Shown here: piece by piece, positions 1-64,000 of the stretch
Layout: each line of letters starts with the position of its first letter
Numbering within the stretch: the stretch's first letter is position 1
Assembly (NCBI GenBank): GCA_963674595.2
Contig: CAXXFV010000029.1
Coordinates: 167,312 to 231,311 of the forward strand
Origin: a bacterium
GTDB lineage: Bacteria > Zhuqueibacterota > Zhuqueibacteria > Residuimicrobiales > Krinioviventaceae
Length of the DNA stretch: 64,000 bases
Direction of reading: 5' to 3'
The notes under the pieces: generated by a model
What the model was told of the DNA's origin: nothing
Seen by the model: only the letters and a program-made list of their open reading frames with translations
Databases searched by the model: none
Position numbers and translations under genes: made by a program

Positions 1-380
1 TATTCCCTGGCTGCTTCAATCAAAACATCGGCCGGGTTGCCGCTCCTGACGAGACAAACAGGCGGGTGTTTTTTAAAAGCAGAACGATCGATCTCCTCTT
101 CCAATCGTGTTCGAATTGAGGAATTTTCTTCGCCTACATGAACAATAATCGGCCATGTACCAAGCAGAGATGCAAAACGATGCGCTTCGTTCAACACGGC
201 GTTCAGCCTGGGTGAAAAAGCAGCCGCCACAACAGCACGTCTGAAAACCGGCTCCGGGTCTGATAAATTATTTAACAAATCCTTTTTCAATAAATTGCCT
301 GCTCCTTTTCTGACTTGTTTAAAAGATATAAAGTAATCCACTAAAGTAACATTGTCAATCAAAATTTTTGCAAAATTCAT
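1..380 (-). CDS. Universal stress protein (UspA)-like protein, partial (3' end lies outside the window)
   Basis: Manual reverse-complement translation from ATG at 380-378 is open to position 1: MNFAKILIDN...FRRAVVAAAFSPRLNAVLNEAHRFASLLGTWPIIVHVGEE...GNPADVLIEAARE. This resembles a Usp-type alpha/beta domain. It is absent from the ORF track because no stop codon lies in the window. Confidence 0.45.
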   Translation of the reverse strand, partial: MNFAKILIDNVTLVDYFISFKQVRKGAGNLLKKDLLNNLSDPEPVFRRAVVAAAFSPRLNAVLNEAHRFASLLGTWPIIVHVGEENSSIRTRLEEEIDRSAFKKHPPVCLVRSGNPADVLIEAARE

Positions 381-488
381 TTTTTTTCAAAAATGTTATT
401 GTATGTCTGTTTATTATTATTTGTATTTTGAACACTTTTTTATTATATTCCCTGCAATCAAAGAATTATCTTTTATAAGAGAAAGTTT

Positions 489-827
489 ATGCCGAAATCC
501 TTATTTTTTGCCTGGGCTGACCTTGACTGGATTCCAGTTGACGCCAACACCCGCCGAAAACAAATATGGCTTGATAACATCATGCATGTTATGGTCGAGC
601 TAAAAGCAGGTACAACAGCCCCTGCCCATAGTCATCCTCATGAACAAACCGGAATTATCCTCCAGGGAACGTTAAAAGTGACCGTTGGCGATCAGGAAAA
701 GACGCTTCCGACAGGAGCAGGATATTTGGTGCCGCCCAATATGGTGCACGGCGTGCAGGTCATTGGCGATGAGGATGTTTTAATATTGGATACATTTACA
801 CCCATCCGGGAAGATTTTCTTAAATAA
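489..827 (+). CDS. Cupin domain protein
   Basis: 112 aa with the cupin_2 motif pair: HSHPHEQTGIILQG ... GYLVPPNMVHGVQ. Confidence 0.75.
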   Translation: MPKSLFFAWADLDWIPVDANTRRKQIWLDNIMHVMVELKAGTTAPAHSHPHEQTGIILQGTLKVTVGDQEKTLPTGAGYLVPPNMVHGVQVIGDEDVLILDTFTPIREDFLK

Positions 828-995
828 AACCAGATTGCCGTCAAGCAATCATCATGTGATACATTTCCCAGACCGGTAGTTGCTTTTGCCGTCCTGAAAA
901 AATTGAACCTGTTTTTTCAAGATATTATTATATTTAAAAAAATACACATATTTCTAAATTATATTACCATATAATATCCGAAAGGAGGTCAATTT

Positions 996-2606
996 ATGGT
1001 TCAGTTTGCATGGCTGGATTATTTTTGGACAATAGCCTATCTTATTCTCATGATCGGCTGCGGAGCCATATTTTACAAGCTTGGTAAACGTTCCGAATCT
1101 GATTTTTTTCTGGCAGGGCGCGGACTGCCCTGGTGGCTGCCCGCAACATCAAACTTTGCAACACACACAGCAACAGATACTCCCATGTGGTTTTCAGGGC
1201 TTGTCTATTCAAAGGGACTCTATGGTATGTGGTACTCCCTTTTTGCAGGCTGGTGCGCCATTAGTGCATGGGTATCAACGCGAATTTTCCGACGTTCATT
1301 GGCCGGTACACAGGCAGAGTGGCAAACCTTACGTTTCAGCGGATTAGGTTCGGAGCTGCTGCGAGGCTGGATGGCCGGATGGCAGGTGGCTATGTCCATG
1401 TTTATTGCCGGCTGGGTAGGCATTGCCATGGGTAATGTCTGTAATTATGCGTTTGGCTGGCCGTTGTGGTATGGACTGGTTATCTTTTCAACCCTGTGCT
1501 GTTTGTATGTTATTGCAGCCGGTTACTGGGGCGTTATTATTGCCGACGTACAACAGGGTATCACCATGTTTATCGTTATTATTCTGGTTTCTGTTTGGGC
1601 TGCCATTGCTGCCGGCGGACCCAGTGAAATTGTCGCCAAACTGCACGAAATGAACGTCAGCGAAATGCTCAATCCGTTTCGTACATCGGGATTCATGTCC
1701 GGTGATTACCCGCTGCTTTGGCTGATTACCATGATTGCGGTGCCGTTTCTCGGTGGTTTTGGTATGGCAACCCATTTTGACTGGTTTGTTGAAGCACAAC
1801 GCATTCAGTCTGCCAGAAACGTTAAAGATGCGGCCTATAGCATTTGGTGGGGAACTGCCGCTGTTATTTTTAGAAACGCCATCTGGGGTATTGCTATCCT
1901 TGCTATTTTTGTTATCACACAGGGTAACCTGTCAAATACTGAAGCGCAGTTGGCATGGTTTAAAATCGGTTTTGAATATTTTCCGGTCGGAATGGTTGGA
2001 TTTTTCTTTGCCGCTATTTTGGCCATTCACATTTCTTCTGTTGCCGGTATTTTAAATTTAGGTTCCATGTATGCAACACGCGATTTGTACCATCATTATA
2101 TTAATCCAAAAGCCAGCGAAGCCAAAGTTGTATGGATTGGCCGAATTATGACGATTGTCGTGCTTCTTGGGTCGTTCTTTTTCGGATTGATGATTGGAAC
2201 AGATATTGTTGACTGGTTGTTTTTCGCCCTCTGGCTGATGGTTGCCGGAACATGGGTGCCGAATATTTTGCAGGTCATTTGGTGGCGCTTTAACGCATGG
2301 GGCTATTTGTCCGCATGGATCGCAAACCTTGGTATCTGCTGGCTGGTTGTTTGGGTGCTTCCATCCTATGGAATGATTCCCGACTTGCCGGATTATCAAC
2401 AATTCTGGCTGCTCATCGTTCTTGTCGCACTCGTATATATTCCGGTCACATTTTTAACAAAACCGGATGATATGGACAAACTGGTTAAAGTATATGCACA
2501 AACACGCCCGATCGGCTTTTGGGGTCCGGTTAAAAAAGAAGCAGAACGCCGCGGTTTACTTCAAGCTATTGAAGAATTAGACCGTAAAGCTGAACAAGAA
2601 GTTTAG
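996..2606 (+). CDS. Sodium:solute symporter (SSF) family transporter
   Basis: 536 aa polytopic membrane protein. N-terminal FFLAGRGLPWWLPATSNFATHTATDTPMWFSG resembles the SSF signature. GGAGG lies 7 nt upstream of the ATG. Confidence 0.7.
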   Translation: MVQFAWLDYFWTIAYLILMIGCGAIFYKLGKRSESDFFLAGRGLPWWLPATSNFATHTATDTPMWFSGLVYSKGLYGMWYSLFAGWCAISAWVSTRIFRRSLAGTQAEWQTLRFSGLGSELLRGWMAGWQVAMSMFIAGWVGIAMGNVCNYAFGWPLWYGLVIFSTLCCLYVIAAGYWGVIIADVQQGITMFIVIILVSVWAAIAAGGPSEIVAKLHEMNVSEMLNPFRTSGFMSGDYPLLWLITMIAVPFLGGFGMATHFDWFVEAQRIQSARNVKDAAYSIWWGTAAVIFRNAIWGIAILAIFVITQGNLSNTEAQLAWFKIGFEYFPVGMVGFFFAAILAIHISSVAGILNLGSMYATRDLYHHYINPKASEAKVVWIGRIMTIVVLLGSFFFGLMIGTDIVDWLFFALWLMVAGTWVPNILQVIWWRFNAWGYLSAWIANLGICWLVVWVLPSYGMIPDLPDYQQFWLLIVLVALVYIPVTFLTKPDDMDKLVKVYAQTRPIGFWGPVKKEAERRGLLQAIEELDRKAEQEV

Positions 2607-2615
2607 GAGGATATT

Positions 2616-2909
2616 ATGGGCTTTATAAAACGTAAATGGACCCCGCATGAAGCTGAAGAGTGGACAAAGGAAGACTGGATTGCGATTGTCATTTCCCCGT
2701 TTAGTTATATTTTATTAACGATGGGACTTGGTATGTCGCTCTTTCTGATACCACTTGGCTTTATATTGCTGGGCATTGGTATTGTTATTACAGTAATTAT
2801 GTTTTACTCAATCGGTCCCAAGCTGGACGCTGTTTCTGAAGGTTATGAGAAAAAACAGCGTGAATATCTGAAAGACCTGGAAAAGATTCAAAGATGGGAG
2901 GATGAATAA
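2616..2909 (+). CDS. Small membrane protein (2 TM), hypothetical, co-oriented with the symporter
   Basis: 97 aa ORF starting 10 nt after the symporter stop, with a GGAGG RBS. It has two hydrophobic helices and a charged C-terminus. Confidence 0.6.
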   Translation: MGFIKRKWTPHEAEEWTKEDWIAIVISPFSYILLTMGLGMSLFLIPLGFILLGIGIVITVIMFYSIGPKLDAVSEGYEKKQREYLKDLEKIQRWEDE

Positions 2910-3031
2910 TGGAAAAAGGGTTAACCGTTGTTATTGGAATGACCATATCATATTTATTCTCTTTGGCAGGCCTTATATTCGCATGGGTCTATTACAAGAA
3001 AAATAAAAAACAAGCAAGCAAAAGGAGTTAA
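2909..3031 (+). CDS. 40-aa single-TM peptide, hypothetical
   Basis: The ATG overlaps the preceding stop (TAATG), and GGGAGG lies upstream. Manual translation: MEKGLTVVIGMTISYLFSLAGLIFAWVYYKKNKKQASKRS. It is below the ORF-track size cutoff. Confidence 0.4.
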   Translation: MEKGLTVVIGMTISYLFSLAGLIFAWVYYKKNKKQASKRS

Positions 3032-3036
3032 AAAAT

Positions 3037-3192
3037 ATGTTAGCCATTATAGCTCAGGCCACACGAATAGGCAGCCCGATCCTTGGGTATGTTATTCCGG
3101 CCGTTATCTTTTTTGTCTCATTTCTGGTTGCTTATCTTCTTTATGTGCATTTTACCAAACAAATGCACTCGACTGATTCTGAAGAAAAGTAA
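3037..3192 (+). CDS. 51-aa membrane peptide, hypothetical
   Basis: AAAGGAG RBS precedes the ATG at 3037. Manual translation: MLAIIAQATRIGSPILGYVIPAVIFFVSFLVAYLLYVHFTKQMHSTDSEEK. A strong terminator follows. Confidence 0.45.
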   Translation: MLAIIAQATRIGSPILGYVIPAVIFFVSFLVAYLLYVHFTKQMHSTDSEEK

Positions 3193-3227
3193 ATATGATA
3201 TAAATTTCTTTTATATTAAAATAAAAA

Positions 3228-3256
3228 CGGACAGTGATGATCACTGTCCGTTTTTT
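3228..3256 (+). terminator. Rho-independent terminator of the symporter operon
   Basis: cggacagtga-tga-tcactgtccg forms a perfect 10-bp stem and is followed by TTTTTT. Confidence 0.8.
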
Positions 3257-3296
3257 GTTTTATAACGTTTCTGCTCTTTATTTTGGTTCAAACAAG

Positions 3297-5003
3297 ATCG
3301 AAACAACTCATTCCCGGAAAGCAGGATTCAGATAGTTTCACGGTATTCCTTTGTGCTCTTTGTGGAAAATGATAACTCACCATATTCAAAAAACTCATAC
3401 TCCCCAATACTGAAACGCGGAAACCATTGTGTACATTGTGTTAAAAAATCACAATGCCCAATTAAATCCATCCAAAAGTAAAAATCCGTGTTGATTAGTT
3501 TTAACCGCCAAGAACACAAAGAATACACAAAGGACACAAAGAATTAATAATATCTATTTCATCTCAATACTAATACCGAAACACCTCATTCCCGGAAAGC
3601 AGGATTCCAAACAGCTTTACGATATTCCTTTGTGATCTTTGTGGAAAAGGATAACTCGCCATATTTAAAAAACTCATACTCCCCAATACTGAAACGCGGA
3701 AACCATTGTGTCCTTTGTGTTAAAAAAAATCACAATGCCCTAATTAAATCCATCCCAAAGGAGAGCATCGTGTCGATTAGTTTTAACCGCCAAAAACACA
3801 AAGAATACACAAAGAATACAAAGAATTAATAATATCTATTTCATTTCAATTCAGACACCGAAACACCTCATTCCCGGAAAGCAGGATTCAGATAGTTTCA
3901 CGGTATTCCTTTGTGATCTTTGTGGAAAATGATAATTCGCCATATTCAAAAAACTCATACCCCCCAATGCTGAAACGCGGAAACCATTGTGTACATTGTG
4001 TTAAAAAATCACAATGCCCCAATTAAATTCATCTCAATGTAAAATTCCGAGTCGATTAGTTTTAACCGCCAAAAACACAAAGAATACAAAGAATTAATAA
4101 TATCTATTTCATTTCAATTCAGACACCGAAACACCTCATTCCCGGAAAGCAGGATTCAGATAGTTTCACGGTATTCCTTTGTGATCTTTGTGGAAAATGA
4201 TAACTCGCCATATTCAAAAAACTCATACACCCCAATACTGAAACGCGGAAAGCATTGTGTACATTGTGTTAAAAAATCACAATGCCCTAATTAAATCCAT
4301 CCAAAAGTAAAAATCCGTGTTGATTAGTTTTAACCGCCAAGAACACAAAGGATACACAAAGGGCACAAAGAATTAATAATATCTATTTCATCTCAACACA
4401 GACACCGAAACACCTCATTCCCGGAAAGCAGGATTCAGATAGTTTCACGGTATTCCTTTGTGATCTTTGTGGAAAATGATAACTCGCCATATTCAAAAAA
4501 CTCATACTCCCCAATACTGAAACGCGGAAACCATTGTGTACATTGTGTTAAAAAATCACAATGCCCTAATTAAATCCATCCCAAAGGAGAGCATCGTGTC
4601 GATTAGTTTTAACCGCCAAAAACACAAAGAATACACAAAGAATACAAAGAATTAATAATATCTATTTCATTTCAATTCAGACACCGAAACACCTCATTCC
4701 CGGAAAGCAGGATTCCAAACAGCTTTACGATATTCCTTTGTGATCTTTGTGGAAAATGATAACTCGCCATATTCAAAAAACTCATATTCCCCAACACGGA
4801 AACACGGAAACCATTGTGTACATTGTGTTAAAAAATCATTATGCCCCAGTTAAATTCGTCTTAATGTAAAATTCCGAGTCTATCAATTTTAACCGCCAAG
4901 AACACAAAGGATACACAAAGGGCACAAAGAATTAATAATATCTATTTCATCTCAATACTAATACCGAAACAACTCATTCCCGGCAAGAAGGAATCCAGCA
5001 TAC
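3297..5003. repeat. Tandem array: 6 full copies plus one truncated copy of a ~280-bp non-coding unit
   Basis: The motif ctcattcccgg recurs at 3307, 3585, 3867, 4135, 4414, 4693 and 4973, giving periods of 278/282/268/279/279/280. Units are roughly 85-95% identical by eye, and reading frames are not conserved between them. Confidence 0.95.
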
Positions 5004-5021
5004 GATTATTCTTTTGGTTGA

Positions 5022-5073
5022 AAGGTACAGCCCTAGCGTTAACCCGTCCCGGGACAGTACCACAGGATAATCA
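5022..5073. repeat. 53-nt conserved module (copy 1) immediately 3' of minus-strand orphan gene 5071..6138
   Basis: aaaggtacagccctagcgttaacccgtcccgggacagtaccacaggataatca aligns without gaps to 6534-6586 (39/53 identical). It contains the palindrome gtcccgggac. Confidence 0.7.
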
Positions 5074-6138
5074 GTGATAATTAATAATCTCTCCATCCTC
5101 AGAAACACGATACGGTCGCCAATTTTCCCCACCGTAATCATAAATTCTATAGCCTAATCTTTTAAAAAGACTTTTTTCCCTTGTTGTAAAATCATACATC
5201 AAAAAACCACCAGGATTAAGCCATCCAGGTAATATTGGTGAATCATAAAAAAAGAATAATTTCTCATTTCCAAGACAACGACACCAACCTATTCTATAAT
5301 CAGAAAACAACTTTGTAACCTGGTCCGTTTCTACATTATACAAAAAAACATGTTCCTGATCTTTGCTGACAACAAGCTCATGGTTCGAATACCATGTTAT
5401 CGGTGTATAGTTTTTAATAATTTTATCAATTCTGTTTGTTTTTAAATTTAATAAATATATCAAGGTACAATCTTGACTTTTGTCATAGGTTCTCACAAAA
5501 TAATATTTTTTATTCTTGGTAAAATGGTAATCATATGACATTGGCAGTCCAACGATGTCATTAAACTCTTTAATCTTTGATATGTATTTTTCCTCAAGAT
5601 TAAGCAGCCAAAGGACATATTTATCTTCCTCTTTAACTGATGCCTTAAACAGCAATATCACCTTTTCTTCAACATTATACATTTTCCACAACATGTCTTT
5701 TTCCAATACATTTTCATCCTTTACAAAATTTGTGTCTTCATAACTTACAGTATATTCGACATTATAATTCATGTCATACACATTAAAATCGTGATTATGA
5801 GTACGATGAAAATTAGTAAAATGAAAATTAGATTCAAGAATATAACAACCAATGTATAAACCATAATGCCAGCCCAGTTTAAACAGGTATTTTTTTTCTT
5901 TCAAACTATAACCAACACAGCCGTCACTTGCAACTTCATTAAAGACCAAAGTATCTTTGTTAACTAAATATGGTGTTGACACATGGCTATTGGCTTGGTA
6001 TAAAAGGACCTCTTGTTTGGTTGAAATATCCTTACTATAAATAGCTTTATCCTTTGGATGATAATACAACAAGTATTCCTGAGCGATGACATTTGTAGCC
6101 ATACAAATAACTAATAACGTATATTGAAGAAATTTCAT
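5071..6138 (-). CDS. Hypothetical secreted protein, possible PD40/TolB-like beta-propeller repeats
   Basis: 355 aa with an N-terminal signal peptide (MKFLQYTLLVICMATNVIAQ). Recurring motifs of the type Y.LN..T....K. The gene is very AT-rich compared with its neighbours. Confidence 0.6.
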   Translation of the reverse strand: MKFLQYTLLVICMATNVIAQEYLLYYHPKDKAIYSKDISTKQEVLLYQANSHVSTPYLVNKDTLVFNEVASDGCVGYSLKEKKYLFKLGWHYGLYIGCYILESNFHFTNFHRTHNHDFNVYDMNYNVEYTVSYEDTNFVKDENVLEKDMLWKMYNVEEKVILLFKASVKEEDKYVLWLLNLEEKYISKIKEFNDIVGLPMSYDYHFTKNKKYYFVRTYDKSQDCTLIYLLNLKTNRIDKIIKNYTPITWYSNHELVVSKDQEHVFLYNVETDQVTKLFSDYRIGWCRCLGNEKLFFFYDSPILPGWLNPGGFLMYDFTTREKSLFKRLGYRIYDYGGENWRPYRVSEDGEIINYH

Positions 6139-6267
6139 AAAGACTCCTGATAATCGCCATTATAAACTGCGTTTGACCATAGACCGATAAATAGTACATA
6201 TAAAAAAGATAAATGACGCCATAGACTCCGGGACAAAACCGCCAGGAACAGACTTTTTCCCGAGTAC

Positions 6268-6466
6268 TCTTCCTTTGTGATCTTTGTGAAAGACTATAAT
6301 TCGCCATATTCAAAAAACTCATACACCCCAACACTGAATCGCGGAAACCATTGTGTCCTTTGTGTTAAAAAAAAACACAATGCCCTAATTAAATCCATCC
6401 CAAAGTAAAATTCCGAGTCGATCAATTTTAACCGCCAAGAACACAAAGAATACACAAAGGACAAAG
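6268..6466. repeat. Solo copy of the ~195-bp core of the tandem-array unit
   Basis: The stretch ttcctttgtgatctttgtg...cgcggaaaccattgtgtcctttgtgtt...ttaaccgccaagaacacaaagaatacacaaagg matches the array core. It lacks both the ctcattcccgg hairpin module and the AT-rich linker. Confidence 0.85.
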
Positions 6467-6533
6467 TTTTCAAGCATTCCTCTGCGAACCTCTGCGGTCT
6501 CTGCAACTCTGCGTTTAAAAAATAATAAAATAC

Positions 6534-6586
6534 AAAGGTACAACCCTCATTTCAAGTTATCCCGGGGTAGCACTACAGGATAATCA
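6534..6586. repeat. 53-nt conserved module (copy 2), 3' of minus-strand orphan gene 6637..7056
   Basis: aaaggtacaaccctcatttcaagttatcccggggtagcactacaggataatca. See 5022-5073 for the alignment. Confidence 0.7.
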
Positions 6587-6636
6587 TTTTTTTAATTCTA
6601 AAGCCCAGGAGTAAAAATTTTTGGACGAATTTAATT

Positions 6637-7056
6637 TTATGGCATGTCTCTAAAAATAAGTCCCTTCATTTTAACAACTTTACCATTTTTGATATATACA
6701 TTCATATGCTCAACCAAACTTTTGTAAGCCACATACTTGAATATTTCATACTCAATTCCATCTTTTTTCTTATTTTTAATCTTTTTGGGCTTTATAGGAA
6801 AATTCTCCAATTCCGATTTATCTTGCCCCAAATAAATTGACAAGTTATTTGGATTATATTTTCGGTCTCCAATTTTAGGGCGCTGTAAAAAAAGAGTATC
6901 TTTAGCAGCACTAAAATTAATACCATATAATTCATTATCATGAGTATAGCCAAAACTTCTATTGAACGTACTAGTTTCATCTATTGTTATAGATGTGTGA
7001 AGTACTGTACAGCCACTTATTAAAAATAAACAAACTATTATTATTAATACTTTCAT
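6637..7056 (-). CDS. Hypothetical lipoprotein
   Basis: 139 aa with a lipobox-like N-terminus (MKVLIIIVCLFLISGC). AT-rich. Confidence 0.6.
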   Translation of the reverse strand: MKVLIIIVCLFLISGCTVLHTSITIDETSTFNRSFGYTHDNELYGINFSAAKDTLFLQRPKIGDRKYNPNNLSIYLGQDKSELENFPIKPKKIKNKKKDGIEYEIFKYVAYKSLVEHMNVYIKNGKVVKMKGLIFRDMP

Positions 7057-7284
7057 ATTATTTATTACCTTTTATTCATCATAAAAAAATTACCACCTTT
7101 GATCAATATTATGTCTGGAATTATATGCAAGTTGCAACCAGAGGGAACCAACTACATGGCCGGCACCATGAAATGACTGCCAAAATCCTATATTTAATTT
7201 ACCCGGTAACAATTGTGTCGGCAAAAAATGTGTCCCCCAAGAGGCATTAATAACCTGGGCCGTGGCACTTTTTAATAAAACTAT

Positions 7285-9198
7285 CTACTTTTTCATATCA
7301 TAAAGCATTTGCGCGGCTTCCAGTCCGCCAAAGCGGGCCAGACCTGGGATAAAGACATTTTGCAACAAATAATCCTCTGTATTCATCTCCGCCAAGTTCA
7401 CCGTACCGGCCGACTTGACTTTACGGTCGCACACATCAGCCGCCAGCAGACACCAGGCAGCCGCCTGTTTTTCGCCCAAAAGTGTTACTTGCTTATAGTC
7501 TTTGGCAAAGGTAACAGCCGCTAAAATGTCCTGAATTCGTTCCTGTACATCTGATCTGTTGAACGTGTAAAAATGTTTGATACTTTCATCACGTCCGGTC
7601 ATGCCATCCGTCAAAACATGTTCCCCGACCCGGAAAACATCAATAGCCAAAACACTCTCACCAGCATCCAGCCGCTCTTTAACAGCCGCAACAGGATTCG
7701 TTCCATCCAGGGCTTTATTTTTACCATCCGGATTCACATAAATGGTTATATTATTATTGCCGGTTTGCGGTTCAAACAAAAATGCCGGGATCCAGTTGTT
7801 CTTATCTTTTTCAGAAATCAACAGCCGCGTCAGCAAAAACGATTCACCCGCGCTTTCACCCAACACTTTAACATCACAGGACAGATTTTCATCCGCCGCA
7901 ATAATATGCTTAAAGGCCGTCCCATAAATACCACTAAATTTACCTTTATCCTTTTTCATCGTTTCAAAAGCATCTTTAGAGCGCTGTTTTAAAAACCCGG
8001 TCATGTTCTCTTCGTTCATATCACCGGGCGGCTGCGTTTCACCCGGAAAGTTGAGTAAATCTTTGCCGGCATCGACCTGAAAGGGTTGTTCCTTAAAATG
8101 ATCAGCATTGTCATCATCCAGCAGCCATTTGCCGAACCAGGCGTAAACAGCTTCCCGGCTGTCTTTGTTATAATTATGGGGATAATCATACTGAACATAT
8201 TTAACCTTGTCTTCAGCATCATACAATTTGTAAATAGAACGCATCATGGGGTATTCCACAGTCGGGGTGTTTTTGGTCCAGTCCTGGGTGGTAGACACCA
8301 TCAGCAAGGGTCTCGGGGCAGCCAGCGCACCGATTTCTATATTAAAGGTGTTCAGCCGCAATCCGGACACATTTTCGCACAAACAGCCGCCCTGAAAATG
8401 AGCGGACAGCATGTTGACAGGTGCGGCGACCTGAATCCGGTTATCAACCGCCGTCAGCATAAAGGTCTGGGTACCGCCGCCGGAAGCCCCGGTGCAGCCG
8501 ATGCGGGTAATGTCCACATCCGGCAGGGATGATATAAAATCTACAGCGCGAAGGCTGTTCCACAATTGCAGTCCCATAAGACTGATGCCCCATAAACGGT
8601 GCATGTCCGTATCGGCAAATTTATGGGATACCTGTTTACTGTCCTGGTAACCGACCATGTCATAGGAAAAAACAACATAGCCCTGTTTGGCAAAATTGAT
8701 ACATCGGCCTGGTATGGAATTTTCATCTGAATTTTCCAAACGACCTTTCCAGTGCCCGTGGGGCGTAACAATGGCCGGGAACACGGATTTATCTCCGCGC
8801 GGCCGGTATAAATTTCCGGTGACAAAAAATCCGGGATAACTCTGAAAATAGACCTTTTCTATGGTATAATCCGGGTGTTCGATTTTATCATAAACTTGCG
8901 CCTCCAGAGGCGTTCTGTCCGGCAGGGGCCATAAACCGGTGGTGATGAAAATATGTCGTTTGAGATAATTTGCCCGCTCCTGCCAGTCACTCAATGTTTT
9001 ATATTCCGGCATGTCATAGTCCATGTCCCGGCCTTTACGGATATTCTGTAATCGTGCGTCTCTCAAGGTGGTGTCCGCATCGGTATATACACACAATTGT
9101 TCCGTCGTCAGCTTTTCAAATTGCGCCAAGTCAATCTCCTTTTTACTGCCGCATCCAAACAGCACTACAAGCGACAACAAACCTGTCATCCACTTCAT
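7285..9198 (-). CDS. Alpha/beta-hydrolase lipoprotein (acetyl-xylan-esterase / dienelactone-hydrolase-like)
   Basis: 637 aa with a lipoprotein signal (LSLVVLFGCG). Nucleophile-elbow-like GCTGASGGGTQTF follows a PHGHW segment. Confidence 0.65.
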   Translation of the reverse strand: MKWMTGLLSLVVLFGCGSKKEIDLAQFEKLTTEQLCVYTDADTTLRDARLQNIRKGRDMDYDMPEYKTLSDWQERANYLKRHIFITTGLWPLPDRTPLEAQVYDKIEHPDYTIEKVYFQSYPGFFVTGNLYRPRGDKSVFPAIVTPHGHWKGRLENSDENSIPGRCINFAKQGYVVFSYDMVGYQDSKQVSHKFADTDMHRLWGISLMGLQLWNSLRAVDFISSLPDVDITRIGCTGASGGGTQTFMLTAVDNRIQVAAPVNMLSAHFQGGCLCENVSGLRLNTFNIEIGALAAPRPLLMVSTTQDWTKNTPTVEYPMMRSIYKLYDAEDKVKYVQYDYPHNYNKDSREAVYAWFGKWLLDDDNADHFKEQPFQVDAGKDLLNFPGETQPPGDMNEENMTGFLKQRSKDAFETMKKDKGKFSGIYGTAFKHIIAADENLSCDVKVLGESAGESFLLTRLLISEKDKNNWIPAFLFEPQTGNNNITIYVNPDGKNKALDGTNPVAAVKERLDAGESVLAIDVFRVGEHVLTDGMTGRDESIKHFYTFNRSDVQERIQDILAAVTFAKDYKQVTLLGEKQAAAWCLLAADVCDRKVKSAGTVNLAEMNTEDYLLQNVFIPGLARFGGLEAAQMLYDMKK

Positions 9199-9228
9199 TT
9201 CTCCTCCTGGTCCTTATGGAAATTTATA

Positions 9229-10560
9229 TTAAAAAATGATATTCAAAATTGCGATAACGATAATTCCTGTCACCCCCTGCACCAGCGTAGCAAGGGTATG
9301 ACTTTTCAGGGCGTTTGCGGTATTTAATTTGGAAAACTGGGAAACAACCCAAAAGTAACTGTCGTTGGCATGTGAAACCGTCATGGCGCCTGCGCCGACA
9401 GCCAGAACGACCAGGGCTTTGTCGGCCATTCCAACGAATCCCATGGATGACAGTAAAGGAGCAAGCATGGCTGAGGTGGTAATAATAGCCACGGTGGATG
9501 AACCCTGTGCGGATTTGAGTGCAGCCGCGATAATAAAAGGCAAAAATATGCCCAAAGGCCATTGAGCCAAAGTTTGCCCAAGCACCGTGCCGATGTCCGA
9601 AGCTTTTAACACACTGCCGAAAGCGCCGCCGGCGCCGGTGATGAGTATAATAGAACCGGCACTTTTTAAACCGTCACTCACCCAGTTAAAAGAAACGGAT
9701 TTCAATTGCTGGGGCAGTAAAAAAGCCGTCAGCACGCCAATTAATAAAGCAATAATTGGATTACCTATAAAATCAAAAAAGTTTTTAAAAAATCCCGTTC
9801 CAAAGGGTGCTGTGGGGAAATCGGCAACAGATTTTAAAGAGATTAACAAAATCGGTAAAAGTATAGGAGCAAAGGTTTTCAATGCGCCGGGTTGATAGGT
9901 ATCTGCCACGGTTGAGCTGACCGGATCAGGATGTATATCGATTTTCCGGCCGATAAATTTTGCCCATAAAAGTCCGGCCAGGGCAACGGGTATGGAAACC
10001 AGCAGTCCCAATAAAATTACCAGCCCAATGTCCGCATCCAGTGCTGCGGCTGCTGCAAGGGGCCCCGGTGTGGGCGGAACAAACACATGGGTCGTGTACA
10101 AGCCGGTCCCCAGGGCAATGGTTAATATGGTTAAACTGATACCGGTGCGTCTGGCTAATGCATGGGCCAGGGACGATAAAATAACAAATCCGGAATCACA
10201 AAAAACAGGGATGGAAACGATAAAGCCGGTAATGCTCATGGCCAGGGGCGATTTTTTCTCACCGACCATTTTCAACACCACGTCCGCCATTTTACGGGCG
10301 CCGCCGCTTTTTTCCAGAAACGTACCGATTATAGTTCCGCAGGCAATGACAATACCGATGGACTTTAAGGTGCCGCCGAATCCGTTAACAATCGCGTCGA
10401 TAATTTCATTCAAGGGCAGGCGTGATACCAACCCCATGATAATGGCAGCAAATAAAAGTACCAGAAAAGGATGCAGGTTCACCTTTGAGGTCAGCACAAT
10501 GATAAAAACCATAACAAGAACGAGAAATAAAAGACTCCACAAAACCCGGTACCTCCTCAT
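9229..10560 (-). CDS. GntP family permease (gluconate/sugar-acid:H+ symporter)
   Basis: 443 aa polytopic protein. GntP-like segments: FLEKSGGARKMA, PPTPGPLAAAA, SHANDSYFWVVSQF. Confidence 0.8.
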   Translation of the reverse strand: MRRYRVLWSLLFLVLVMVFIIVLTSKVNLHPFLVLLFAAIIMGLVSRLPLNEIIDAIVNGFGGTLKSIGIVIACGTIIGTFLEKSGGARKMADVVLKMVGEKKSPLAMSITGFIVSIPVFCDSGFVILSSLAHALARRTGISLTILTIALGTGLYTTHVFVPPTPGPLAAAAALDADIGLVILLGLLVSIPVALAGLLWAKFIGRKIDIHPDPVSSTVADTYQPGALKTFAPILLPILLISLKSVADFPTAPFGTGFFKNFFDFIGNPIIALLIGVLTAFLLPQQLKSVSFNWVSDGLKSAGSIILITGAGGAFGSVLKASDIGTVLGQTLAQWPLGIFLPFIIAAALKSAQGSSTVAIITTSAMLAPLLSSMGFVGMADKALVVLAVGAGAMTVSHANDSYFWVVSQFSKLNTANALKSHTLATLVQGVTGIIVIAILNIIF

Positions 10561-10676
10561 GTTGACAGATATTTGCTAAATTGATTTCCAGTGATAATGT
10601 CGGGAATTTTTTATATAATTAAAAATATTAGTGAGTTATTTTTTATGTTATTCGGATGGATTAATTTAAAAATATA

Positions 10677-11117
10677 TCATTTCAGGTAATCTTTAATATC
10701 ATCCTTTACCAAAAGTAATATGTTTTGAATATTATGAACCAATGGTTCAATTTTTTGTGGATACAAATCTAACGCATAATTATGCGAAAAAAAATGACGA
10801 AAAGCTAAATATTCTGCCAACTGACTTTTCGTCTCTGGCAGTATAACAGCGTTTAATTCTGCAAGATTTAACAGGTCCCTGTGCCATGATGCCGTGTCTG
10901 GAATAGGTATCATTTTATCTTTTAAAATTTGCTTTAGTATATTTTCTATTCCATTATAAAAATTATGTAAAAGGGTGGCAACGCCTGCCAATTCAAGAGT
11001 GGATAATCGATGTAAAGGGATATCGAATGGAATTTCGCTCAAAAGGTTTTCAATGTGCTCAAGTTCGACCTCAATTTTCACTTTCAAACTAGCCATATAA
11101 TTGAAGCCCTTCGGCAA
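10677..11117 (-). CDS. hepT: HEPN-domain toxin (HepT/DUF86-like) of a type VII TA pair
   Basis: The R-x4-H-x-Y motif is present (FRHFFSHNY). The gene overlaps the upstream nucleotidyltransferase gene. The real start may be the second Met at 11096, which would give an 8-nt overlap. Confidence 0.75.
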   Translation of the reverse strand: MPKGFNYMASLKVKIEVELEHIENLLSEIPFDIPLHRLSTLELAGVATLLHNFYNGIENILKQILKDKMIPIPDTASWHRDLLNLAELNAVILPETKSQLAEYLAFRHFFSHNYALDLYPQKIEPLVHNIQNILLLVKDDIKDYLK

Positions 11118-11358
11118 AAATAATGTCGTTCAGTTTTGTCCTTGCATTCAGGTCAACAACATCCACAGGCCTGGACAAATTTAAAATCAATTCACCATAG
11201 AATTTAAAAAACTGAGACGCCTGCAAACCTTCAACGGCAATATCAATATCATTAGATTCGCCACTTTCATCAATACTGGAACCAAACAATAATACCCGCG
11301 AAATACCGTATTTTTTCGCGATCTCGATAATTTTTGATTTGTCCTGGGTATTTATCAT
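11089..11358 (-). CDS. mntA: Minimal nucleotidyltransferase antitoxin (MntA-like)
   Basis: 89 aa with the NTase motif LFGSS...SNDIDIAV (GS-x-n-D-x-D). Confidence 0.8.
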   Translation of the reverse strand: MINTQDKSKIIEIAKKYGISRVLLFGSSIDESGESNDIDIAVEGLQASQFFKFYGELILNLSRPVDVVDLNARTKLNDIIFAEGLQLYG

Positions 11359-11431
11359 AACTCACATCCGGTTTAAAAATATTGAAAACTGGATTTATTT
11401 TATAATATATTGATTATAAAATCATTGTTCA

Positions 11432-12028
11432 TTAATAAGTAATTGGCGGAATCGGAACACCTCTTCGAAAATAGTAGGCCCGTCCGTGATCAAAAACCAG
11501 TTGAAAAGAGACAAGCATCACATCGGCCAGCGCCTTTTTGTCCTTGTCATAGGCATCAAGCACCAAACCGACCCGGATGGTCTTTGTTTGTCCGGGTTTG
11601 ATCTCCATAGCAACCGGCATGGATTTGTCCATATCTTTAATGGCGTTTTTTAAAAGCCGGGGATCACTTTGGATGTCTGAAATTTTCGCATCAACCAGAA
11701 ACCATTTTGCTGAAATCGATTGGTCAACGACCGCTTCGCCTTTAAGTGGTATGACAAACTCGGACACATCGGACAGTTGGTCAACAGATTCCAGGGCTAT
11801 TGTTGTGGCGCCGTGATTGTCAACGGCAATTTCATAAATAGCCAAAAATCCGTTCTTGCCGGATTCCTGATCAAAAAACGGGGTTAAAAGCGAGTTGCGT
11901 TCCTGCACATCAATATGTGTCAGGGCAATTTTACGGATGATGGAGGATTGGTATAGCGTATAAACAGCAACGATTAAAGCGACGAGACTAAGAAGGAGAG
12001 CGAGATGTGATTTTATTTTTTTCATCAT
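11432..12028 (-). CDS. Hypothetical membrane-anchored protein
   Basis: 198 aa with one N-terminal TM helix (HLALLLSLVALIVAVYTLY). I recognise no other motif. Confidence 0.5.
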   Translation of the reverse strand: MMKKIKSHLALLLSLVALIVAVYTLYQSSIIRKIALTHIDVQERNSLLTPFFDQESGKNGFLAIYEIAVDNHGATTIALESVDQLSDVSEFVIPLKGEAVVDQSISAKWFLVDAKISDIQSDPRLLKNAIKDMDKSMPVAMEIKPGQTKTIRVGLVLDAYDKDKKALADVMLVSFQLVFDHGRAYYFRRGVPIPPITY

Positions 12029-12965
12029 AGTTTTTCTTCTTACCTTTTATTATTCCATTATTTTCAAGAATATGACGAATTTTTGCCTGCTCATCCACAT
12101 CTGCAACCGGAATGGGCTTGCTTGTCCATGGTTCGCATAAATCCAGCAAACTCATGGCATATTTAATTCCACCAAGAAAAGAGTGACATTCATAAACCCG
12201 CCAGATTTCATTGATTTGATTTTGCAATTCATAAACATCCGGCTTTTTTTGAATAATGTGCTCATACAGTCGCACACAATGTTCCGGTATCAGATTTGAA
12301 ATGCCATCCAAACCGCCGTCTGCACCGGAGAGTATGCCGGCCGTCCACATGTGCGATTTGCCGATGAAAACCATAAAATCCGGCCGCTGTTTTTTTATCT
12401 CAATCAGGTCCAGCAAAAACACAAAATCAGCGGAACTGTCTTTAATTCCGACTATATTTTCAACCTGGGCCAGCCGCGAGACGGTATCAACACTCAGGGG
12501 CGCCTTGGTGGTAAAGGGTATATTATATAACATTAAAGGTAAGAAAGTTTCCTGAGCAATCAAATTAAAAAATTCATACAATTCCTGCTGAGATGACGGC
12601 GGAAAATAATAGGAAGGATGAACAACAACAACATCGGCGCCGGAATTTTCAACCCATTTTAACTGCTCACGTACCCGTTTTAAACTGGTTTCACTGATAC
12701 CGGCATAAACAGGAATTTTGCCGCCAACCACCTCAATTGTAATTTGCAGTACCTGTTTTTTTTCATCATCCGTCAGACAAACCCCTTCCCCTGTTGTGCT
12801 GTTTACAAAAACACCGTTTACTTTTGCCTTTAACAAATGCTGCAATATTTTTACAAGCGACTTTTCGTCAATTTTCTCAGATGATGTTAAAGGTGTAACA
12901 ACCGGAACAACAATTCCCCGAAACGACTGCCGTCTTTTTCTCAAACTCAACCTCCATAAAAACAT
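11988..12965 (-). CDS. Dihydrodipicolinate synthase / N-acetylneuraminate lyase family protein
   Basis: Motifs GIVVPVVTPL, NSTTGEG, LYNIP, and the Schiff-base Lys context VGIKDSS. Confidence 0.75.
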   Translation of the reverse strand: MFLWRLSLRKRRQSFRGIVVPVVTPLTSSEKIDEKSLVKILQHLLKAKVNGVFVNSTTGEGVCLTDDEKKQVLQITIEVVGGKIPVYAGISETSLKRVREQLKWVENSGADVVVVHPSYYFPPSSQQELYEFFNLIAQETFLPLMLYNIPFTTKAPLSVDTVSRLAQVENIVGIKDSSADFVFLLDLIEIKKQRPDFMVFIGKSHMWTAGILSGADGGLDGISNLIPEHCVRLYEHIIQKKPDVYELQNQINEIWRVYECHSFLGGIKYAMSLLDLCEPWTSKPIPVADVDEQAKIRHILENNGIIKGKKKNYDEKNKITSRSPS

Positions 12966-13088
12966 CTATGAAAACGATTGCATAAAATTTCAAAAAAAAC
13001 TCAAACCTCACGAATAAATAGTTAAACCCCTCATGTATAAATTTAAAAACCGGGCATGTTAAAATCAATTCTTAACACGCCATAGCTT

Positions 13089-14072
13089 TTATAAACCAAG
13101 CAAACGCCTGTAATAAACTCGAATACTGTTTACACCTTCCTCTGTAAAACGTGGACCTTTTACACGGGTTATTAATTTAAAAGGAAAACCCAGTTCCTGC
13201 AAAATAATTTTTGCGCTCATGGGCCAGTAAACCGGAGCCAGGGCATAACAGGCATCCAGCAACTGGAACTGGATTTGACGGGCGCCGACAATATCGCCCT
13301 GCTCAAATTTCACCTGCAACTCGTTCATCAGGTTCGGATAAAAATTGCCGCCGCCGCCGACACAACCGACAGCGCCCAGGCACAAATCCTGTAAATAAAC
13401 CGTCTCGGCACCGGAAAAGATGGAAATTTCTTCGCCCACGGCCCGTGTCATATCAGCCATTCTCACGCCATCAACCGTGCGGTATTTTATGGCAACAAGC
13501 CTGTCACCAACGGCATCGAGCAGGCGCCGCATCAGCGATGGTGTTGCCGCGTGGGGGCCTTCTCCACGGGGATCATACATCATAACAGGACAACGGGTAA
13601 CGTCAAAAATTTGTTTATAATAGTTAAATATGGCGTCTTCGGTGCCTTCAATATTGTCCGGCATAACAACATGAATGCCGTCCACATTATTTTTATCGGC
13701 ATATTTTGCCAGTTCCAGCACATCTTCCAGCTTTTCAGCGCCCACGCCGGCCATAACAAATTTCCGGCCCTGAGAAGCGGTCATGGCAATGTCCATAATC
13801 TTTTTTCGTTCATCAACCTTTAACGTCAAATACTCGCTGGACCCTCCCATGGGATAGAGCATGCCTGTTTCCTGGGTGCACAGCCAGGAAATAAACAGTT
13901 CCAGCAGGTCAAAATCAATAGATTCATCTTCGTTAAAGGGCATAACAACAGGTGGTAAAACACCTCTGTATTTGCTGTGACATTCGTTTTTCATCGGGTT
14001 TCTCGATTTTCTGTTCCAGTTATAAATGCACATCATTTCTATTATTACAAGATATAAAAATATCGTTTGCAC
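13089..14072 (-). CDS. DHDPS/NAL-family protein, divergent
   Basis: GVLPPVVMPF...GGSSEY...MMYD...VAIKY follows the family layout with atypical residues. The likely true start is the Met at 13994 (MKNECHSKYRG). Confidence 0.6.
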   Translation of the reverse strand: MQTIFLYLVIIEMMCIYNWNRKSRNPMKNECHSKYRGVLPPVVMPFNEDESIDFDLLELFISWLCTQETGMLYPMGGSSEYLTLKVDERKKIMDIAMTASQGRKFVMAGVGAEKLEDVLELAKYADKNNVDGIHVVMPDNIEGTEDAIFNYYKQIFDVTRCPVMMYDPRGEGPHAATPSLMRRLLDAVGDRLVAIKYRTVDGVRMADMTRAVGEEISIFSGAETVYLQDLCLGAVGCVGGGGNFYPNLMNELQVKFEQGDIVGARQIQFQLLDACYALAPVYWPMSAKIILQELGFPFKLITRVKGPRFTEEGVNSIRVYYRRLLGL

Positions 14073-14150
14073 GCAAGAAAAATAAATAATTATTGCAAAA
14101 AAAATTTGAAAATGCTTGCCGTAATTTAACGCCGGTTATAAAAGCTTGTC

Positions 14151-15497
14151 TTGGTTTCTAAAAAAAAATTGCTTAAATTTATTGATTTTGAAATTTTGAT
14201 AGCAAGAAAGAACCTAGTGGCACAAAAAAAAATAATAATTATCGGAGGCGGCGCTTCAGGACTTTTTGCGGCAGGTTGTGCAGCTATGAACGGTGCAAAT
14301 GTTCTTGTGCTGGAAAAAAAAGACCGTCCCGGTAGAAAACTGTTAATTACCGGCAAAGGACGCTGCAACATAACCAATACCGCTCCCCTGCCGGAGTTTA
14401 TAAACCATTTCGGCAAAAACGGACGTTTTCTCAGACAGTCTTTTAACGTTTTTTTCAACAACGATCTTGTTGAATTTTTCAAGTCCATTGGCGTGGCGAC
14501 GACTACTGAACGCGGCGGACGGATTTTCCCGACCAGCAGCGAAGCCAAAGATATTGTCGACGCACTGGTGAAATGGAACCACGGCCTTGGTGTACGTATA
14601 AAAAACAGTCTCACGGTTGAAAAGCTGCTGATTGATAACAACCGCATCATCGGCGTGTCCGCTTATCCGACAGCTTCAAGGTCCGATAAACAGCCGCCAA
14701 AAACATCGGTTGATTTTTTTGCGGATGCCGTTATCCTGGCGGCCGGCGGGTCTTCCTATCCGGCAACAGGTTCCAACGGCGCCGGCATCAAACTGGCGGC
14801 ACAGGCTGGCCACACGATTGTTCCGGTACGTCCGGCGCTGGTGCCGATTATCACAGCCGGTACCTTGGCGCAGCAGTTACAGGGACTCAGTTTAAAGAAC
14901 GTTACGGCAACGTTGTGGATTGATAACAAAAAAGGCCATCAGGATTTTGGTGAAATGCTTTTCACCCATTACGGCCTGTCCGGACCCATTATTCTGTCCC
15001 TCAGCCGAAGGGTGGTCGATGCCCTGGCCGCAGGTTCACAGGTGGAAATTTCCATCGATTTAAAACCGGCCCTGGATGAACAAAAACTGGATGCCCGTCT
15101 TTTAAGGGATTTTGATGCCTCGGGCAAAAAACAGTTCCAATCCATTTTAAAAGGTCTGTTGCCGCAAAAGATGATTTCGGTGTGCTGCGAATGCACGCAG
15201 ATCCCGCCGGACCTGTCTGCCGGACAAATATCCGCCAAACAGCGCAAACGTCTTTTAAACTGGCTCAAGGACGTTCGTTTTAAAGTCACAGGTCACCGTG
15301 ATTTTAACGAAGCCATTATTACAGCCGGGGGCATTGAAACAAAAGAAATAAATCCGCGTACTATGGAGTCGCGACTTGTAAACGGACTCTATTTAGCGGG
15401 AGAAGTCATAGACATAGATGCAGACACAGGCGGTTTTAATTTACAGGCCGCTTTTTCAACCGGCCGGCTGGCCGGATATGCAGCATCCCAACATTAA
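14151..15497 (+). CDS. NAD(P)/FAD-dependent oxidoreductase, HI0933/BaiN-like flavoprotein
   Basis: Dinucleotide fold IIIIGGGASGLFAAG and a C-terminal LYLAGEVIDIDADTGGFNLQ motif. The true start may be GTG at 14217. Confidence 0.75.
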   Translation: MVSKKKLLKFIDFEILIARKNLVAQKKIIIIGGGASGLFAAGCAAMNGANVLVLEKKDRPGRKLLITGKGRCNITNTAPLPEFINHFGKNGRFLRQSFNVFFNNDLVEFFKSIGVATTTERGGRIFPTSSEAKDIVDALVKWNHGLGVRIKNSLTVEKLLIDNNRIIGVSAYPTASRSDKQPPKTSVDFFADAVILAAGGSSYPATGSNGAGIKLAAQAGHTIVPVRPALVPIITAGTLAQQLQGLSLKNVTATLWIDNKKGHQDFGEMLFTHYGLSGPIILSLSRRVVDALAAGSQVEISIDLKPALDEQKLDARLLRDFDASGKKQFQSILKGLLPQKMISVCCECTQIPPDLSAGQISAKQRKRLLNWLKDVRFKVTGHRDFNEAIITAGGIETKEINPRTMESRLVNGLYLAGEVIDIDADTGGFNLQAAFSTGRLAGYAASQH

Positions 15498-15518
15498 ATT
15501 TTCACAAAAAGGAAGTAT

Positions 15519-17351
15519 ATGCGTAAAAATGAATTTAGAAATATCGCCATTATTGCCCACGTAGACCACGGCAAAACCACCCTTGTGGACGCCATGCTGC
15601 GGCAAAGTGGTATTTTCCGGGAAAACCAGCAAGTGGAAGAACGGATTATGGACTCTATGGACCTGGAACGGGAACGCGGTATTACCATTATGGCAAAAAA
15701 TACTGCGGTCATGTACCAGGACATAAAAATCAACATTGTCGATACACCGGGTCACGCCGATTTTGGCGGTGAAGTGGAACGAAGCCTGAACCTGGTGGAC
15801 GGCGCGTTGCTGCTGGTGGATGCCAGTGAAGGCCCCCTGCCGCAAACACGGTTTGTGGTAAAAAAGGCGCTGGACAAAAACCTGCCCATCATCCTGGTGA
15901 TTAATAAAATCGACCGTAACGATGCCAGAATTGAAGAGGTGATTAATGAAGTTTACGATCTGTTTATTGAACTGGATGCCAACGACGAACAGATCGAGTT
16001 TCCCATACTTTATACAAATGCTAAAGCCGGCACGGCCCAAACCGATTTGAACGAACCGTCCGATTCTTTAAAACCGCTTTTTGAAACCATTATTTCACGA
16101 ATTGCCGGTCCGGAAGCAGATGACGCCGCTGCAACACAGTTCCTTGTCACCAATCTGGATTATGACTCTTATGTCGGTCAGGTTGCCATCGGACGGCTGT
16201 TTAACGGCACACTGGAAATGAACAAAGGTTATACACTCTGCGGTGAACACGCAAACACCCCCGGTATAAAACTGTCCGTGCTTTATACGTTTCAGGAACT
16301 GTCCAAAAGACAGGTACAGTCCGTGGTATCCGGTGATATTATTGCCCTGGCCGGAATTGCCGATATAAAAATCGGTGACACCATTTCAAACCTCGAAGAC
16401 CCCAAACCCCTGCCGCGTATCAAAGTGGATGAACCCACGGTTTCCATGATTTTTTATGTCAACAACAGTCCTTTTGCCGGCCGGGAAGGGAATTTTGTTA
16501 CCTCCCGTCAGTTGCGCCAGCGACTGGAAAAAGAGCAGATGGGCAACGTGGCCATCGATTTGAAAATGACGGACCGTCCCGATGCTTTTGAAGTATGCGG
16601 ACGCGGAGAACTGCAAATGGCCGTTTTGATTGAAACCATGCGCCGCGAAGGATACGAGTTTATGGTGTCCAAACCCCAGGTTATTACCAAAGAAATTAAC
16701 GGCAAAACCTGTGAGCCGGTGGAACGCGCCTTTGTCGATGTGCCGGAAGAGTTTGTGGGTATTGTGACTGAAAAATTGTCCACACGTAAAGGCCGCATGA
16801 TCAATTTGCACAACAACGGCAACGGACGTATCGATCTGGAATTTATCATTCCCTCACGCGGACTGATCGGTTTTCGCAGCCATTTTCTCACAGACACCAA
16901 AGGGTCCGGTGTGTTTAACACCATATTCGAAGGACACGAACCCTGGTTCGGTCCCATTCCCCAGCGTGCCAGCGGCGCCCTGGTGGCCGATCGCACCGGT
17001 CGTGTTACCATGTACGCCTGTCTCGCCATGGTGGACCGCGGCGAACTGTTTGTGCAGGTGGGTTCCGACGTATATGGCGGCATGGTTATCGGCGAACGCA
17101 ACCGCAACGGCGATCTGGACGTAAACATAACCAAGGAGAAAAAGCTGACCAACATGCGCAGCTCCACGGCCGAAGCCACAGTGACCTTGCGCCCGCCACG
17201 GCCCCTGTCTCTGGACCAGCAGATAGAGTTTATCGCCGAAGATGAACTGGTGGAAATAACCCCAAAAAATCTGCGGCTGCGCAAAATTGAACTGGACAAC
17301 GCCAAACGCGCCGCCCTGCGCAAAAAAGAAAAATACGGCGACAGCGAATAG
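15519..17351 (+). CDS. typA: Translational GTPase TypA/BipA
   Basis: 610 aa. [31 protein letters not shown], and NKID G-motifs, with a BipA-type C-terminal domain. Confidence 0.92.
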
Positions 17352-17383
17352 ATTTTACCGCATCACTTACACATCATCACCTG

Positions 17384-17429
17384 CGGGTTTTGCCTCCCCC
17401 CTGTTTTGCTTACTGGGAGCCAAAACCCG
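17384..17429 (+). terminator. Strong hairpin downstream of typA (possible terminator; weak T-tract)
   Basis: cgggttttgcctccc / gggagccaaaacccg forms a 15-bp stem with one mismatch and a 16-nt loop. It is followed by tacggtttatt. Confidence 0.45.
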
Positions 17430-17651
17430 TACGGTTTATTATCCCCTGTACATTATCAACACACTTTCCCCGAACCGGCACTCTCAATAGATTAAAAAAC
17501 CTCAATTACCCCTTGCGCGGGTTTAAAATTATTTGTAAAATAAATTAACGGGGCAAAGGACGTTTGTCCTGTTTTTCCACTATTATTTTTGGGTTCGAGA
17601 TATATAAAAAAATGATTATGTCCTATTAGAAATTAAACTCCTGTTGTATCT

Positions 17652-18296
17652 TTGTCATATTTAATGGAGGAAAGAATTATGATTATTCGCAAAAGGCCAG
17701 GATTTAGGAGTACGGATAGCAGCATATATCTTGTAAACATAGGAACAAACAATCAAGCTGAAAAGAGCCAGCCTTCCGGGCACCTTAAAAAATCAGCATT
17801 TATACACGGGAGAAAAATTTTGACAAGGGGTATACTTTTTGTGTTTGTGCTCATTTTTTGCAGTTATTTCAATTATTTACGCGGATATAATATTGGAGTA
17901 TCATATACATTAATTCAAGCGGAGATTATAAATAAAGATAATTCTCCAATTGAAATTATGGAATATACCGCCAGTATCTCACATGGCGATAATCCTTCTT
18001 ATAATAACGGACTCAAACTTTACAACAAAAGTAATAAAAAAATTATACGTTTTGATATTCAATTTAAACTTTACGATGTTTATGGTGAACTTTTAGAGAC
18101 ATTAATAGGATATAGTACCAAGCCTATCGAAGGTGGCAATTTTTTAACAACTGATTGGTGTTTTGAAGAAAATATAGAAAATGAAGGTACCTTTATAAGT
18201 TTAAGAAGAGACGTCTCAACCGGGCACAAAACATTTGCAAGCGTTTCAAGACTTGCCTTTGAAGACGGTACGATTTGGCAGGCAGATTCAAACTGA
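17652..18296 (+). CDS. Hypothetical membrane-anchored protein with FxLYD-like domain
   Basis: One TM helix (ILFVFVLIFCSYF). The C-terminal domain contains FKLYDVYGE. Confidence 0.45.
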   Translation: MSYLMEERIMIIRKRPGFRSTDSSIYLVNIGTNNQAEKSQPSGHLKKSAFIHGRKILTRGILFVFVLIFCSYFNYLRGYNIGVSYTLIQAEIINKDNSPIEIMEYTASISHGDNPSYNNGLKLYNKSNKKIIRFDIQFKLYDVYGELLETLIGYSTKPIEGGNFLTTDWCFEENIENEGTFISLRRDVSTGHKTFASVSRLAFEDGTIWQADSN

Positions 18297-18364
18297 TAAG
18301 GATTATTTCCTCGCCACGGAGATAGTGCCGTGTTATTCCTGTGAAACAGGAATCCAGATAAAAG

Positions 18365-18415
18365 CAGGGTGCTGGTTATGCCGCACCATTCGGAGATCCA
18401 TAAAATAAATACAGT
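18365..18415 (+). repeat. Upstream hairpin motif, copy 1 (cagggtgc-N-gcaccatt ... aaataaataca)
   Basis: cagggtgctggttatgccgcaccattcggagatccataaaataaatacag. Related copies lie at 23999, 26658 and 63038, all upstream of + strand secreted-protein genes. Confidence 0.6.
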
Positions 18416-18516
18416 TCAGTGGTGAAGCAAAACTACACCCTGCAACTTAGCAGGCGATATTGTAATACTTATCTTTGAACTTGAGAAAAGGGCCAAAAAT
18501 ATTAAATTAGTCTATT

Positions 18517-18840
18517 ATGAAAAATGGAGGCCCAATGAGCAAACGAAGACGCTTTACTGCTGAAGAAAAAGTCCAAATTTTAAGAGAACATTTAGAAAAT
18601 AAGATCAGCATATCCGAAATAGCTAAACAATATAATATTCATCCTGTAGTTATACACAGATGGAAAAAAGAGCTCTTTGAAAATGCGCTTGACGGTTTTT
18701 CCGGCAAACATAAAAAGCGTAAAGGAAAATCTGTCAAAGAAGAACGTCTTGAAACCAAAGTCAGCAAAATGCAGGAAGTCATCACCGAACTCTCCACAGA
18801 GGTCGTTGATTTGCGAAAAAAGTATTTTGGGGCAACCTGA
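18517..18840 (+). CDS. IS3 transposase OrfA (HTH)
   Basis: 107 aa. RRRFTAEEKVQILRE...ISEIAKQYNIHPVVIHRWKK is a typical IS3 OrfA helix-turn-helix, followed by a leucine-zipper-like tail. Confidence 0.85.
   Translation: MKNGGPMSKRRRFTAEEKVQILREHLENKISISEIAKQYNIHPVVIHRWKKELFENALDGFSGKHKKRKGKSVKEERLETKVSKMQEVITELSTEVVDLRKKYFGAT
18816..18822 (+). promoter_or_regulatory. Programmed -1 ribosomal frameshift heptamer A AAA AAG
   Basis: In the orfA frame the codons read CGA AAA AAG. The -1 frame is open from here into orfB (KKVFWGNLKKTWVAPD...). Confidence 0.6.
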
Positions 18841-18878
18841 AAAAGACATGGGTTGCTCCTGATGTTAGAGATGATGTT

Positions 18879-19805
18879 TTGTCTTCTCTGCAAACGTTAA
18901 CGGCAAAGACCGGTGTTCCTTTGAGTTTATTACTCAAGACCATTGGTTTGTCCTGGACCCGGTACTATGACTGGCAAAAACGTTTTGGTCAACCAAATCA
19001 ACATAACAGCGACACACCTCGCAGCTTTTGGCTGGAACCGTGGGAGTGTCAACGTATCATAAAATACAAAAAGGAACATATGCAGATCGGCTATAAACGA
19101 CTGACCTATATGATGCTTGATGAAAATGTTGTTGCTGTGAGCCCGTCAACGACCTATCGTATTCTGCGGAACGCCGGACTCACAAGTCAATGGAATAACA
19201 GTACGTTACAATCAAATAAGAAAGGCTTTATTCAACCCAAAAGACCGCATCAGCATTGGCATATAGATATTTCCTATATTGCCTTTCATGGTTCGCATCT
19301 CTTTTTGATTTCTGTACTGGACGGATTTTCAAGATTTATCGTTCACCATGAATTAAGAACTCATATGCAGGAATATGATGTCGAGATTGTACTGCAAAGA
19401 GCTTTGGAAAAATATCCAAATGAAAAACCTCGAATTATTTCCGATAATGGTTCACAGTTTATTGCCAATGACTTTAAATCTTTTTTAAGGTTAAATAATT
19501 TGACGCACGTTCGAACTTCGATTAATCATCCACAGTCGAATGGTAAAATTGAAGCTTTTCATAAAATCATTAAAAATGAATGCACCCGAATTCAAAGTAT
19601 GATTAATCTGGAGGATGCCAGAAATAAAGTCGTACTTTATATCCATCAATACAACTATAACCGGTTACACAGTGCTATTGGATTTATTACACCATTTGAC
19701 AAATTATCAGGAAAAGCTGATAGTATTTTCAAAGAACGTGATATGAAACTTGAACAAGCCCGCCAAAGAAGGCAGGAAAACAATAAAATTATAAAGGCAG
19801 CTTAA
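18879..19805 (+). CDS. IS3 transposase OrfB (DDE/rve integrase core)
   Basis: DDE residues lie in HWHIDISY, IISDNGSQF and NGKIEAFHKIIKNE. Confidence 0.85.
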   Translation: MSSLQTLTAKTGVPLSLLLKTIGLSWTRYYDWQKRFGQPNQHNSDTPRSFWLEPWECQRIIKYKKEHMQIGYKRLTYMMLDENVVAVSPSTTYRILRNAGLTSQWNNSTLQSNKKGFIQPKRPHQHWHIDISYIAFHGSHLFLISVLDGFSRFIVHHELRTHMQEYDVEIVLQRALEKYPNEKPRIISDNGSQFIANDFKSFLRLNNLTHVRTSINHPQSNGKIEAFHKIIKNECTRIQSMINLEDARNKVVLYIHQYNYNRLHSAIGFITPFDKLSGKADSIFKERDMKLEQARQRRQENNKIIKAA

Positions 19806-19893
19806 AACTAACTTATTTCAAATATGCCTTTTCTCAAGTTTACCTTGAACCTTTACAATATGACTAATCATTCTTTCAACAAAGGAATTATTA

Positions 19894-21423
19894 ATGATCA
19901 AAAAGATTAAATCTTTCCTGTTACTCAATTTTCTGCTTATTTCTTTTTTTTCTTGTAATTCATTAACTAAAAATGAAATAAATAATAACGTTATCATAAC
20001 AGGTCATATCGATCACTTTAATGAATACTCTAATAAATTTGTTTCAGTTAAAGCATTTGTAAATGAGTTTGCAAGCGGTGATCAAAAAGACTTTACTTCA
20101 CTAATTAATGCAGATGGCGATTTTGAATTACAAATCAAAAAGGATTATCCTCAGGATATTTATCTGCTATATGCTGAAAGACTTTTTACTATTTTTGTCG
20201 TACCAGGTGAAAAAATAAATACAAATTTCAATGCACGTCTATTAGCAAAAGGAGATGATATAAATAAGGCAATCACTTTTTCAGGTAACAGTGCAATGCT
20301 AAACACAAATATCGTTAATTATCAAACACAATATTATCAATATGTTCCTGAAAAATTTCGTGGTGACCCAGACAAGATGGCACAAAAATTAACACCTGAT
20401 GAATATTCAAAATATATTTATAATCGGAGGGAAAAGCATCGTGAATTCTTGAATAATTTTATATCGAGAAATAAAGTAAGTGAAACTTTTATAAATTGGG
20501 CTACTTTTGAAATTGATTATGATTGTGCAGAAGCTTTATTAGATTATAGCAGTCAACAAAAAAAAAGAAGAAGAAAAGAAGGTAAATCTGATAACTACGA
20601 TGCACCTGAATCATATTATAAGTTTGTTGAAGAATTTAAACTAGATAATAAAAAGGCTGTGATATCATCAGCTTATAAAAGTTACATTTCAGGATATAAA
20701 CATTATTTAAAAAGAAAATATTTAAAAGAAGAAGATTGGAAGAATCGAAACACATTATACAAAAAATACTATGATATGCTTTCAAAAAATGTACAAGGTT
20801 TTTGCAGAGAAGTTTTGTTAACACAATTATTCAGTGAAGTTTTAGAAAGCAGCTATTCAAATTCCTTAGACGATTATTATCAGTCTTATCTAAAAACCGT
20901 TGAAACAGAATATTTAAAAAATTATATAGTCACTAAATATAATTTTGTTAATAGCGATACACTCATAGAATCACCTGAAAATGCGTCTCTAAATGAATTG
21001 ACAGAGCAGGTTAATAAAGATTCTTTTTTATTATCAATAATAAATGAGCATAAAGGTAATGTTATTTATATAGATTTTTGGGCAACTTGGTGTGGTCCAT
21101 GTTTAGCAGTAATGCAAATATTTAATAAATTACATGAAAAGTATAAAGGTAAAAACATTTCATTTGTTTATCTTTGTTCAAGATCATCAAGAAAAATGTG
21201 GGAATCGACAATTGCTGAAAAGAAGTTAAGTGGGCATCATTATTTTTTAAATAATAAACAATTTGAACTAATTAGCCCTTCATTCGGCATTGTTAGTTTT
21301 CCTCATCATGCCATAATTGATAACAAAGGTAAGATAGTGAAAAAAAAGGCCGAAAGCCCAAGTATTGGTTATGGTAAAGAAATTAACCAAAAATTGATAA
21401 ACGATTTAAATAATCTATTATAA
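19894..21423 (+). CDS. TlpA/AhpC-like thiol:disulfide oxidoreductase lipoprotein
   Basis: 509 aa with a lipoprotein signal (LLISFFSCN). The C-terminal thioredoxin fold carries YIDFWATWCGPC. Confidence 0.7.
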   Translation: MIKKIKSFLLLNFLLISFFSCNSLTKNEINNNVIITGHIDHFNEYSNKFVSVKAFVNEFASGDQKDFTSLINADGDFELQIKKDYPQDIYLLYAERLFTIFVVPGEKINTNFNARLLAKGDDINKAITFSGNSAMLNTNIVNYQTQYYQYVPEKFRGDPDKMAQKLTPDEYSKYIYNRREKHREFLNNFISRNKVSETFINWATFEIDYDCAEALLDYSSQQKKRRRKEGKSDNYDAPESYYKFVEEFKLDNKKAVISSAYKSYISGYKHYLKRKYLKEEDWKNRNTLYKKYYDMLSKNVQGFCREVLLTQLFSEVLESSYSNSLDDYYQSYLKTVETEYLKNYIVTKYNFVNSDTLIESPENASLNELTEQVNKDSFLLSIINEHKGNVIYIDFWATWCGPCLAVMQIFNKLHEKYKGKNISFVYLCSRSSRKMWESTIAEKKLSGHHYFLNNKQFELISPSFGIVSFPHHAIIDNKGKIVKKKAESPSIGYGKEINQKLINDLNNLL

Positions 21424-21458
21424 AAATGTAAAGCAGGTAACAAAGTAATACCCCCGCT

Positions 21459-21507
21459 CGCCCTGGAAAACATTTCCAGGGCGCAAATCAGGCGGGGTAT
21501 GTACCCC
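21459..21507. repeat. REP-like hairpins 5' of the RAYT gene
   Basis: cgccctggaaa-aca-tttccagggcg (11-bp stem, 21459-21483) and ggggta-tg-tacccc (21494-21507). Confidence 0.75.
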
Positions 21508-21545
21508 GATAAAACAAAATTTAAAGAAACCATTGTACAGATAAA

Positions 21546-22097
21546 ATGAAACACTATAAAACCCAAAATGATTCTAATGTTTATTTTTCCACATGTACTA
21601 TTGTGCAATGGCAATGTCTTTTTATAGAGCAAAAATATTTTCAGATAATAACAAACAGCTTAAACTATTGTATTAAAAACAAAGGACTGTCTATTATCGC
21701 GTATGTTATTATGCTTAACCATCTGCATTTAGTAACAGTTAATACAAAAGAAACCGTATTGTCCAACATCATGCGGGATTTCAAACGGTTTACATCCATA
21801 CAGATTGCCGGACAATTGGAAAAAGACAACAAAAAATTGCTGCTGCATATTTTCAACAAAGCTGTGGAAGGCAGAGCAAAATCACAACAATATAAAATAT
21901 GGCAGGATGAATTCCATCCTAAAGCTGTTTATACACCCGATTTTTTAACACAAAAATTGGAATATATTCACAACAATCCGGTCAGAAAAGGACTGGTACA
22001 AGAACCTGAACAGTGGCGTTACAGCAGCGCACAAATGCTATTTATGAACGAAAAGAATGATGTAAACATTAATATGAATCTGCTATTTGAGGACTGA
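21546..22097 (+). CDS. REP-associated tyrosine transposase (RAYT; IS200/IS605-like Y1 HUH transposase)
   Basis: 183 aa with the HUH motif in VIMLNHLHLV and the catalytic Tyr context LEYIHNNPVRKGLV. Confidence 0.8.
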   Translation: MKHYKTQNDSNVYFSTCTIVQWQCLFIEQKYFQIITNSLNYCIKNKGLSIIAYVIMLNHLHLVTVNTKETVLSNIMRDFKRFTSIQIAGQLEKDNKKLLLHIFNKAVEGRAKSQQYKIWQDEFHPKAVYTPDFLTQKLEYIHNNPVRKGLVQEPEQWRYSSAQMLFMNEKNDVNINMNLLFED

Positions 22098-22098
22098 T

Positions 22099-22149
22099 CA
22101 GGGCAAATGCCCCATTTTTTTAACGCCCTGGAAAAAATATCCAGGGCGA
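22099..22149. repeat. REP-like hairpins 3' of the RAYT gene
   Basis: cagggcaaatgcccc, then cgccctgga-aaaaaata-tccagggcg (9-bp stem, 22125-22149). Confidence 0.75.
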
Positions 22150-22179
22150 GCAATTTTCTAACAAAATACTTTTAAGGCC

Positions 22180-22674
22180 ATGAAAATATATCCTGTCACA
22201 TTCGTTTTTATATTTACGGTATCGCTTACCTTATCGTGTATACGCCTTACTCTCAATCCGGATATTGATATTAAATCAAAAGTTATTGATGCGGACACAA
22301 AGCAGCCGCTTAAAGGATGTGATATTATTCTAGTTGGTGTTTATTATCGGGTGACATCTCCACCGGATTATTTTTCGAATTGTGATACGTTGAAAAACTC
22401 TGATAAATTTCAACCCATGCTCGAAAATTATATACGGAACTATAATCCTGAGGAAAAAACAATGTATAAAACGCAAACAGATGATAATGGTGTATTTTTA
22501 ATTACAAATATAAAACAAAAACATTGGTGGCCGATAGGTGTGGTAGATCCTCCTTTTTTTGTTGTGGTAGCATTAATAATTGAAAAAGATGGCTATAATC
22601 GAAAAATTTTGGGTACAAGTAATACATGTAAAAATATTGATGCAACAATTGAGTTAAAAAGTTCGCATTTATAA
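22180..22674 (+). CDS. Hypothetical lipoprotein/secreted protein (carboxypeptidase-regulatory-like fold guess)
   Basis: 164 aa with a signal/lipobox (FTVSLTLSC). KVIDADTKQPLKGCDIIL resembles CarboxypepD_reg-type strands. Confidence 0.45.
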   Translation: MKIYPVTFVFIFTVSLTLSCIRLTLNPDIDIKSKVIDADTKQPLKGCDIILVGVYYRVTSPPDYFSNCDTLKNSDKFQPMLENYIRNYNPEEKTMYKTQTDDNGVFLITNIKQKHWWPIGVVDPPFFVVVALIIEKDGYNRKILGTSNTCKNIDATIELKSSHL

Positions 22675-22689
22675 TCAGCACAGCAAAAA

Positions 22690-22740
22690 CAGGGCTTGCC
22701 CCTTATTAGTGGTCTAAAGACGGGGTATTTATCCCAAAAT
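22690..22740. repeat. Fragment of the RAYT-flank repeat family
   Basis: cagggcttgcccc ... gacggggtatttatcccaaaat resembles the cagggcaaatgcccc and ggggtatgtaccccgataaa modules. Confidence 0.5.
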
Positions 22741-22889
22741 AAGCACAGAAAAGTAAAAAAATATAAATATGTTATTTGGGCAGGGCTTAAGTACAGGTAA
22801 ATTATCGAACCTGGAAAAGAATATGAGTCAAGTGAATTTGGAATTTTAAATAATAAACAAGAAACCAAATATTAATTGAAAAAGGTACC

Positions 22890-23681
22890 GTGATGTTTAT
22901 CGCATACTATGACGAGTCAGGTGATGATGGATATCCATACTATTCATCTCCAATTTTTGTTTTAACATCCATATATCTTTATTATCTTAACTGGAAAGAA
23001 ATTTATAAAAATATTAGAAATTTCCGGCACCAATTAAATGCTGATTTTGGAATTCCGGTAAAAATGGAGATACACACAAAATATCTTTTACTAAATAAGA
23101 ATCCATATAGAAAATTAAATTTTTCTGACGATGATAGAATATTAATAATTGATTTATTTTGTGATTTAATATCCAGCCTGGAAATAAAAATCGTAAATGT
23201 TGTAATAAATAAAACAACTATTCAATCACCAGGTTATAAAGTATTGGATCGTGCTCTGACATATTCTATCCAAAGGATCGAAAATGATTTGAATAAAATC
23301 GACCCGGCAAAAAAATTTCTTATTATAACGGATGAAGGCAGGGTCGGGAAAATGAAATATACTACAAGAAAAATCCAAAGATTAAATTTTATCCCTTCAA
23401 AATACAGCACAAATGTTTATCGGCAAGAAATTCTTTCTTTAATTGAGGATCCATTACCCAAAAATTCAAAAGAATCATATTTTATACAGTTGTCAGATTT
23501 AGTTGCTTATATTGTATACCTTTATTCAATTTTAAATTTAAAAACAGGAAATTTTTCAAATCGTCTACCAGACAAGGTAAATGAAAATAAAATCATTGAA
23601 TGGATGGAAAAACTTGAGGGAAGTTTGAATTTAGAAGCATCAAGCAGTGATAAATATGGTGTTGTCTGTTACCCAAAATAA
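22890..23681 (+). CDS. DUF3800 family protein
   Basis: 263 aa. The N-terminus FIAYYDESGDDGY is the characteristic DUF3800 start. GTG start codon per the ORF track. Confidence 0.7.
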   Translation: MMFIAYYDESGDDGYPYYSSPIFVLTSIYLYYLNWKEIYKNIRNFRHQLNADFGIPVKMEIHTKYLLLNKNPYRKLNFSDDDRILIIDLFCDLISSLEIKIVNVVINKTTIQSPGYKVLDRALTYSIQRIENDLNKIDPAKKFLIITDEGRVGKMKYTTRKIQRLNFIPSKYSTNVYRQEILSLIEDPLPKNSKESYFIQLSDLVAYIVYLYSILNLKTGNFSNRLPDKVNENKIIEWMEKLEGSLNLEASSSDKYGVVCYPK

Positions 23682-23872
23682 AAACACCACCTACGGCGCA
23701 TTCGCACTTTCAGTGGTTCATTAAAATTATAATAAAATTAATTATAAAAGTCAAGTATTTTACCAGGTAATGATAATTAATTTTTTATGCATCAGGAATG
23801 CTACCAAGGAAGCAATTAGCCGGGGGTTCCGGTCTGTGGGGATAAAAAAACAGTGGCTGGTCTTTATTAGCA

Positions 23873-23991
23873 TCCCTCAGCAGCCTTTCGCCTCCGCTCG
23901 GAATGACGGATAGACAAACCTCAAGCGGACGCTGAGCGCGGTCGAAGCGGAATCAAAGCGGTGTCACCCTGAGCGGAGTCGAAGGGTGACA
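23873..23991. repeat. Cluster of GC-rich hairpin repeats (gagcgg/gtcgaag type)
   Basis: ccctcagcagcctttcgcctccgctcggaatgacgg ... gacgctgagcgcggtcgaagcgg ... gtcaccct-gagcggagtcga-agggtgac (perfect 8-bp stem, 23964-23991). Confidence 0.6.
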
Positions 23992-23998
23992 AAAAAAG

Positions 23999-24039
23999 GA
24001 CGGTTCTACCGCGCCATTAAAAGATCGATAAATACAACT
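23999..24039 (+). repeat. Upstream hairpin motif, copy 2 (degenerate)
   Basis: ggacggttctaccgcgccattaaaagatcgataaatacaac, located 50 nt upstream of the SIMPL gene start. Confidence 0.5.
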
Positions 24040-24088
24040 AAACGATGCAGCAAAACGGCACACTGACTATTAAAAAAGGAATACATCC

Positions 24089-24805
24089 ATGAAAATTATA
24101 AGAATTGCTATTTTTGTTTTTACACTCTTTTCTATTTCATACGGACAAGATTCATTAAAAAATTCAATTACAACGTTTGGCACAGTTCAATTAAACATTC
24201 CGGCGGATTATGCGCAAGTGTCTTTTATCATTAATGCAAATGGATCAACATTAAGAGAAGCTGTTGACAAGGCGAAAAAAGTAGTCCAGTCAATTACCAC
24301 TGATTTATTTGAAATGGGTCTAAGCAAGAATAGTATTTCCACAACTCACTTTTATAGCGGTGAAAATTTCGGGGGAAAATCTTTTTTTACATCTAAAAAT
24401 GACTATAAAACAGAGATAACTACTTTTGTTAGAGTTGACAGTCTTGATATTTTGGAGGATGTTGTATTAAAAATAAGCGATCATAAACCGGACGAAATAT
24501 CAGATATATCATTTCAACTAAATAATCCGGAAAATTATAAAATGAAGGCTATAAATGAAGCAATTAAAAAAGCAAAACAAAAAGCAATTATACTGGCAAA
24601 AGAAATGGATGTAGAAATTGACAAACCGATAAAAATCAAAGAGCTATTCGTGTCACAAGAAGCAAATTACAATTTTCGTGGACAAAGGACGAATCATTTA
24701 AATGCAGTTTATATGGTTGATGGCGTGGACCAACTTGGTCAATCGATATATTCTGAAAAAATTAAAGTCGAAGCCCAGGTAGAATTAATTGTGCTAATCA
24801 AGTGA
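24089..24805 (+). CDS. SIMPL/DUF541 domain periplasmic protein
   Basis: 238 aa with a signal peptide. TVQLNIPADYAQVSFIINANGSTLREAVDKAKK resembles the SIMPL/BP26 N-terminal pattern. Confidence 0.55.
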   Translation: MKIIRIAIFVFTLFSISYGQDSLKNSITTFGTVQLNIPADYAQVSFIINANGSTLREAVDKAKKVVQSITTDLFEMGLSKNSISTTHFYSGENFGGKSFFTSKNDYKTEITTFVRVDSLDILEDVVLKISDHKPDEISDISFQLNNPENYKMKAINEAIKKAKQKAIILAKEMDVEIDKPIKIKELFVSQEANYNFRGQRTNHLNAVYMVDGVDQLGQSIYSEKIKVEAQVELIVLIK

Positions 24806-24950
24806 GTTCGTGATAGCTGCAAACAGGTTTTCTGCCCGCCCAGGCATTTTCTCAGGGCGTGAATAGCTGCGCGTAGTTAAAGCGGGAGCAAAAAGAAATC
24901 TCCAGGGTTAGCAGCCTGATCAAGTATAAATAAAAAACGGTAAAAAAATC

Positions 24951-25499
24951 ATGAAAAAAATAATTAAAAGTATTGCCTCAACTTTGCTTGCGTGTCTTTT
25001 TTACTGTTCAGCACAATATGTAAAACCGAATATTTCCGGCGCTCAGCTAGAATTTACAATCAGCAGTGATAATTCAATAGTAAACTCACCGGACTCCTTG
25101 TTTAACGTATATTTAATGCTAACCAACAAGTCAACCCGGAAAATATGGGTAAAAAAAATGGGCTACATAAATTCCTATGGTGATAATATATTTTTATACC
25201 TTCAAACACCGGATGGCAAATTGCTGGAATGGCCTGAAGGTTTTACTGAGCCTTTTTTACAAAAAATCTATTTTAAAAAATTAAATCCAGGTGATTGCAT
25301 TATTGAAAAATATGAAATCGCGCTAAAATATTTTGTTTTAAGAGATACTACCAACCTTTGCTTTGAAAAACACGATTTTTCAAAAGGATTGTATCAGGTA
25401 ATTTGCATTTATGATAATGAACATTTCCCTTTTAGTATGAAATCTCCTTCGTTTGAGGGCAGGCTGGAAAGCAATAAATTGAATGTGTTATATCAATAA
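24951..25499 (+). CDS. Hypothetical secreted protein
   Basis: 182 aa with a signal peptide (LLACLFYCSAQ). No recognised motif. Confidence 0.5.
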   Translation: MKKIIKSIASTLLACLFYCSAQYVKPNISGAQLEFTISSDNSIVNSPDSLFNVYLMLTNKSTRKIWVKKMGYINSYGDNIFLYLQTPDGKLLEWPEGFTEPFLQKIYFKKLNPGDCIIEKYEIALKYFVLRDTTNLCFEKHDFSKGLYQVICIYDNEHFPFSMKSPSFEGRLESNKLNVLYQ

Positions 25500-25554
25500 T
25501 TTAAAAAGCGCCATATCGTTAATTACTTTTTCAACAACATAAAGGCAACAACAA

Positions 25555-26085
25555 ATGGACATCCAAAATCTCAAAGAAATAAAACAACAACTCATCACCG
25601 CATCCAATCCGGAATGGCAGAAAATTCTCGAATTAAGGTCTGCGGTACAAAAAGAGTTCCAGGACCATGAATCTTTATCCATACCCACCTTTGCAAAAAT
25701 ATTAAACTGGAGACTGGAAAAAGAATCGCAAGCCCAAAAAATAATAGACAGCACGCCCGCTGATTTTTTAAAAAACATTACCCACTGTTATTACAAAACA
25801 GACTATCCCCATGACGAATTAAAAATCAAAATAAAAATGCACATCCTGCTCAGCATTCCCTGGATCGGCATCGGCATCGCTTCTGCGATCATGGCTCTGC
25901 ACGAGCCCCATCTTTATGGAACAATTGATGGACGGTCCTGGTCATCGTTATTTCAACAGCACAAAAAGACGTTGGCAATGAATGATTATATAAAATATCT
26001 TGAAAACATTCGTCCGTTGGCTGAAAAAGCCGGTTGTGATGTTCAGGAGATTGATTATATTTTATGGAAACTGGATGGGTTATAA
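25555..26085 (+). CDS. Hypothetical protein (possible HhH-type fold)
   Basis: 176 aa. The segment IPWIGIGIASAIMALHEPHLYGTIDGRSW resembles helix-hairpin-helix-containing uncharacterised families. This is a weak call. Confidence 0.4.
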   Translation: MDIQNLKEIKQQLITASNPEWQKILELRSAVQKEFQDHESLSIPTFAKILNWRLEKESQAQKIIDSTPADFLKNITHCYYKTDYPHDELKIKIKMHILLSIPWIGIGIASAIMALHEPHLYGTIDGRSWSSLFQQHKKTLAMNDYIKYLENIRPLAEKAGCDVQEIDYILWKLDGL

Positions 26086-26175
26086 ACAATTACCCGCGTT
26101 TTATTTCAGGAATAATTTTATCATATTGGGTATTGGAATCCCTGGTCAAACGAACATTATTAAAAAAGGCATAAT

Positions 26176-26520
26176 ATGATAATAAGAAAAGAACATGCCG
26201 TCAAAATTGATTTTGACGGTTTAAACATAATGGATTATACATCAGGTCTTGATGAATTGTCATCTTTTGCTGTTATCAATGTTCCAAAGAACGTCAGGCA
26301 TAAATTATCATGGTCAAAAAGATCTGATAAATATTATTATGTCATAGAAGGTGAGATAAAATTTTCAATAGATTCTGATTTGGTTATTCTTCATCAAGGT
26401 GATTTTTGCATTATAAAAAAAGGGACCCGGTTTTTTTATCACAACGAATCAGACCGTGATGTCAGGCTCATATTGGTCCATACTCCTGACTTTGATATAA
26501 ATGAAGAGGTATTTGAATAA
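26176..26520 (+). CDS. Cupin domain protein
   Basis: 114 aa. YYVIEGEIKFSID...GDFCIIKKGTRFFYHN has the cupin barrel pattern. Confidence 0.65.
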   Translation: MIIRKEHAVKIDFDGLNIMDYTSGLDELSSFAVINVPKNVRHKLSWSKRSDKYYYVIEGEIKFSIDSDLVILHQGDFCIIKKGTRFFYHNESDRDVRLILVHTPDFDINEEVFE

Positions 26521-26657
26521 ATTTATTAATGAATATACGATGAATTTATTAATTCCGTCATTCTATAAGAACCGTCCCGAAATAAAGGTCAGATTTTAAG
26601 CCAGGAAGGTACCTCCGGCATGACAATTCGGTTTTTTTAATTGCTACACAACTGAAA

Positions 26658-26705
26658 CAGGGTGCCGGTTCTACCGCACCATTCGTTATAAATAAATACA
26701 ATTAA
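26658..26705 (+). repeat. Upstream hairpin motif, copy 3
   Basis: cagggtgccggttctaccgcaccattcgttataaataaatacaatt, located about 60 nt upstream of the start at 26767. Confidence 0.6.
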
Positions 26706-26766
26706 AGGTATCGTTAAGCTGTATCCAATGACTTTTTTAATTGTAAAAGTTTTTAATGGAAATAAA

Positions 26767-27432
26767 ATGAAAAAATTATTTTTAATTCATTTTGCGGCAT
26801 ACTTTCTAATAACCAATCTTTATGGACAACAAATAAAATATTATCATAAATTTAGAACATCGGATTCGCATATTATTTTACTAAATTGGTGTATAGAGCC
26901 AAATGAAAAAGGTGAAAAATATATAATAGAAACTGTCGATGATTCCTCACGTGTTATTGAATTACGTTTTATTAATAATGGTTCTTTAATAGAATGTGAT
27001 TGTTATAACAATCCAATTATTAAATTTAAATATGAGCCCAATAAAATAATTCAATTTAACTATTGTAATGATTCAACATTATCTGCAGGGATAGAATGTG
27101 GAGCACCCGCCAAAATTGAATATAAATTAAAAGATAATCTTATTATAGATTGTCGCGAGTTTCCCGACTATGATACATATTTAAATGGTAATTTTGAACT
27201 AGATGATGAATTTAGAAAACAACTTGAAAATGAGAAAGAATTAAATAAGGACGGCATAAAAAGTAATTATACATATATTGAAGGGTATGTTTTCTCAAGG
27301 TCTAAATATAAAGGATTTTTACCTGTTAGTAGTCAATTTGAGGCAGGTGATTTTTATTTACCTTATTCAGACAATGCACTCGACAGTGAATTTTCTATAA
27401 AATTTAGCAAGTTATTACATCAAAAAAATTAA
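26767..27432 (+). CDS. Hypothetical secreted protein
   Basis: The ORF track begins at 26728. An internal Met at 26767 gives a clean signal peptide (MKKLFLIHFAAYFLITNLYGQQ). Confidence 0.5.
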   Translation: MKKLFLIHFAAYFLITNLYGQQIKYYHKFRTSDSHIILLNWCIEPNEKGEKYIIETVDDSSRVIELRFINNGSLIECDCYNNPIIKFKYEPNKIIQFNYCNDSTLSAGIECGAPAKIEYKLKDNLIIDCREFPDYDTYLNGNFELDDEFRKQLENEKELNKDGIKSNYTYIEGYVFSRSKYKGFLPVSSQFEAGDFYLPYSDNALDSEFSIKFSKLLHQKN

Positions 27433-27693
27433 GAATAAAATAAATTCATATCAAGATATCTTGTTATTAATTCTATTTACCGGGGGCTGCAATCCCTCAA
27501 CAAGCAAAACCAGGGAACTTTTTACCGGATAAACACGTAAACATTGACAAAAAATATCATTCTCCCTAAAATTCATAAGGATAAAAGGAACAGGGTATCA
27601 ACCCGGAAAGAAATTTGGGTTTCCGGGCACGGCAGCCTCCGAACAAGCGGATAATATCAGAAAAAGTTATTCTCTAAATTACATGGAGTTCAA

Positions 27694-28296
27694 TTGAAAA
27701 CAGCCAAGATCGACAATCAAAGGAAAAAAATTTTAAATAATTTTATCATTAATACCTTACTACTGCTTGCCGGAATTCTTGTGATTATTTCCGGATTGAG
27801 CCTGCAAATCGGCTATCATATGGGAGGGCACGAAAAACATGATCGTGACAATTTTACAGCACAAGATCATACTAAAAATACCGGATATGAAAATCAGGTA
27901 TCCTATGAGCAAACAAGGGGAATTGATACGGCAAAAAGAGTACTGGCTCTTGACTATCACGATTGGTCGGCCCTTCACAAATATACCATTATCTCTTTTT
28001 CACTGTTTATGATATTTCACATAACAGTTCACTGGAAATGGTATAAAGCAATACTATCCAAAAAGTTGTTAGGTAAAAACAAACAAATGACGATATTAAC
28101 GGCGTTATTTCTTTTGGTATCTTTAACCGGTTTAATTCCCTGGTTCATTGATTTGGCAGGGAGCACCGCCGAGATGCAATTGTTGCTTATCGAACTGCAC
28201 GATAAACTTGCCCTGTTGTTTATAATTTTTATCGTCCTGCATTTAACAAAAAGGACCGGGTGGTATACATTGGCATTAAAAAAATTGTATCAATGA
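27694..28296 (+). CDS. DUF4405-like membrane protein
   Basis: 200 aa with 4 TM helices. His-containing helix ends (FHITVHWKWY, VLHLTKRTGWY). TTG start per the ORF track. Confidence 0.45.
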   Translation: MKTAKIDNQRKKILNNFIINTLLLLAGILVIISGLSLQIGYHMGGHEKHDRDNFTAQDHTKNTGYENQVSYEQTRGIDTAKRVLALDYHDWSALHKYTIISFSLFMIFHITVHWKWYKAILSKKLLGKNKQMTILTALFLLVSLTGLIPWFIDLAGSTAEMQLLLIELHDKLALLFIIFIVLHLTKRTGWYTLALKKLYQ

Positions 28297-28510
28297 CATC
28301 GATAAAAAGTCCGGCATGTAATCAAGCCTGACGCTGCCCGCACAGTAACTGGAACCCCTCCCTGGACGGGCAAGTGTATCTCTGCTTCTCACCTTAAAAA
28401 AACTCATAAAATCAATAATAGTAATTGATATAATTAACAGTTCTGTGTATTTTAAGAATAAAACAATTCAACATTGTTATCATTCGTTCCACCGGAAAGG
28501 AGATCACAGA

Positions 28511-29371
28511 ATGTTAATAAATAATAATTTTACACGCCGTACGTTTTTTCAGCTAAGCGCAACAGCCCTGTCGGGAATGTGTTTCGCAGGTGTTAATTGC
28601 TGTAAAAAAGAGACCGCCAAAACAACTATTCCAATCGGTATGCAGCTCTATTGTGTGCGCCATGAATGCCAGGAAGACCTGCCCGGCACCATTGCTAAAG
28701 TAGCCCAAATGGGTTACCAGGGCGTTGAATTTGCCGATTATTTTGGATATTCCGCACCGGAACTGCGAAAAATGCTGGATGATAACAATCTGCAATGCTG
28801 TGGAACGCATATTCTTATCGAGACGTTGCAGGGCGATGAGCTGGAAAAGACCATCGAATTTAATAAAATACTCGGCAACAAGTATCTCATTGTTCGTTCA
28901 CTGGATCATAATGTCTATAACTCAAAAGAAAAATGGATTGAGGTATCCGGAATTTTCAACACTATTGCAGAAAAAGTAAAACCGCACGGTATGAAAGTGG
29001 GCTATCACAATCACGGTTACGAGTATAACGCCATTGACGGAGAAATTCCCTGGGATATTTTTGCGGACAATACCAGTAAGGACGTTATCATGCAGTTGGA
29101 TACCGGCAACTGCTCCAATGCAGGCGCTGACGCGCTGCATTACCTGAAACGAAATCCGGGCCGGACAGCCACCTGCCATTTAAAACCCTATTCCACAACC
29201 CATGAAAATGCCATTATCGGCGAAGACGAACTGGACTGGAAAGAGATTATAAAAACCTGTGAAACGACAGCCGGTGTCGAATGGTATATTATTGAATATG
29301 AGAAAAAAGGTATAGAGCCGCTGCAAGCCATGAAAATGAATCTTGAAAATTTTAAGAAACTGCTGGGCTGA
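28511..29371 (+). CDS. Xylose-isomerase-like TIM-barrel protein (sugar phosphate isomerase/epimerase) with Tat-type signal
   Basis: The start was trimmed to MLINNNFTRRTFFQLSATALSG, a twin-arginine-like signal. GYQGVEF ... GYHNHGYE pattern. Confidence 0.65.
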   Translation: MLINNNFTRRTFFQLSATALSGMCFAGVNCCKKETAKTTIPIGMQLYCVRHECQEDLPGTIAKVAQMGYQGVEFADYFGYSAPELRKMLDDNNLQCCGTHILIETLQGDELEKTIEFNKILGNKYLIVRSLDHNVYNSKEKWIEVSGIFNTIAEKVKPHGMKVGYHNHGYEYNAIDGEIPWDIFADNTSKDVIMQLDTGNCSNAGADALHYLKRNPGRTATCHLKPYSTTHENAIIGEDELDWKEIIKTCETTAGVEWYIIEYEKKGIEPLQAMKMNLENFKKLLG

Positions 29372-29459
29372 TAATCGGATATTCCCTGTTTGCACCGGGA
29401 TACCTTTCCGGTGCAAATGGACCCTGCTTTTTCACATGGTATAAATCCAGGAGCGAAAA

Positions 29460-30992
29460 TTGAAAAAAATTTTAATAACGGTCGTATTGTCCCTGTTTGT
29501 TTATCTGTCATGTCAAAACCTTAAACCTTATAAAGGCAATAATGTTGTCTTTATTTCGGAAAAAGACACGGCAAAAGACATTATTCACAAAGCAGCAAAC
29601 GTAACACCGGCGCCAAGACAGGTGGCGTGGCAGGAAATGGAATTTACCGCGTTTATTCACTTTACGGTAAATACGTTTACCGACGAAGAGTGGGGCCACG
29701 GTGACGAAGATCCGCAAATTTTTAATCCCACGGAACTGGATGCCCGGCAATGGGCACAGGTGTGTAAACAAGCCGGTATGAAAATGATCATTTTAACCGC
29801 CAAACATCATGACGGATTTTGTTTATGGCCGAGTAAGTTTACCGAGCATTCCGTTAAAAACAGTCCATGGAAAAATGGTCAGGGCGATGTGGTCCGCGAT
29901 GTTGCAGATGCCTGTAAAGAGTTTGGACTAAAATTCGGCGTTTACCTGTCTCCCTGGGACCGTCATGAGCCGACTTATGGCGATTCACCCAGGTATAATG
30001 AATATTTTAGAAACCAGCTCACCGAATTGCTGACAAATTATGGCCGGGTGGATGAAGTGTGGTTTGACGGCGCTTGCGGTGAAGGTCCGAACGGGAAACG
30101 GCAGGTCTATGATTTTCAAAGCTATTACAGCCTGATTCGAAAATTGCAGCCGCAGGCCGTTATTGCTATTGCCGGTCCGGATGTGCGCTGGGTGGGAACA
30201 GAAGCCGGTTACGGCCGGACAACAGAGTGGAGCGTTTTACCGGCGCAGTTAAGAAACCCTGATAAAGTTGCAGCAGAATCACAGCAGAATGTTAATTTTA
30301 AACCCATGGGAAATTCTAAAGATGCCGACCTTGGCAGCCGTGACAAAATCATGGACGCCAAAACACTGATCTGGTTTCCCAGCGAGGTGGATGTGTCGAT
30401 CCGGCCGGGATGGTTTTATCACGCTGCTGAGGACAGCCTGGTCAAGTCACCGGAAAAACTGGTGGATATTTATTTCAGTTCAGTGGGCAGAAATTCTTTG
30501 CTGCTGCTGAACATCCCCCCGGACCGCCGCGGTCTGATTAATGAAAACGACGTTAAAAGTTTACAGGGTATGCGTAAAATTCTGGATATGACTTTTGCAG
30601 AAAACCTGGCCGCAGGAGCGAAAGTATCAGCAAGTTCAGTTTTAAAAGGCCACCAGCCAAACAAAACCATTGACGAAAACTATGACACCTATTGGCAGGC
30701 GGCTGAAAATGAATCCAGCGCCGCGCTTGAATTTGATCTGGGCAGTGAAAAAGTTTTTGACCGCTTGATGCTGCAGGAACAGATCCGTGCAGGACAGCGC
30801 ATTGAAAAATTTTCTCTTCAGGCGCAGATCGATCAGCAATGGCAGACAGTAGCCGGGGGCACAACCGTGGGTTATAAAAGACTGCTGCGGTTTCCGGCCG
30901 TCAAATCCGCCAAAGTGCGGCTGGTTATTGAAGAATCACGCACCACACCGACTATAGCCGAATTCGGTTTGTTTAAAGGGCCGCAAGAGTAA
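29460..30992 (+). CDS. Alpha-L-fucosidase (GH29) with C-terminal F5/8-type-C-like domain
   Basis: 510 aa with a signal peptide. ILTAKHHDGFCLWPSKFT and GVYLSPWD are GH29 hallmarks. TTG start. Confidence 0.8.
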   Translation: MKKILITVVLSLFVYLSCQNLKPYKGNNVVFISEKDTAKDIIHKAANVTPAPRQVAWQEMEFTAFIHFTVNTFTDEEWGHGDEDPQIFNPTELDARQWAQVCKQAGMKMIILTAKHHDGFCLWPSKFTEHSVKNSPWKNGQGDVVRDVADACKEFGLKFGVYLSPWDRHEPTYGDSPRYNEYFRNQLTELLTNYGRVDEVWFDGACGEGPNGKRQVYDFQSYYSLIRKLQPQAVIAIAGPDVRWVGTEAGYGRTTEWSVLPAQLRNPDKVAAESQQNVNFKPMGNSKDADLGSRDKIMDAKTLIWFPSEVDVSIRPGWFYHAAEDSLVKSPEKLVDIYFSSVGRNSLLLLNIPPDRRGLINENDVKSLQGMRKILDMTFAENLAAGAKVSASSVLKGHQPNKTIDENYDTYWQAAENESSAALEFDLGSEKVFDRLMLQEQIRAGQRIEKFSLQAQIDQQWQTVAGGTTVGYKRLLRFPAVKSAKVRLVIEESRTTPTIAEFGLFKGPQE

Positions 30993-31210
30993 ACATTGAA
31001 AACCAGGTGCTGTTTTTATAAGCAGCATACCGGGGGATTGTTTTCATATCTAAAAAATCAGATCAGCCGATTTTTTTCTGCCTTGTCTGATTTTATTTTT
31101 TGACCTGCCTTATATTTTTTGTATTTTATACAATCATCTGATGTATTACTTTGCCCGCAAAAAGAGCAATCAACTCTACCCAAAATATAAAAAGTGAGAT
31201 TAATCTTCCT

Positions 31211-32347
31211 ATGAAATTTGATTTTGACAAGATTATAGACCGAAGGGGTACCAACAGCCTTAAATGGGAGGTTTACAAAAACCGGGACATTTTGCCCTTA
31301 TGGGTGGCGGACATGGATTTTGAATCACCGCCCGCCGTCATGTCGGCGCTAAAAGAACGTATTGAGCACGGTGTTTTCGGCTATACGCTGGCCCCGATGC
31401 AATTAACGGAAACAGTTGTCGAGAGAATGGAAAATTTATACCAGTGGCGCATCCAGCCTGAATGGATTATCTGGCTGCCCGGATTGGTTACGGGCATCAA
31501 TGTTGCCTGCCGGACCGTGGGCAATAAAGGCGACGGTGTTGTCACCAACGTGCCTGTTTATCCGCCGTTTCTGTCCGCACCGGTATTTGCAGACAAACAA
31601 CTGATCACGTTTCCCGTGCAAAAAAACAATCAAAAATGGGAATTTGATTTTTCAGCATTTGAAAAGGCTGTAACAAAAGGAGCAAAACTTTTCCTGCTTT
31701 GCAGCCCGCACAATCCCCTGGGACGTATTTTTTCACATGACGAATTGCATCAAATTTGTTCTATCTGTGATAAACATGATGTTATTATCTGTTCCGATGA
31801 GATTCACTGTGAACTGCTGCTGGACGAACATAAAAAACACATTCCCACAGCCGCTTTGAATCCCAATATCTCCCAACGGACCATCACACTCATGGCGCCT
31901 AGTAAAACCTTTAATATTCCGGGAATGGGGCTCTCTTTTGCCATTATCGAAAACCCGGAACTGCGGAAAAAGTTTGAACAGGCCATGGCCGGTATTGTAC
32001 CGCATGTTAATGCGTTGGGCTACACCGCAGCGCTGGCCGCCTATTTACACGGAAAAGAGTGGAAAAAATCTTTATTGAATTATTTGCAGGGAAATCACGA
32101 TCTTGTGCTGCAAAGGATAAACCAAATGCCCGGACTGGATACCACACCGGTTGAGGCCACCTATCTTTCATGGATCGACGCCCGGGAAACCGGCATTGAA
32201 AATCCCCATACCTTTTTCGAACAAGCAGGTGTGGGCCTTTCCAACGGCAAAGAGTTCGGCGCTGAAGGATTTGTACGCCTTAATTTCGGCTGTTCCCGGC
32301 ACACACTTTTACAGGCCCTTGAACGTATGGAAAAGGCGTTAACCTGA
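31211..32347 (+). CDS. PatB/MalY-type PLP-dependent C-S lyase (cystathionine beta-lyase-like aminotransferase)
   Basis: The trimmed start gives MKFDFDKIIDRRGTNSLKWE, the classic MalY/PatB N-terminus. A SKTFN lysine motif is present. Confidence 0.8.
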   Translation: MKFDFDKIIDRRGTNSLKWEVYKNRDILPLWVADMDFESPPAVMSALKERIEHGVFGYTLAPMQLTETVVERMENLYQWRIQPEWIIWLPGLVTGINVACRTVGNKGDGVVTNVPVYPPFLSAPVFADKQLITFPVQKNNQKWEFDFSAFEKAVTKGAKLFLLCSPHNPLGRIFSHDELHQICSICDKHDVIICSDEIHCELLLDEHKKHIPTAALNPNISQRTITLMAPSKTFNIPGMGLSFAIIENPELRKKFEQAMAGIVPHVNALGYTAALAAYLHGKEWKKSLLNYLQGNHDLVLQRINQMPGLDTTPVEATYLSWIDARETGIENPHTFFEQAGVGLSNGKEFGAEGFVRLNFGCSRHTLLQALERMEKALT

Positions 32348-32472
32348 TTTTTAAAAACAGTTAATCAACATGAAACACGATTCTTGTCGTTACCAAAATG
32401 TTATTTCTACACACTTTAACAGAACCGGTAAAATATAAAATCCATATCAGGTACTTTTATTGAACGCAAAAA

Positions 32473-33033
32473 GTGTATTGTAATACGAATAATAAAATGG
32501 AAATTGCAAAACGAACAAAAAGCAATATGAATAGTTTATTCCGTCTTGTAAAAATCGAGCTGATACAGACGATCGGCATATCGACAATGCTGACCGGGTC
32601 TCAACAAAAAAATTTTACCATCATTTCAGGACTGTGGAAACAGTTTAATGCTGAAATCCATAAAATAAAAAACAGGGGTTTAACTAAAGACAATTGGGAA
32701 AAATTTGGGATAACCTATACACAACATCACGAATATTTTTATGCAGCAACCATACAATACACGCCTGATATGATTCCCCCCAAATCAATGATACGTAAAG
32801 ACATTGTTCAGGGACAATATGCGTGTTTTGTCCATACCGGAAACTTTAACAAAATAAAATCAACGATTTATAACATTTATAAAAATATTTTACCGGAAAA
32901 CAACCTGATACCGGATAAAACAAAACTGATTTATTTTGAAAAATACGACAACAGATTTCATTGGAACAAACCAGGCTCTGTGATTGAGATATTTGTACCC
33001 ATAAAAACCGGTATCTCCTCTTCCCTGTCGTAA
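32473..33033 (+). CDS. GyrI-like / AraC-effector-binding-domain small-molecule binding protein
   Basis: The C-terminal half (YACFVHTGNFNKIKSTIYNIY...EIFVPI) fits the GyrI-like fold. Start codon is uncertain. Confidence 0.55.
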   Translation: MYCNTNNKMEIAKRTKSNMNSLFRLVKIELIQTIGISTMLTGSQQKNFTIISGLWKQFNAEIHKIKNRGLTKDNWEKFGITYTQHHEYFYAATIQYTPDMIPPKSMIRKDIVQGQYACFVHTGNFNKIKSTIYNIYKNILPENNLIPDKTKLIYFEKYDNRFHWNKPGSVIEIFVPIKTGISSSLS

Positions 33034-33059
33034 GAACCTCATCAGATAAGGAGCGAACA

Positions 33060-34459
33060 TTGAAAAACACATCCTATAACATGAAATATATCTGGCAGAT
33101 CAGTCTCGTCGCCGCTATGGGCGGTTTGCTGTTTGGTTACGACTGGGTTGTTATCGGCGGCGCCAAACCTTTTTACGAAAAATTCTTCAACTTAACAACG
33201 CCCTTTCAAATCGGCTGGGCCATGAGCAGCGCCCTGGCCGGTTGTTTGCTCGGTGCGGTGACCGCCGGAGGCCTGAGTGACAAATTCGGACGGAAAAAAC
33301 TTTTAATCTCGGCAGGATTTCTGTTTCCCTGTCTGCCGTCGGAACGGCCCTGACACAGACTTATAATTTATTCATCATCTACCGGCTCATCGGCGGAGTC
33401 GGAATCGGCATTGCCTCCACCCTCTCCCCCATGTATATTGCCGAAATTTCTCCGGCACAAATCAGGGGACGGTTTGTTTCCATTAATCAACTGACGATTG
33501 TTATCGGTATTTTGGCGGCACAGATCATAAACTGGCTGATTGCCGACCCGGTCCCTGAAAACGCATCGGCGGCGTTCATCCTCAGTTCCTGGAACGGACA
33601 ATTTGGCTGGCGCTGGATGTTTGGCGCTGAAACGGTTCCGGCAATGTTATTTTTTATACTCATGTTCTTTATCCCCGAAAGTCCGCGCTGGCTGGTCAAA
33701 AACGCCAAAAATGACAACGCGGCACACATCCTGACCAAAATAGGCGGGCCATCCTATGCCGACCATTCTCTGGCTGATATTAATGAAACACTGACCCGGG
33801 AAACTCATAAAGTCGATCTTAAAAACCTGTTCAAACCCGGCATGACAAAAATTCTGGGTATCGGTATCTTTTTGGCCGTGTTTCAGCAGTGGTGCGGTAT
33901 CAATGTCATTTTCAATTACGCTGAAGAGATATTTTCACAGGCCGGTTACGGTGTCAGCGATATTCTGCTAAATATTGTCATTACCGGGGCCGTGAATTTG
34001 ATTTTTACCTTTGTCGCAATTTTTACCGTGGACCGCTGGGGCCGACGCGCCCTGATGCTGACCGGTTCTGTGGGTTTGGCTGTAATTTATCTGTTAATCG
34101 GATTTGGTTATTTTCTCGGCAGTCAGGGTATTCACATGCTGATACTGGTAGTAACGGCTATTGCCTGTTATGCCATGTCGCTGGCACCCATTACCTGGGT
34201 GATTATTTCTGAAATTTTCCCGAACCGGATCAGGGGAGCGGCCATGTCCATCGCCGTTTCAGCCCTGTGGATTGCCTGTTTTATTTTAACAAGCACGTTT
34301 CCCTTTTTAAATAAAACCCTTGGCGCTTCCGGCACTTTCTGGATATATGCGGTGATTTGTGTGATCGGATTTGTGTTTATCAAAACACAATTACCGGAAA
34401 CAAAAGGCAAAACACTGGAACAGATAGAACACGAATTGGTCAAACAGAATAATCAATAA
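33060..34459 (+). pseudogene. MFS sugar porter (XylE/AraE-like), interrupted by one frameshift near 33327-33331
   Basis: ORFs 33060..33353 and 33431..34459 are two halves of one transporter. The second frame already reads SAVGTALTQTYNLFIIYRLIGGVGIGIASTLSPMYIAEISP from 33332, directly continuing ...LLISAGFLF of the first frame. Confidence 0.8.
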
Positions 34460-34605
34460 TACTCAAATAATTTCATGACAAAGGTGTCATTTAAAAAGTA
34501 AATAATTATGTAATTTTTTACAAGAAATGATTATAATATACGCATCAACTTTTTAGTATTATTTTTGGAATCTCAAATACGCAAAACAATACAAGAGAGA
34601 ACACC

Positions 34606-36483
34606 ATGAAAAGCTTTATTAAATCTTTTACACTCGTACTTATTCTACTGACAAGCAGCATAGCACAAGAAAATAAAACCAACCTGCCGGACCATCCCAG
34701 AATCATGTGGCAGGCAGATCAGGAAGCGGTGATTAAACAAAAATTATCCCAAAACAAAACGCTGAATGGTTTGCATAATATAATCATGGAACAAGCCGAC
34801 AATTTAATTGCCACAGATGAGGTCGAACGGATAAAAACCGGGCGTAGATTGCTGGCTGTTTCGCGGAAATGTTTAAAGCGTGTTATAACACTTTCCTATG
34901 CCTACAGAATGACGCAGGATGAAAAATATCTTAAAAAAGCAGAGGCAGAAATGCTGGCAGCGTCCGCTTTTTCAGATTGGAATCCATCCCATTTTCTGGA
35001 TGTGGCGGAAATGACCATGGCCCTGGCTATTGGTTATGACTGGCTTTATAACAATCTCAGTGAACAATCTCGTAACACTATTAAAAAAGCTATTTTAAAC
35101 AAGGGCCTGCTGCCGTCATTAAGCGGTAATGAAGAATATGTCTGGTGGCTGGATATTTCGCACAACTGGAACCAGGTCTGTAATGCCGGTATGGTTTATG
35201 GCGCTTTGGCGATTTATGAAGACGAACCGGAAACAGCAAACCGGATTATTGATCGGGCAAAACAAACAATAGGCCTGGCGCAGGAAGAGTATGAACCGGA
35301 TGGCGCCTATCCGGAAGGGCCCACCTATTGGAGCTATGGCACGACATTCAACCTGATGCTGATCGATGCGTATTATTCTCTCTGGCCCGATAAAAACGAC
35401 CTGGTTATAGGAGACGGGTTCTTAAAAACAGGTGAATATGTTTTGCATGCTCACGGTCCGGTTGGAAGTTATAATTATTCAGACGGCGGGATCTATCACA
35501 ATTTTTTACCAGCCATGTTCTGGTTTTCTGCCCGGACACATGATCCTGAGATTTTATGGAACCAAAAATTACCTATAGAAAAAATATTTAATGATGAGGG
35601 AAGTCAGGTATTAAGACAAAGTTTAAGATTTTTACCACTAGCTGTTTTGTGGGCTAGCCGGGTGGAAACGTTTCAATTTACACTGCCAACATCAACATCA
35701 TGGGTGGGACACGGTTCTAATCCGGTTGGTTTTCACCGGACATCCTGGGATGATGACGCATTATTTATCGGTATAAAAGGCGGCGCGCCGGTTAATAATC
35801 ACGGTCACATGGATGTAGGTTCGTTTATTATGGACGCTCAGGGTGTGCGCTGGGTAAAGGACCTGGGCGCGCATGGTTATCACAAGCTGGAAGCTCAGGG
35901 CATTGACCTGTGGAATAAAGCACAAGACAGCCAACGCTGGCAAATTTTTCGTTACAACAATTCATCTCACTCAACGCTGGTCGTTAATGGAAAAGATCAA
36001 AAGGTTGAAGCAAAGGGTGATATAGTCAAACATTCCGGGGAAAATATGGATTTTAAATATACCATCGTCGACATGACGCCGGTTTACGAAGGTCAACTGG
36101 CCCGGGCAACTCGCGGTATTGCGCTTGTGGATTCGAAATATGTTATGGTCCGTGATGAAATTGCCAATGTGGATTCCTCAGGTCAGGTCAGATGGGCCAT
36201 AACAACATTTGATAGTGTTGAAATAACAGATAATCGTACGGCGGTTATTCGCCGGGACGGCAAATCGATGACGGTACGGATCGTCCAGCCGGAAAACGCA
36301 AAAATAGAAACCTTTTCAACCGATCCGCAAAATGATTTTGAGGACAAAAATCCGGGCACCATTATGGTCGGATTTAAAACAGATTTGGCGCCCAATGAAA
36401 AAACAAATCTGATTGTTCAGCTCTGTCCGCAAGGGGCTGGTTTAAAAGATCAGGTTAGTTTGAAAAAACTGGCAGAATGGTAA
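34606..36483 (+). CDS. Heparinase II/III-like polysaccharide lyase family protein
   Basis: 625 aa with a signal peptide. NNHGHMDVGSFIMDAQGVRW matches the heparinase II/III C-terminal motif. Confidence 0.7.
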   Translation: MKSFIKSFTLVLILLTSSIAQENKTNLPDHPRIMWQADQEAVIKQKLSQNKTLNGLHNIIMEQADNLIATDEVERIKTGRRLLAVSRKCLKRVITLSYAYRMTQDEKYLKKAEAEMLAASAFSDWNPSHFLDVAEMTMALAIGYDWLYNNLSEQSRNTIKKAILNKGLLPSLSGNEEYVWWLDISHNWNQVCNAGMVYGALAIYEDEPETANRIIDRAKQTIGLAQEEYEPDGAYPEGPTYWSYGTTFNLMLIDAYYSLWPDKNDLVIGDGFLKTGEYVLHAHGPVGSYNYSDGGIYHNFLPAMFWFSARTHDPEILWNQKLPIEKIFNDEGSQVLRQSLRFLPLAVLWASRVETFQFTLPTSTSWVGHGSNPVGFHRTSWDDDALFIGIKGGAPVNNHGHMDVGSFIMDAQGVRWVKDLGAHGYHKLEAQGIDLWNKAQDSQRWQIFRYNNSSHSTLVVNGKDQKVEAKGDIVKHSGENMDFKYTIVDMTPVYEGQLARATRGIALVDSKYVMVRDEIANVDSSGQVRWAITTFDSVEITDNRTAVIRRDGKSMTVRIVQPENAKIETFSTDPQNDFEDKNPGTIMVGFKTDLAPNEKTNLIVQLCPQGAGLKDQVSLKKLAEW

Positions 36484-36555
36484 AGCAGGATTTTTTAACA
36501 ATTTCTGTGTCACAATTATCAATAGTTCGGATAGAACCAGATACCAGGTAAAGAA

Positions 36556-38361
36556 ATGAAAAAAAATTTCAACATTAAAATAATTTTATTTTCTCTGATC
36601 TTTTTGTTTTCATATTCTTTAAAGGCAAACGACATGATGAAACCTATATGCACCAGCAAAATCAACGTCGGCGGAGAAATCGGCCGACGCATCAATATAA
36701 CCATCAATAATAATTTACTGGCCGCAGATATCGATAACGATTTCCTCAAACCCTTTCAGCAAAAAAAGGACGATGACGGCTATGTCGGTCTGGGTAAAAC
36801 CATTGATGCGGCTGTTAGACTGGCGATTTATTCCGGCGATGATAACGTAATCAAACTCAAACAACATTTGGTTGACGAAACCATCAAAGCGCAGTTAAAC
36901 GATGGTTATCCGGGCAAATTAAAATCAGATAACCGTATGTGGGTGTTTTGGGATATCCACGAAATGTCCTATATCATTTACGGACTGGTAAGTGACTATA
37001 TCTTTTTCAATGAAAAAAAATCTTTGCAGGCCGCCCAAGAAGCAGCGGATTATATTATAAACCATTGGTCCGACATGCCAAAAAACTGGCCGGAAAATAC
37101 ACAAAGAATTATGCCGACAACCGGTATTGATCGTGCTTTTTTGGCCCTTTCAAAAGCTACCGGTAACAACCGTTATCAGGATTTTCTCATCAATCAACTG
37201 GATTTAACGGATTGGGACCTGGACATTGTTGAAGGAAGAAGCAAAGGTTTTAAAGGTCATGCCTATGTATTCATGGCAGTTGCCCTGGCCCAGGCGGAAT
37301 TGTATCGTGAACTGGCTGACGAAAAACTATTGTCCCAGGCAAATAAAGTGATTGATTTTATCACCAAACAGGACGGCTTGTTGATCAACGGTGCGGTCGG
37401 TTATCAGGAATGCTGGCACAGCAGCCAGATCGGTTTTTTCAAACTGGGCGAGACCTGCGCCACGGCCTATCTCATTCGCACGCTGGACAACCTGCTCAGG
37501 CTGAACGGGAACTCTCTATACGGCGATTTGATGGAACGAAGCATTTACAACGCGCTTTTTGCCGCCCAGTCACCGGACGGCGGTAAACTGCGTTATTATG
37601 TTCCTTTTGAAGGAGAACGCATATACTTTGATCTTGATACCTACTGCTGCCCCTGTAATTTCCGCCGGATTATTGCCGAACTGCCGGGCATGGTTTATTA
37701 TCAATCAGAAGGCGGTGTTGCGGTGAATTTGTATACGGAATCCCGGGCGGACTTTAATCTGGGCAATAATATTAACCTGAACATTAAACAGGAAACCGAT
37801 TATCCGAATTCGGGCGAATCAGTTTTTACGTTAACGCTGAACAAATCCGTACAATTTCCGTTAAAATTCCGTATTCCCCGCTGGTGTGATCAGGGAGCCC
37901 AGTTGACAGTTAATAATGAACCTGTTTTGAAAAACATCACGTCCGGCTCGTTTTTTACGGTTGACAGAATTTGGAATTCCGGCGATATAATTAAACTGGA
38001 ACTGCCCATGACCTGGCGCATTGTCAACGGACGAAAAGCACAATCCGGCAAAGCAGCGGTTATGCGGGGTCCGGTTTTGTTTACGCTGAACCCGGCGTTA
38101 AATAAAAACATAAGCCCTGAAAATATACGCCTGCTGCGTATCGATCCGGAATCGGTAACCGGACCGTTCAGCGATTCAACCCTGCGGCCAAATGGGATGG
38201 CCTGTCGTGTAAAAGCATGGGATCCGAACGAATATTCAAGCACACCGAACCTGGAACTTTTGCTGACCGAGTTCCCGGACCCGGACGGCCTTTCTTCTTA
38301 CTTTATACTGCCCGACCCAAAGTCGAAGGTGCTTGTTGACGACGAGCTTTTAGTTAAATGA
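36556..38361 (+). CDS. GH127 beta-L-arabinofuranosidase-like protein (DUF1680)
   Basis: 601 aa with a signal peptide. The Cys-rich catalytic/Zn motifs GETCATAY and YCCPCNFRR are typical of GH127. Confidence 0.75.
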   Translation: MKKNFNIKIILFSLIFLFSYSLKANDMMKPICTSKINVGGEIGRRINITINNNLLAADIDNDFLKPFQQKKDDDGYVGLGKTIDAAVRLAIYSGDDNVIKLKQHLVDETIKAQLNDGYPGKLKSDNRMWVFWDIHEMSYIIYGLVSDYIFFNEKKSLQAAQEAADYIINHWSDMPKNWPENTQRIMPTTGIDRAFLALSKATGNNRYQDFLINQLDLTDWDLDIVEGRSKGFKGHAYVFMAVALAQAELYRELADEKLLSQANKVIDFITKQDGLLINGAVGYQECWHSSQIGFFKLGETCATAYLIRTLDNLLRLNGNSLYGDLMERSIYNALFAAQSPDGGKLRYYVPFEGERIYFDLDTYCCPCNFRRIIAELPGMVYYQSEGGVAVNLYTESRADFNLGNNINLNIKQETDYPNSGESVFTLTLNKSVQFPLKFRIPRWCDQGAQLTVNNEPVLKNITSGSFFTVDRIWNSGDIIKLELPMTWRIVNGRKAQSGKAAVMRGPVLFTLNPALNKNISPENIRLLRIDPESVTGPFSDSTLRPNGMACRVKAWDPNEYSSTPNLELLLTEFPDPDGLSSYFILPDPKSKVLVDDELLVK

Positions 38362-38477
38362 TTAATTGGGGTGAGTTGAAAAAATATCCATCAAACTGAA
38401 ACACATTCAATAATCATCCGTAATAACAACAGACATTTCAAATCATAATCCACATATTCATTCGAAAAGGTCTGCTT

Positions 38478-40769
38478 ATGAAATCGAAATTCGCTGTTAT
38501 CACCCTCATGTCTACAACGTTCATCTCCCTGGAAATGACCTGGACCCGCATTCTTTCGGCCGAATTTTTCTACACCTTTGCCTTTCTGGTGCTGTCTCTG
38601 GCAATTCTCGGCCTGGGTATGGGCGCTCTGGCGCTGCGCCTGTTTCCGGTTTTAAATCGTGAAAAGAATATCGGTCCGCTGCTTTCTTTAACCGGACTCA
38701 TGACCCTGGCCGGTCCGCCGATTGTGTTTAAACTGGGACTGGATTTTTCACAACTGTTAAACAGTCCGCTCATGATCGGCAAACTGGTCTTAACGATTCT
38801 CATCCTCAGTTCGGCGTTCTTTTTCGGCGGGATCGCCCTGGCTGTTATTTTCAGAAACAACCACAAAGAGATGCCCAATCTTTACATGGCAGACCTGCTT
38901 GGCGCCGGTTTGGGTGTGGCTGTTGCCATTGTTTTTATGAACGTTTTCAGCACACCGACGGCCTCGTTTCTTATTGCCCTGCCGGTGCTGCTGGCATCCC
39001 TGATCTGTTCGAAAAAATTTTTCAGGATGGTGCCGCTGTTGCTGATGCTTGCCTCGGTCCTGCTTTCGCCCTATGCTTTAAACCTGCTGGAAGCCCCGCA
39101 GCGTGAACGCGGTCCGCTTATTTACAAACACTGGGACGCTATGGGAAAAATTAAAATGTTCAGCTATCCCAATGACGAAGGCCGGGGAATGGTTATCGAT
39201 AACATTGCCAACACGCCGGTTTACAAATTTGACGGCGATTATACGGTTCCCGACAGCACACCCAAAGACCAGTGGGCGATTCCGGTCGGTGACCTGATTC
39301 GTCGATTCAAGTCCTGCACGTTCCTATCCCTTGGTGCAGGCGGCGGCGGGGATGTGTTACAAGCCCTGTGCGAAGGCGCCAAAGAGGTGCACGCTGTTGA
39401 AGTCAATCCCTGGATCAACAAAATGATGACCGTGGGCGATCCGGACGGTTATGTCAAAACCTATACCGATTCGCTTGACACTACGTTAGTGGATTTGCCC
39501 GACTATACCGGCGGCTTGTATAAAGATCCCAGGGTCACTGTCGTAAGCGAAGACGCCCGTGCCTATGTGCGTCGGTTTAAAAATAAATTTGATGTCATTT
39601 ATTCACTCAGTTCCAATACATTCTCTGCGCTGGCATCCGGCTCTTTTGCCATGGCGGAAAACTATTTGTTCACCACCCAGGCGTTTCAGGATTACTGGAC
39701 CGCGCTTTCAGACAGCGGTTTTATGATGATGGAACACCAGTTTTACATGCCCCGGCTCGTCAGCGAGGTAATACAGGCGTTGACAAACCTGGGTGTGGAA
39801 AATCCCAAAGCACATTTTGCGGTTTACAATCTGCCGCAAATGCGGCGTAACGCGTTGCTGCTGTCTAAAAAACCGTTGACACAGCACATCCTGCAAACCG
39901 CGTTAATAGACCTGTCCCCGGAAAATTTCGCATCGATCCATCTTTTATATCCGGCGGCAGATTCGGTCAAAAACAATCTCATTCAGCGCATTGTTGATAA
40001 CGGCTGGCAAGCCCAGGCAGACAGCATGCGGTTTGATATTTCGCCCAACAACGACAACCGGCCCTTTGCCGCACAAATGGGCATGTGGAAAAACCTCAAA
40101 CTCAAAGGTGTGGAAAAACTGCTGCCCTATGAATTTTATGGTTTTCCCCTGACCAAAATGATTATCGTTGTTATTATGATCGTGGTGTTTGTGCTGATCA
40201 TTCCCCTCAACCTGTTACCCTATCTGCAAAAAGGGCCCAAACTCGGCGCCGCGCCCTGGCTGTACTTTTTTATCATCGGTATGGCCTTTATGATGATCGA
40301 AGTGGTGTTGATCCAAAAATACACGCTGTTTGTCGGGCCGTCGGTGTACAGTATTGCCACGATTCTGCTCACCCTGCTGGTGAGTTCAGGCATCGGCAGC
40401 CGCTTTTCCAACCGGGTTCATGATCTTGTTCCATTTTACGGTATTGTTTCCTGGCTCATTCTCGATTTATTCGTTTTCACATACCTGACCGCAAGTCTTG
40501 GCGGTCTCACACAGGTATCGAGAATTTTAATCACAGCCCTGCTTATTCTGCCACTGGGATTTTTTATGGGCATGCCCTTTCCAAAAGCAGCCCTGCGGGT
40601 CCGTGAACTGGTGGACTGGGGATTCGCTGTTAACGGTGCCGCGTCCGTGCTTGGTTCCACGCTGATTATGCTGGTCGTTTTTGCCTGGGGCTATTCAGCC
40701 GGACTGCTGCTGAGCGCCGGTTTGTACTTGCTGGCAATGCTGCTGCTGAACACGAAAAAAGGCTGGTAA
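38478..40769 (+). CDS. Polytopic membrane protein fused to a spermidine-synthase-like methyltransferase-fold domain
   Basis: 763 aa. Roughly 7 N-terminal and 5 C-terminal TM helices flank a soluble domain containing LSLGAGGGGDVLQAL...VHAVEVNP. Confidence 0.65.
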   Translation: MKSKFAVITLMSTTFISLEMTWTRILSAEFFYTFAFLVLSLAILGLGMGALALRLFPVLNREKNIGPLLSLTGLMTLAGPPIVFKLGLDFSQLLNSPLMIGKLVLTILILSSAFFFGGIALAVIFRNNHKEMPNLYMADLLGAGLGVAVAIVFMNVFSTPTASFLIALPVLLASLICSKKFFRMVPLLLMLASVLLSPYALNLLEAPQRERGPLIYKHWDAMGKIKMFSYPNDEGRGMVIDNIANTPVYKFDGDYTVPDSTPKDQWAIPVGDLIRRFKSCTFLSLGAGGGGDVLQALCEGAKEVHAVEVNPWINKMMTVGDPDGYVKTYTDSLDTTLVDLPDYTGGLYKDPRVTVVSEDARAYVRRFKNKFDVIYSLSSNTFSALASGSFAMAENYLFTTQAFQDYWTALSDSGFMMMEHQFYMPRLVSEVIQALTNLGVENPKAHFAVYNLPQMRRNALLLSKKPLTQHILQTALIDLSPENFASIHLLYPAADSVKNNLIQRIVDNGWQAQADSMRFDISPNNDNRPFAAQMGMWKNLKLKGVEKLLPYEFYGFPLTKMIIVVIMIVVFVLIIPLNLLPYLQKGPKLGAAPWLYFFIIGMAFMMIEVVLIQKYTLFVGPSVYSIATILLTLLVSSGIGSRFSNRVHDLVPFYGIVSWLILDLFVFTYLTASLGGLTQVSRILITALLILPLGFFMGMPFPKAALRVRELVDWGFAVNGAASVLGSTLIMLVVFAWGYSAGLLLSAGLYLLAMLLLNTKKGW

Positions 40770-40799
40770 CGGTTTTTAAAAGAATATAAAAATTCATTA

Positions 40800-40830
40800 A
40801 ACCACGGACCTGTTTGTCCGTGGTTTTTTT
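40800..40830 (+). terminator. Rho-independent terminator
   Basis: ccacggac-ctgttt-gtccgtgg followed by TTTTTTT. Confidence 0.8.
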
Positions 40831-40945
40831 ATATAAAATTATTGAAATCGGTTCATTTATATCAAAAAGAATTTCAGGAATTCCCTGAATTTTTGTATAT
40901 TGGCTAAAGTATTAATCAGAAATTACCTCCAAAAGGAGATTTTAT

Positions 40946-42169
40946 ATGGACTTGAAATTTGGTGAAAATGTAAAACAACAGGCAGCAGAATTACAGGCCC
41001 AGGGAAGAGACGCCAATCAAATCGCCAAAATACTGTTTGATCGTGATGATCAGGGCAGCAATTACGGCATCGGCATTATACTTGATAATGAAGGCAAACC
41101 GGCAAAAAGCTCATCGGTCCTGAAAAAATATCTGCAACAGGAGCTGGACAACTGTACGGCCGGCACCTATATGAATTCCGCAAAAATAATGGACCAGCTT
41201 AAAGAAGCGGTTTTACGCTGGCAGCGGGTTCCTGAAAAATACTGGTCATCTTTTTCTTTGGCGATACCGTCTGATGCCGGGACCGGCGCGGTAAAATCAT
41301 CCGTGGAAATGGCATTGATGATGGACACGCAAAAAAACAGCATCGGTGTGGAAGAACTGGGCTGGCCCGCTTACAAGGCCATTGCCAAACTGGCGCGAAT
41401 CGGTATTAAAGAATTTCCCCAGGACAGTGTGATGGAAGGCGATAACCTTCAGCCGCTTTACCAGGCAGGTCCCATGAATACCACCGGTCAAGTCCGTAAC
41501 GCCGCTGTTATTCAGGCGCGTGCCGAAGCGGCCGCCAAAACCGGAACACCCGTCATTCTGGACCGTGCCTATTCCGGATTCGAGTTTGCCCGTCTCATCG
41601 AAACAAACTCTTATGACGACATTATGGCAAAAAGTTTTGAACTGCAAATTAAACCCTTTCTTGATGCCGGCATCAGGACAACACTTGCCCTGAGTCCCAC
41701 AAAGGCGTTTGTCACCTTTGCTTTTCGCCCCTGTGGATTTTTGCTGGTATATAATCCCGACCCGGCTGAAAACAAAAACGTAACCCTGGCTATGAACGCC
41801 ACCATTCGCGCACGGGGTTCTTCTTTTGAACACCCGGTTACCCGGGCCTTTGCTAAAGCCATGGTCAACGACCTGGCCGGTCTGGAAAACGAACACCTGT
41901 CCGCCCTGAAGAGGCTGGCAGAATCTGAAAAATTGTGGAGCAAACTTGTAAAAGGCACAGCCATAGAAGCCCTGTTCTCCGAAAAATATGCCGGACTGTT
42001 TAGAAATCCGCTGGCCAAAGACGATGCCCCGGAAAACATTTACGGGTCACATCTTTACCCGGTTTTCTCACAGGGCCGCTGCCGCCTCAACGCCACGGGT
42101 CTGCCCTCCAATGAAGAACTGGCACAGCAGCACGTTCAGGTCTTTGCCAAATTTTGTATGGAAAAATAA
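40946..42169 (+). CDS. Divergent class-I (AspC/TyrB-like) aminotransferase-like protein
   Basis: 407 aa. The layout AGTGAV ... DRAYSGFEF ... LSPTKAFVTFAFRPCG ... IRARGSSFEHP parallels AspC motifs (GTGA, AYQGF, SKNFGLY, R..SnPP) but is strongly diverged. Confidence 0.5.
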   Translation: MDLKFGENVKQQAAELQAQGRDANQIAKILFDRDDQGSNYGIGIILDNEGKPAKSSSVLKKYLQQELDNCTAGTYMNSAKIMDQLKEAVLRWQRVPEKYWSSFSLAIPSDAGTGAVKSSVEMALMMDTQKNSIGVEELGWPAYKAIAKLARIGIKEFPQDSVMEGDNLQPLYQAGPMNTTGQVRNAAVIQARAEAAAKTGTPVILDRAYSGFEFARLIETNSYDDIMAKSFELQIKPFLDAGIRTTLALSPTKAFVTFAFRPCGFLLVYNPDPAENKNVTLAMNATIRARGSSFEHPVTRAFAKAMVNDLAGLENEHLSALKRLAESEKLWSKLVKGTAIEALFSEKYAGLFRNPLAKDDAPENIYGSHLYPVFSQGRCRLNATGLPSNEELAQQHVQVFAKFCMEK

Positions 42170-42197
42170 TACAGGAATAAATTTGTTTTAAAATTAC

Positions 42198-42234
42198 CAG
42201 CCCTGATCGGTTTAACCGGTCAGGGCTGTTTTGT
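42198..42234 (+). terminator. Rho-independent terminator
   Basis: cagccctgatcggt / accggtcagggctg stem (1 mismatch) followed by TTTTG. Confidence 0.7.
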
Positions 42235-42405
42235 CTTAAGGACCGTTTCAGTGATTGAATAATTTTAATTTGGCAACAACCTCCTCCCTCTTTTCCCCAC
42301 TATCCTTCAACTGTTTGTATTCTTAAATAAAATTGATTCTGTTAAACATATCACACAAATATTTTACAGGTTTTGTATTTTTCAGGATAAAAATACGGAG
42401 CGAAT

Positions 42406-43560
42406 ATGAAAAATCTCTCACATATATTACTGCTGCTGGTGACGGTTACGACCGCCTCTTTTGCACAATCAGCTTTTGGTACATGGATAAACAGGCAATA
42501 CAATCTGAGTATGACACTCAATCAGGATGGAACATTTGTGCTTGTCGGTCCTAATGGACAAATAAACGGTCTGTGGGGCGCACAGGGGCAGTTGTTTCAA
42601 ATGCAGGACGCCATGGGCCAGATATCTCAATATACCATAACACATTTCAGCCAAAACGCACTGCATTTTGTCGATGTCAACGGTGCGGCTTTTCAATATG
42701 AACGACAGACGCCGCAAACACAGGAACCGGTCACCTTACTGGCGGAAGCGCAGGGCCTGCAATTGACCAGCGCACATGTAAAAACCGCTGTGGGTATTGT
42801 CCAGTTTGTCATCGGGCAGCAGATCAAACCCGGCGAAGTTGACGAATTAACCCAATCATCCATACCCGAGTTTAAAACAGATCCGCAGGAATTCACCCGG
42901 CAGATCCAGGGCCTGCAGCAGTCATTAAATACCATGCAGTCATTGCAGGACCCCTTACAAATCGGCACACTGCGGCAAATGCTCATTGCCGAATTTCATA
43001 AGGCCACCTTACCCATGGCTGAAACGGATAAACCTTTGCTGATTCGTATTATAAACCGTTACGTAAAAGTCATGGCCTATGATGCAACCAACAATCTCGC
43101 CCTGACCGATGCGGACATATCAGCAATGATCGATTATGTCCAGTTTTCCAATCAGCTTTCCGGCATGCAATACACTTTTACAGAGGCTGAACGCGAGCAA
43201 TATTCTCAGCAATTAATCAATGATTTTGCGGCCGCACCATTACAGCAAAAACAATTTTTATGTTCCGCAAGTCTGGCGTGGACCCTTGTCAAAGCAAACT
43301 GGGACAATATGAACAGCATGCAGCGAAACCAGGTACAGCAAAATTATGCCGGAACACTGAACACACAAAACCAGCAAACCAGCAGCGGCAATGTTACCCA
43401 ATATGACATTGACAAATTACGCCGGGAAAACATGGCCCAACAAAATATGTTTAACATGATGAACAACATGTCTTTGCAAAACCATGCAACAATGCTGAAC
43501 ACCATAGAAAATTTCGGAGGCACCGGTAATTATTGGGAAGTAACAAACAGTCTTTATTAA
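42406..43560 (+). CDS. Hypothetical secreted Q/N-rich protein
   Basis: 384 aa with a signal peptide (LLLLVTVTTASFAQ). The C-terminal third is rich in Q, N and M (QNQQTSSGN...NMFNMMNNMSLQN). Confidence 0.55.
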   Translation: MKNLSHILLLLVTVTTASFAQSAFGTWINRQYNLSMTLNQDGTFVLVGPNGQINGLWGAQGQLFQMQDAMGQISQYTITHFSQNALHFVDVNGAAFQYERQTPQTQEPVTLLAEAQGLQLTSAHVKTAVGIVQFVIGQQIKPGEVDELTQSSIPEFKTDPQEFTRQIQGLQQSLNTMQSLQDPLQIGTLRQMLIAEFHKATLPMAETDKPLLIRIINRYVKVMAYDATNNLALTDADISAMIDYVQFSNQLSGMQYTFTEAEREQYSQQLINDFAAAPLQQKQFLCSASLAWTLVKANWDNMNSMQRNQVQQNYAGTLNTQNQQTSSGNVTQYDIDKLRRENMAQQNMFNMMNNMSLQNHATMLNTIENFGGTGNYWEVTNSLY

Positions 43561-43698
43561 TAAAAAAATCAACGCAAAAAAACACACATTACGAATGCTC
43601 AAACGGTCCTCCCCTCTTTATATTGCTGTTGCTTTTAGTGGAAATAGATAGTAACTTGTGCCCAACACACGATTTTTCGGTTTAGGAGATAAAATATA

Positions 43699-44961
43699 AT
43701 GACATTACCCATGATTGTCCTGCTGATTCTGTTTATTTGTGTAACAGCATTCAAATACGGACTAAAATTTATAAACCTGAATTACCTGAAAATACACGGA
43801 CTTAAAATACCGGAGGTCTTTGCAGGACAAATTGATGAGGAGATGCTGCAAAAAACCAGCGACTATACGGTTGAACACAACCGCTTTGACACAATAGACT
43901 CTATTTTTGATAATATTCTCATATTAATTTTTATCTTTGGCGGCCTGCTCTCTATATACAACGAATGGATACTCACATTTCAACTGCCGTTTATACTGTC
44001 CGGACTGGTGTTTTTTGCCATTCTCAGTCTTGTCTCAACTGTTCTGGACATCCCCTTTGACCTGTACAGCACATTTAAAATCGAAGCCAAATACGGATTC
44101 AACACCAAAACCGTCACACTGTGGCTCACAGACCTGCTCAAATCAATTGTTATTTCACTCGTTCTCATGGCAATTATCGGCGGCATCGGTTTCTGGATCA
44201 TCACGGCCAGTCCCCATTACTGGTGGGTCTGGATCTGGGCCTTTTTCCTGGTGTTCAGCCTTTTTCTGATGTACATTTCGCCCTATGTCATCGAACCGCT
44301 TTTTAACAAGTTTACCCCCATTGCCGAAGATTATAAAGAGCTGGAAGAAAAGATAAAAACCATGTTTGAAAAAATCGGCATAAAGGTCAGCCGCGTGTTT
44401 AAAATCGATGCGTCCAAACGCAGCAAACACACCAACGCCTATTTTACCGGCATCGGCAAGGTGAAACGCATCGTGTTGTACGACACCCTGCTCGACAATA
44501 TGACCGAACAGGAAATTCTGGCGGTCCTGGCCCACGAAGCCGGACACTGGAAGAAAAAGCACATTCTCAAACGTATTCTCGTTTCCGAGATAATCGGCTT
44601 TATCGGCATATACATTTCGTTCCGCCTGCTGGAATCGGACCTGTTATCATCCTGGTTCAACATGCATTCCGATACGTTTTTTGCCAAACTGATCCTGCTC
44701 AGTTTTGTCGGCGGCATTATCACCTTTCCCTTTTCACCGTTAAGCGCCTATTTTTCCAGAAAACACGAACGACAGGCCGACCAGATTGCCGTTAATTTAA
44801 CCGGCGCCCCGGACGGACTGTTCAGCGCCCTGGTTAAGCTGTCCAAGGACAACCTGTCCAACCTGCACCCGCACCCGTTTTTCGCCAAATGGTACTATTC
44901 CCATCCGCCCATTGTGGAACGGCTCAACTATATCAAAAATTTAAAACCGGAAAAGGTTTAA
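43699..44961 (+). CDS. M48 family zinc metalloprotease (Ste24/HtpX-type CAAX protease-like)
   Basis: 420 aa polytopic protein with an HEXXH motif in LAHEAGHWKKKH. The C-terminus reads SHPPIVERL. Confidence 0.8.
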   Translation: MTLPMIVLLILFICVTAFKYGLKFINLNYLKIHGLKIPEVFAGQIDEEMLQKTSDYTVEHNRFDTIDSIFDNILILIFIFGGLLSIYNEWILTFQLPFILSGLVFFAILSLVSTVLDIPFDLYSTFKIEAKYGFNTKTVTLWLTDLLKSIVISLVLMAIIGGIGFWIITASPHYWWVWIWAFFLVFSLFLMYISPYVIEPLFNKFTPIAEDYKELEEKIKTMFEKIGIKVSRVFKIDASKRSKHTNAYFTGIGKVKRIVLYDTLLDNMTEQEILAVLAHEAGHWKKKHILKRILVSEIIGFIGIYISFRLLESDLLSSWFNMHSDTFFAKLILLSFVGGIITFPFSPLSAYFSRKHERQADQIAVNLTGAPDGLFSALVKLSKDNLSNLHPHPFFAKWYYSHPPIVERLNYIKNLKPEKV

Positions 44962-44997
44962 CATTATAAACCGGGGAAACATTTTTATACCACTTGA

Positions 44998-45028
44998 GGG
45001 ATTTAAAATTTTAAATCCCTTTTTTTTA
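44998..45028 (+). terminator. Rho-independent terminator
   Basis: Perfect 22-nt palindrome gggatttaaaattttaaatccc followed by T8. Confidence 0.85.
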
Positions 45029-45284
45029 ACATTTTTCAAAAACCGCTTGCCTTGATTTTATTTAATTTGTATTATTCTTCTATCAGCACAAAGGACTGTT
45101 TTTCAGGACGATTTGGTCGCGCATGGGTGTCCCGATGACTTTTGCTGATTATCCATTTTAATATTTATATTCGGGAAGTTACAACACACACGAGGAGAGA
45201 TTGCGGCGGTCACAAGATCATATTCCGGTTGGTTCGTTGCTCAAATGTTTTGGGTTGGGTGGGGTGTGCGTGGTTATTGATTAA
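45028..45284 (+). ncRNA. Candidate structured leader/sRNA element, copy 1 of 3 (unnamed family)
   Basis: Shares with 54201-54437 and 62799-63027 an A/T-rich upstream block, a -35/-10 promoter with exact 17-bp spacing, the block ggaY.gttWttca...gggtgtYcc, and the block ttaacaRYacacacRaggaRRaRatt..gccggtYa.caaRat.a.attcc.g. Confidence 0.4.
45047..45075 (+). promoter_or_regulatory. Sigma70-like promoter of element copy 1
   Basis: TTGCCT-17 nt-TATTAT. The same geometry is conserved in the other two copies. Confidence 0.55.
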
Positions 45285-45447
45285 CATTATTTAAATCATT
45301 TTTTTGCAAATGATTATATTGGCATATGTGTTATATAAATTTGTTACCAGCAATATAATTATAACAATTGGAAATATTATTATTATGATATAAGAAACTA
45401 AATATTATTTGATAAAGGTAGCTAGACTATGTGTTACAGGGAAAAAT

Positions 45448-45868
45448 ATGAATATTGAAAACGTATCAACAGTATTAGGATTACTTGGATTGGGCGGATT
45501 GCTTTGAACATATTTCCGAATATTATGGGAACGAAAAAACACAACATTATTACAAAAACAAGAAGTTAAAGAAAAAAGATATAAATGTATTATTATTCTT
45601 TTTTATCTCTTTTAGATTTAAAAAAAACAAATATTTATTACACCAAAATAATCGAGAATATATTAAAACACCTGAAGATTTAATTGATAAACTTAAAATT
45701 GAATGAAATAACATGATTCTGTTCGTATCAGACGAAGTTATTTACTCAATGAATAAATTTATCAAAAATCCTTCACCAGAGGATTATCGTAAAATGGCTA
45801 TCGCTATGAGAAAAGATCTTTGGGGAGGGAAAATATCATCCAAAAATATTGAAAATTTAAACCTATGA
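45448..45868 (+). pseudogene. Degenerate small-ORF fragments (one frameshift plus one in-frame TGA)
   Basis: A 19-aa ORF from 45448 (MNIENVSTVLGLLGLGGLL), a 73-aa ORF at 45485..45706, and a 51-aa ORF at 45713..45868. The last two share one frame and are separated only by TGA-AAT-AAC. Confidence 0.3.
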
Positions 45869-45884
45869 CGATCCTCAAGACGCG

Positions 45885-46016
45885 ATTAGACGGGGGTATT
45901 TACCCCGATAACAAATAGTTTAAAAATGTAAATATCAATTTGAGCCCTTTATTTGAAAACAGATCAGGGCACATGCCCTGGTTTATATACCACCCTGGGG
46001 AAAATTTCCAGGGGCA
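45885..46016. mobile_element. MITE-like internally deleted derivative of the RAYT element
   Basis: gggggtatttaccccgataacaaa joins directly to aatgtaaatatcaatttgag...gatcagggcacatgccctg...ccctggggaaaatttccagggg. That is the RAYT 5' flank fused to the last ~50 nt of the RAYT ORF plus its 3' hairpins. Confidence 0.7.
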
Positions 46017-46153
46017 AAAATTTACTGCTTATGTTTTGTAAATCATTCTTTTAAATACATATTTATTAATTACAAATGCCTAAAGGAGAAAAGTATCTTA
46101 CTGAAAAATCAAGGAAACATAGAAACCACAATCCTTAAAAGAAGGAAGATCCT

Positions 46154-48355
46154 ATGAAAAATGTTTTACGATTATTTGTATTCCTGTTTATAATGCAATT
46201 TGGTTTCACTACCATTGCACACGCACAAAGAACAATAACGAAAGGCAGCCACCAGGATTTCAGAGAGGGAGTAGCTCATACACTAAGGACTGCTCGCTTG
46301 AGCGATAATAAAATCCTTGTAACATATAAAGAGTCTTCGTCCAGTACCTCAGATTTATATGCCATTGCCGGTACTGTAAATTCGAGTACAAGAGAAATCG
46401 CATGGGGTACAAGAACTTTTTTAGGATCAGGATACGGAACCGCTCAAGATATTGTTGCTCTATCCTCAACAAAAGCAGCTATATTTTTTGAATATTGGCC
46501 CAGTACTCCCGACACAATGCAATATTGTGTGTTGGATATTGACGGTACTGATATTACAAAAGGAGCGATAACAAAGTTTACTGATCATCAGGTTTCGTAT
46601 AATGCTTCTTTTAGAGCTGCAGCACTATCAAATGATCAGGTTGTTGTTTGTTATGAAACAACGACAGATTCGAGATTATTAGCAATGACCGGAACAGTTA
46701 GCGGAACAACAATTACATGGGGCGGAGCTGCAACATTTAATGCTACAGATGCTGCTTTTACAGCCATTTGCAGGCTTAGTGACACAAAATTTGCCATTGC
46801 TTACGAAGATGACGATAATAGTGATCGAGGCCAAATTCGTATTGGTACAGTAAGCGGCACAACAATTACTCCCGGGGCCAGTGCATATACGTTTAATACA
46901 GGCAGCGCGGTTGGCGCTTTAGCGATAACAGCTTTAGGTGAAGATAGATTGGCACTTGCATGGGAAGACGATGGAGATGCCAACGATGTTGCACAGGTAT
47001 CACTTGCAACAGTAAGTGGTACTGCGGTTTCATTCCCTGGTAATGCACCGAGTTTTTTACAAAATGTAAATAGTGATTTAACAATTTCCGCTTTGTCAGA
47101 GTCTGAAGTTATCGTTGCCATGAGCGCAGGAGCAGGATCACCAGATTCCTATGCTTATTGCGTTTTGTCTGGTAATGATTTCAGTGTAAGCACAGATGTC
47201 CTTCTAAATGATAGAGCAGAGGATGCCAGTGTAAACTGCCTGACTTCAGACCTTTTTGTGATTAGTTTTATCGACTATTACGACGCGGAAGGCGCTGGTG
47301 CCCAATATGGGATGTCCAAAGTTTTTACAGTTGCAAGCGGTTCCTATCCGGAAATAAATGTACAGGGAAACAGTATAGATATTGTTTCAGGTGATAACAC
47401 ACCAACAACAGCCGACCATACGGATTTCGGCACAGGAGCTACGCTATCTCGAACGTTTACAATACAAAACCAGGGTGCAGGCACGCTCACACTGGGCTCA
47501 AACGCTGTTACAATTACAGGTACAGATGCTGCAAACTTTAGTGTTGACACACAACCAGCAACTACCGTTTCCGGCAGTTCCAGCACAACATTTGTGATTG
47601 ATTTTGCATCTGCCAGCGCTACTTCTCATTCTGCAGAAATTCATATCAACAGTGATGACATTCACGAACGGGACTATTTCTTTTCAATTACAGCAGAAGG
47701 CGCAGCATCTTCAAACGTCCGCGCCCAAATCAAAGTCTTTCTCGAAGGGCCGTACAATTCGACCAACAATGAAATGAATATTGACTTAAAGACAGCAGCG
47801 GTCATCCCTACAACATCACCCTATTCTGAAGACGCCCGCACCATTGGTTCCATTCCCGCAGAAATTGTAGATTGGGTGTTGGTGCAGCTTCGCTCCACGT
47901 CGGATGGAGCAGCCGTGGTTTCCAAAAGCGCATTGCTGCACAAAAGCGGTTCCATTGTTGCCGATGACGGTATAACAGATTACATAGAGCTGGAAACGGA
48001 TGCGGATGATTATTTTATTGTTATTAAACACAGAAATCATATAGCCGTTATGAGCGCTGTTGTTCACAGCCTCACTGCCGGCAGTTCGACTCTTTATGAT
48101 TTTACAATAAACAAAAATAAATATTGGGAAAACGATGCCATAGAAGTGGATACCGATCCTCAAACAATTTACGGCATGTACGCCGGAGACACCGATGCCC
48201 TCGGCACAGTAGACGCCGATGATAGGGCAGCCACATGGAACGACAGAAATAAATCCGGCTACGAAAACAGTGACTGTAAACTCACCGGTTCAGTCGATGC
48301 AGACGACAGGGCAGTCACCTGGAACAACAGAAATAAATCAACCAAATTGCCGTAA
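46154..48355 (+). CDS. Large secreted repeat protein with C-terminal dockerin-like Ca-binding repeats
   Basis: 733 aa with a signal peptide. About 55-aa repeats (GTVSGTTIT...). C-terminal duplicated segment TVDADDRAATWNDRNKS / SVDADDRAVTWNNRNKS. No T9SS tail. Confidence 0.6.
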   Translation: MKNVLRLFVFLFIMQFGFTTIAHAQRTITKGSHQDFREGVAHTLRTARLSDNKILVTYKESSSSTSDLYAIAGTVNSSTREIAWGTRTFLGSGYGTAQDIVALSSTKAAIFFEYWPSTPDTMQYCVLDIDGTDITKGAITKFTDHQVSYNASFRAAALSNDQVVVCYETTTDSRLLAMTGTVSGTTITWGGAATFNATDAAFTAICRLSDTKFAIAYEDDDNSDRGQIRIGTVSGTTITPGASAYTFNTGSAVGALAITALGEDRLALAWEDDGDANDVAQVSLATVSGTAVSFPGNAPSFLQNVNSDLTISALSESEVIVAMSAGAGSPDSYAYCVLSGNDFSVSTDVLLNDRAEDASVNCLTSDLFVISFIDYYDAEGAGAQYGMSKVFTVASGSYPEINVQGNSIDIVSGDNTPTTADHTDFGTGATLSRTFTIQNQGAGTLTLGSNAVTITGTDAANFSVDTQPATTVSGSSSTTFVIDFASASATSHSAEIHINSDDIHERDYFFSITAEGAASSNVRAQIKVFLEGPYNSTNNEMNIDLKTAAVIPTTSPYSEDARTIGSIPAEIVDWVLVQLRSTSDGAAVVSKSALLHKSGSIVADDGITDYIELETDADDYFIVIKHRNHIAVMSAVVHSLTAGSSTLYDFTINKNKYWENDAIEVDTDPQTIYGMYAGDTDALGTVDADDRAATWNDRNKSGYENSDCKLTGSVDADDRAVTWNNRNKSTKLP

Positions 48356-48393
48356 TAAATTGAATTTGAATTGAAAGACAAGAGGAACCTCTC

Positions 48394-49536
48394 ATGAAAA
48401 TAAAGATGATACTCATAGCAATGCTGGTAAACATAACCGCACTTTTTGCGCAATATGAATTCACTGCATCGGTACAAAACCAAACAGTCAACGGCACAGA
48501 TTTCACCTTTGACATTTATATGCAGCAAACCGGCGCTGAAGCAATCTATCTCGGACAGAGTGATTTTGCCTTTACATTTAACAACGAAAACTTTACAAGC
48601 GCTGCGGCTACTGTCGAGGCAGACCTTTCTCTCTTTTATGGAAGCAGCGCCACAGTTATTTCACCTAACATCATTGTTGTTAATATCAATGCACCTGCCC
48701 CCGGCAATCAAAGTGAATTCGATGCAATGGTTGCCCAAATGTCAGCGTCCGGAAATGGAAGTTTTATTGCGACAGTTAAAATCAGCACAATCTCCAATCC
48801 ATCCGGCTTTATGGGGCTGGCATGGAGAACTTCCGGCCTTAACAGCACCAAAATAAATCGATTTGACAACAGTGCTCCCTGGGCACAATCCAGCATCACC
48901 TCAAGCGGCACATACTCTGGTATTTCCGACACCTCCCTGCCAGTGGACATCTCATCCTTCTCTGCAAGATGCGAAGGGCAATCTGTCATTATCAACTGGA
49001 CAACCGAATCTGAAACAGATAATCTGGGATTCATCCTCGAACGGTCTTTGGATAAAACTGTCTGGACAACCATTGCCAGCTACCAAACAGACGATGCTTT
49101 GAAAGGCCAGGGAAATACCTCCTCTGCCACAGAATATACATTCACCGATTCGAAAATTAAACATGATGCAACCTACGCTTACCGACTTTCAGATGTGAAC
49201 ACAAACGGCAAGGTCAGCGTGTACTCTTCTCTTAACATCACGGTGGATACGCTTCCGAAAATGACAGACATGGAAAAGGCCTATCCCAATCCTTTCAATC
49301 CCCAAACGCACATTGCCTATCATCTCGCAAAAGAGGCAGATGTAGAAATCACAGTTTTCAACATACTGGGCCGGCAAATTAAAACATTACATTCAGGCAG
49401 ACAGGTTGCAGGAAGCTATCATGTCTACTGGAACGCCACAAACAATTCAGGAGACAACGTACCCACAGGGACTTTTCTTATCTGTATGCAAGCTGGTGAT
49501 ATTTATAAAATTCAAAAAGTCCTGTTAATTAAATAA
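48394..49536 (+). CDS. Secreted protein with cohesin-like N-terminal domain (guess) and T9SS C-terminal sorting domain
   Basis: 380 aa with a signal peptide. C-terminus: AYPNPFNPQTHIAYHL...GTFLICMQAGDIYKIQKVLLIK. Confidence 0.65.
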   Translation: MKIKMILIAMLVNITALFAQYEFTASVQNQTVNGTDFTFDIYMQQTGAEAIYLGQSDFAFTFNNENFTSAAATVEADLSLFYGSSATVISPNIIVVNINAPAPGNQSEFDAMVAQMSASGNGSFIATVKISTISNPSGFMGLAWRTSGLNSTKINRFDNSAPWAQSSITSSGTYSGISDTSLPVDISSFSARCEGQSVIINWTTESETDNLGFILERSLDKTVWTTIASYQTDDALKGQGNTSSATEYTFTDSKIKHDATYAYRLSDVNTNGKVSVYSSLNITVDTLPKMTDMEKAYPNPFNPQTHIAYHLAKEADVEITVFNILGRQIKTLHSGRQVAGSYHVYWNATNNSGDNVPTGTFLICMQAGDIYKIQKVLLIK

Positions 49537-49598
49537 GGAAAATTTTACAATAGGTTTTGTCAAAAAGGTGGTAATTTACAAGTCGTAGACCTTAATTA

Positions 49599-49660
49599 CG
49601 CCTTGAGAATTTTTCTCAAGCGCACAATAAGTCAGGATATTTACCCCGGTAAATATCAAT
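49599..49660. repeat. Truncated member of the RAYT-flank repeat family
   Basis: cgccttgaga-atttt-tctcaagcg hairpin, then caggatatttaccccggtaaatatcaatt. Confidence 0.5.
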
Positions 49661-49849
49661 TATATAAAATACGCATAATTTTCCCGGTGTGAAAAATATT
49701 CATAGCAAATCCGTAAAATCAACCAATAACGGGATTTTTCAAACTTGTTCTCCCGGTTCTTTTGTGGAACGGTTGTTGTAATATTCTATTCGATTTGAAT
49801 GTTTCTCAGGACCATCAAAAAACGATACTAAACCTTAACAGGACTTTTT

Positions 49850-51433
49850 ATGTTAACGAGAAGAGATTTTTTAAAAATTGCGGGAGCAGCCACCGGTGCA
49901 GTTGCCGCCAATCCGTTAAGCGCTTTTAGCTATCCTTTTAAAAGAACGGCAAATTACTTCACAGTTCATCCCTTTATTGAACAAAATCCCGATGCTGTTT
50001 TTATCATGAAGACGAATGTTGATGTAAAGACAAATTCCGAGGCGGTAAAACAGGCTGGTCTTGCGTTCGGACAATCTGTATTTCAGTTAACAGATGACGA
50101 CCAAACCGGCGTTCCATTGGACTATATGTTCCCCATTAAACCAAACCTAACATCATGGGCGTGGGATACGCCGCAGGATGCTGATTTTAAACAGGTGATG
50201 GGGGCTGTAACGGATGTAAATTTTGTGGAAGGTGTCATCGAAAGTATGAAAGCGCTTGGCATCAATGCCGAACAATTTTATATTCGCGATGCGAATGGCT
50301 CTGAAAATTATGACAGGGCCGGTTACAGCGCTATGGGAGAACGTACCGGTGTGGATATCCAGTTAAACGCTCAAAATCCGCAACTGCAATGGGTGGATGT
50401 CCCCAAAGGCGTGTGGTTTAAACGTATCCCCTATTTATGGCCGATCAACACCCCCAATAGCTGGTTGTTAAACATTGCGAAATTTAAAGCACATGGAATG
50501 GGATTGACATTGAGCGCCAAAAATCTTCAGGGAAGCATTCCGGCCCCTTATGTTTGTCATTGTGCGGCCTGGGGCGCATCAATGGGCATGGATCCCGCAG
50601 ATATACAGCCCAATGCTTTTGACGTGATTGCTGAAAATTATAATCGTCACAGAGATGCGGGAATTCCACGATGGGACGTAGAAGGATTGGACGTTAACGG
50701 CGGTCAGGGAATGGAGACATGGGCCGCGCGCTGCATCGATAATAATTCTGTTTTAAAACCGGGACTAAATGTTATTGAAGGTATCTATGGCCGGGATGGA
50801 AACGGTTTTTATCAGGGTCCGCATAATGGCGCTGCCCAGGATTTTTTAACCAATATTATTATCTTTGGTAAAAATACTTTTTACGTAGATATTATCGGAA
50901 AATGGCTTGGCGGACATGAACCGGGAAATTTTGGTCTTTTTCACATCGCCAAAGAACGTAACATGATTGATACCTTTAATCCAAAAGAAATTTCTTTATA
51001 CGAATGGAATGCAAACGGACAAGCAACACTTGCTGATCTAGCAAATTTTGAACGCACTGCCCTGCAAACATATTATTTAACAAAGCCGGGTGAAGATAAA
51101 TATCATCTTTGCAACGAGCCTTATGATTACAAACCCTCCATTATTGTGGATAATACAACGAGCAAACCGTCAAGTTTTATTCTCCAACAAAACTATCCGA
51201 ATCCGTTTAACGGTTCAACGTCCATTACGTTTACCCTTCCCAGGAGCGGCAGGACACGGTTGGAAATTTTTAACAGCCGGGGTGAAATTGTTGATGTCAT
51301 TGCAGAGGGATATTATCAGCAAGGAACACATTTAGCCCTTTGGAGAAACGATAATTTACCATCAGGTACCTATTTCTATCGATTACGATTCGATTCCTTT
51401 AATGAAATGAAAAAAATGGTATTGGTAAAATAG
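49850..51433 (+). CDS. DUF362-like protein with Tat signal and T9SS C-terminal sorting domain
   Basis: The N-terminus MLTRRDFLKIAGAATGAVAA is a twin-arginine motif. The mid-protein segment FKAHGMGLTLSAKNLQGS is DUF362-like. C-terminus: QNYPNPFNGSTSITFTL...GTYFYRL...KMVLVK. Confidence 0.65.
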   Translation: MLTRRDFLKIAGAATGAVAANPLSAFSYPFKRTANYFTVHPFIEQNPDAVFIMKTNVDVKTNSEAVKQAGLAFGQSVFQLTDDDQTGVPLDYMFPIKPNLTSWAWDTPQDADFKQVMGAVTDVNFVEGVIESMKALGINAEQFYIRDANGSENYDRAGYSAMGERTGVDIQLNAQNPQLQWVDVPKGVWFKRIPYLWPINTPNSWLLNIAKFKAHGMGLTLSAKNLQGSIPAPYVCHCAAWGASMGMDPADIQPNAFDVIAENYNRHRDAGIPRWDVEGLDVNGGQGMETWAARCIDNNSVLKPGLNVIEGIYGRDGNGFYQGPHNGAAQDFLTNIIIFGKNTFYVDIIGKWLGGHEPGNFGLFHIAKERNMIDTFNPKEISLYEWNANGQATLADLANFERTALQTYYLTKPGEDKYHLCNEPYDYKPSIIVDNTTSKPSSFILQQNYPNPFNGSTSITFTLPRSGRTRLEIFNSRGEIVDVIAEGYYQQGTHLALWRNDNLPSGTYFYRLRFDSFNEMKKMVLVK

Positions 51434-51617
51434 TATCTTTTGCCCGAGTTGGAAAAAATTCTCCGAACCGGCAAAACATACTGTAGAATTTTCAGAATTT
51501 ATATTGATGAATAATGTTGAAAACGTTAAATTGGCAGAATAAGAACAATAGTGTTTGCCCACATAGACTTGCTGAATCAACACCAGCCATCCAAAATTTA
51601 ATGAACAAAGGGAAAAA

Positions 51618-51870
51618 ATGACGGAAAAAGAATTAGCAGAATTAACGGACGAAGAATTGTTGCAAAAAGCAAAAAAAAATGAAATCAACTTCCATAACAA
51701 ATGCCGTACTGGTTGGATTTCTGATAGGAATAATATTTTACAGCATTTTAAAAAACAGTTTAGGATTTTTTACACTAATCCCTTTATTTATAGCATACAA
51801 ATTGATTAATAATTCAAAAGATGATAATAAAGAATTAGAAAATCTTTTAAAAGAACGAAATTTAAAATAA
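51618..51870 (+). CDS. Small 2-TM membrane protein, either split by a frameshift in an A-run or starting at 51679
   Basis: ORF 51618..51809 (MTEKELAELTDEELLQKAKK...) and ORF 51679..51870 (MKSTSITNAVLVGFLIGIIFYSIL...) overlap at the A-run 51671-51679. One fewer A would fuse them in frame. Confidence 0.5.
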
Positions 51871-51937
51871 GAAACAGCAAAAAATTGTCAAAACCGTAAT
51901 GAAATCATTATAAAGATTGAATGATTCTGATCGCTTT

Positions 51938-52088
51938 GGTAAAAATTTCCCAGGCGAAATGAATCAGGTTTTTACCCCGATAACAAAAGCTTTAATCATG
52001 TAAATATTAATACAGACCCGTTATCTGAGAACGAATCAAAGAACATGCCCTGCTTTATTTAACGCCCTGGGATAAATTTTCAGGGGCC
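51938..52088. mobile_element. MITE-like internally deleted derivative of the RAYT element (second copy)
   Basis: ggtaaaaatttcccaggcgaaatgaatcaggtttttaccccgataacaaaagctttaatcatgtaaatattaat...gaacatgccctg...cgccctgggataaattttcagggg is colinear with the 45885-46016 copy and with the RAYT flanks. Confidence 0.7.
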
Positions 52089-52156
52089 GGTAAAGTATTA
52101 ATTAAACAATGGGGCAAAAGCCCGGTTTATAACAGGCATACATTAGAGGTGTTGAA

Positions 52157-53242
52157 ATGAAAACTATTATTTCTATTATAGCATGTTTCATTTTATTTAG
52201 TTTTTGTTATTGTGAGCGGGAATCAGTAACGGCTATTAATTCTGATAATGCAGGCACTGGAAGTATAACATTTTCATTTAAAAAAAATAATAGTGCCGAT
52301 GGTGTTTGTAAAATTATTTTGGCCCTGTCAAGGACCGGTTTTGCGACAATTAATGATACTGTTGCCGTTACCAATGAAAACACAAGCATGGTGTTTATTT
52401 CAAGCATTCCATTGGGTACATGGCAATTAAACGTTGATGGTGTGGATAATAACAACGCCGTATTATATAGCGGGCAAACAGAAGTCGAAATACAAGCGAA
52501 TCAAACGACACAAGTAGATTTAACCCTTCGACCGGCCACAGGCTCTATTAATATTAACATTCAGTGGGGTAATAATGCGGGTAAAGCCGTTTATTTTACG
52601 AATGGTGAAAATTATATCAAGGTTAATAACTCACCTTTGCTTAATAATATGACAGATCAACTCACATTGGAAGCCTGGGTAAAACCGATTAATCAATATT
52701 ATAACTATATAATAAATAAAACAGGTCACCAATATACAATGGAACTGATAAACGGCTTAAGGCCGGCATTTAGATTTGATGGTCTAACAGTTGATTATAA
52801 TGACATGAATGATTATTGGGGACGGATCGTATTAAACACAACAATACCCGAAAATGAATGGACTCACATTGCGTATTCATATAACAGTATGGAATCAAAC
52901 GTTGATATATTTATTAACGGGGAACTTTATCAAACTCTTTATTCAACAGGTTTATTACAAACAAACACAGGAGATTTGTTAATAGGTGCCTATCTAAGTG
53001 ATAATTATCGTTTATTCTACAAAGGTTATATTGATGAAGTTCGGATTTGGAACGTATCACGTTCTCAAAGTGAAATACAAGAAAACATGGCTTGTCCGCT
53101 TGAAGGAAATGAAGACGGACTCGTTGCTTATTGGCGTTTTGATGAAATAGTTGATAATAATATAGTTGTAGACAAATCAGGAAATCATAACAATGGTTAT
53201 ATTGTCGGAGAATTAAACCTGGCAGATTCTTTTGCATTTTGA
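52157..53242 (+). CDS. Lipoprotein with LamG/concanavalin-A-like lectin domain
   Basis: 361 aa with a lipobox (FILFSFCYC). LTLEAWVKP...GYIDEVRIWNVSRSQSEIQ is the typical LamG signature. Confidence 0.65.
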   Translation: MKTIISIIACFILFSFCYCERESVTAINSDNAGTGSITFSFKKNNSADGVCKIILALSRTGFATINDTVAVTNENTSMVFISSIPLGTWQLNVDGVDNNNAVLYSGQTEVEIQANQTTQVDLTLRPATGSININIQWGNNAGKAVYFTNGENYIKVNNSPLLNNMTDQLTLEAWVKPINQYYNYIINKTGHQYTMELINGLRPAFRFDGLTVDYNDMNDYWGRIVLNTTIPENEWTHIAYSYNSMESNVDIFINGELYQTLYSTGLLQTNTGDLLIGAYLSDNYRLFYKGYIDEVRIWNVSRSQSEIQENMACPLEGNEDGLVAYWRFDEIVDNNIVVDKSGNHNNGYIVGELNLADSFAF

Positions 53243-53387
53243 AATAAACTTGTTCCGCACACAGAGACTCCTTGCCAAGTGCGTAATTAGTAGTATGCAG
53301 TGTTCCCCTGCGGCGCCCGATAAAAAACATGAGAAAATATTCACACAAAAAGAAAAAAAAGCATCAATAGATAAAAGGTTTTACAAT

Positions 53388-54017
53388 ATGTCTTTCAAGT
53401 TCATACTGCTGTTTTCAACAACTGTTTTTGTTGCCTCAATAATACCGGGGCCAAGTATGTTATTAGCCTTAACCCATGGTATGCATTACGGAGCGAGACG
53501 AACCATCGCCTCTGCTATGGGGAATATTACAGTAACCCTCATTCAAGCGTCTGTTTCCATTGCAGGGTTAGGCGCCATTTTAATTGCTTCTGAAACAATA
53601 TTTCAATTAATTAAATTGGCAGGAGCGGCATATCTTATCTATATGGGAATCGTCATATTACGATCACCAAAAATGTCGTTATCGCCGATTAAAGCCGGAG
53701 ATTCCACAAAAGGTAACTCTTTAAAAAGGATGTATCTGCAGGCTGCATTTGTTACGGCGGGGAACCCCAAAGCAATTGTATTTTTTACAGCCGTTTTTCC
53801 TCAATTTATTGATCCTGATGCCGGCTTTTTAACTCAATCCTGCACGCTTTTGAGCATTGGCGCTTTTATAGCGTTTAGCTGTTTTATGATTTATGCAATG
53901 GCCGGCCAAAAGATAGTTTCGCTGTTTTCCCAGGCCACTGTTGGAAAATATATAAAAAGAGTTATTGGCGGCACTTTTATTGGAGCAGGTATTGGCCTTG
54001 CTGTAAGCAGCAAATAA
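53388..54017 (+). CDS. LysE/RhtB family amino-acid exporter
   Basis: The start was trimmed to MSFKFILLFSTTVFVASIIPGPSMLLALTHG, the LysE N-terminal motif. NPKAIVFF is present. Confidence 0.8.
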   Translation: MSFKFILLFSTTVFVASIIPGPSMLLALTHGMHYGARRTIASAMGNITVTLIQASVSIAGLGAILIASETIFQLIKLAGAAYLIYMGIVILRSPKMSLSPIKAGDSTKGNSLKRMYLQAAFVTAGNPKAIVFFTAVFPQFIDPDAGFLTQSCTLLSIGAFIAFSCFMIYAMAGQKIVSLFSQATVGKYIKRVIGGTFIGAGIGLAVSSK

Positions 54018-54200
54018 AAAACAAAACACAATATAAAGCAATTTTGCTCATCCGGGGATTCCGTTCTCCGGTTATAAATGACAAGGAGTACCTGCTCCAT
54101 ATTGCTCACCTTGAGAGTGTTTTCCAAGACGTGGTCGAGCAGGATATTTACGCTCTATAAAATTTACGAAAAAATAATTTCTCCCCTTTGCCCTTTTTTC

Positions 54201-54437
54201 AACATTTTTCAAAAACAGCTTGCCTGGATTTTTTATAATTTGTATAATTCATTTGTCAGCAAAAGGGACCGTTATTCAGGATGATATGGGTGTTCCTGGA
54301 TTGCCTCTTACTGATTTATAATTTCATCTTAAAAAACGGGTTTTAACAACACACACGAGGAAGAGATTTCGCCGGTTATCAAATTATATTCCTGTGGTCT
54401 CACTTGTAAATGATTAGGCTGGATGCGTTAAGTATCC
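54201..54437 (+). ncRNA. Candidate structured leader/sRNA element, copy 2 of 3
   Basis: See 45028-45284. Lies about 170 nt upstream of the outer-membrane-protein-like gene starting at 54605. Confidence 0.4.
54220..54248 (+). promoter_or_regulatory. Sigma70-like promoter of element copy 2
   Basis: TTGCCT-17 nt-TATAAT. Confidence 0.6.
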
Positions 54438-54604
54438 CGGTTACCAGTTCTGTTTTGCAGCAGGATAATTTTATTCCTTGTAAAAAACAGATATGTTCCC
54501 ATATGGAAATATAGAATTTGCCGGTAAAAATTAACAATATTGGTTTTATAATAATTGAGTGCTATGCTAAACAAATAATTGAATTCACAGGGAGATTTAA
54601 GACG

Positions 54605-55621
54605 ATGAAACAGACATGGAAATCCGGCAGCATCACATTATTAATTTTTATTCTATTTTTACTTTCCGGTCCGGCAAATGCTCAACAGGATATCGACACA
54701 AATAACGATATTGAAAAATGGAAAGGGAAAAAACCGGCTTTAATATTAAAAGAAAATAAAACCAAAGTAATAACCGGAAAAATTATTAAAGTTGATGAAA
54801 ACGGAGTGATATTCGATCCAAAAAAGGAAAGTCTGTTTTATAATCCTCCGCAAAAGTTTTACTCATTTGATGAAATTGAAACACTGGTTGGTAACAATGG
54901 TAAATATATTATCAATCAGGGTAAACGAATTGGTGAAAATTACGAGTCGGCGCAACAGGCCAGGAGACCGACCCAAAGAAGTAAAAGTAGTAAAAGTAGA
55001 AGTAAAAAATCTTTTTCTCATAAATTCAGGTTTAATGCAGAATATGGATATAGCTCGCTCAGAATAAAACCGGAAGACAATATTGATCCCATTTTCAAGG
55101 ATTATGTAAATGAATTAAAATCAGGCAGCAATTTTAGTATGGATGTCTGTTGTTTTGTTTCTTACTATTATGGAGTTGGACTTGTATACTCAAATTTTTC
55201 AACATCCGGTTTTATTGACGGAATTTATGCGGTGGATATTACCACAGGCAGAGAGTTAGGTCCCGGTAGGATTGAAGACAACATAACAGTATCTTTTATT
55301 GGTCCAGCTTTTTTTGAAAGAAAAGCGTTAATTCCGCAAAAATTACTGCTTATTTCCAATATAGCTATTGGCCGTATATCCTATGTTAATGACGGCACGA
55401 TTATAACGGAACCGGTTACAATAAAGGGAAATACTATCGGTTTTAGTGGGGCAATCGGATTAGATTTTTTTATAGCTAAAGATTTTGCAATTGGTATAGA
55501 TTTTTCATACCTGATTGGAAAAATCGGCAAATACAAAATTAACAATCAAACCGTCGATCTTGAAGAAGATGAAAGTATGAATCGCTGGGATTTTAATATA
55601 GGTTTAAAATATTATCTTTAA
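54605..55621 (+). CDS. Putative outer-membrane beta-barrel protein
   Basis: The start was trimmed to MKQTWKSGSITLLIFILFLLSGPANAQQ. The C-terminal half has alternating-hydrophobic strands and ends ...WDFNIGLKYYL. Confidence 0.55.
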   Translation: MKQTWKSGSITLLIFILFLLSGPANAQQDIDTNNDIEKWKGKKPALILKENKTKVITGKIIKVDENGVIFDPKKESLFYNPPQKFYSFDEIETLVGNNGKYIINQGKRIGENYESAQQARRPTQRSKSSKSRSKKSFSHKFRFNAEYGYSSLRIKPEDNIDPIFKDYVNELKSGSNFSMDVCCFVSYYYGVGLVYSNFSTSGFIDGIYAVDITTGRELGPGRIEDNITVSFIGPAFFERKALIPQKLLLISNIAIGRISYVNDGTIITEPVTIKGNTIGFSGAIGLDFFIAKDFAIGIDFSYLIGKIGKYKINNQTVDLEEDESMNRWDFNIGLKYYL

Positions 55622-55730
55622 AATTTCACGAGTATCTTGTAAATTATTATTTTCTACCCGCTCAAGGATTGCTTTCCCTGAGCGGAAAACAGGAGTAACT
55701 ATCCCCTCTTTAATCAGCTTCCAACATTAA

Positions 55731-56057
55731 TATGACCTTTACCCGGATAAAGAGTGCCGAGTGAAAACGGCCGTATTCTGCTTTACCATTAAAGGTATGG
55801 AACCTTCGGATATCGGGTATATCCTTTAAAATAATTTCGGTATCGTGGTACGCTCCGGACTGCATGGCGCACCGCTTATCCACAAACATATCGGCACATT
55901 TCCGATCGGCTCCGTTCGTGTCAATCCGTCACATCTCACCAGTGATGATGAAATAGAGGCATTTACCGATGCCGTACATTTAAAAAATCCCGGGGAATAC
56001 CCGGCTGATATGTTTATTAAAAATATAGAAAAAATCAGGGAGCACAACCAGTCGTAA
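55731..56057 (+). pseudogene. Remnant of a class-V aminotransferase / cysteine desulfurase gene (C-terminal ~105 codons, with an in-frame stop)
   Basis: The frame reads ...FCFTIKGMEPSDIGYIL*NNFGIVVRSGLHGAPLIHKHIGTFPIGSVRVNPSHLTSDDEIEAFTDAV. This follows the SufS/CsdA-type C-terminus (GIavRaGhHCa.P...vRaS...yNt.eEid). There is a TAA at 55827, Gly replaces the conserved Cys, and no N-terminal part is present. Confidence 0.65.
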
Positions 56058-56342
56058 CAGCAGGCGTTACTTGCCGGATTAAATTGTGGGACCCGGCAAA
56101 TATACGATTTGATCCAGTAAGTTCACCCGCCAAAACAGGTTACACTAAAAATCATTATGGTTTGCCCCTGTTCAGTAAATATCTCTGGAAAAATATAATT
56201 ATTTTCCCTTGTAAAATATACAAAAATGTATAAATTGTGGAATAAAAACAATTTAATACTAATTTAGAATAGAAACCGACAATTTATCCGAACCTGGTGC
56301 GTACAAACCAGAGAGTATAACCTGGGTTACAGGAGACGGCGC

Positions 56343-56717
56343 ATGCCTTTTAAAATCGTATTTTTAGAAAATGATGGTATAGTCCACGTTACCTATTCCG
56401 GGACAGTGACTAAAGACAATCACTATTCGGCGTTAAAAGAAGCACTCGAATTATGCGCAGAAAAAAAATCCACAAAATTGCTTGTTGATTTTTCGAAACT
56501 GAACGAAGCAAAACTTTCCACTTTGGACGCATTTTCATTAGCTGAACACATCTCAACAATAAAACCAGTCATGCATATCGCCCATGTATACACCAAACAA
56601 CGCAAATACCACGAAAATATAAAATTTGCATCCAGCGTTGAAACCAATAGAGGCAAGATAACAGGAGAATTTAAAAGCGTTAAAGATGCATTGACCTGGC
56701 TGCGCAGCATTGGATAA
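56343..56717 (+). CDS. STAS-like (SpoIIAA-fold) hypothetical protein
   Basis: 124 aa. The pattern FKIVFLENDGIVHVTYSGTVTKDN...LLVDFSKL resembles STAS/DUF domains. Confidence 0.4.
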   Translation: MPFKIVFLENDGIVHVTYSGTVTKDNHYSALKEALELCAEKKSTKLLVDFSKLNEAKLSTLDAFSLAEHISTIKPVMHIAHVYTKQRKYHENIKFASSVETNRGKITGEFKSVKDALTWLRSIG

Positions 56718-56886
56718 AGCCGGCCCCATTAAAACAGAAAATTGTTTAAAAACAATTTCATTATGATTATCCAGGGGATTATTTTAAACTTTTTAAAAAA
56801 AGTCGTAAGCATTTTACTTGTTTTGGCGCTATAAAAATATGTGAAAATCGGGAATCCGGATAATAACTAAGAAAAGGGAGCGTAGA

Positions 56887-58683
56887 ATGATTTCGAAAAA
56901 AACTGGTCTCGTATGGAACCTCATCTCGTTTTGTATCATCATTTTAACCATTTCTGCATCAGCACAAGATCCCGGAACAAACACATTTACAGGAGCGGTA
57001 AACGCTAACTGGTATGAACCCGGCAACTGGAGCGAAGGACATTGTCCGACTTACAGCGATTATGTGCTTATTCCGGAAGGTAAAACCGTTGCTATCAATA
57101 CAGAGGGAGATAGAATTGATGCAAAGAATATTACAAATAATGGAACCATAAAAATTGAAAAAACCTCGTTTCAATCAATAGCTAGTATCAATGCCGGTAA
57201 CTATTTTACAAATAACGGGACCATTGAAGGTGACGATATTTATCTCACGATAACCGGATATAAGAACTTTGATAACAGAGGAACGATTAAAAGCAATGAC
57301 ACTGTTAAAATATTCTCGTCCGGAAAAGCAACCAATTTGGAAGCCGGAAAGATAACCGGAGGATCTCTTGAAATTTTTGGACTTAAAGGTATTGATAATA
57401 AAGGAGAGATGGTATCCGGCAATGCTACAGACACCAAAGAAGCCGGACACATTAACCTGTACGCAGGCGGCGAAGAGTATGAATCCGGTGATATAAATAA
57501 TTGGGGAATGATCCGCCTGGGTAACGGTGGATCAAATAGCAGAGGCGGTAAAGCACATATTACAGCAAAAAATGTCAACTGTTTTCCGGGCAGTTATCTT
57601 TTCGGAGGGATGGGAGCGGTATTCGGCGGTATTATTCGTATCAACGTTCGAGGTAAACTTGTTATCGCCGGAGAGTCTGCCACCGGAACAGGAATTCCGG
57701 CTGTTAAAAATCCAGCCAATCAAACCGAATTTGTAAATCTGGACGACTATACTTATTATAAAATGACGGGTGACACCATTATTTTTGCCGGGGCTATCAC
57801 AAACACCTATGGCGACTATATTTTGGCCCGGGCCAATGTAATTAAATTCGAAGCTGCCACCGGCAGCAATGTGTTAATGGCGGAAAACGGCATAACACTG
57901 GAAACCCCGCCGGGAGGAACCATTGATTTTTCCGGACTCACCACTGAAAATTCCATCTCCACAACCAGTGATTCCATATTTCTGTACAGCGACTACATCG
58001 TCCCCCCTGCCGCCGGCATCGGCAGCATTTCCGAACAGCCTGTAGTGCCGCAAGCCGCTAATGATGAACAGGTCGATGCAGAGCTGTTGTGCTTGGGACA
58101 AAAACATGCTACATTAACAGCAGACACAGTGATATATAACCTTCAAAATACCGGAACGAAAGAACAGAGTTTTAGCTATTCTGTTTCTTCAGAACTGGGT
58201 TCCTGCACAGCAGAAGGCAGCACCCCGGTATTAGGTCCCTTTGAATCAACCATTCTGGAAGTACTTCTCTACAGACCGGAAAACGTAACAACAGACACCC
58301 TTGATACCCTGACCCTGACAGTTTCAGGCGATAACGATTTTTCCACATCACTAACGACAACTGTTTCTATCTCAAAGGACATAATCATCAGTGATGTTCC
58401 TGAAAAAGCAGCCATGCCGGAAAACTATTTTATGGTCCGCACGTTTCCAAATCCGTTTAATCCGGCAACAAACGTCGTGTTTAATCTGGATAAATTACAA
58501 AACGTATCCTTTAAAGTTGTAAATGTTATGGGCAAGGTGGTATATCAACAAAAACTGGGACGATTAAATGCCGGTGAACACACTATATCCTGGGACGGGT
58601 CTCAATATGCTTCCGGTACCTATTATATGGTCATTGAAACCGAATCCGCAAAATGTGTAACAAAAGCGTTAATGCTGAAATAA
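56887..58683 (+). CDS. Secreted beta-helix-like repeat protein with T9SS C-terminal sorting domain
   Basis: 598 aa with a signal peptide. Repeats of the type N.G.I.. (NNGTIKIE, NNGTIEGD, NRGTIKSN). C-terminus: FPNPFNPATNVVFNL...GTYYMVIE...KALMLK. Confidence 0.65.
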   Translation: MISKKTGLVWNLISFCIIILTISASAQDPGTNTFTGAVNANWYEPGNWSEGHCPTYSDYVLIPEGKTVAINTEGDRIDAKNITNNGTIKIEKTSFQSIASINAGNYFTNNGTIEGDDIYLTITGYKNFDNRGTIKSNDTVKIFSSGKATNLEAGKITGGSLEIFGLKGIDNKGEMVSGNATDTKEAGHINLYAGGEEYESGDINNWGMIRLGNGGSNSRGGKAHITAKNVNCFPGSYLFGGMGAVFGGIIRINVRGKLVIAGESATGTGIPAVKNPANQTEFVNLDDYTYYKMTGDTIIFAGAITNTYGDYILARANVIKFEAATGSNVLMAENGITLETPPGGTIDFSGLTTENSISTTSDSIFLYSDYIVPPAAGIGSISEQPVVPQAANDEQVDAELLCLGQKHATLTADTVIYNLQNTGTKEQSFSYSVSSELGSCTAEGSTPVLGPFESTILEVLLYRPENVTTDTLDTLTLTVSGDNDFSTSLTTTVSISKDIIISDVPEKAAMPENYFMVRTFPNPFNPATNVVFNLDKLQNVSFKVVNVMGKVVYQQKLGRLNAGEHTISWDGSQYASGTYYMVIETESAKCVTKALMLK

Positions 58684-58954
58684 ATAGTTTGAATACCGGG
58701 CCCCTGGTCAGGGTCCGGTAAACCTGTTAAAAATACAAAAAAACAAAATAGAGAAGTAAATAATATAGTTATTATTATATTATGGACAGGTAACGAATAT
58801 TCTATTCTATTCTATTCAACCCCGGCTCGGTAAAGAAATTAATTTTCAGAGCTATACTCCAGTCTATTCCACAATTCTATGATCCGCAACCTTGCAACAG
58901 CTTTGAATGTTATACCTAATTTTTAAGGGACTAACAAAGTAAGGAAACAGGACC

Positions 58955-59704
58955 ATGGCAAACGCAAATTTCTCAACGTTATACAAAAATGCTCATTTCA
59001 AGGCAACTCATAATTCCTATTCCGGAGACAAAGGTGGATTAAGGGGACCTATAAGAAAACAGTTGGATTCCGGTATACGATTTTTAGAGCTTGATGTTCA
59101 TGCAAAAGGAGAACAGTTTGAAATAGGACACAGCAAAATTGGAGATCAAGTTGATAATAATGGTGAAAATCCACGAACGACAGAATTTAGCGCATGGCTT
59201 GAAATTATTGCTCAATGGTCGAATGAACATACAAATCACGTTCCGATAACAATTGGACTTGATGTCAAAAGTAATCTGTTAATACAAAATGGGGTAATTA
59301 TCAAATTTGAAAATTTGATTAAAGAAATATTCAAAAACAAACTTTACCCGGCCCACAAATTTAAAAAAAATGAGACAACAATCGAACATCTTTTAGACCG
59401 GGTGCTTGTCGTTCTTTCAGGCAATGCGGAAACGCGTTCAATCTATCAAAACTCTTCCGTAAACAAATCACTCTTTGTAGAACTTAAAAAGGGAGAAAGT
59501 AACAAATTAGATAATAATATTTTTTATGCTGCAAGGTCCAGATTTGCATCATGGGGCCAGGAACAAAAAGAAAGAGGAAAGATTGTACGAATCTGGGAAT
59601 TTGATGAAAAGAGCACAAATGTCGATATAAATTTTCCGGCGACAGATGATCCCTATTCGGATTGGTATCAGGACTATTGTAAAAGAATCAATACAATTTC
59701 TTAG
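58955..59704 (+). CDS. PI-PLC X-domain-like phosphodiesterase
   Basis: 249 aa. ATHNSYSG...GIRFLELDVH is the PLC-like phosphodiesterase catalytic pattern. No signal peptide seen. Confidence 0.55.
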   Translation: MANANFSTLYKNAHFKATHNSYSGDKGGLRGPIRKQLDSGIRFLELDVHAKGEQFEIGHSKIGDQVDNNGENPRTTEFSAWLEIIAQWSNEHTNHVPITIGLDVKSNLLIQNGVIIKFENLIKEIFKNKLYPAHKFKKNETTIEHLLDRVLVVLSGNAETRSIYQNSSVNKSLFVELKKGESNKLDNNIFYAARSRFASWGQEQKERGKIVRIWEFDEKSTNVDINFPATDDPYSDWYQDYCKRINTIS

Positions 59705-59760
59705 TTTTTATTGATATAATCATTAATTCGGCTGAACCGGCTGAAAGAAAGTGAGGAATT

Positions 59761-61203
59761 ATGAATATAAGAAAGAGTTTTGGTCTGGCAGGGGTCCTTG
59801 TACTGTTGCTGCTTTTTACAGACAGTTTAATCTACGCACAAAACTGGCCAATGGTAAATGCAAACAAAGAACGGACATCCTGGGCGTCTAAAGAAACCAC
59901 ACTTTATCCGCCGCTTGAACAGAAAAAGGAAATTGCCGTCAAGTCGGAAGGGGATTATATCGTTCTCAATTACATAACAGTCTATGAAAATCTGCTTGCC
60001 TTGGGAGTCGGCAGATATCCAAATGTTCTGGAGGCAGCGGATATTTCCAGCGGTGACACATTGTGGACGTTTGAGGTTCCTGAGTCAAGAGCAAGTATGA
60101 ATTTTGCCTGCGCTCAAAACGATTCCATGATTTTTGCCGGAGGCCAGCAAGGTTTGGGGCTTTATGCATTAAACAAATCGACAGGCGAGCTAAAATGGAG
60201 TAAACCCATGGGCACACTTTATACAAAAAGCCCAATACTCGATAATGAGTATTTATACATTTTAGGAGACAGTCTGTATTGTTTATCCATAAAAGACGGG
60301 GCAACAATCTGGTCCAAATATCTCAAAATTCAGGGTACCCCGACTGTAGATGATTTATATGCCTATATTATTGGAAAAGGTAAAATACAACTATTTGATA
60401 AAATGACCGGAGAACTGGAATGGTGGAAACCAAATACCCAAAATTCCGGGAGTGGATTAACGCTGGATGAGCAATGTTTTTATACATTCTCAAGTGATAC
60501 AATATATGCCCACGTAAAAGAGAGCAAGAATATAAAATGGTTCTTTCATAATCCAGGGCATACAATTATTTGCGGAGGACAAAATGCATTTGCTGTTGCA
60601 GAAACTAAATTATGCATTACCATGGAAGACACTGCAAACTCGCAGGTAAAGCTCGTTACGTTAAATAAAGAAAACGGAGAGCTTTTATGGGACCATACCT
60701 TTTCCGGTAACTGGCTTTATACGCCAACAATTGCCAATGGTGTTGTTTATATCGTTTCAGTTGAAGGGGATTTGTATGCTTTTGACCTGGAAACCGGAAC
60801 ACAGATGTTTTACGATAATTCAAATAATTATCATTATCAAACTGCTGTTGCAAATCATGAGCTTTATGTGCCGACACGATCCAAAGTCGTTATATTTGGC
60901 AACGAAGATACAGGTATAGATAAAAACCATTCATTGCCGCAGGGTATCGAACTTTTGCAAAATTATCCCAATCCCTTTAATCCGGCAACAACAATAAAAT
61001 TTTACCTGTCTGAAAATGAATTTGTTACCTTGGCCATTTATGACAATCTTGGCAGAAAAATAAAGACGCTTTTAAATGAAAAAAGAGCAAAAGGGCATCA
61101 CAGGGTTAATTTTGACGGCAGCGATTTGTCGAGCGGTATATACTATTGCCGGCTCTCGGCAGGTTCGTTTGTCAACACAAAAAAATTATTACTACTTAAA
61201 TAA
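59761..61203 (+). CDS. PQQ-like beta-propeller repeat protein with T9SS C-terminal sorting domain
   Basis: 480 aa with a signal peptide. Repeats of the type G.(L/I)(K/E/L)W. C-terminus: LLQNYPNPFNPATTIKFYL...GIYYCRL...KKLLLLK. Confidence 0.7.
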   Translation: MNIRKSFGLAGVLVLLLLFTDSLIYAQNWPMVNANKERTSWASKETTLYPPLEQKKEIAVKSEGDYIVLNYITVYENLLALGVGRYPNVLEAADISSGDTLWTFEVPESRASMNFACAQNDSMIFAGGQQGLGLYALNKSTGELKWSKPMGTLYTKSPILDNEYLYILGDSLYCLSIKDGATIWSKYLKIQGTPTVDDLYAYIIGKGKIQLFDKMTGELEWWKPNTQNSGSGLTLDEQCFYTFSSDTIYAHVKESKNIKWFFHNPGHTIICGGQNAFAVAETKLCITMEDTANSQVKLVTLNKENGELLWDHTFSGNWLYTPTIANGVVYIVSVEGDLYAFDLETGTQMFYDNSNNYHYQTAVANHELYVPTRSKVVIFGNEDTGIDKNHSLPQGIELLQNYPNPFNPATTIKFYLSENEFVTLAIYDNLGRKIKTLLNEKRAKGHHRVNFDGSDLSSGIYYCRLSAGSFVNTKKLLLLK

Positions 61204-61291
61204 AACAACAACAATTAACAGCGACACCGGATTGAGCAGATTTAATACATGCTGTTCAATCCGGGCTTGCACATTGAAAGGGGTAAACCTG

Positions 61292-61876
61292 ATGGATATT
61301 AAAAATATCATCACTCAAACAATAGAGGGACTGAAAGAGAAAGCCAGTAAAGATAATTCACAAGGTTCAGAAATGGACAGAAATAAAAAGAGAGCCAAAA
61401 TGTGGGTTGAATCGCTGGCAAACAATTTAAAAGAGGCTGTGGATAAAGACGCCCTTATGTTTTACAAAGGTTATGAAGAAAATAAAGAACAGTTCGGTTT
61501 AACGGAATACCTTCACGACATTTTGATCTGCACCACTGAAAAGCTTCCATCACCTGGAAAAGGAAAAGAACTACAAACTGTAAAAAGAGTGATCTGGCAA
61601 ATTGAATCGGAATTAATCGCAAGCAGAGATACCAGAACATTACTTACAGATTTTAACAAACTCACGCTCGGTTCTGCTCAAAACAAACTTTTTGTTATGA
61701 GCCATGCAAAAAACAACAGTAATAAAGAGTTACTAAAATTCTTTGAAAAACCGGCATCCTTTTGTTCAGGGAATCTTTATTTAGCATTTATCCCGCATCC
61801 GGGTGTGTGGACGACAAGTAAGGATAAAGCAGAAGTTTATGAATATGTATCGCACTGGAAAACAATTGATTTATAA
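61292..61876 (+). CDS. Hypothetical protein (possible PD-(D/E)xK-like fold; weak)
   Basis: The start was trimmed from 61076 (which overlaps the previous gene) to ATG 61292, which has a GAAAGGGG RBS. Motif spacing YLHDILIC ... IWQIESEL ... DFNKL. Confidence 0.45.
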   Translation: MDIKNIITQTIEGLKEKASKDNSQGSEMDRNKKRAKMWVESLANNLKEAVDKDALMFYKGYEENKEQFGLTEYLHDILICTTEKLPSPGKGKELQTVKRVIWQIESELIASRDTRTLLTDFNKLTLGSAQNKLFVMSHAKNNSNKELLKFFEKPASFCSGNLYLAFIPHPGVWTTSKDKAEVYEYVSHWKTIDL

Positions 61877-62014
61877 ACAGGACGGTCATAAAATTCCTTA
61901 TTATAAAAATAAAGGGAGAAACCAGAACACTCTTGCCGCAAGGATGGTATATTATTTAAAAAGCCCTTGCACCAGGGACACGAAATTTGTATCATTTATT
62001 TGTCAGAATGAGAG

Positions 62015-62800
62015 TTGTATCAACATCAAAAATTGGAGCATCTCTTGAAAAAAAGACAAAAAGTCAGACTTGGAATTTTACTCTTTTCCTTTTTTTTATT
62101 TCCGGTTACATTTTACTATCTGTCACCCTACCTCATTGTCCAGGCAACCAGTGAAGGCATCATCAACGGAAGTTTTATTTTATTTTCCCTTTTATTTTTA
62201 TCATCATTAATATTGGGACGCGCTTTTTGCGGCTGGGTATGCCCGGCAGCAGGCTGTCAGGAGGTAATCACCAATGTACGTGAAAAAAGGGTAATCAAAG
62301 ACAACTGGATAAAATGGGTGATATGGCTTCCATGGATTTCGGCAATTATTGTCATGGCGGTTCGAAACCATGGGTATGACAAAGTTAATTTCCTATATCA
62401 AACAACCTATGGTTTTTCCATTAATAATATTTATTCGAGTATTACCTATGTTTTTGTCCTGCTGCTCATCGTACTTCCGGCCTTTATAATCGGCAAACGA
62501 TCATTTTGCCACCACATTTGCTGGATGGCTCCCTTTATGATCATCGGCAGAAAAATCCGAAACCTGTTTAAATGGCCGGCCCTGCAGCTCGTTGCGGACA
62601 AGGACCAATGCACACAATGCCAGACATGCACCAATCATTGTCCGATGAGTCTGCCGGTAAACAAGATGGTCCAGTCAAGTCACATGGAAAACGCGGAATG
62701 TATATTGTGCGGTTCCTGTATCGACGGCTGTCCCCAGAGTGTCATTCATTATAAATTCACCCATACCAAAAATCCAACCCGGGACACAAACAAGGGATAA
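62015..62800 (+). CDS. Membrane 4Fe-4S ferredoxin-type protein (NapH/MauN-like)
   Basis: CGWVCPAAGC, SFCHHICWMAPF, CTQCQTCTNHCP and CILCGSCIDGCP cysteine clusters, plus TM helices. Start codon is uncertain (TTG). Confidence 0.7.
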   Translation: MYQHQKLEHLLKKRQKVRLGILLFSFFLFPVTFYYLSPYLIVQATSEGIINGSFILFSLLFLSSLILGRAFCGWVCPAAGCQEVITNVREKRVIKDNWIKWVIWLPWISAIIVMAVRNHGYDKVNFLYQTTYGFSINNIYSSITYVFVLLLIVLPAFIIGKRSFCHHICWMAPFMIIGRKIRNLFKWPALQLVADKDQCTQCQTCTNHCPMSLPVNKMVQSSHMENAECILCGSCIDGCPQSVIHYKFTHTKNPTRDTNKG

Positions 62801-63027
62801 CATATTATTTTAAAAATACCTTGCGCTAATATTTCAGAATTCGTATTATTGATTTATTATTTTAAGGATTGTTTTTCATCATGATTTGACCGGGCAGGGG
62901 TGTTCCTGATTTTTCACATATAAAATGTGATTTAACAGTACACACAAGGAAGAAATTGAGCCGGTCACAAAATCACAATCCGGTTATTTCACGTCAAAAT
63001 TTTTGGGTGGGTAAAGAGCATGGATAA
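62799..63027 (+). ncRNA. Candidate structured leader/sRNA element, copy 3 of 3
   Basis: See 45028-45284. It starts at the stop codon of the preceding gene and ends about 100 nt before the secreted-protein gene at 63129. It contains a perfect tgtgattt/aaatcaca helix around the acacacaaggaag block. Confidence 0.4.
62821..62849 (+). promoter_or_regulatory. Sigma70-like promoter of element copy 3
   Basis: TTGCGC-17 nt-TATTAT. Confidence 0.5.
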
Positions 63028-63037
63028 TTGATATTAG

Positions 63038-63085
63038 CAAGGTGCCGCTCCTGCCGCACCATCTATAACCGATATAAAAAATACC
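63038..63085 (+). repeat. Upstream hairpin motif, copy 4
   Basis: caaggtgccgctcctgccgcaccatctataaccgatataaaaaatacc, located 44 nt upstream of the ATG at 63129. Confidence 0.5.
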
Positions 63086-63128
63086 GAGTAACATAAATAC
63101 ATTTGATCTGCAACTTTATTAAACAGGA

Positions 63129-64000
63129 ATGAATATGAAAATAATGAAAATAGGTGTCTGTCTTTTAGCGCTGCAGGCAAGCTATGTCGGAACGCCATTG
63201 TATGCGCAGCAGTTGCCGGCTGGTTACGAAGTAAGGTATTTTTCAAAAAACCCGCAAGCCAACGGTGAAACTGATTTTAAAGGAGAAACGTCAACTTTAA
63301 ATACGGACCAGCGTATTGAATTCCTGAAATTTTATGCCGACCAGGTTTCAACATATTATGGAGATAAAGACCTTGATACTAAAGTGGTTAGCAACAAAGA
63401 GGCCCTCGATTTTTTTAACAGTATAAAACCCCAGCCTCTTCCTTCCATCAGAAAAAGAGTAAATCTTGGTCAATGGAAATGGCTGAGTTCCAAAAAAGGA
63501 AAATGTCAAGAAAGCATCCAAAAACTTTTAAAATTCAACGGTGCAAAAGATATTCTGTTAAAAGAGGGCGTGCTGAATTTTCAAAACAATGCCGCATGGA
63601 AGTGGAATTTCCCGGCACAAACATGGCGTTTTTCCCTCCAATGGAAGGCCCGTTTGCTGGATGACAATTCAAACGCTGAATTCCTGTTGCTTGATGGCAG
63701 AACAGATAAAATATTCGCAAAAATTGAAATGATTAAAAATACCTGCTCCTACTATTCCCTGGGCGAAAAAATGCAGGCGACCCGCTGCCGCACTGGTGCC
63801 TGGTACGATATCAAAATCGAGGCGGACCTGGACGGTGACGACGGCAGACCGCATTATAATGTGTTTATCAACGGAGAACAGGTTGGCGATTATGTTGCTG
63901 CGAACGAAATCACCGGTCAAATCGATGCTTTTATGGTTAAAACCTCGGGAGGGATTGAAACGGATGAACTGTACGGCGTTGGCTATCACAAAACCACGGA
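63129..64000 (+). CDS. Hypothetical secreted protein, partial (continues beyond the window)
   Basis: Manual translation from ATG 63129 (alternative start 63135) is open to the window end: MNMKIMKIGVCLLALQASYVGTPLYAQQLPAGYEVRYFSKNPQANGETDFKGE... It is absent from the ORF track because there is no stop codon. Confidence 0.6.
   Translation, partial: MNMKIMKIGVCLLALQASYVGTPLYAQQLPAGYEVRYFSKNPQANGETDFKGETSTLNTDQRIEFLKFYADQVSTYYGDKDLDTKVVSNKEALDFFNSIKPQPLPSIRKRVNLGQWKWLSSKKGKCQESIQKLLKFNGAKDILLKEGVLNFQNNAAWKWNFPAQTWRFSLQWKARLLDDNSNAEFLLLDGRTDKIFAKIEMIKNTCSYYSLGEKMQATRCRTGAWYDIKIEADLDGDDGRPHYNVFINGEQVGDYVAANEITGQIDAFMVKTSGGIETDELYGVGYHKTT

Follow-up and report, generated by a model that had tools for sequence, protein, structure and literature searches.

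The window, by which we mean the whole 64-kb stretch of DNA that was analyzed, comes from an uncultured KSB1-like bacterium and contains a head-to-tail series of a 280-base non-coding unit, with six whole copies and part of another. This array is best read as a lineage-specific, non-coding tandem amplification of a compound foldback element of about 280 bp, an interpretation to which we assign a probability of about 0.5. The element would be REP/BIME- or MITE-like, amplified and recombining within a low-GC, strain-specific island. Tandem arrays of non-coding units with so long a period are rarely met in bacterial chromosomes, and we know of little work on the repeats of candidate division KSB1.

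Organization of the tandem array

TRF identified a single array at 3299-4992 with a period of 279 bp, 6.1 copies and 89% matches. The anchor CTCATTCCCGGAAAGCAGGAT, for which zero matches are expected by chance, occurs exactly at 3307, 3585, 3867, 4135, 4414 and 4693, and with three mismatches at 4973; the seven anchor positions of the tandem array described in the earlier note are all right, and TRF concurs. The units lie on the plus strand and comprise unit 1 (3299-3576, alleles 1a, nhmmer E 2e-92), unit 2 (3577-3858, alleles 2b, with the GTGTCCTTTGTGTTAAAAAAAA variant as its inner segment), unit 3 (3859-4126, alleles 1c, in which an 11-bp deletion costs one 3' heptamer), unit 4 (4127-4405, alleles 1a), unit 5 (4406-4684, alleles 1b) and unit 6 (4685-4964, alleles 2c), the most diverged of the array. 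Units 1, 2, 3, 5 and 6 were delimited by TRF, alignment and nhmmer, and unit 4 serves as the reference. Unit 7 (4965-5020, plus strand; nhmmer 4965-5016) is truncated and degenerate, consisting of a module with three mismatches followed by a decayed 5' arm.

The array coordinates proposed earlier hold as given, but they miss an additional, diverged full unit (hereafter the solo unit) on the plus strand at 6222-6512, apart from the array and upstream of the p355 gene (nhmmer E 8.5e-74, model positions 4-271; core at 6268-6465). Immediately 3' of it, a phased cluster of four CTCTGCG heptamers (6480-6515) resembles the decayed 5' arm of a next unit. Across the 64-kb window, nhmmer recovered copies only at 3299-5016 and 6222-6512 and none in the other ~57 kb, so that a single neighborhood holds the element.

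Genomic setting

The array is located between two converging genes, with the terminator of an SSF-transporter operon on one side and the 3' end of p355 (5071) on the other. The terminator is a bidirectional hairpin (3214-3264; 25-nt arms, 88% complementary; terminator-like on both strands) that closes the operon and bounds the island on the left; synteny with KSB1 relatives stops at this hairpin. The island is strain-specific, made of orphan genes and low in GC (30-36% vs 43-50% in the flanks). Its gene p355 (5071-6138, minus strand, about 30-34% GC) encodes an orphan secreted protein with no Pfam match and only one homologue, at 65% identity, among 5.8 billion proteins, and p139 (6637-7056, minus strand) is an orphan, lipoprotein-like ORF of low GC, also with no Pfam match. 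Besides the SSF-transporter operon and the orphan secreted proteins, the neighbors of the array include an esterase whose nearest relative is 60% identical.

Local alignment and motif search additionally revealed a short element, termed X, of roughly 55 nt, which overlaps the stop codon of p355 (copy 1, 5021-5073) and recurs about 50 nt beyond the stop codon of p139 (copy 2, 6534-6586). Neither strand of X folds significantly, X has no similarity to the unit, and no other copy was found in 185,579 species genomes. At 65 loci with relatives of the SSF transporter, the four-gene cassette was kept, and none of them carried the unit or a comparable array. Pfam scans were applied to 39 window ORFs, covering the island flanks and most ORFs of at least 180 aa from 17.6 kb to 62.8 kb; they detected neither a tyrosine recombinase nor a Cas domain, and no cas, integrase, RT, rep or par gene was found near the array among the scanned ORFs.

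Anatomy and folding of the unit

Each unit contains a ~195-bp core between inverted clusters of phased CTTTGTG/CACAAAG heptamers at a spacing of 9-11 bp, and successive cores are joined by a constant linker of ~85 bp. In the reference unit, the following segments succeed one another on the plus strand: the module (4135-4155), the 5' variable segment (4156-4171), the 5' arm (4172-4193, with CTTTGTG at 4177 and 4186), the inner hairpin (CATTGTG at 4253 and 4262, CACAATG at 4278), the central variable segment (about 4297-4322), the 3' arm (4332-4370, with CACAAAG at 4344, 4355 and 4364) and an AT-rich linker (4371-4405). Inverted arms of 21 nt, 81% complementary and 151-164 nt apart, are present in every unit, and CTTTGTG occurs 39 times in the window compared with 9.8 +/- 3.3 times in shuffles, 32 of these occurrences falling within 3349-4929 or 6273-6459. 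The core with inverted heptamer clusters at this spacing had been recognized in the earlier note, as had the inner CATTGTG-N9-CACAATG hairpin, which is indeed present (e.g., 4262-4268 / 4278-4284). The three reverse heptamers that the note ascribed to each unit are exact in units 1, 4 and 6 only, with two in units 2 and 5 and one in unit 3 after its 11-bp deletion. Likewise, the sequence of the proposed small hairpin module is there, but it forms just a weak stem of 3-5 bp.

All nine copies keep the heptamers unchanged but differ in the spacers, and the 21-nt module is invariant in all eight array units. Rather than recent amplification, such constancy beside varying spacers could reflect selection for a binding partner.

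Folding of the whole unit was not better than that of shuffled sequence (z -1.1 on the plus strand and -0.8 on the minus strand), and only the heptamer arms carry a folding signal. With the arms as limits, the core beats shuffles on both strands (plus strand, z -2.6 to -5.2; minus strand, z -1.2 to -3.7), as does the hairpin spanning the linker (z -2.0 to -4.5), so the description of the unit as structured is valid for its arms but not for the unit as a whole. In the solo unit, pairing between the CGCAGAG x4 and CUUUGUG clusters gives a hairpin on the minus strand (-24.8 kcal/mol, z -2.7) with no counterpart on the plus strand (z +0.3). The plus strand is strongly asymmetric in composition (GC skew -0.23, AT skew +0.19), and this asymmetry, together with the minus-only hairpin, hints at a strand-specific role. 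RNAalifold on the nine copies predicted 44 pairs, of which 0/44 were compensatory (covariation term +1.25), a result of low power given closely related copies; the covariation sought in the earlier note was therefore not found. One-sided changes in the array units favor the plus strand (U-A to U-G at columns 65/233, G-U to G-C at columns 24/40).

Recombination and copy-number variation

Two 5' alleles and three central alleles combine along the array in the exact order 1a, 2b, 1c, 1a, 1b, 2c, and alignment reproduced the earlier series without change. Variable sites are clustered, with a variance per 15-nt window of 6.6 against 2.6 in permuted data, a value reached by 0/2000 permutations, and a Hudson-Kaplan Rm of 5 requires at least five recombination events. 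The units have recombined with each other, as had been supposed from their modular variation. Units 1 and 4 differ at only 12 positions, as do units 2 and 5, and this near-duplication points to a higher-order repeat of three units that is only partial.

The locus is also present in another assembly (L075; ENA ERZ21862489), which has the same flanks and only two units, with alleles 1b and 2a. These units are identical to none of those described here, differing at 20 or more positions, and the contig breaks off 10 bp 5' of the start codon of p355, some 120 bp before the core of the solo unit. Since an independent assembly carries the locus with other allele combinations, the array is real, which speaks against the assembly artefact considered in the earlier note, and its copy number differs between strains (two vs six). 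In addition, the solo unit and the decayed edges of the array are consistent with an old element that has been homogenized internally.

Coding potential and tests for RNA genes

Indels of 1, 2 and 11 nt disrupt every reading frame across the units, no ORF is conserved in the unit, and short ORFs are not kept between units; the earlier view that this is not a protein repeat was correct. The sole recurrent short ORF (MSFLNMASYHFPQRSQRN..., minus strand) encodes a hydrophilic product and changes frame between 5' alleles 1 and 2. Tandem type I toxin-antitoxin repeats (LDR/SIB-like) were rejected because no small hydrophobic ORF is conserved in each unit. A CRISPR array, which the earlier note had also dismissed, was rejected on the basis of the 279-bp period, compared with repeats of about 24-48 bp and unique spacers, the presence of only 2-3 recurring alleles in the variable segments and the lack of cas genes.

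Rfam 15 yielded no match at gathering thresholds across the whole window and none that was convincing at E values up to 5 over 2500-6000, the lone CsrB match reaching 20 bits against a gathering threshold of 71 and lying mostly over the terminator. ARAGORN detected no tRNA, and Rfam searches of eight loci with related foldbacks returned spurious miRNA hairpin matches only. Sigma-70-like sites numbered 22 compared with 20.7 in shuffles, with a consensus that may not be that of KSB1; the Bacteroidota-type promoter (TTTG...TAnnTTTG), which also may not be the KSB1 type, did not occur in the array and showed no enrichment across the window. No promoter/terminator pair accompanies each unit, weak terminator-like stems occurring in some units only. 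With no Rfam match, no compensatory pair, promoter-like sites at the shuffle level and no promoter/terminator pair per unit, the sRNA gene array suggested in the earlier note finds no support, and the array looks like an amplified foldback repeat, not a set of RNA genes.

Relationship to foldback repeats in other phyla

Scans of genome, metagenome and viral collections, together with blastn against plasmids and phages, turned up no homologue of the whole unit, and none was seen in any related genome, where the earlier note had proposed to look for one. The single metagenome match falls inside an rpoN gene, and the viral matches are unrelated sequences without similarity to the unit, several of them apparently coding. 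The 3' arm motif, in contrast to the whole unit, recurs in dispersed foldback repeats of at least six phyla. The arm 19-mer lies in a foldback context at 23 of its 74 genome matches versus 15 of 1362 control windows, and the phyla matched are Planctomycetota, Acidobacteriota, Chloroflexota, Gammaproteobacteria, Verrucomicrobiota and Bacteroidota. In two of these genomes (Planctomycetaceae and Terriglobales), the matches can be aligned into families of dispersed, sharp-ended repeats of about 150-170 bp. The strand asymmetry of foldbacks over the 74 loci is confounded by base composition.

Judged by sequence likeness, the arm motif is related to foldback repeats elsewhere, and the element appears to join a broad class of extragenic foldback repeats with phased CTTNGYG heptamer arms that spans many phyla. 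This class is apparently unnamed: literature searches by motif strings and repeat-class terms retrieved no description of it, and it has no Rfam entry.

Comparison with known repeat systems and a model of amplification

Among known systems, BIMEs (bacterial interspersed mosaic elements, especially BIME-2, composed of REP palindromic units in Enterobacteria) resemble the array in being extragenic, often between converging genes or at operon ends, and in combining palindrome-forming motifs of alternating orientation, two alternating conserved linkers, variable tandem number and mosaics of variants. However, REPs are 20-40 bp palindromes with a GTAG or CGTC head, whereas the heptamer clusters are phased, not palindromic and lack such a tag; BIME periods are about 100 bp or less rather than 279 bp; and BIMEs have many dispersed copies and RAYT genes flanked by the same sequence, whereas this element occupies one neighborhood in 64 kb. 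A Y1-transposase/RAYT-like ORF does occur at 21546-22097, but it is flanked by different hairpins (CGCCCTGGAAA...TTTCCAGGGCG), and a link between the array and this gene at 21.5 kb was ruled out because its flanking REPs are unrelated.

The similarity to MITEs and foldback elements lies in a 195-bp non-coding core with imperfect terminal inverted repeats and no conserved ORF, a diverged unit off the array, and related arms in the dispersed Planctomycetaceae and Terriglobales families; arms built of short tandem sub-repeats also recall eukaryotic foldback elements. The differences are the head-to-tail arrangement with a constant 85-bp linker and an unusually long interior; in addition, neither a target-site duplication nor an autonomous parent was found. 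The flanks of the solo unit and of the array cores share no direct repeat, with only two independent flank contexts available for this comparison. No transposase with matching ends was found in the window or in the plasmid, phage, viral and genome collections. An IS3-like ORF (18879-19805) has no CTTTGTG close by and, like the Y1/RAYT-like ORF, has ends unrelated to the unit, so the homology to an IS or MITE end that would have reclassified the array was not found in the window. Of the roles suggested in the earlier note, the amplified MITE nonetheless fits best, given the separate diverged unit and the 3' arm shared with sharp-ended foldback families of other phyla, although neither a target-site duplication nor a parent transposase was found.

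Head-to-tail units, copy-number polymorphism (two vs six), a gene-conversion mosaic with exchange between units, a partial three-unit higher-order repeat and decayed edges are likewise features of satellites and minisatellites, from which the array differs in its bacterial chromosomal location, its mere six copies and its internal inverted structure. Tandem sRNA arrays and sponge RNAs (LhrC1-5, CsrB/RsmZ) share non-coding tandem units with a repeated short motif, but in the array, individual units lack a promoter/terminator pair, the predicted base pairs do not covary, and Rfam gave no convincing match. With plasmid iteron and centromere arrays (parC-type) the array has in common clustered short direct repeats about 10 bp apart; unlike them, it is chromosomal, has no rep or par gene beside it, and sets its clusters 140 bp apart in inverted orientation.

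Because heptamer clusters in forward and in reverse orientation follow each other in turn, each could pair with its left-hand or its right-hand neighbor, whether as RNA or as single-stranded DNA. Such alternating arms, combined with 89% identity between units, would favor slippage, unequal crossing-over and gene conversion, which in turn may have generated the copy-number difference, the allele mosaic, the three-unit higher-order repeat and the decayed edges. The function of the element, if any, is probably generic and REP/BIME-like, such as hairpins in read-through transcripts or DNA structure at the convergent junction. We infer both this mechanism of amplification and the absence or generic nature of a function.

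Alternative explanations

An unlikely alternative is that the units act as a minus-strand RNA element, either as a multi-hairpin 3' region of the p139-p355 transcript or as a separate ncRNA, which would behave in a REP-like manner (mRNA 3' end protection, attenuation) or as a CUUUGUG sponge for an RNA-binding protein. Relative to p355, the solo unit upstream and the array units downstream are oriented alike, the minus strand is G/U-rich, the solo-unit hairpin forms through G-U pairs on that strand only, the module stem as read from the sequence has there a U-G pair in place of the plus-strand C-A mismatch, and a strong bidirectional terminator stands at the array end. Against this, none of the 44 pairs is compensatory, the whole unit folds no better than shuffles on the minus strand (z -0.8), one-sided changes favor the opposite strand, units have no terminator of their own and promoter-like sites only at shuffle frequency, and the unit matches no Rfam family and is unconserved in the related genomes searched. 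More doubtful still is a DNA-level protein-binding platform, with the phased heptamers in two inverted clusters per unit as putative sites for a transposase or recombinase, a partition or iteron-binding protein, a nucleoid protein, or DnaA titration. Two inverted clusters resemble multi-site transposon ends and plasmid centromeres, a layout that, as general background, speaks for such a platform, and the recurrence of this heptamer type in many phyla is what a conserved partner would predict. The evidence speaks clearly neither for nor against the iteron-like array of the earlier note: the heptamers are invariant and 9-11 bp apart with variable spacers, but the array adjoins a transporter operon and orphan secreted proteins, not a rep, par, transposase or recombinase gene. 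Moreover, the spacings of 9, 9, 11 and 9 bp are not strictly helical, and heptamer invariance is equally explained by arm-to-arm pairing or recent amplification. A perfect DnaA-box consensus, TTTTCCACA, is present once per array unit in six units; it was discarded as evidence, being one 9-mer copied along with the unit, with 19 matches outside the array compared with about 11 expected in the whole window.

It is highly improbable that the array is an assembly artefact in which a metagenome assembler concatenated strain variants of a one- or two-unit locus into six. In the one other assembly available, the locus has two units and a contig break, about 120 bp short of the core of the solo unit, that may be repeat-related, and the unit exceeds typical k-mers; but the six units are all distinct, ordered a-b-c-a-b-c and decayed at the edges, the units of the second strain are identical to none of them, and the array is embedded in a 248.6-kb contig. 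Assemblies usually collapse repeats rather than expand them, which as general knowledge also argues against an artefact. The poorest prospect is a cassette-type array, attC-like but lacking an integrase, in which the units are recombination sites, p139 and p355 captured cassettes and the six units empty cassettes. The minus-strand order (ORF, X, unit, ORF, X, units x6), in which each low-GC orphan ORF is followed by the same two elements, and the strain-to-strain difference in copy number fit such a scheme. However, no integrase was found among the scanned ORFs of the 64 kb, the 195-bp core exceeds the 57-141 bp of attC sites and shows no RYYYAAC/GTTRRRY pair by inspection, X is absent elsewhere in the species genomes searched, and ORF-plus-site instances number two only. 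An amplified foldback element remains our preferred reading. A speculative and rather improbable extension of it is that the unit is a locally amplified member of a pan-bacterial phased-heptamer (CTTNGYG) foldback family, with the near-identical arms in at least six phyla reflecting a conserved protein or mobilization system and the array serving as a multi-site platform (a binding sink, a landing pad or a boundary of p139/p355 cassettes).

Collectively, the array is a documented case of a copy-number-variable, internally recombining repeat in a strain-specific island, and its arms tie it to the phased-heptamer foldback class present in Planctomycetota, Acidobacteriota, Chloroflexota, Bacteroidota and others. 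If members of this class share no protein partner or mobilization mechanism, the array simply marks local genome instability. If they do share one, the class would amount to a widespread and so far unannotated feature of genomes, as well as a source of spurious small ORFs and assembly breaks.

Architecture and variation of the array

A single array of long period was detected by Tandem Repeats Finder in the window, at 3299-4992 (6.1 copies with a period of 279, 89% matches). The anchor CTCATTCCCGGAAAGCAGGAT, proposed in the earlier note to mark unit boundaries, occurs exactly at 3307, 3585, 3867, 4135, 4414 and 4693, defining six full units (u1-u6), and with three mismatches at 4973, the chance expectation for such matches being none. 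CTTTGTG occurs 39 times in the window, compared with 9.8 +/- 3.3 in shuffles, and 32 of the 39 copies lie inside the array or at 6273-6459. Inverted clusters of this heptamer form 21-nt arms in every unit, 81% complementary and separated by 151-164 nt, and the inner CATTGTG-N9-CACAATG hairpin and the AT-rich linker are present as first described. The description of three reverse heptamers per unit holds for u1, u4 and u6 (three exact copies each) but not for u2 and u5 (two) or u3 (one exact copy, with an 11-bp deletion), and the small "hairpin module" amounts to no more than a weak stem of 3-5 bp. In addition, the DnaA-box consensus TTTTCCACA is matched perfectly once per array unit, on the minus strand at the 5' arm's inner edge (3361-3369 in u1, the equivalent site in units 2-6); this match is probably incidental. 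A search with a profile built from the units recovered an eighth full, diverged unit at 6222-6512 (E 8.5e-74), and no further copies in the remaining ~57 kb of the window.

The two 5' alleles (1, 2), the three central alleles (a, b, c) and the unit order 1a, 2b, 1c, 1a, 1b, 2c were all recovered. Variable columns (67 of 279 among eight array units) are clustered, with a variance per 15-nt window of 6.6 versus 2.6 when permuted, a value reached in 0 of 2000 permutations, and the four-gamete test requires at least five recombination events, so that both the modular variation and the recombination between units proposed earlier are borne out. Only 12 differences separate the members of each pair u1/u4 and u2/u5, and the central alleles run a-b-c-a-b-c along the array, suggesting that a three-unit block was duplicated and later reshuffled.

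The protein encoded by p355, an orphan minus-strand ORF beside the array, is also encoded, with the same flanks, on an independent ENA contig (ERZ21862489 contig_64), where the array consists of two full units and a truncated one. These units show the allele combinations 1b and 2a and differ at no fewer than 20 positions from every unit in the window. This shows the array element to be real and variable in copy number between strains or assemblies. On the same contig, the SSF transporter (2444-4054) is split into gene calls of 204 aa and 322 aa, and p97 and the cupin protein likewise give fragmented tblastn matches; both observations suggest frameshift errors of an error-prone long-read assembly.

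Coding potential and folding

As stated in the earlier note, no reading frame is conserved: all frames are interrupted by indels of 1, 2 and 11 nt, and the only short ORF that recurs is hydrophilic and changes frame from one 5' allele to the other. Rfam yielded no match at gathering thresholds, and relaxing the limit to E 5 added nothing credible; ARAGORN gave no match, and RNAalifold on nine copies found compensatory change at 0 of 44 predicted pairs. Folding of the whole unit shows no gain in stability over shuffles (plus strand z -1.1, minus strand z -0.8). When the sequence is delimited at the arms, their pairing is more stable than in shuffles in both registers, whether it spans the 140-nt core or the 75-nt linker (z -1.2 to -5.2), indicating that the inverted heptamer clusters are the sole robust structure; any cluster can pair with either neighbour.

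Island and genomic context

The array lies in an island (~3265-7284) with a GC content of 30-36%, versus 43-50% to either side. Within it, p355 (5071-6138, minus strand) has the separate, diverged unit upstream and the array downstream; its product lacks a Pfam domain, and a search of 5.8 billion proteins gave it a single homologue (65% identity). After the separate unit come four phased CTCTGCG heptamers (6480-6515), which resemble a decayed 5' arm of a next unit. Via G-U pairs, this CGCAGAG x4 cluster and the CUUUGUG cluster of the separate unit form a hairpin on the minus strand only (6440-6530; -24.8 kcal/mol, z -2.7 versus +0.3 on the plus strand). Pairing of that CUUUGUG cluster with a CACAAAG cluster 140 nt downstream would be the other option, giving an alternative-hairpin geometry upstream of p355. 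The island also holds two copies of an X element of ~55 nt, at 5021-5073, after p355 and overlapping its stop codon, and at 6534-6586, after p139, the next minus-strand ORF. The element, with the pattern AAAGGTACARCCCT...CCCGGG...ACAGGATAATCA, does not fold significantly and is not similar to the unit; 185,579 species genomes contained no further copy.

Before the island, positions 996-3192 encode an SSF-family transporter (536 aa) followed by three small membrane ORFs of 97, 40 and 51 aa. The transporter is 86% identical to counterparts in KSB1 MAGs, which makes candidate division KSB1 the probable affiliation of the host. The transporter and the three ORFs are conserved in 65 related loci, with synteny ending at the operon terminator (3214-3264); the unit, or a comparable array, is absent from all 65. 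This four-gene cassette is common to KSB1, Acidobacteriota, Rhodothermales, Fidelibacterota, Aminicenantes and others, and its conservation suggests a multi-subunit symporter.

A Pfam scan covered 39 ORFs: the island's flanking ORFs and, from 17.6 kb to 62.8 kb, most of those with at least 180 aa. It identified the transporter operon, glycoside hydrolases, T9SS-sorted proteins, a HepT-like toxin, an IS3-like transposase and a Y1 (RAYT-like) transposase, and detected no gene of the cas, integron integrase, reverse transcriptase, rep or par type. Two signs of mobile, variable content in this chromosomal region are the IS3-like transposase (rve and HTH_21 domains; 18879-19805) and the HepT-like toxin gene (10677-11117). 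The Y1 ORF (183 aa, 21546-22097, plus strand; IS200-like family) is flanked by REP-like inverted hairpins CGCCCTGGAAA-N3-TTTCCAGGGCG at 21459-21483 and 22124-22148 (21456-22151 overall), as is typical of a RAYT gene and its REPs. These hairpins were ruled out as relatives of the CTTTGTG element, as the sequences are unrelated.

Relatives of the arms in other genomes

No whole-unit homologue was found in any collection searched. The 3' arm 19-mer AACCGCCAANAACACAAAG matches 74 genome loci, of which 23 have at least two inverted CTTNGYG heptamers within 150 nt, versus 15 of 1362 control windows. These loci (for example L038 7421-7439, L026 3617-3635 and L040 6394-6412) are foldback hairpins whose arms consist of phased heptamers of the GCCAAG, GCAAAG or ACAAAG type, from Planctomycetota, Acidobacteriota, Chloroflexota, Gammaproteobacteria, Verrucomicrobiota and Bacteroidota. 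Alignment of those from one Planctomycetaceae MAG (CAZGMU01) and of those from one Terriglobales MAG (DASRFC01) shows dispersed repeats of ~150-170 bp with sharp ends and unrelated flanks.

An inner-motif scan located the same architecture in an Ignavibacteria MAG, directly upstream of a Chloroflexi MAG gene whose N-terminus, judged by eye, reads like superoxide dismutase, and, in a Ferruginibacter MAG, within a tandem duplication of 200 bp x3 (L142 6415-7016). Each 200-bp unit of the latter contains a phased-heptamer hairpin and the 3' end of one gene, and also appears to span the start of a following ORF, indicating duplication of an intergenic junction. Overall, this foldback class (L001-L074, L141-L145) carries CTTGGCG, CTTTGCG or CTTTGTG phased at 9-11 bp, usually ends in GGTT...AACC, and spans at least six phyla. 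Rfam holds no family for such hairpins, and literature searches found no description of the class.

Interpretation

The best-supported reading, held at a probability of about 0.5, is that the array is an amplified foldback repeat recombining internally. It resembles REP/BIME elements in its location, in motifs that alternate in orientation and are joined by linkers of two kinds, and in its mosaic make-up, MITEs in its core flanked by inverted repeats, and satellite DNA in its concerted evolution. The alternating inverted clusters would have favoured slippage or unequal exchange and thereby amplification, and the array presumably lacks a dedicated function.

A multi-hairpin RNA from the minus strand that serves as a 3' stabiliser or sponge is an unlikely alternative on which the strand evidence is mixed: the hairpin of the separate unit favours the minus strand, and two one-sided changes that preserve pairing on the plus strand only favour the other. 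Promoter-like sites are no commoner than in shuffles, and terminator-like stems are present in some units only. It is more doubtful still that the array is a DNA platform for a heptamer-binding protein; in favour of this reading, neither the heptamers nor the 21-nt module vary across the array units, whereas the inter-heptamer spacers do. Inflation of the copy number by the assembler is improbable; verifying the figure of exactly six copies would take long reads. Least probable is a cassette-type recombination array.

The array falls outside every curated family that could be tested and is best placed, as a variant, with the known kinds of extragenic repeat. On its own, the array is a modest curiosity; of greater interest is the class of phased-heptamer foldbacks, spread across phyla, that includes its arms.

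Follow-up and report, generated by a model that had tools for sequence, protein, structure and literature searches.

A lineage-specific, duplicated intergenic element with a predicted promoter and leader RNA lies upstream of unrelated genes in a strain-variable island of Zhuqueibacterota

JUMPStart/ops is a short leader element recognised by RfaH-type NusG paralogues; several copies occur in the long 5′ untranslated regions (UTRs) of unrelated surface-structure operons, and the element is conserved as sequence, not as RNA structure. In the Escherichia coli ompA and Bacillus subtilis aprE leaders, a 5′-terminal stem-loop shields the mRNA from 5′-end-dependent decay. Putative mobile promoters (PMPs) are homologous, promoter-containing stretches of non-coding DNA found upstream of non-homologous genes within one genome (Matus-Garcia, Nijveen and van Passel 2012; PMC3575422). 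They are defined by an identity of at least 80% over at least 50 nt in the −150 to −50 region, lack an associated insertion sequence (IS) element and in most cases an Rfam match, and have no established route of spread (PMC3575422). Correia elements, ERIC and REPIN are promoter-carrying repeats (PMC3575422).

The element described here occurs three times in a 64,000-nucleotide stretch of DNA (the window) from a KSB1/Zhuqueibacterota bacterium. The original prediction placed three homologous intergenic copies at 45028–45284, 54201–54437 and 62799–63027; these positions are correct, and the resemblance between the copies is far above chance. A profile HMM built from the three copies matches the window at 54191–54444 (nhmmer E 2.4e-75), 45018–45279 (E 7e-75) and 62797–63033 (E 4.8e-60), a result that is partly circular; non-circular support comes from a repeat search of the window, in which 45018–45116 and 54191–54289 are 84% identical over 99 nt. 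An 18-mer from the element core has a chance expectation of 0.01 occurrences in the window. Two further paralogues (c4 and c5) were found in close relatives, giving five in total. Most pairs of paralogues are only 45–65% identical, and each has the same blocks in the same order: an A-tract, a −35 CTTGC, 17 bp, a −10 TATWAT, a 5′ stem-loop domain, a U-rich run, a variable AU-rich linker, a 3′ block AACAnnACACACGAGGAAGAGAUUG..CGGU and a G-rich tail. The sequence blocks listed from the first inspection of this DNA were all recovered in the alignments. The features of the window are as follows.

45018–45285, + strand: copy 1 (c1), full element (nhmmer E 7e-75), directly 3′ of the M48 peptidase gene terminator
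45028–45075, + strand: predicted c1 promoter (consensus scan), with an A/T-rich UP-like tract at 45028–45046, −35 TTGCCT at 45047–45052 and −10 TATTAT at 45070–45075
A45082, + strand: c1 predicted +1
45082–45149, + strand: c1 5′ domain (folding), with P1 pairing 45082–45088 with 45143–45149 and P2 pairing GGAC 45093–45096 with GTCC 45129–45132
45150–45171, + strand: c1 U/A-rich run, directly after the 5′ domain
45172–45231, + strand: c1 3′ conserved block (alignments), GGGAAGTTACAACACACACGAGGAGAGATTGCGGCGGTCA...TTCCGGTT, with a CA-rich tract, a Shine–Dalgarno (SD)-like purine run, TTG and a CGGT repeat
45241–45272, + strand: c1 G-rich tail, CAAATGTTTTGGGTTGGGTGGGGTGTGCG, common to c3 and c5 and weak in c2
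54191–54443, + strand: copy 2 (c2), with −35 at 54220–54225, −10 at 54243–54248 and predicted +1 at G54255
54255–54259 with 54311–54315, + strand: c2 P1
54338–54397, + strand: c2 3′ block; the downstream gene has its ATG at 54605
61949–62011, + strand: promoter-only relative, TTGCAC-17-TATCAT followed by TTTGTCAG, upstream of the Fer4 gene
62796–63022, + strand: copy 3 (c3), with −35 TTGCGC at 62821–62826, −10 TATTAT at 62844–62849 and predicted +1 at A62856
62927–62985 and 62995–63013, + strand: c3 3′ block and tail
63035–63065, + strand: family C leader motif, GGTGCCGCTCCTGCCGCACC..., directly 3′ of c3; it also follows c5 in L168

Orthologues of c1 are present in the related loci L165, L166 and L167, and those of c2 in L168 and L169 are 98–100% identical to it; 15 nt of the 5′ domain are deleted in c3 relative to its L168 orthologue. 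The copies cluster in one island of ~31 kb, and nhmmer and the covariance model find none in the remaining ~45 kb of the window. Searches of 185,579 species genomes and of viral and metagenome contigs gave no homologue: DNA-pattern scans with the core block gave no match in genome contigs and none in viral contigs, and the four loci returned from metagenome contigs (L081–L084) were all chance matches on reading. Nhmmer and the covariance model R1, run on all fetched loci, which took in the M48-gene flanks of the nearest other KSB1 genomes (L085–L092, L118 and L171–L174; 61–72% protein identity), detected no copy beyond one species-level cluster. The element is lineage-specific and is so far known from this single cluster.

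Like PMPs, the element is homologous promoter DNA standing before unrelated genes with neither an IS element nor an Rfam match. The c1–c2 match reaches the PMP identity threshold and the remaining pairs are, overall, less than 80% identical; no homology links the adjacent coding sequences. Unlike PMPs, the matches lie outside the −150 to −50 region: the c2 match covers about −414 to −316, counted from the ATG at 54605, and the c1 match is over 1 kb away from the first real gene behind it. The shared segment, moreover, is ~230–260 nt long and further upstream (about −410 to −160 in c2), most of it would be leader that is transcribed, including a stem-loop with partial covariation, and the copies sit in one strain-variable island. 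With the ompA and aprE leaders the element has in common a hairpin that would start no more than about two nucleotides from the +1, a long 5′ UTR and exported or outer-membrane gene products; it differs in having no sequence similarity to them, a larger two-helix domain with a U-run, and several unrelated genes behind its copies. As with Correia elements, ERIC and REPIN, repeated intergenic DNA could supply promoters and recombination points, but terminal inverted repeats, target duplication and a cognate transposase are all absent here. JUMPStart/ops is likewise a short, multi-copy leader element conserved at the sequence level before unrelated genes, and c1 contains GGCGGT; however, the units downstream of our element are of 1–3 genes and not long operons, and no NusG paralogue was seen. 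Set beside the ops core (GGCGGTAG), c1 has GGCGGTCA (6/8), and the counterparts GCCGGTTA (c2), GCCGGTCA (c3), GTCGGTTA (c5) and ATCGGTTT (c4) match more poorly (~4/8), so we rejected this assignment.

The first inspection had recognised no named RNA family, and Rfam 15 bears this out: the window has no match at the gathering threshold, and each copy taken singly (E≤10) gives only chance-level matches far below it. It had also allowed for the similarity marking the terminus of some known mobile element. This is not so, as the copies have no inverted repeats in common and no transposase adjoins any of them, the relatives' loci included; the absence of shared inverted repeats, target duplication and an adjoining transposase likewise disposes of a MITE or insertion-sequence end. 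An invertible promoter was rejected because no consistent inverted repeats flank the copies (c3 has none, c5 only a private AT-rich pair), and Pfam scans of the window ORFs and fetched flanks detected no recombinase. An integron, taken as IntI plus attC sites with R″/R′ (RYYYAAC...GTTRRRY), was rejected in turn: there is no tyrosine recombinase domain in the scanned window ORFs or the neighbours' gene tables, and the inter-cassette repeat, family B, is not attC-like.

The best-conserved part of the element is its promoter. The exact 17-bp spacing reported earlier holds in all three window copies (c1 TTGCCT-17-TATTAT, c2 TTGCCT-17-TATAAT and c3 TTGCGC-17-TATTAT). Over 65 nt the promoter shows no differences in four of five orthologue comparisons, next to intergenic DNA that is 5–14% divergent; for c1, two of its three comparisons are without differences and the third has two. 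The same region holds the most invariant columns across the paralogue alignment. A promoter-only relative (nhmmer E 2e-5) matches HMM positions 11–74 and nothing else. A Bacteroidetes-type TAnnTTTG promoter was rejected, as it fits c4 only. The predicted promoter is of the sigma-70 type and appears strong; that it fires, starts at the proposed +1 and is read through into the next gene are expectations from its sequence.

Downstream of the predicted start lies the 5′ domain, formed by P1 (AUCAGCA/UGCUGAU) and P2 (GGAC/GUCC). The GGAC:GUCC helix was part of the original prediction and is retained; with more paralogues added, compensatory changes are visible, giving it modest covariation support. 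The 'outer helix' noted in copy 1 proved to be P1, which is conserved in four of the five paralogues, again with modest covariation support; in all five its first nucleotide coincides with the predicted +1. Across P1 and P2, 92.6% of cells are paired (20–51% in slid controls), and three pairs are changed on both sides. The covariation score is 0.202 compared with 0.145 for shuffles (2/500), a thin margin of support because there are only ~5 independent sequences, and kin sequences may exceed shuffles without any structure. The 5′ domain of c1 scores 92 bits with covariance model R1. Folding z-scores are unimpressive (−3.0 to +1.7), P1 barely forms in the folding of c3, and across orthologues the RNA part is 94–100% identical, no better kept than coding DNA. 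The loop GUUUUUCAGGAYGAUUUGG is conserved in the alignment. A third helix proposed earlier, tgtgattt/aaatcaca, is present in copy 3 and is private to it. In every paralogue P1 is followed by GAUUU(U/A), and this U-rich run directly after P1 could halt transcription near +75. A terminator scan found no canonical terminator after the 5′ domain in c1, c2 or c5 and no intrinsic terminator after the full element in any copy; in c3 alone it calls a terminator-like site at 62895–62908 (P1 plus the U-rich run, ~+75).

The 3′ block is conserved as sequence, and neither folding nor alignment supports a helix within it. A CCGG/CCGG hairpin was dropped because of an uncompensated C·U mismatch common to c2 and c4 and a G·G mismatch in c1. 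A G-quadruplex in the tail was rejected, as the G-runs are not conserved and c2 has none.

The genes around the copies are unrelated, as had been proposed. Copy 1 follows a terminator (44996–45021 plus T-run), the stop codon of ORF 62015–62800 marks the start of copy 3, and the upstream genes are M48, LysE and Fer4; BLASTP between the downstream proteins gives E 7.5–13, that is, no similarity. The original prediction placed a signal-peptide gene behind every copy. Copies 2 and 3 do precede genes with obvious signal peptides, but copy 1 is followed only by ORFs of 19–73 aa, and 870 nt, with another repeat element among them, separate it from the first real gene (46154, 733 aa). Nor is a specific tie to surface or secreted proteins supported, since in close relatives the element faces other functions: the c1 orthologue precedes a BglII-like restriction endonuclease in L165 and a nucleoside-deoxyribosyltransferase-like gene in L167, and the fifth paralogue (L168) precedes a 42-aa ORF with an HD-domain protein gene behind it. 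Across all copies, the downstream products are exported or outer-membrane-like, GH2-like, BglII-like endonuclease, deoxyribosyltransferase-like and HD-domain proteins. Each of the five paralogues has the same orientation as the gene that follows it, and where that gene is close it starts 57–200 nt downstream. L167 has the element promoter and 5′ domain after the M48 terminator and then, 47 nt past the breakpoint, a different gene; in L168, a 288-aa gene lies 57 nt beyond the 3′ edge of c3. Scans found no other promoter-like site in the former gap and none in the latter. In c3 and c5, the family C motif stands between element and gene, and the leaders are therefore modular.

We favour, at about even confidence, an interpretation of the element as a lineage-specific, duplicated promoter-plus-leader module (leader RNA ~180 nt) acting in cis on whichever gene lies downstream. 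A sigma-70-type promoter (A-tract, CTTGC, 17 bp, TATWAT) would start transcription at a purine 6–7 nt past the −10. The first nucleotide of the RNA would then be the first of P1, and the transcript would therefore open with a stem-loop domain of ~65–70 nt (P1 plus P2) and no single-stranded 5′ tail. This domain may protect the mRNA from 5′-end-dependent decay, as in the ompA and aprE leaders. After the U-rich run and AU-rich linker, the 3′ block (CA-rich tract, GAGGAAGAG, UUG) would be a docking site, either for ribosomes (as a standby site or short upstream ORF (uORF), possibly one whose peptide sequence does not matter) or for a common trans-acting regulator; docking is our guess at its most likely role. 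Transcription would run on into the downstream gene, so that unrelated units of one hypervariable island share expression signals, and the copies, because they are homologous, may double as recombination points for gene swaps between strains. We take it as a new case of promoter re-use and as no more than a candidate regulatory RNA.

Less probably, and in our estimate unlikely, the element is a multi-copy gene for a trans-acting sRNA, either ~75 nt long, its ends paired by P1 and finishing in the U-run after CUGAU, or ~190 nt long. The conserved single-stranded block would then be a seed or a GGA-containing protein-binding site, and a conserved block with no supported helix is how a seed region is expected to look. 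Every copy has its own conserved predicted promoter amid unrelated flanking genes, the GAUUU(U/A) after P1 occurs in all paralogues, and the terminator-like call in c3 falls at a suitable place. The window copy of c1 in particular, with no gene within 870 nt, counts against a cis-acting leader and looks more like an orphan or free-standing transcript. The scans that found no canonical terminator after the 5′ domain (c1, c2 and c5) or the whole element (any copy) argue against an sRNA, as do the clustering of the copies in one island, the genes newly inserted behind the element without promoters of their own and the L167 version, which lacks the putative seed block and is still kept before a gene. 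The purine block has no complementary target in the window other than the element itself. A CsrB/RsmY-type sponge sRNA was rejected separately: the 2–4 GGA motifs per copy are not conserved (c3 lacks the loop GGA, c4 lacks two), and there is no terminator.

A broader reading, to which we give only a small probability, would make the element a new regulatory RNA family specific to KSB1/Zhuqueibacterota-like bacteria, in which P1/P2 forms a conditional terminator or a processing-protected sRNA and a single-stranded SD-mimic block is bound by a dedicated regulator. It would co-ordinate a hypervariable island of T9SS-secreted and defence-like genes and serve as a homology scaffold that captures promoter-less cassettes; if true, the element would be a promoter-carrying, integrase-free analogue of the integron platform.

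Still more doubtful is a cis-acting attenuator or riboswitch-like leader, in which the 5′ domain and U-run form a conditional terminator, set by a ligand or protein, that gates read-through. Here an alternative pairing AAAGG/CCUUU would extend P1 (P1b). P2 (GG with CC at columns 50–51) and P1b (the same GG with CC at columns 59–60) are mutually exclusive and ~89–93% pairable, and the U-rich run after P1 and the conserved loop fit such a switch. P1b shows no covariation, though, the stems are weak and the loops oversize for the terminator scanner, and there is no Rfam match. The downstream genes have no common function, which is atypical of a riboswitch and argues against a ligand-sensing one.

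It is very unlikely that the element acts mainly at the DNA level, as a portable homology block or recombination site for cassette exchange with an incidental promoter. Strain differences do break inside or beside it: inside c1 at ~45186 in L167, where the 3′ block is missing; at 45354 in L165, 69 nt past c1; and, in L168, at 63022, precisely where c3 ends on its 3′ side. The L167 copy of c1 is a mosaic, c1-like at its 5′ end and c5-like at its 3′ end, and the inserted 288-aa gene of L168, which maps between window positions 63022 and 63049, is bounded by the short direct repeat ACCGAGTAAC. Yet the majority of island breakpoints fall at another repeat family, B, a REPIN-like inter-gene repeat unlike the element in sequence, with a RAYT (Y1 transposase) in the same window. 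Pfam scans and neighbour gene tables revealed no recombinase or integrase in the window or fetched flanks, the block-wise conservation, above all that of the −35 and −10 at 17-bp spacing, matches the expectation under selection on expression, and recombination between dispersed repeats is expected as a by-product.

Finally, we rejected the SD-like block and TTG as the start of a 16–35-aa leader peptide, small protein or regulatory uORF, an extremely improbable reading on grounds of start codon, reading frame and codon-position variation: GAGGAAGAG lies 5 nt upstream of TTG in four of five paralogues, c1 and c3 have ORFs of 27 and 23 aa, and a few differences look synonymous (CCG/CCT, GTT/GTG, TCG/TCA), but c2 has TTT for TTG and offers no start in frame, codon positions 1/2/3 vary about equally (9/8/7 of 11 codons), 1-nt indels shift the frame of the conserved tail TTTTGGGTTGGGTGG between c1, c3 and c5, and lengths and C-termini are unlike between copies.

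The finding has no bearing on any long-standing open question. Knowledge of non-coding RNA in KSB1/Zhuqueibacterota is very sparse. Should the proposal hold, the module would be a means by which an uncultured FCB-group bacterium brings newly acquired or shuffled genes under expression: one promoter-plus-leader re-used inside a strain-variable island, with the same repeats acting as recombination points. An uncharacterised leader RNA with a 5′-terminal stem-loop would then be added to what is known of this group.

The three stretches that the original prediction had judged homologous can be aligned across ~230–260 nt, and their homology is confirmed. The copies (c1–c3), a promoter-only relative and two further paralogues (c4 and c5) on contigs of very close relatives (loci labelled L) are as follows:

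45018-45285, + strand: c1; -35 TTGCCT, -10 TATTAT, 17 bp apart
54191-54443, + strand: c2; -35 TTGCCT, -10 TATAAT, 17 bp apart
62796-63022, + strand: c3; -35 TTGCGC (62821-62826), -10 TATTAT (62844-62849), 17 bp apart
61949-62011: fourth, promoter-only relative, before a Fer4 gene
L167 18923-19139: c4, truncated at the contig end
L168 17525-17761: c5, about 4.5 kb past the window end

A profile built from the three copies recovered them in the window with E-values of 2.4e-75, 7e-75 and 4.8e-60, a self-search that is partly circular; independently of the profile, a repeat search of the window matched 45018-45116 to 54191-54289 at 84% identity over 99 nt. The core 18-mer, ACACACRAGGARGARATT, has a chance expectation of 0.01 occurrences in the window. 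Overall identity between paralogues is only 45–65%, but the blocks and their order are kept. Several positional details also held: c1 lies right behind a terminator (44996-45021 plus T8), c3 begins at the stop codon of the preceding Fer4-type ORF (62015-62800), and the flanking genes are unrelated, the proteins encoded downstream sharing no similarity.

The 17-bp promoter spacing recurs in all three copies as predicted, and the consensus (block a) is an A-tract abutting CTTGC, 17 bp and (T)GTATWAT. This is the best-conserved part of the element among orthologues (four of five comparisons showed 0 differences across 65 nt); conservation of the RNA part is about equal to that of coding DNA. The best matches of the M48 peptidase (61–68% identity) are in 'candidate division KSB1' or 'Candidatus Zhuqueibacterota' MAGs; these matches and the T9SS C-terminal sorting domains on several proteins assign the window to this FCB-group lineage. 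Scans for the conserved-core pattern gave 0 matches in 185,579 species genomes, 0 in viral contigs and chance matches only in JGI metagenome contigs, collections that exclude the window's own source contig (248,599 bp). Four contigs of very close relatives, found via 90%-identity protein clusters, have flanks 96–99% identical to the window and carry orthologues of c1, c2 and c3 as well as c4 and c5. Searches with nhmmer and with a 5'-domain covariance model covered the window's initial 45 kb, the sequence beyond the co-oriented gene array and the surroundings of the M48 gene in the nearest other genera; none of these contained a copy. So far, the family is limited to one species-level cluster and one ~31-kb array.

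Helix P1 (AUCAGCA...UGCUGAU) starts with the purine that lies 6–7 nt past the -10 (block b). P2, the GGAC...GUCC helix already proposed, encloses a conserved loop, GUUUUUCAGGAYGAUUUGG (block c). Directly behind P1 come GAUUU(U/A) and an AU-rich linker whose length varies (block d), then the conserved 3' block GGGAUUUAACAnnACACACGAGGAAGAGAUUGnnnnCGGUYA...UUCCGGUU (block e) and a tail, CAAAAUUUUUGGGUUGGGUGG, present in c1, c3 and c5 (block f). Among ten distinct sequences, about five of them independent, 92.6% of P1 and P2 cells are standard-paired versus 20–51% with slid partners, and the covariation score is 0.202 versus 0.145 for shuffles (2/500). Both partners have changed in three pairs, one of them in P1 (C-G to U-A) and two in P2 (C-G to U-A; A-U to U-A). 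An alternative extension of P1 (P1b; AAAGG/CCUUU), which competes with P2 for GG, is 88.7% pairable and has no covariation in the same pair counts. Folding z-scores of the 5' domain are modest (-3.0 to +1.7), and P1 scarcely forms in c3 upon folding. Folding of the 3' block gave zero supported helices; a CCGG/CCGG hairpin considered there breaks down in c1, c2 and c4.

Downstream, c2 and c3 face genes for exported proteins, as predicted, but behind c1 the window has AT-rich sequence for 870 nt, in which all ORFs are small and another repeat lies. In relatives, c1 precedes a BglII-like endonuclease gene (L165) or a deoxyribosyltransferase-like gene (L167), and c5 precedes a 42-aa ORF, behind which an HD-domain protein is encoded. 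With such genes downstream, a cis leader specific to surface or secreted-protein genes is not supported. The ORFs after c1 (45409-45868; 32, 73 and 51 aa, in different frames) may be remnants of a frameshifted gene; the first includes a signal-peptide-like 19-aa stretch, MNIENVSTVLGLLGLGGLL, and had been read as the signal-peptide gene. Behind c3 (63129 to the window end) lies the gene for a GH2-like protein, 1019 aa long on the window's contig (cluster member P0150). L168 (14376-17439) has this gene split in two ORFs, of 731 aa and 237 aa; one of the strains probably has a frameshift or a pseudogene here.

From the M48 terminator to the new gene in L167, the element's promoter is the sole promoter-like site, and a search of the gap between c3 and the inserted gene in L168 found zero promoter-like sites. 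Because no other such site lies in between, transcription of both new genes appears, from sequence, to rely on the element. We give about an even chance to the element being a duplicated, cis-acting promoter-plus-leader module. A multi-copy sRNA, which would fit the U-run behind P1 and the orphan state of c1 in the window, is unlikely given that the copies have no terminators and are clustered in a single island, and that the downstream insertions are promoter-less. A conditional attenuator formed by P1, P2 and P1b is less probable again, the functionally incoherent downstream genes speaking against ligand sensing.

From the M48 gene onward, the array is co-oriented and strain-variable, with T9SS cargo, glycosidase-like and defence-like genes; several window proteins carry T9SS C-terminal sorting domains. 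The region ~45000-64000 is a hypervariable island in which genes for secreted proteins sit among defence-like genes (for example, a BglII-like endonuclease, DUF4062, HD/dGTPase-like and TerB_N-like proteins and several T9SS-tailed proteins). Here and in L165, L167, L168, L169 and L170, genes lie on a single strand and their content varies though the flanks are 96–99% identical; the island ends about 12 kb beyond the window, at a gene-orientation flip. Strain differences break at repeats, the majority at family B, one of two further repeat or leader families. The other repeats and mobile elements of the window are:

21460-21543, 22044-22192, 45866-46049, 49600-49653 (remnant), 51933-52109: family B repeat (~170 nt)
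21546-22097, + strand: Y1_Tnp (IS200-like transposase) ORF, 183 aa, 23.9 bits (cut-off 23)
18362-18392, 26655-26685, 63035-63065, and L168 17766-17795: family C leader motif
3164-4995: tandem array, six to seven copies of a ~280-nt unit, 62–94% identical
18536-19805, + strand: IS3-family insertion sequence; orfA-like HTH protein from 18536, 308-aa rve integrase-core ORF 18879-19805

Breakpoints at the studied element fall within c1 at about 45186 (L167), 69 nt downstream of c1 (L165) and precisely at c3's 3' boundary (63022); at this last point, L168 has an extra 288-aa gene. The L167 c1 resembles the other c1 copies at the 5' end and c5 toward the breakpoint, and thus element paralogues recombine. 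That the element is chiefly a DNA-level recombination scaffold is slightly less probable than an attenuator. Inverted repeats common to all copies were sought and are absent, and no transposase or recombinase adjoins any copy among the neighbour genes examined in the window and the relatives' loci, indicating that the element is not the end of a known mobile element. A short direct repeat, (A)ACCGAGTAAC, stands on either side of the 288-aa gene (L168 13310-13322 and 14320-14332; window 63084-63093) and may be a cassette-like insertion junction.

Family B lies between island genes, with many copies in L165, L167, L168 and L169, and has a palindromic hairpin, CGCCCTGGAAAAnATTTCCAGGGCG, at either end and inner hairpins CGGGGTATTTACCCCG and CAGGGCAnATGCCCTG. 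Inter-strain gene insertions and deletions have B copies on both sides; a B-flanked dTDP-sugar-isomerase gene is present in L168 and L169 and missing from the window at 52087. The RAYT-like Y1 ORF sits between the left and right halves of one B element, an arrangement like that of REP/REPIN and RAYT systems; the family is thus probably a REPIN-like mobile element whose transposase the window encodes. Family C consists of RCAGGGTGCCGGTTCTACCGCACCATTC and, behind it, an A-rich stretch with AAATAC at its end, and lies about 40–140 nt before start codons; it lies immediately 3' of c3 and c5, and its hairpin is cut by the L168 insertion. An additional ~280-nt unit (6270-6459) lies on the other side of ORF 5071-6138; short repeats of the CACAAAGG type occur within the tandem units, as does a conserved GTTAAAAAATCACAATGCCCTAATT, and the units lie in a stretch without an ORF of at least 150 aa. 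Rfam searches with family C and the array gave zero matches. The IS3-family element is inside a low-GC (0.30–0.35) segment at about 18–28 kb in the window, with DUF3800 and SIMPL-domain genes.

The element itself also had zero Rfam matches, placing it outside named RNA families as first suggested. Four paralogues have a TTG behind an SD-like GAGGAAGAG; as the start of a short coding ORF it was rejected, with c2 carrying TTT instead and lacking an in-frame start, variable sites evenly distributed over codon positions 1, 2 and 3 (9/8/7), and 1-nt indels putting the conserved tail in differing frames (c1, c3 and c5). The element is predicted to be non-coding, and a leader peptide is very improbable.

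As a whole, the original interpretation is partly supported, and its reading as a promoter-bearing leader is plausible. The element fits promoter re-use, a phenomenon already documented as 'putative mobile promoters' (PMC3575422), but differs from their operational definition in position and identity and exceeds it with its long conserved leader. In the promoter-bearing leader reading, the element's promoter would fire and the first part of the transcript would form the base-paired 5' domain, likely a shield against 5'-end-dependent decay on the model of the ompA and aprE leaders, whose 5' structure is protective in this way. The conserved CA/GA-rich block may then serve as a docking site for the ribosome or a regulator, and transcription would read through into the next gene, at times by way of an additional leader motif, family C.
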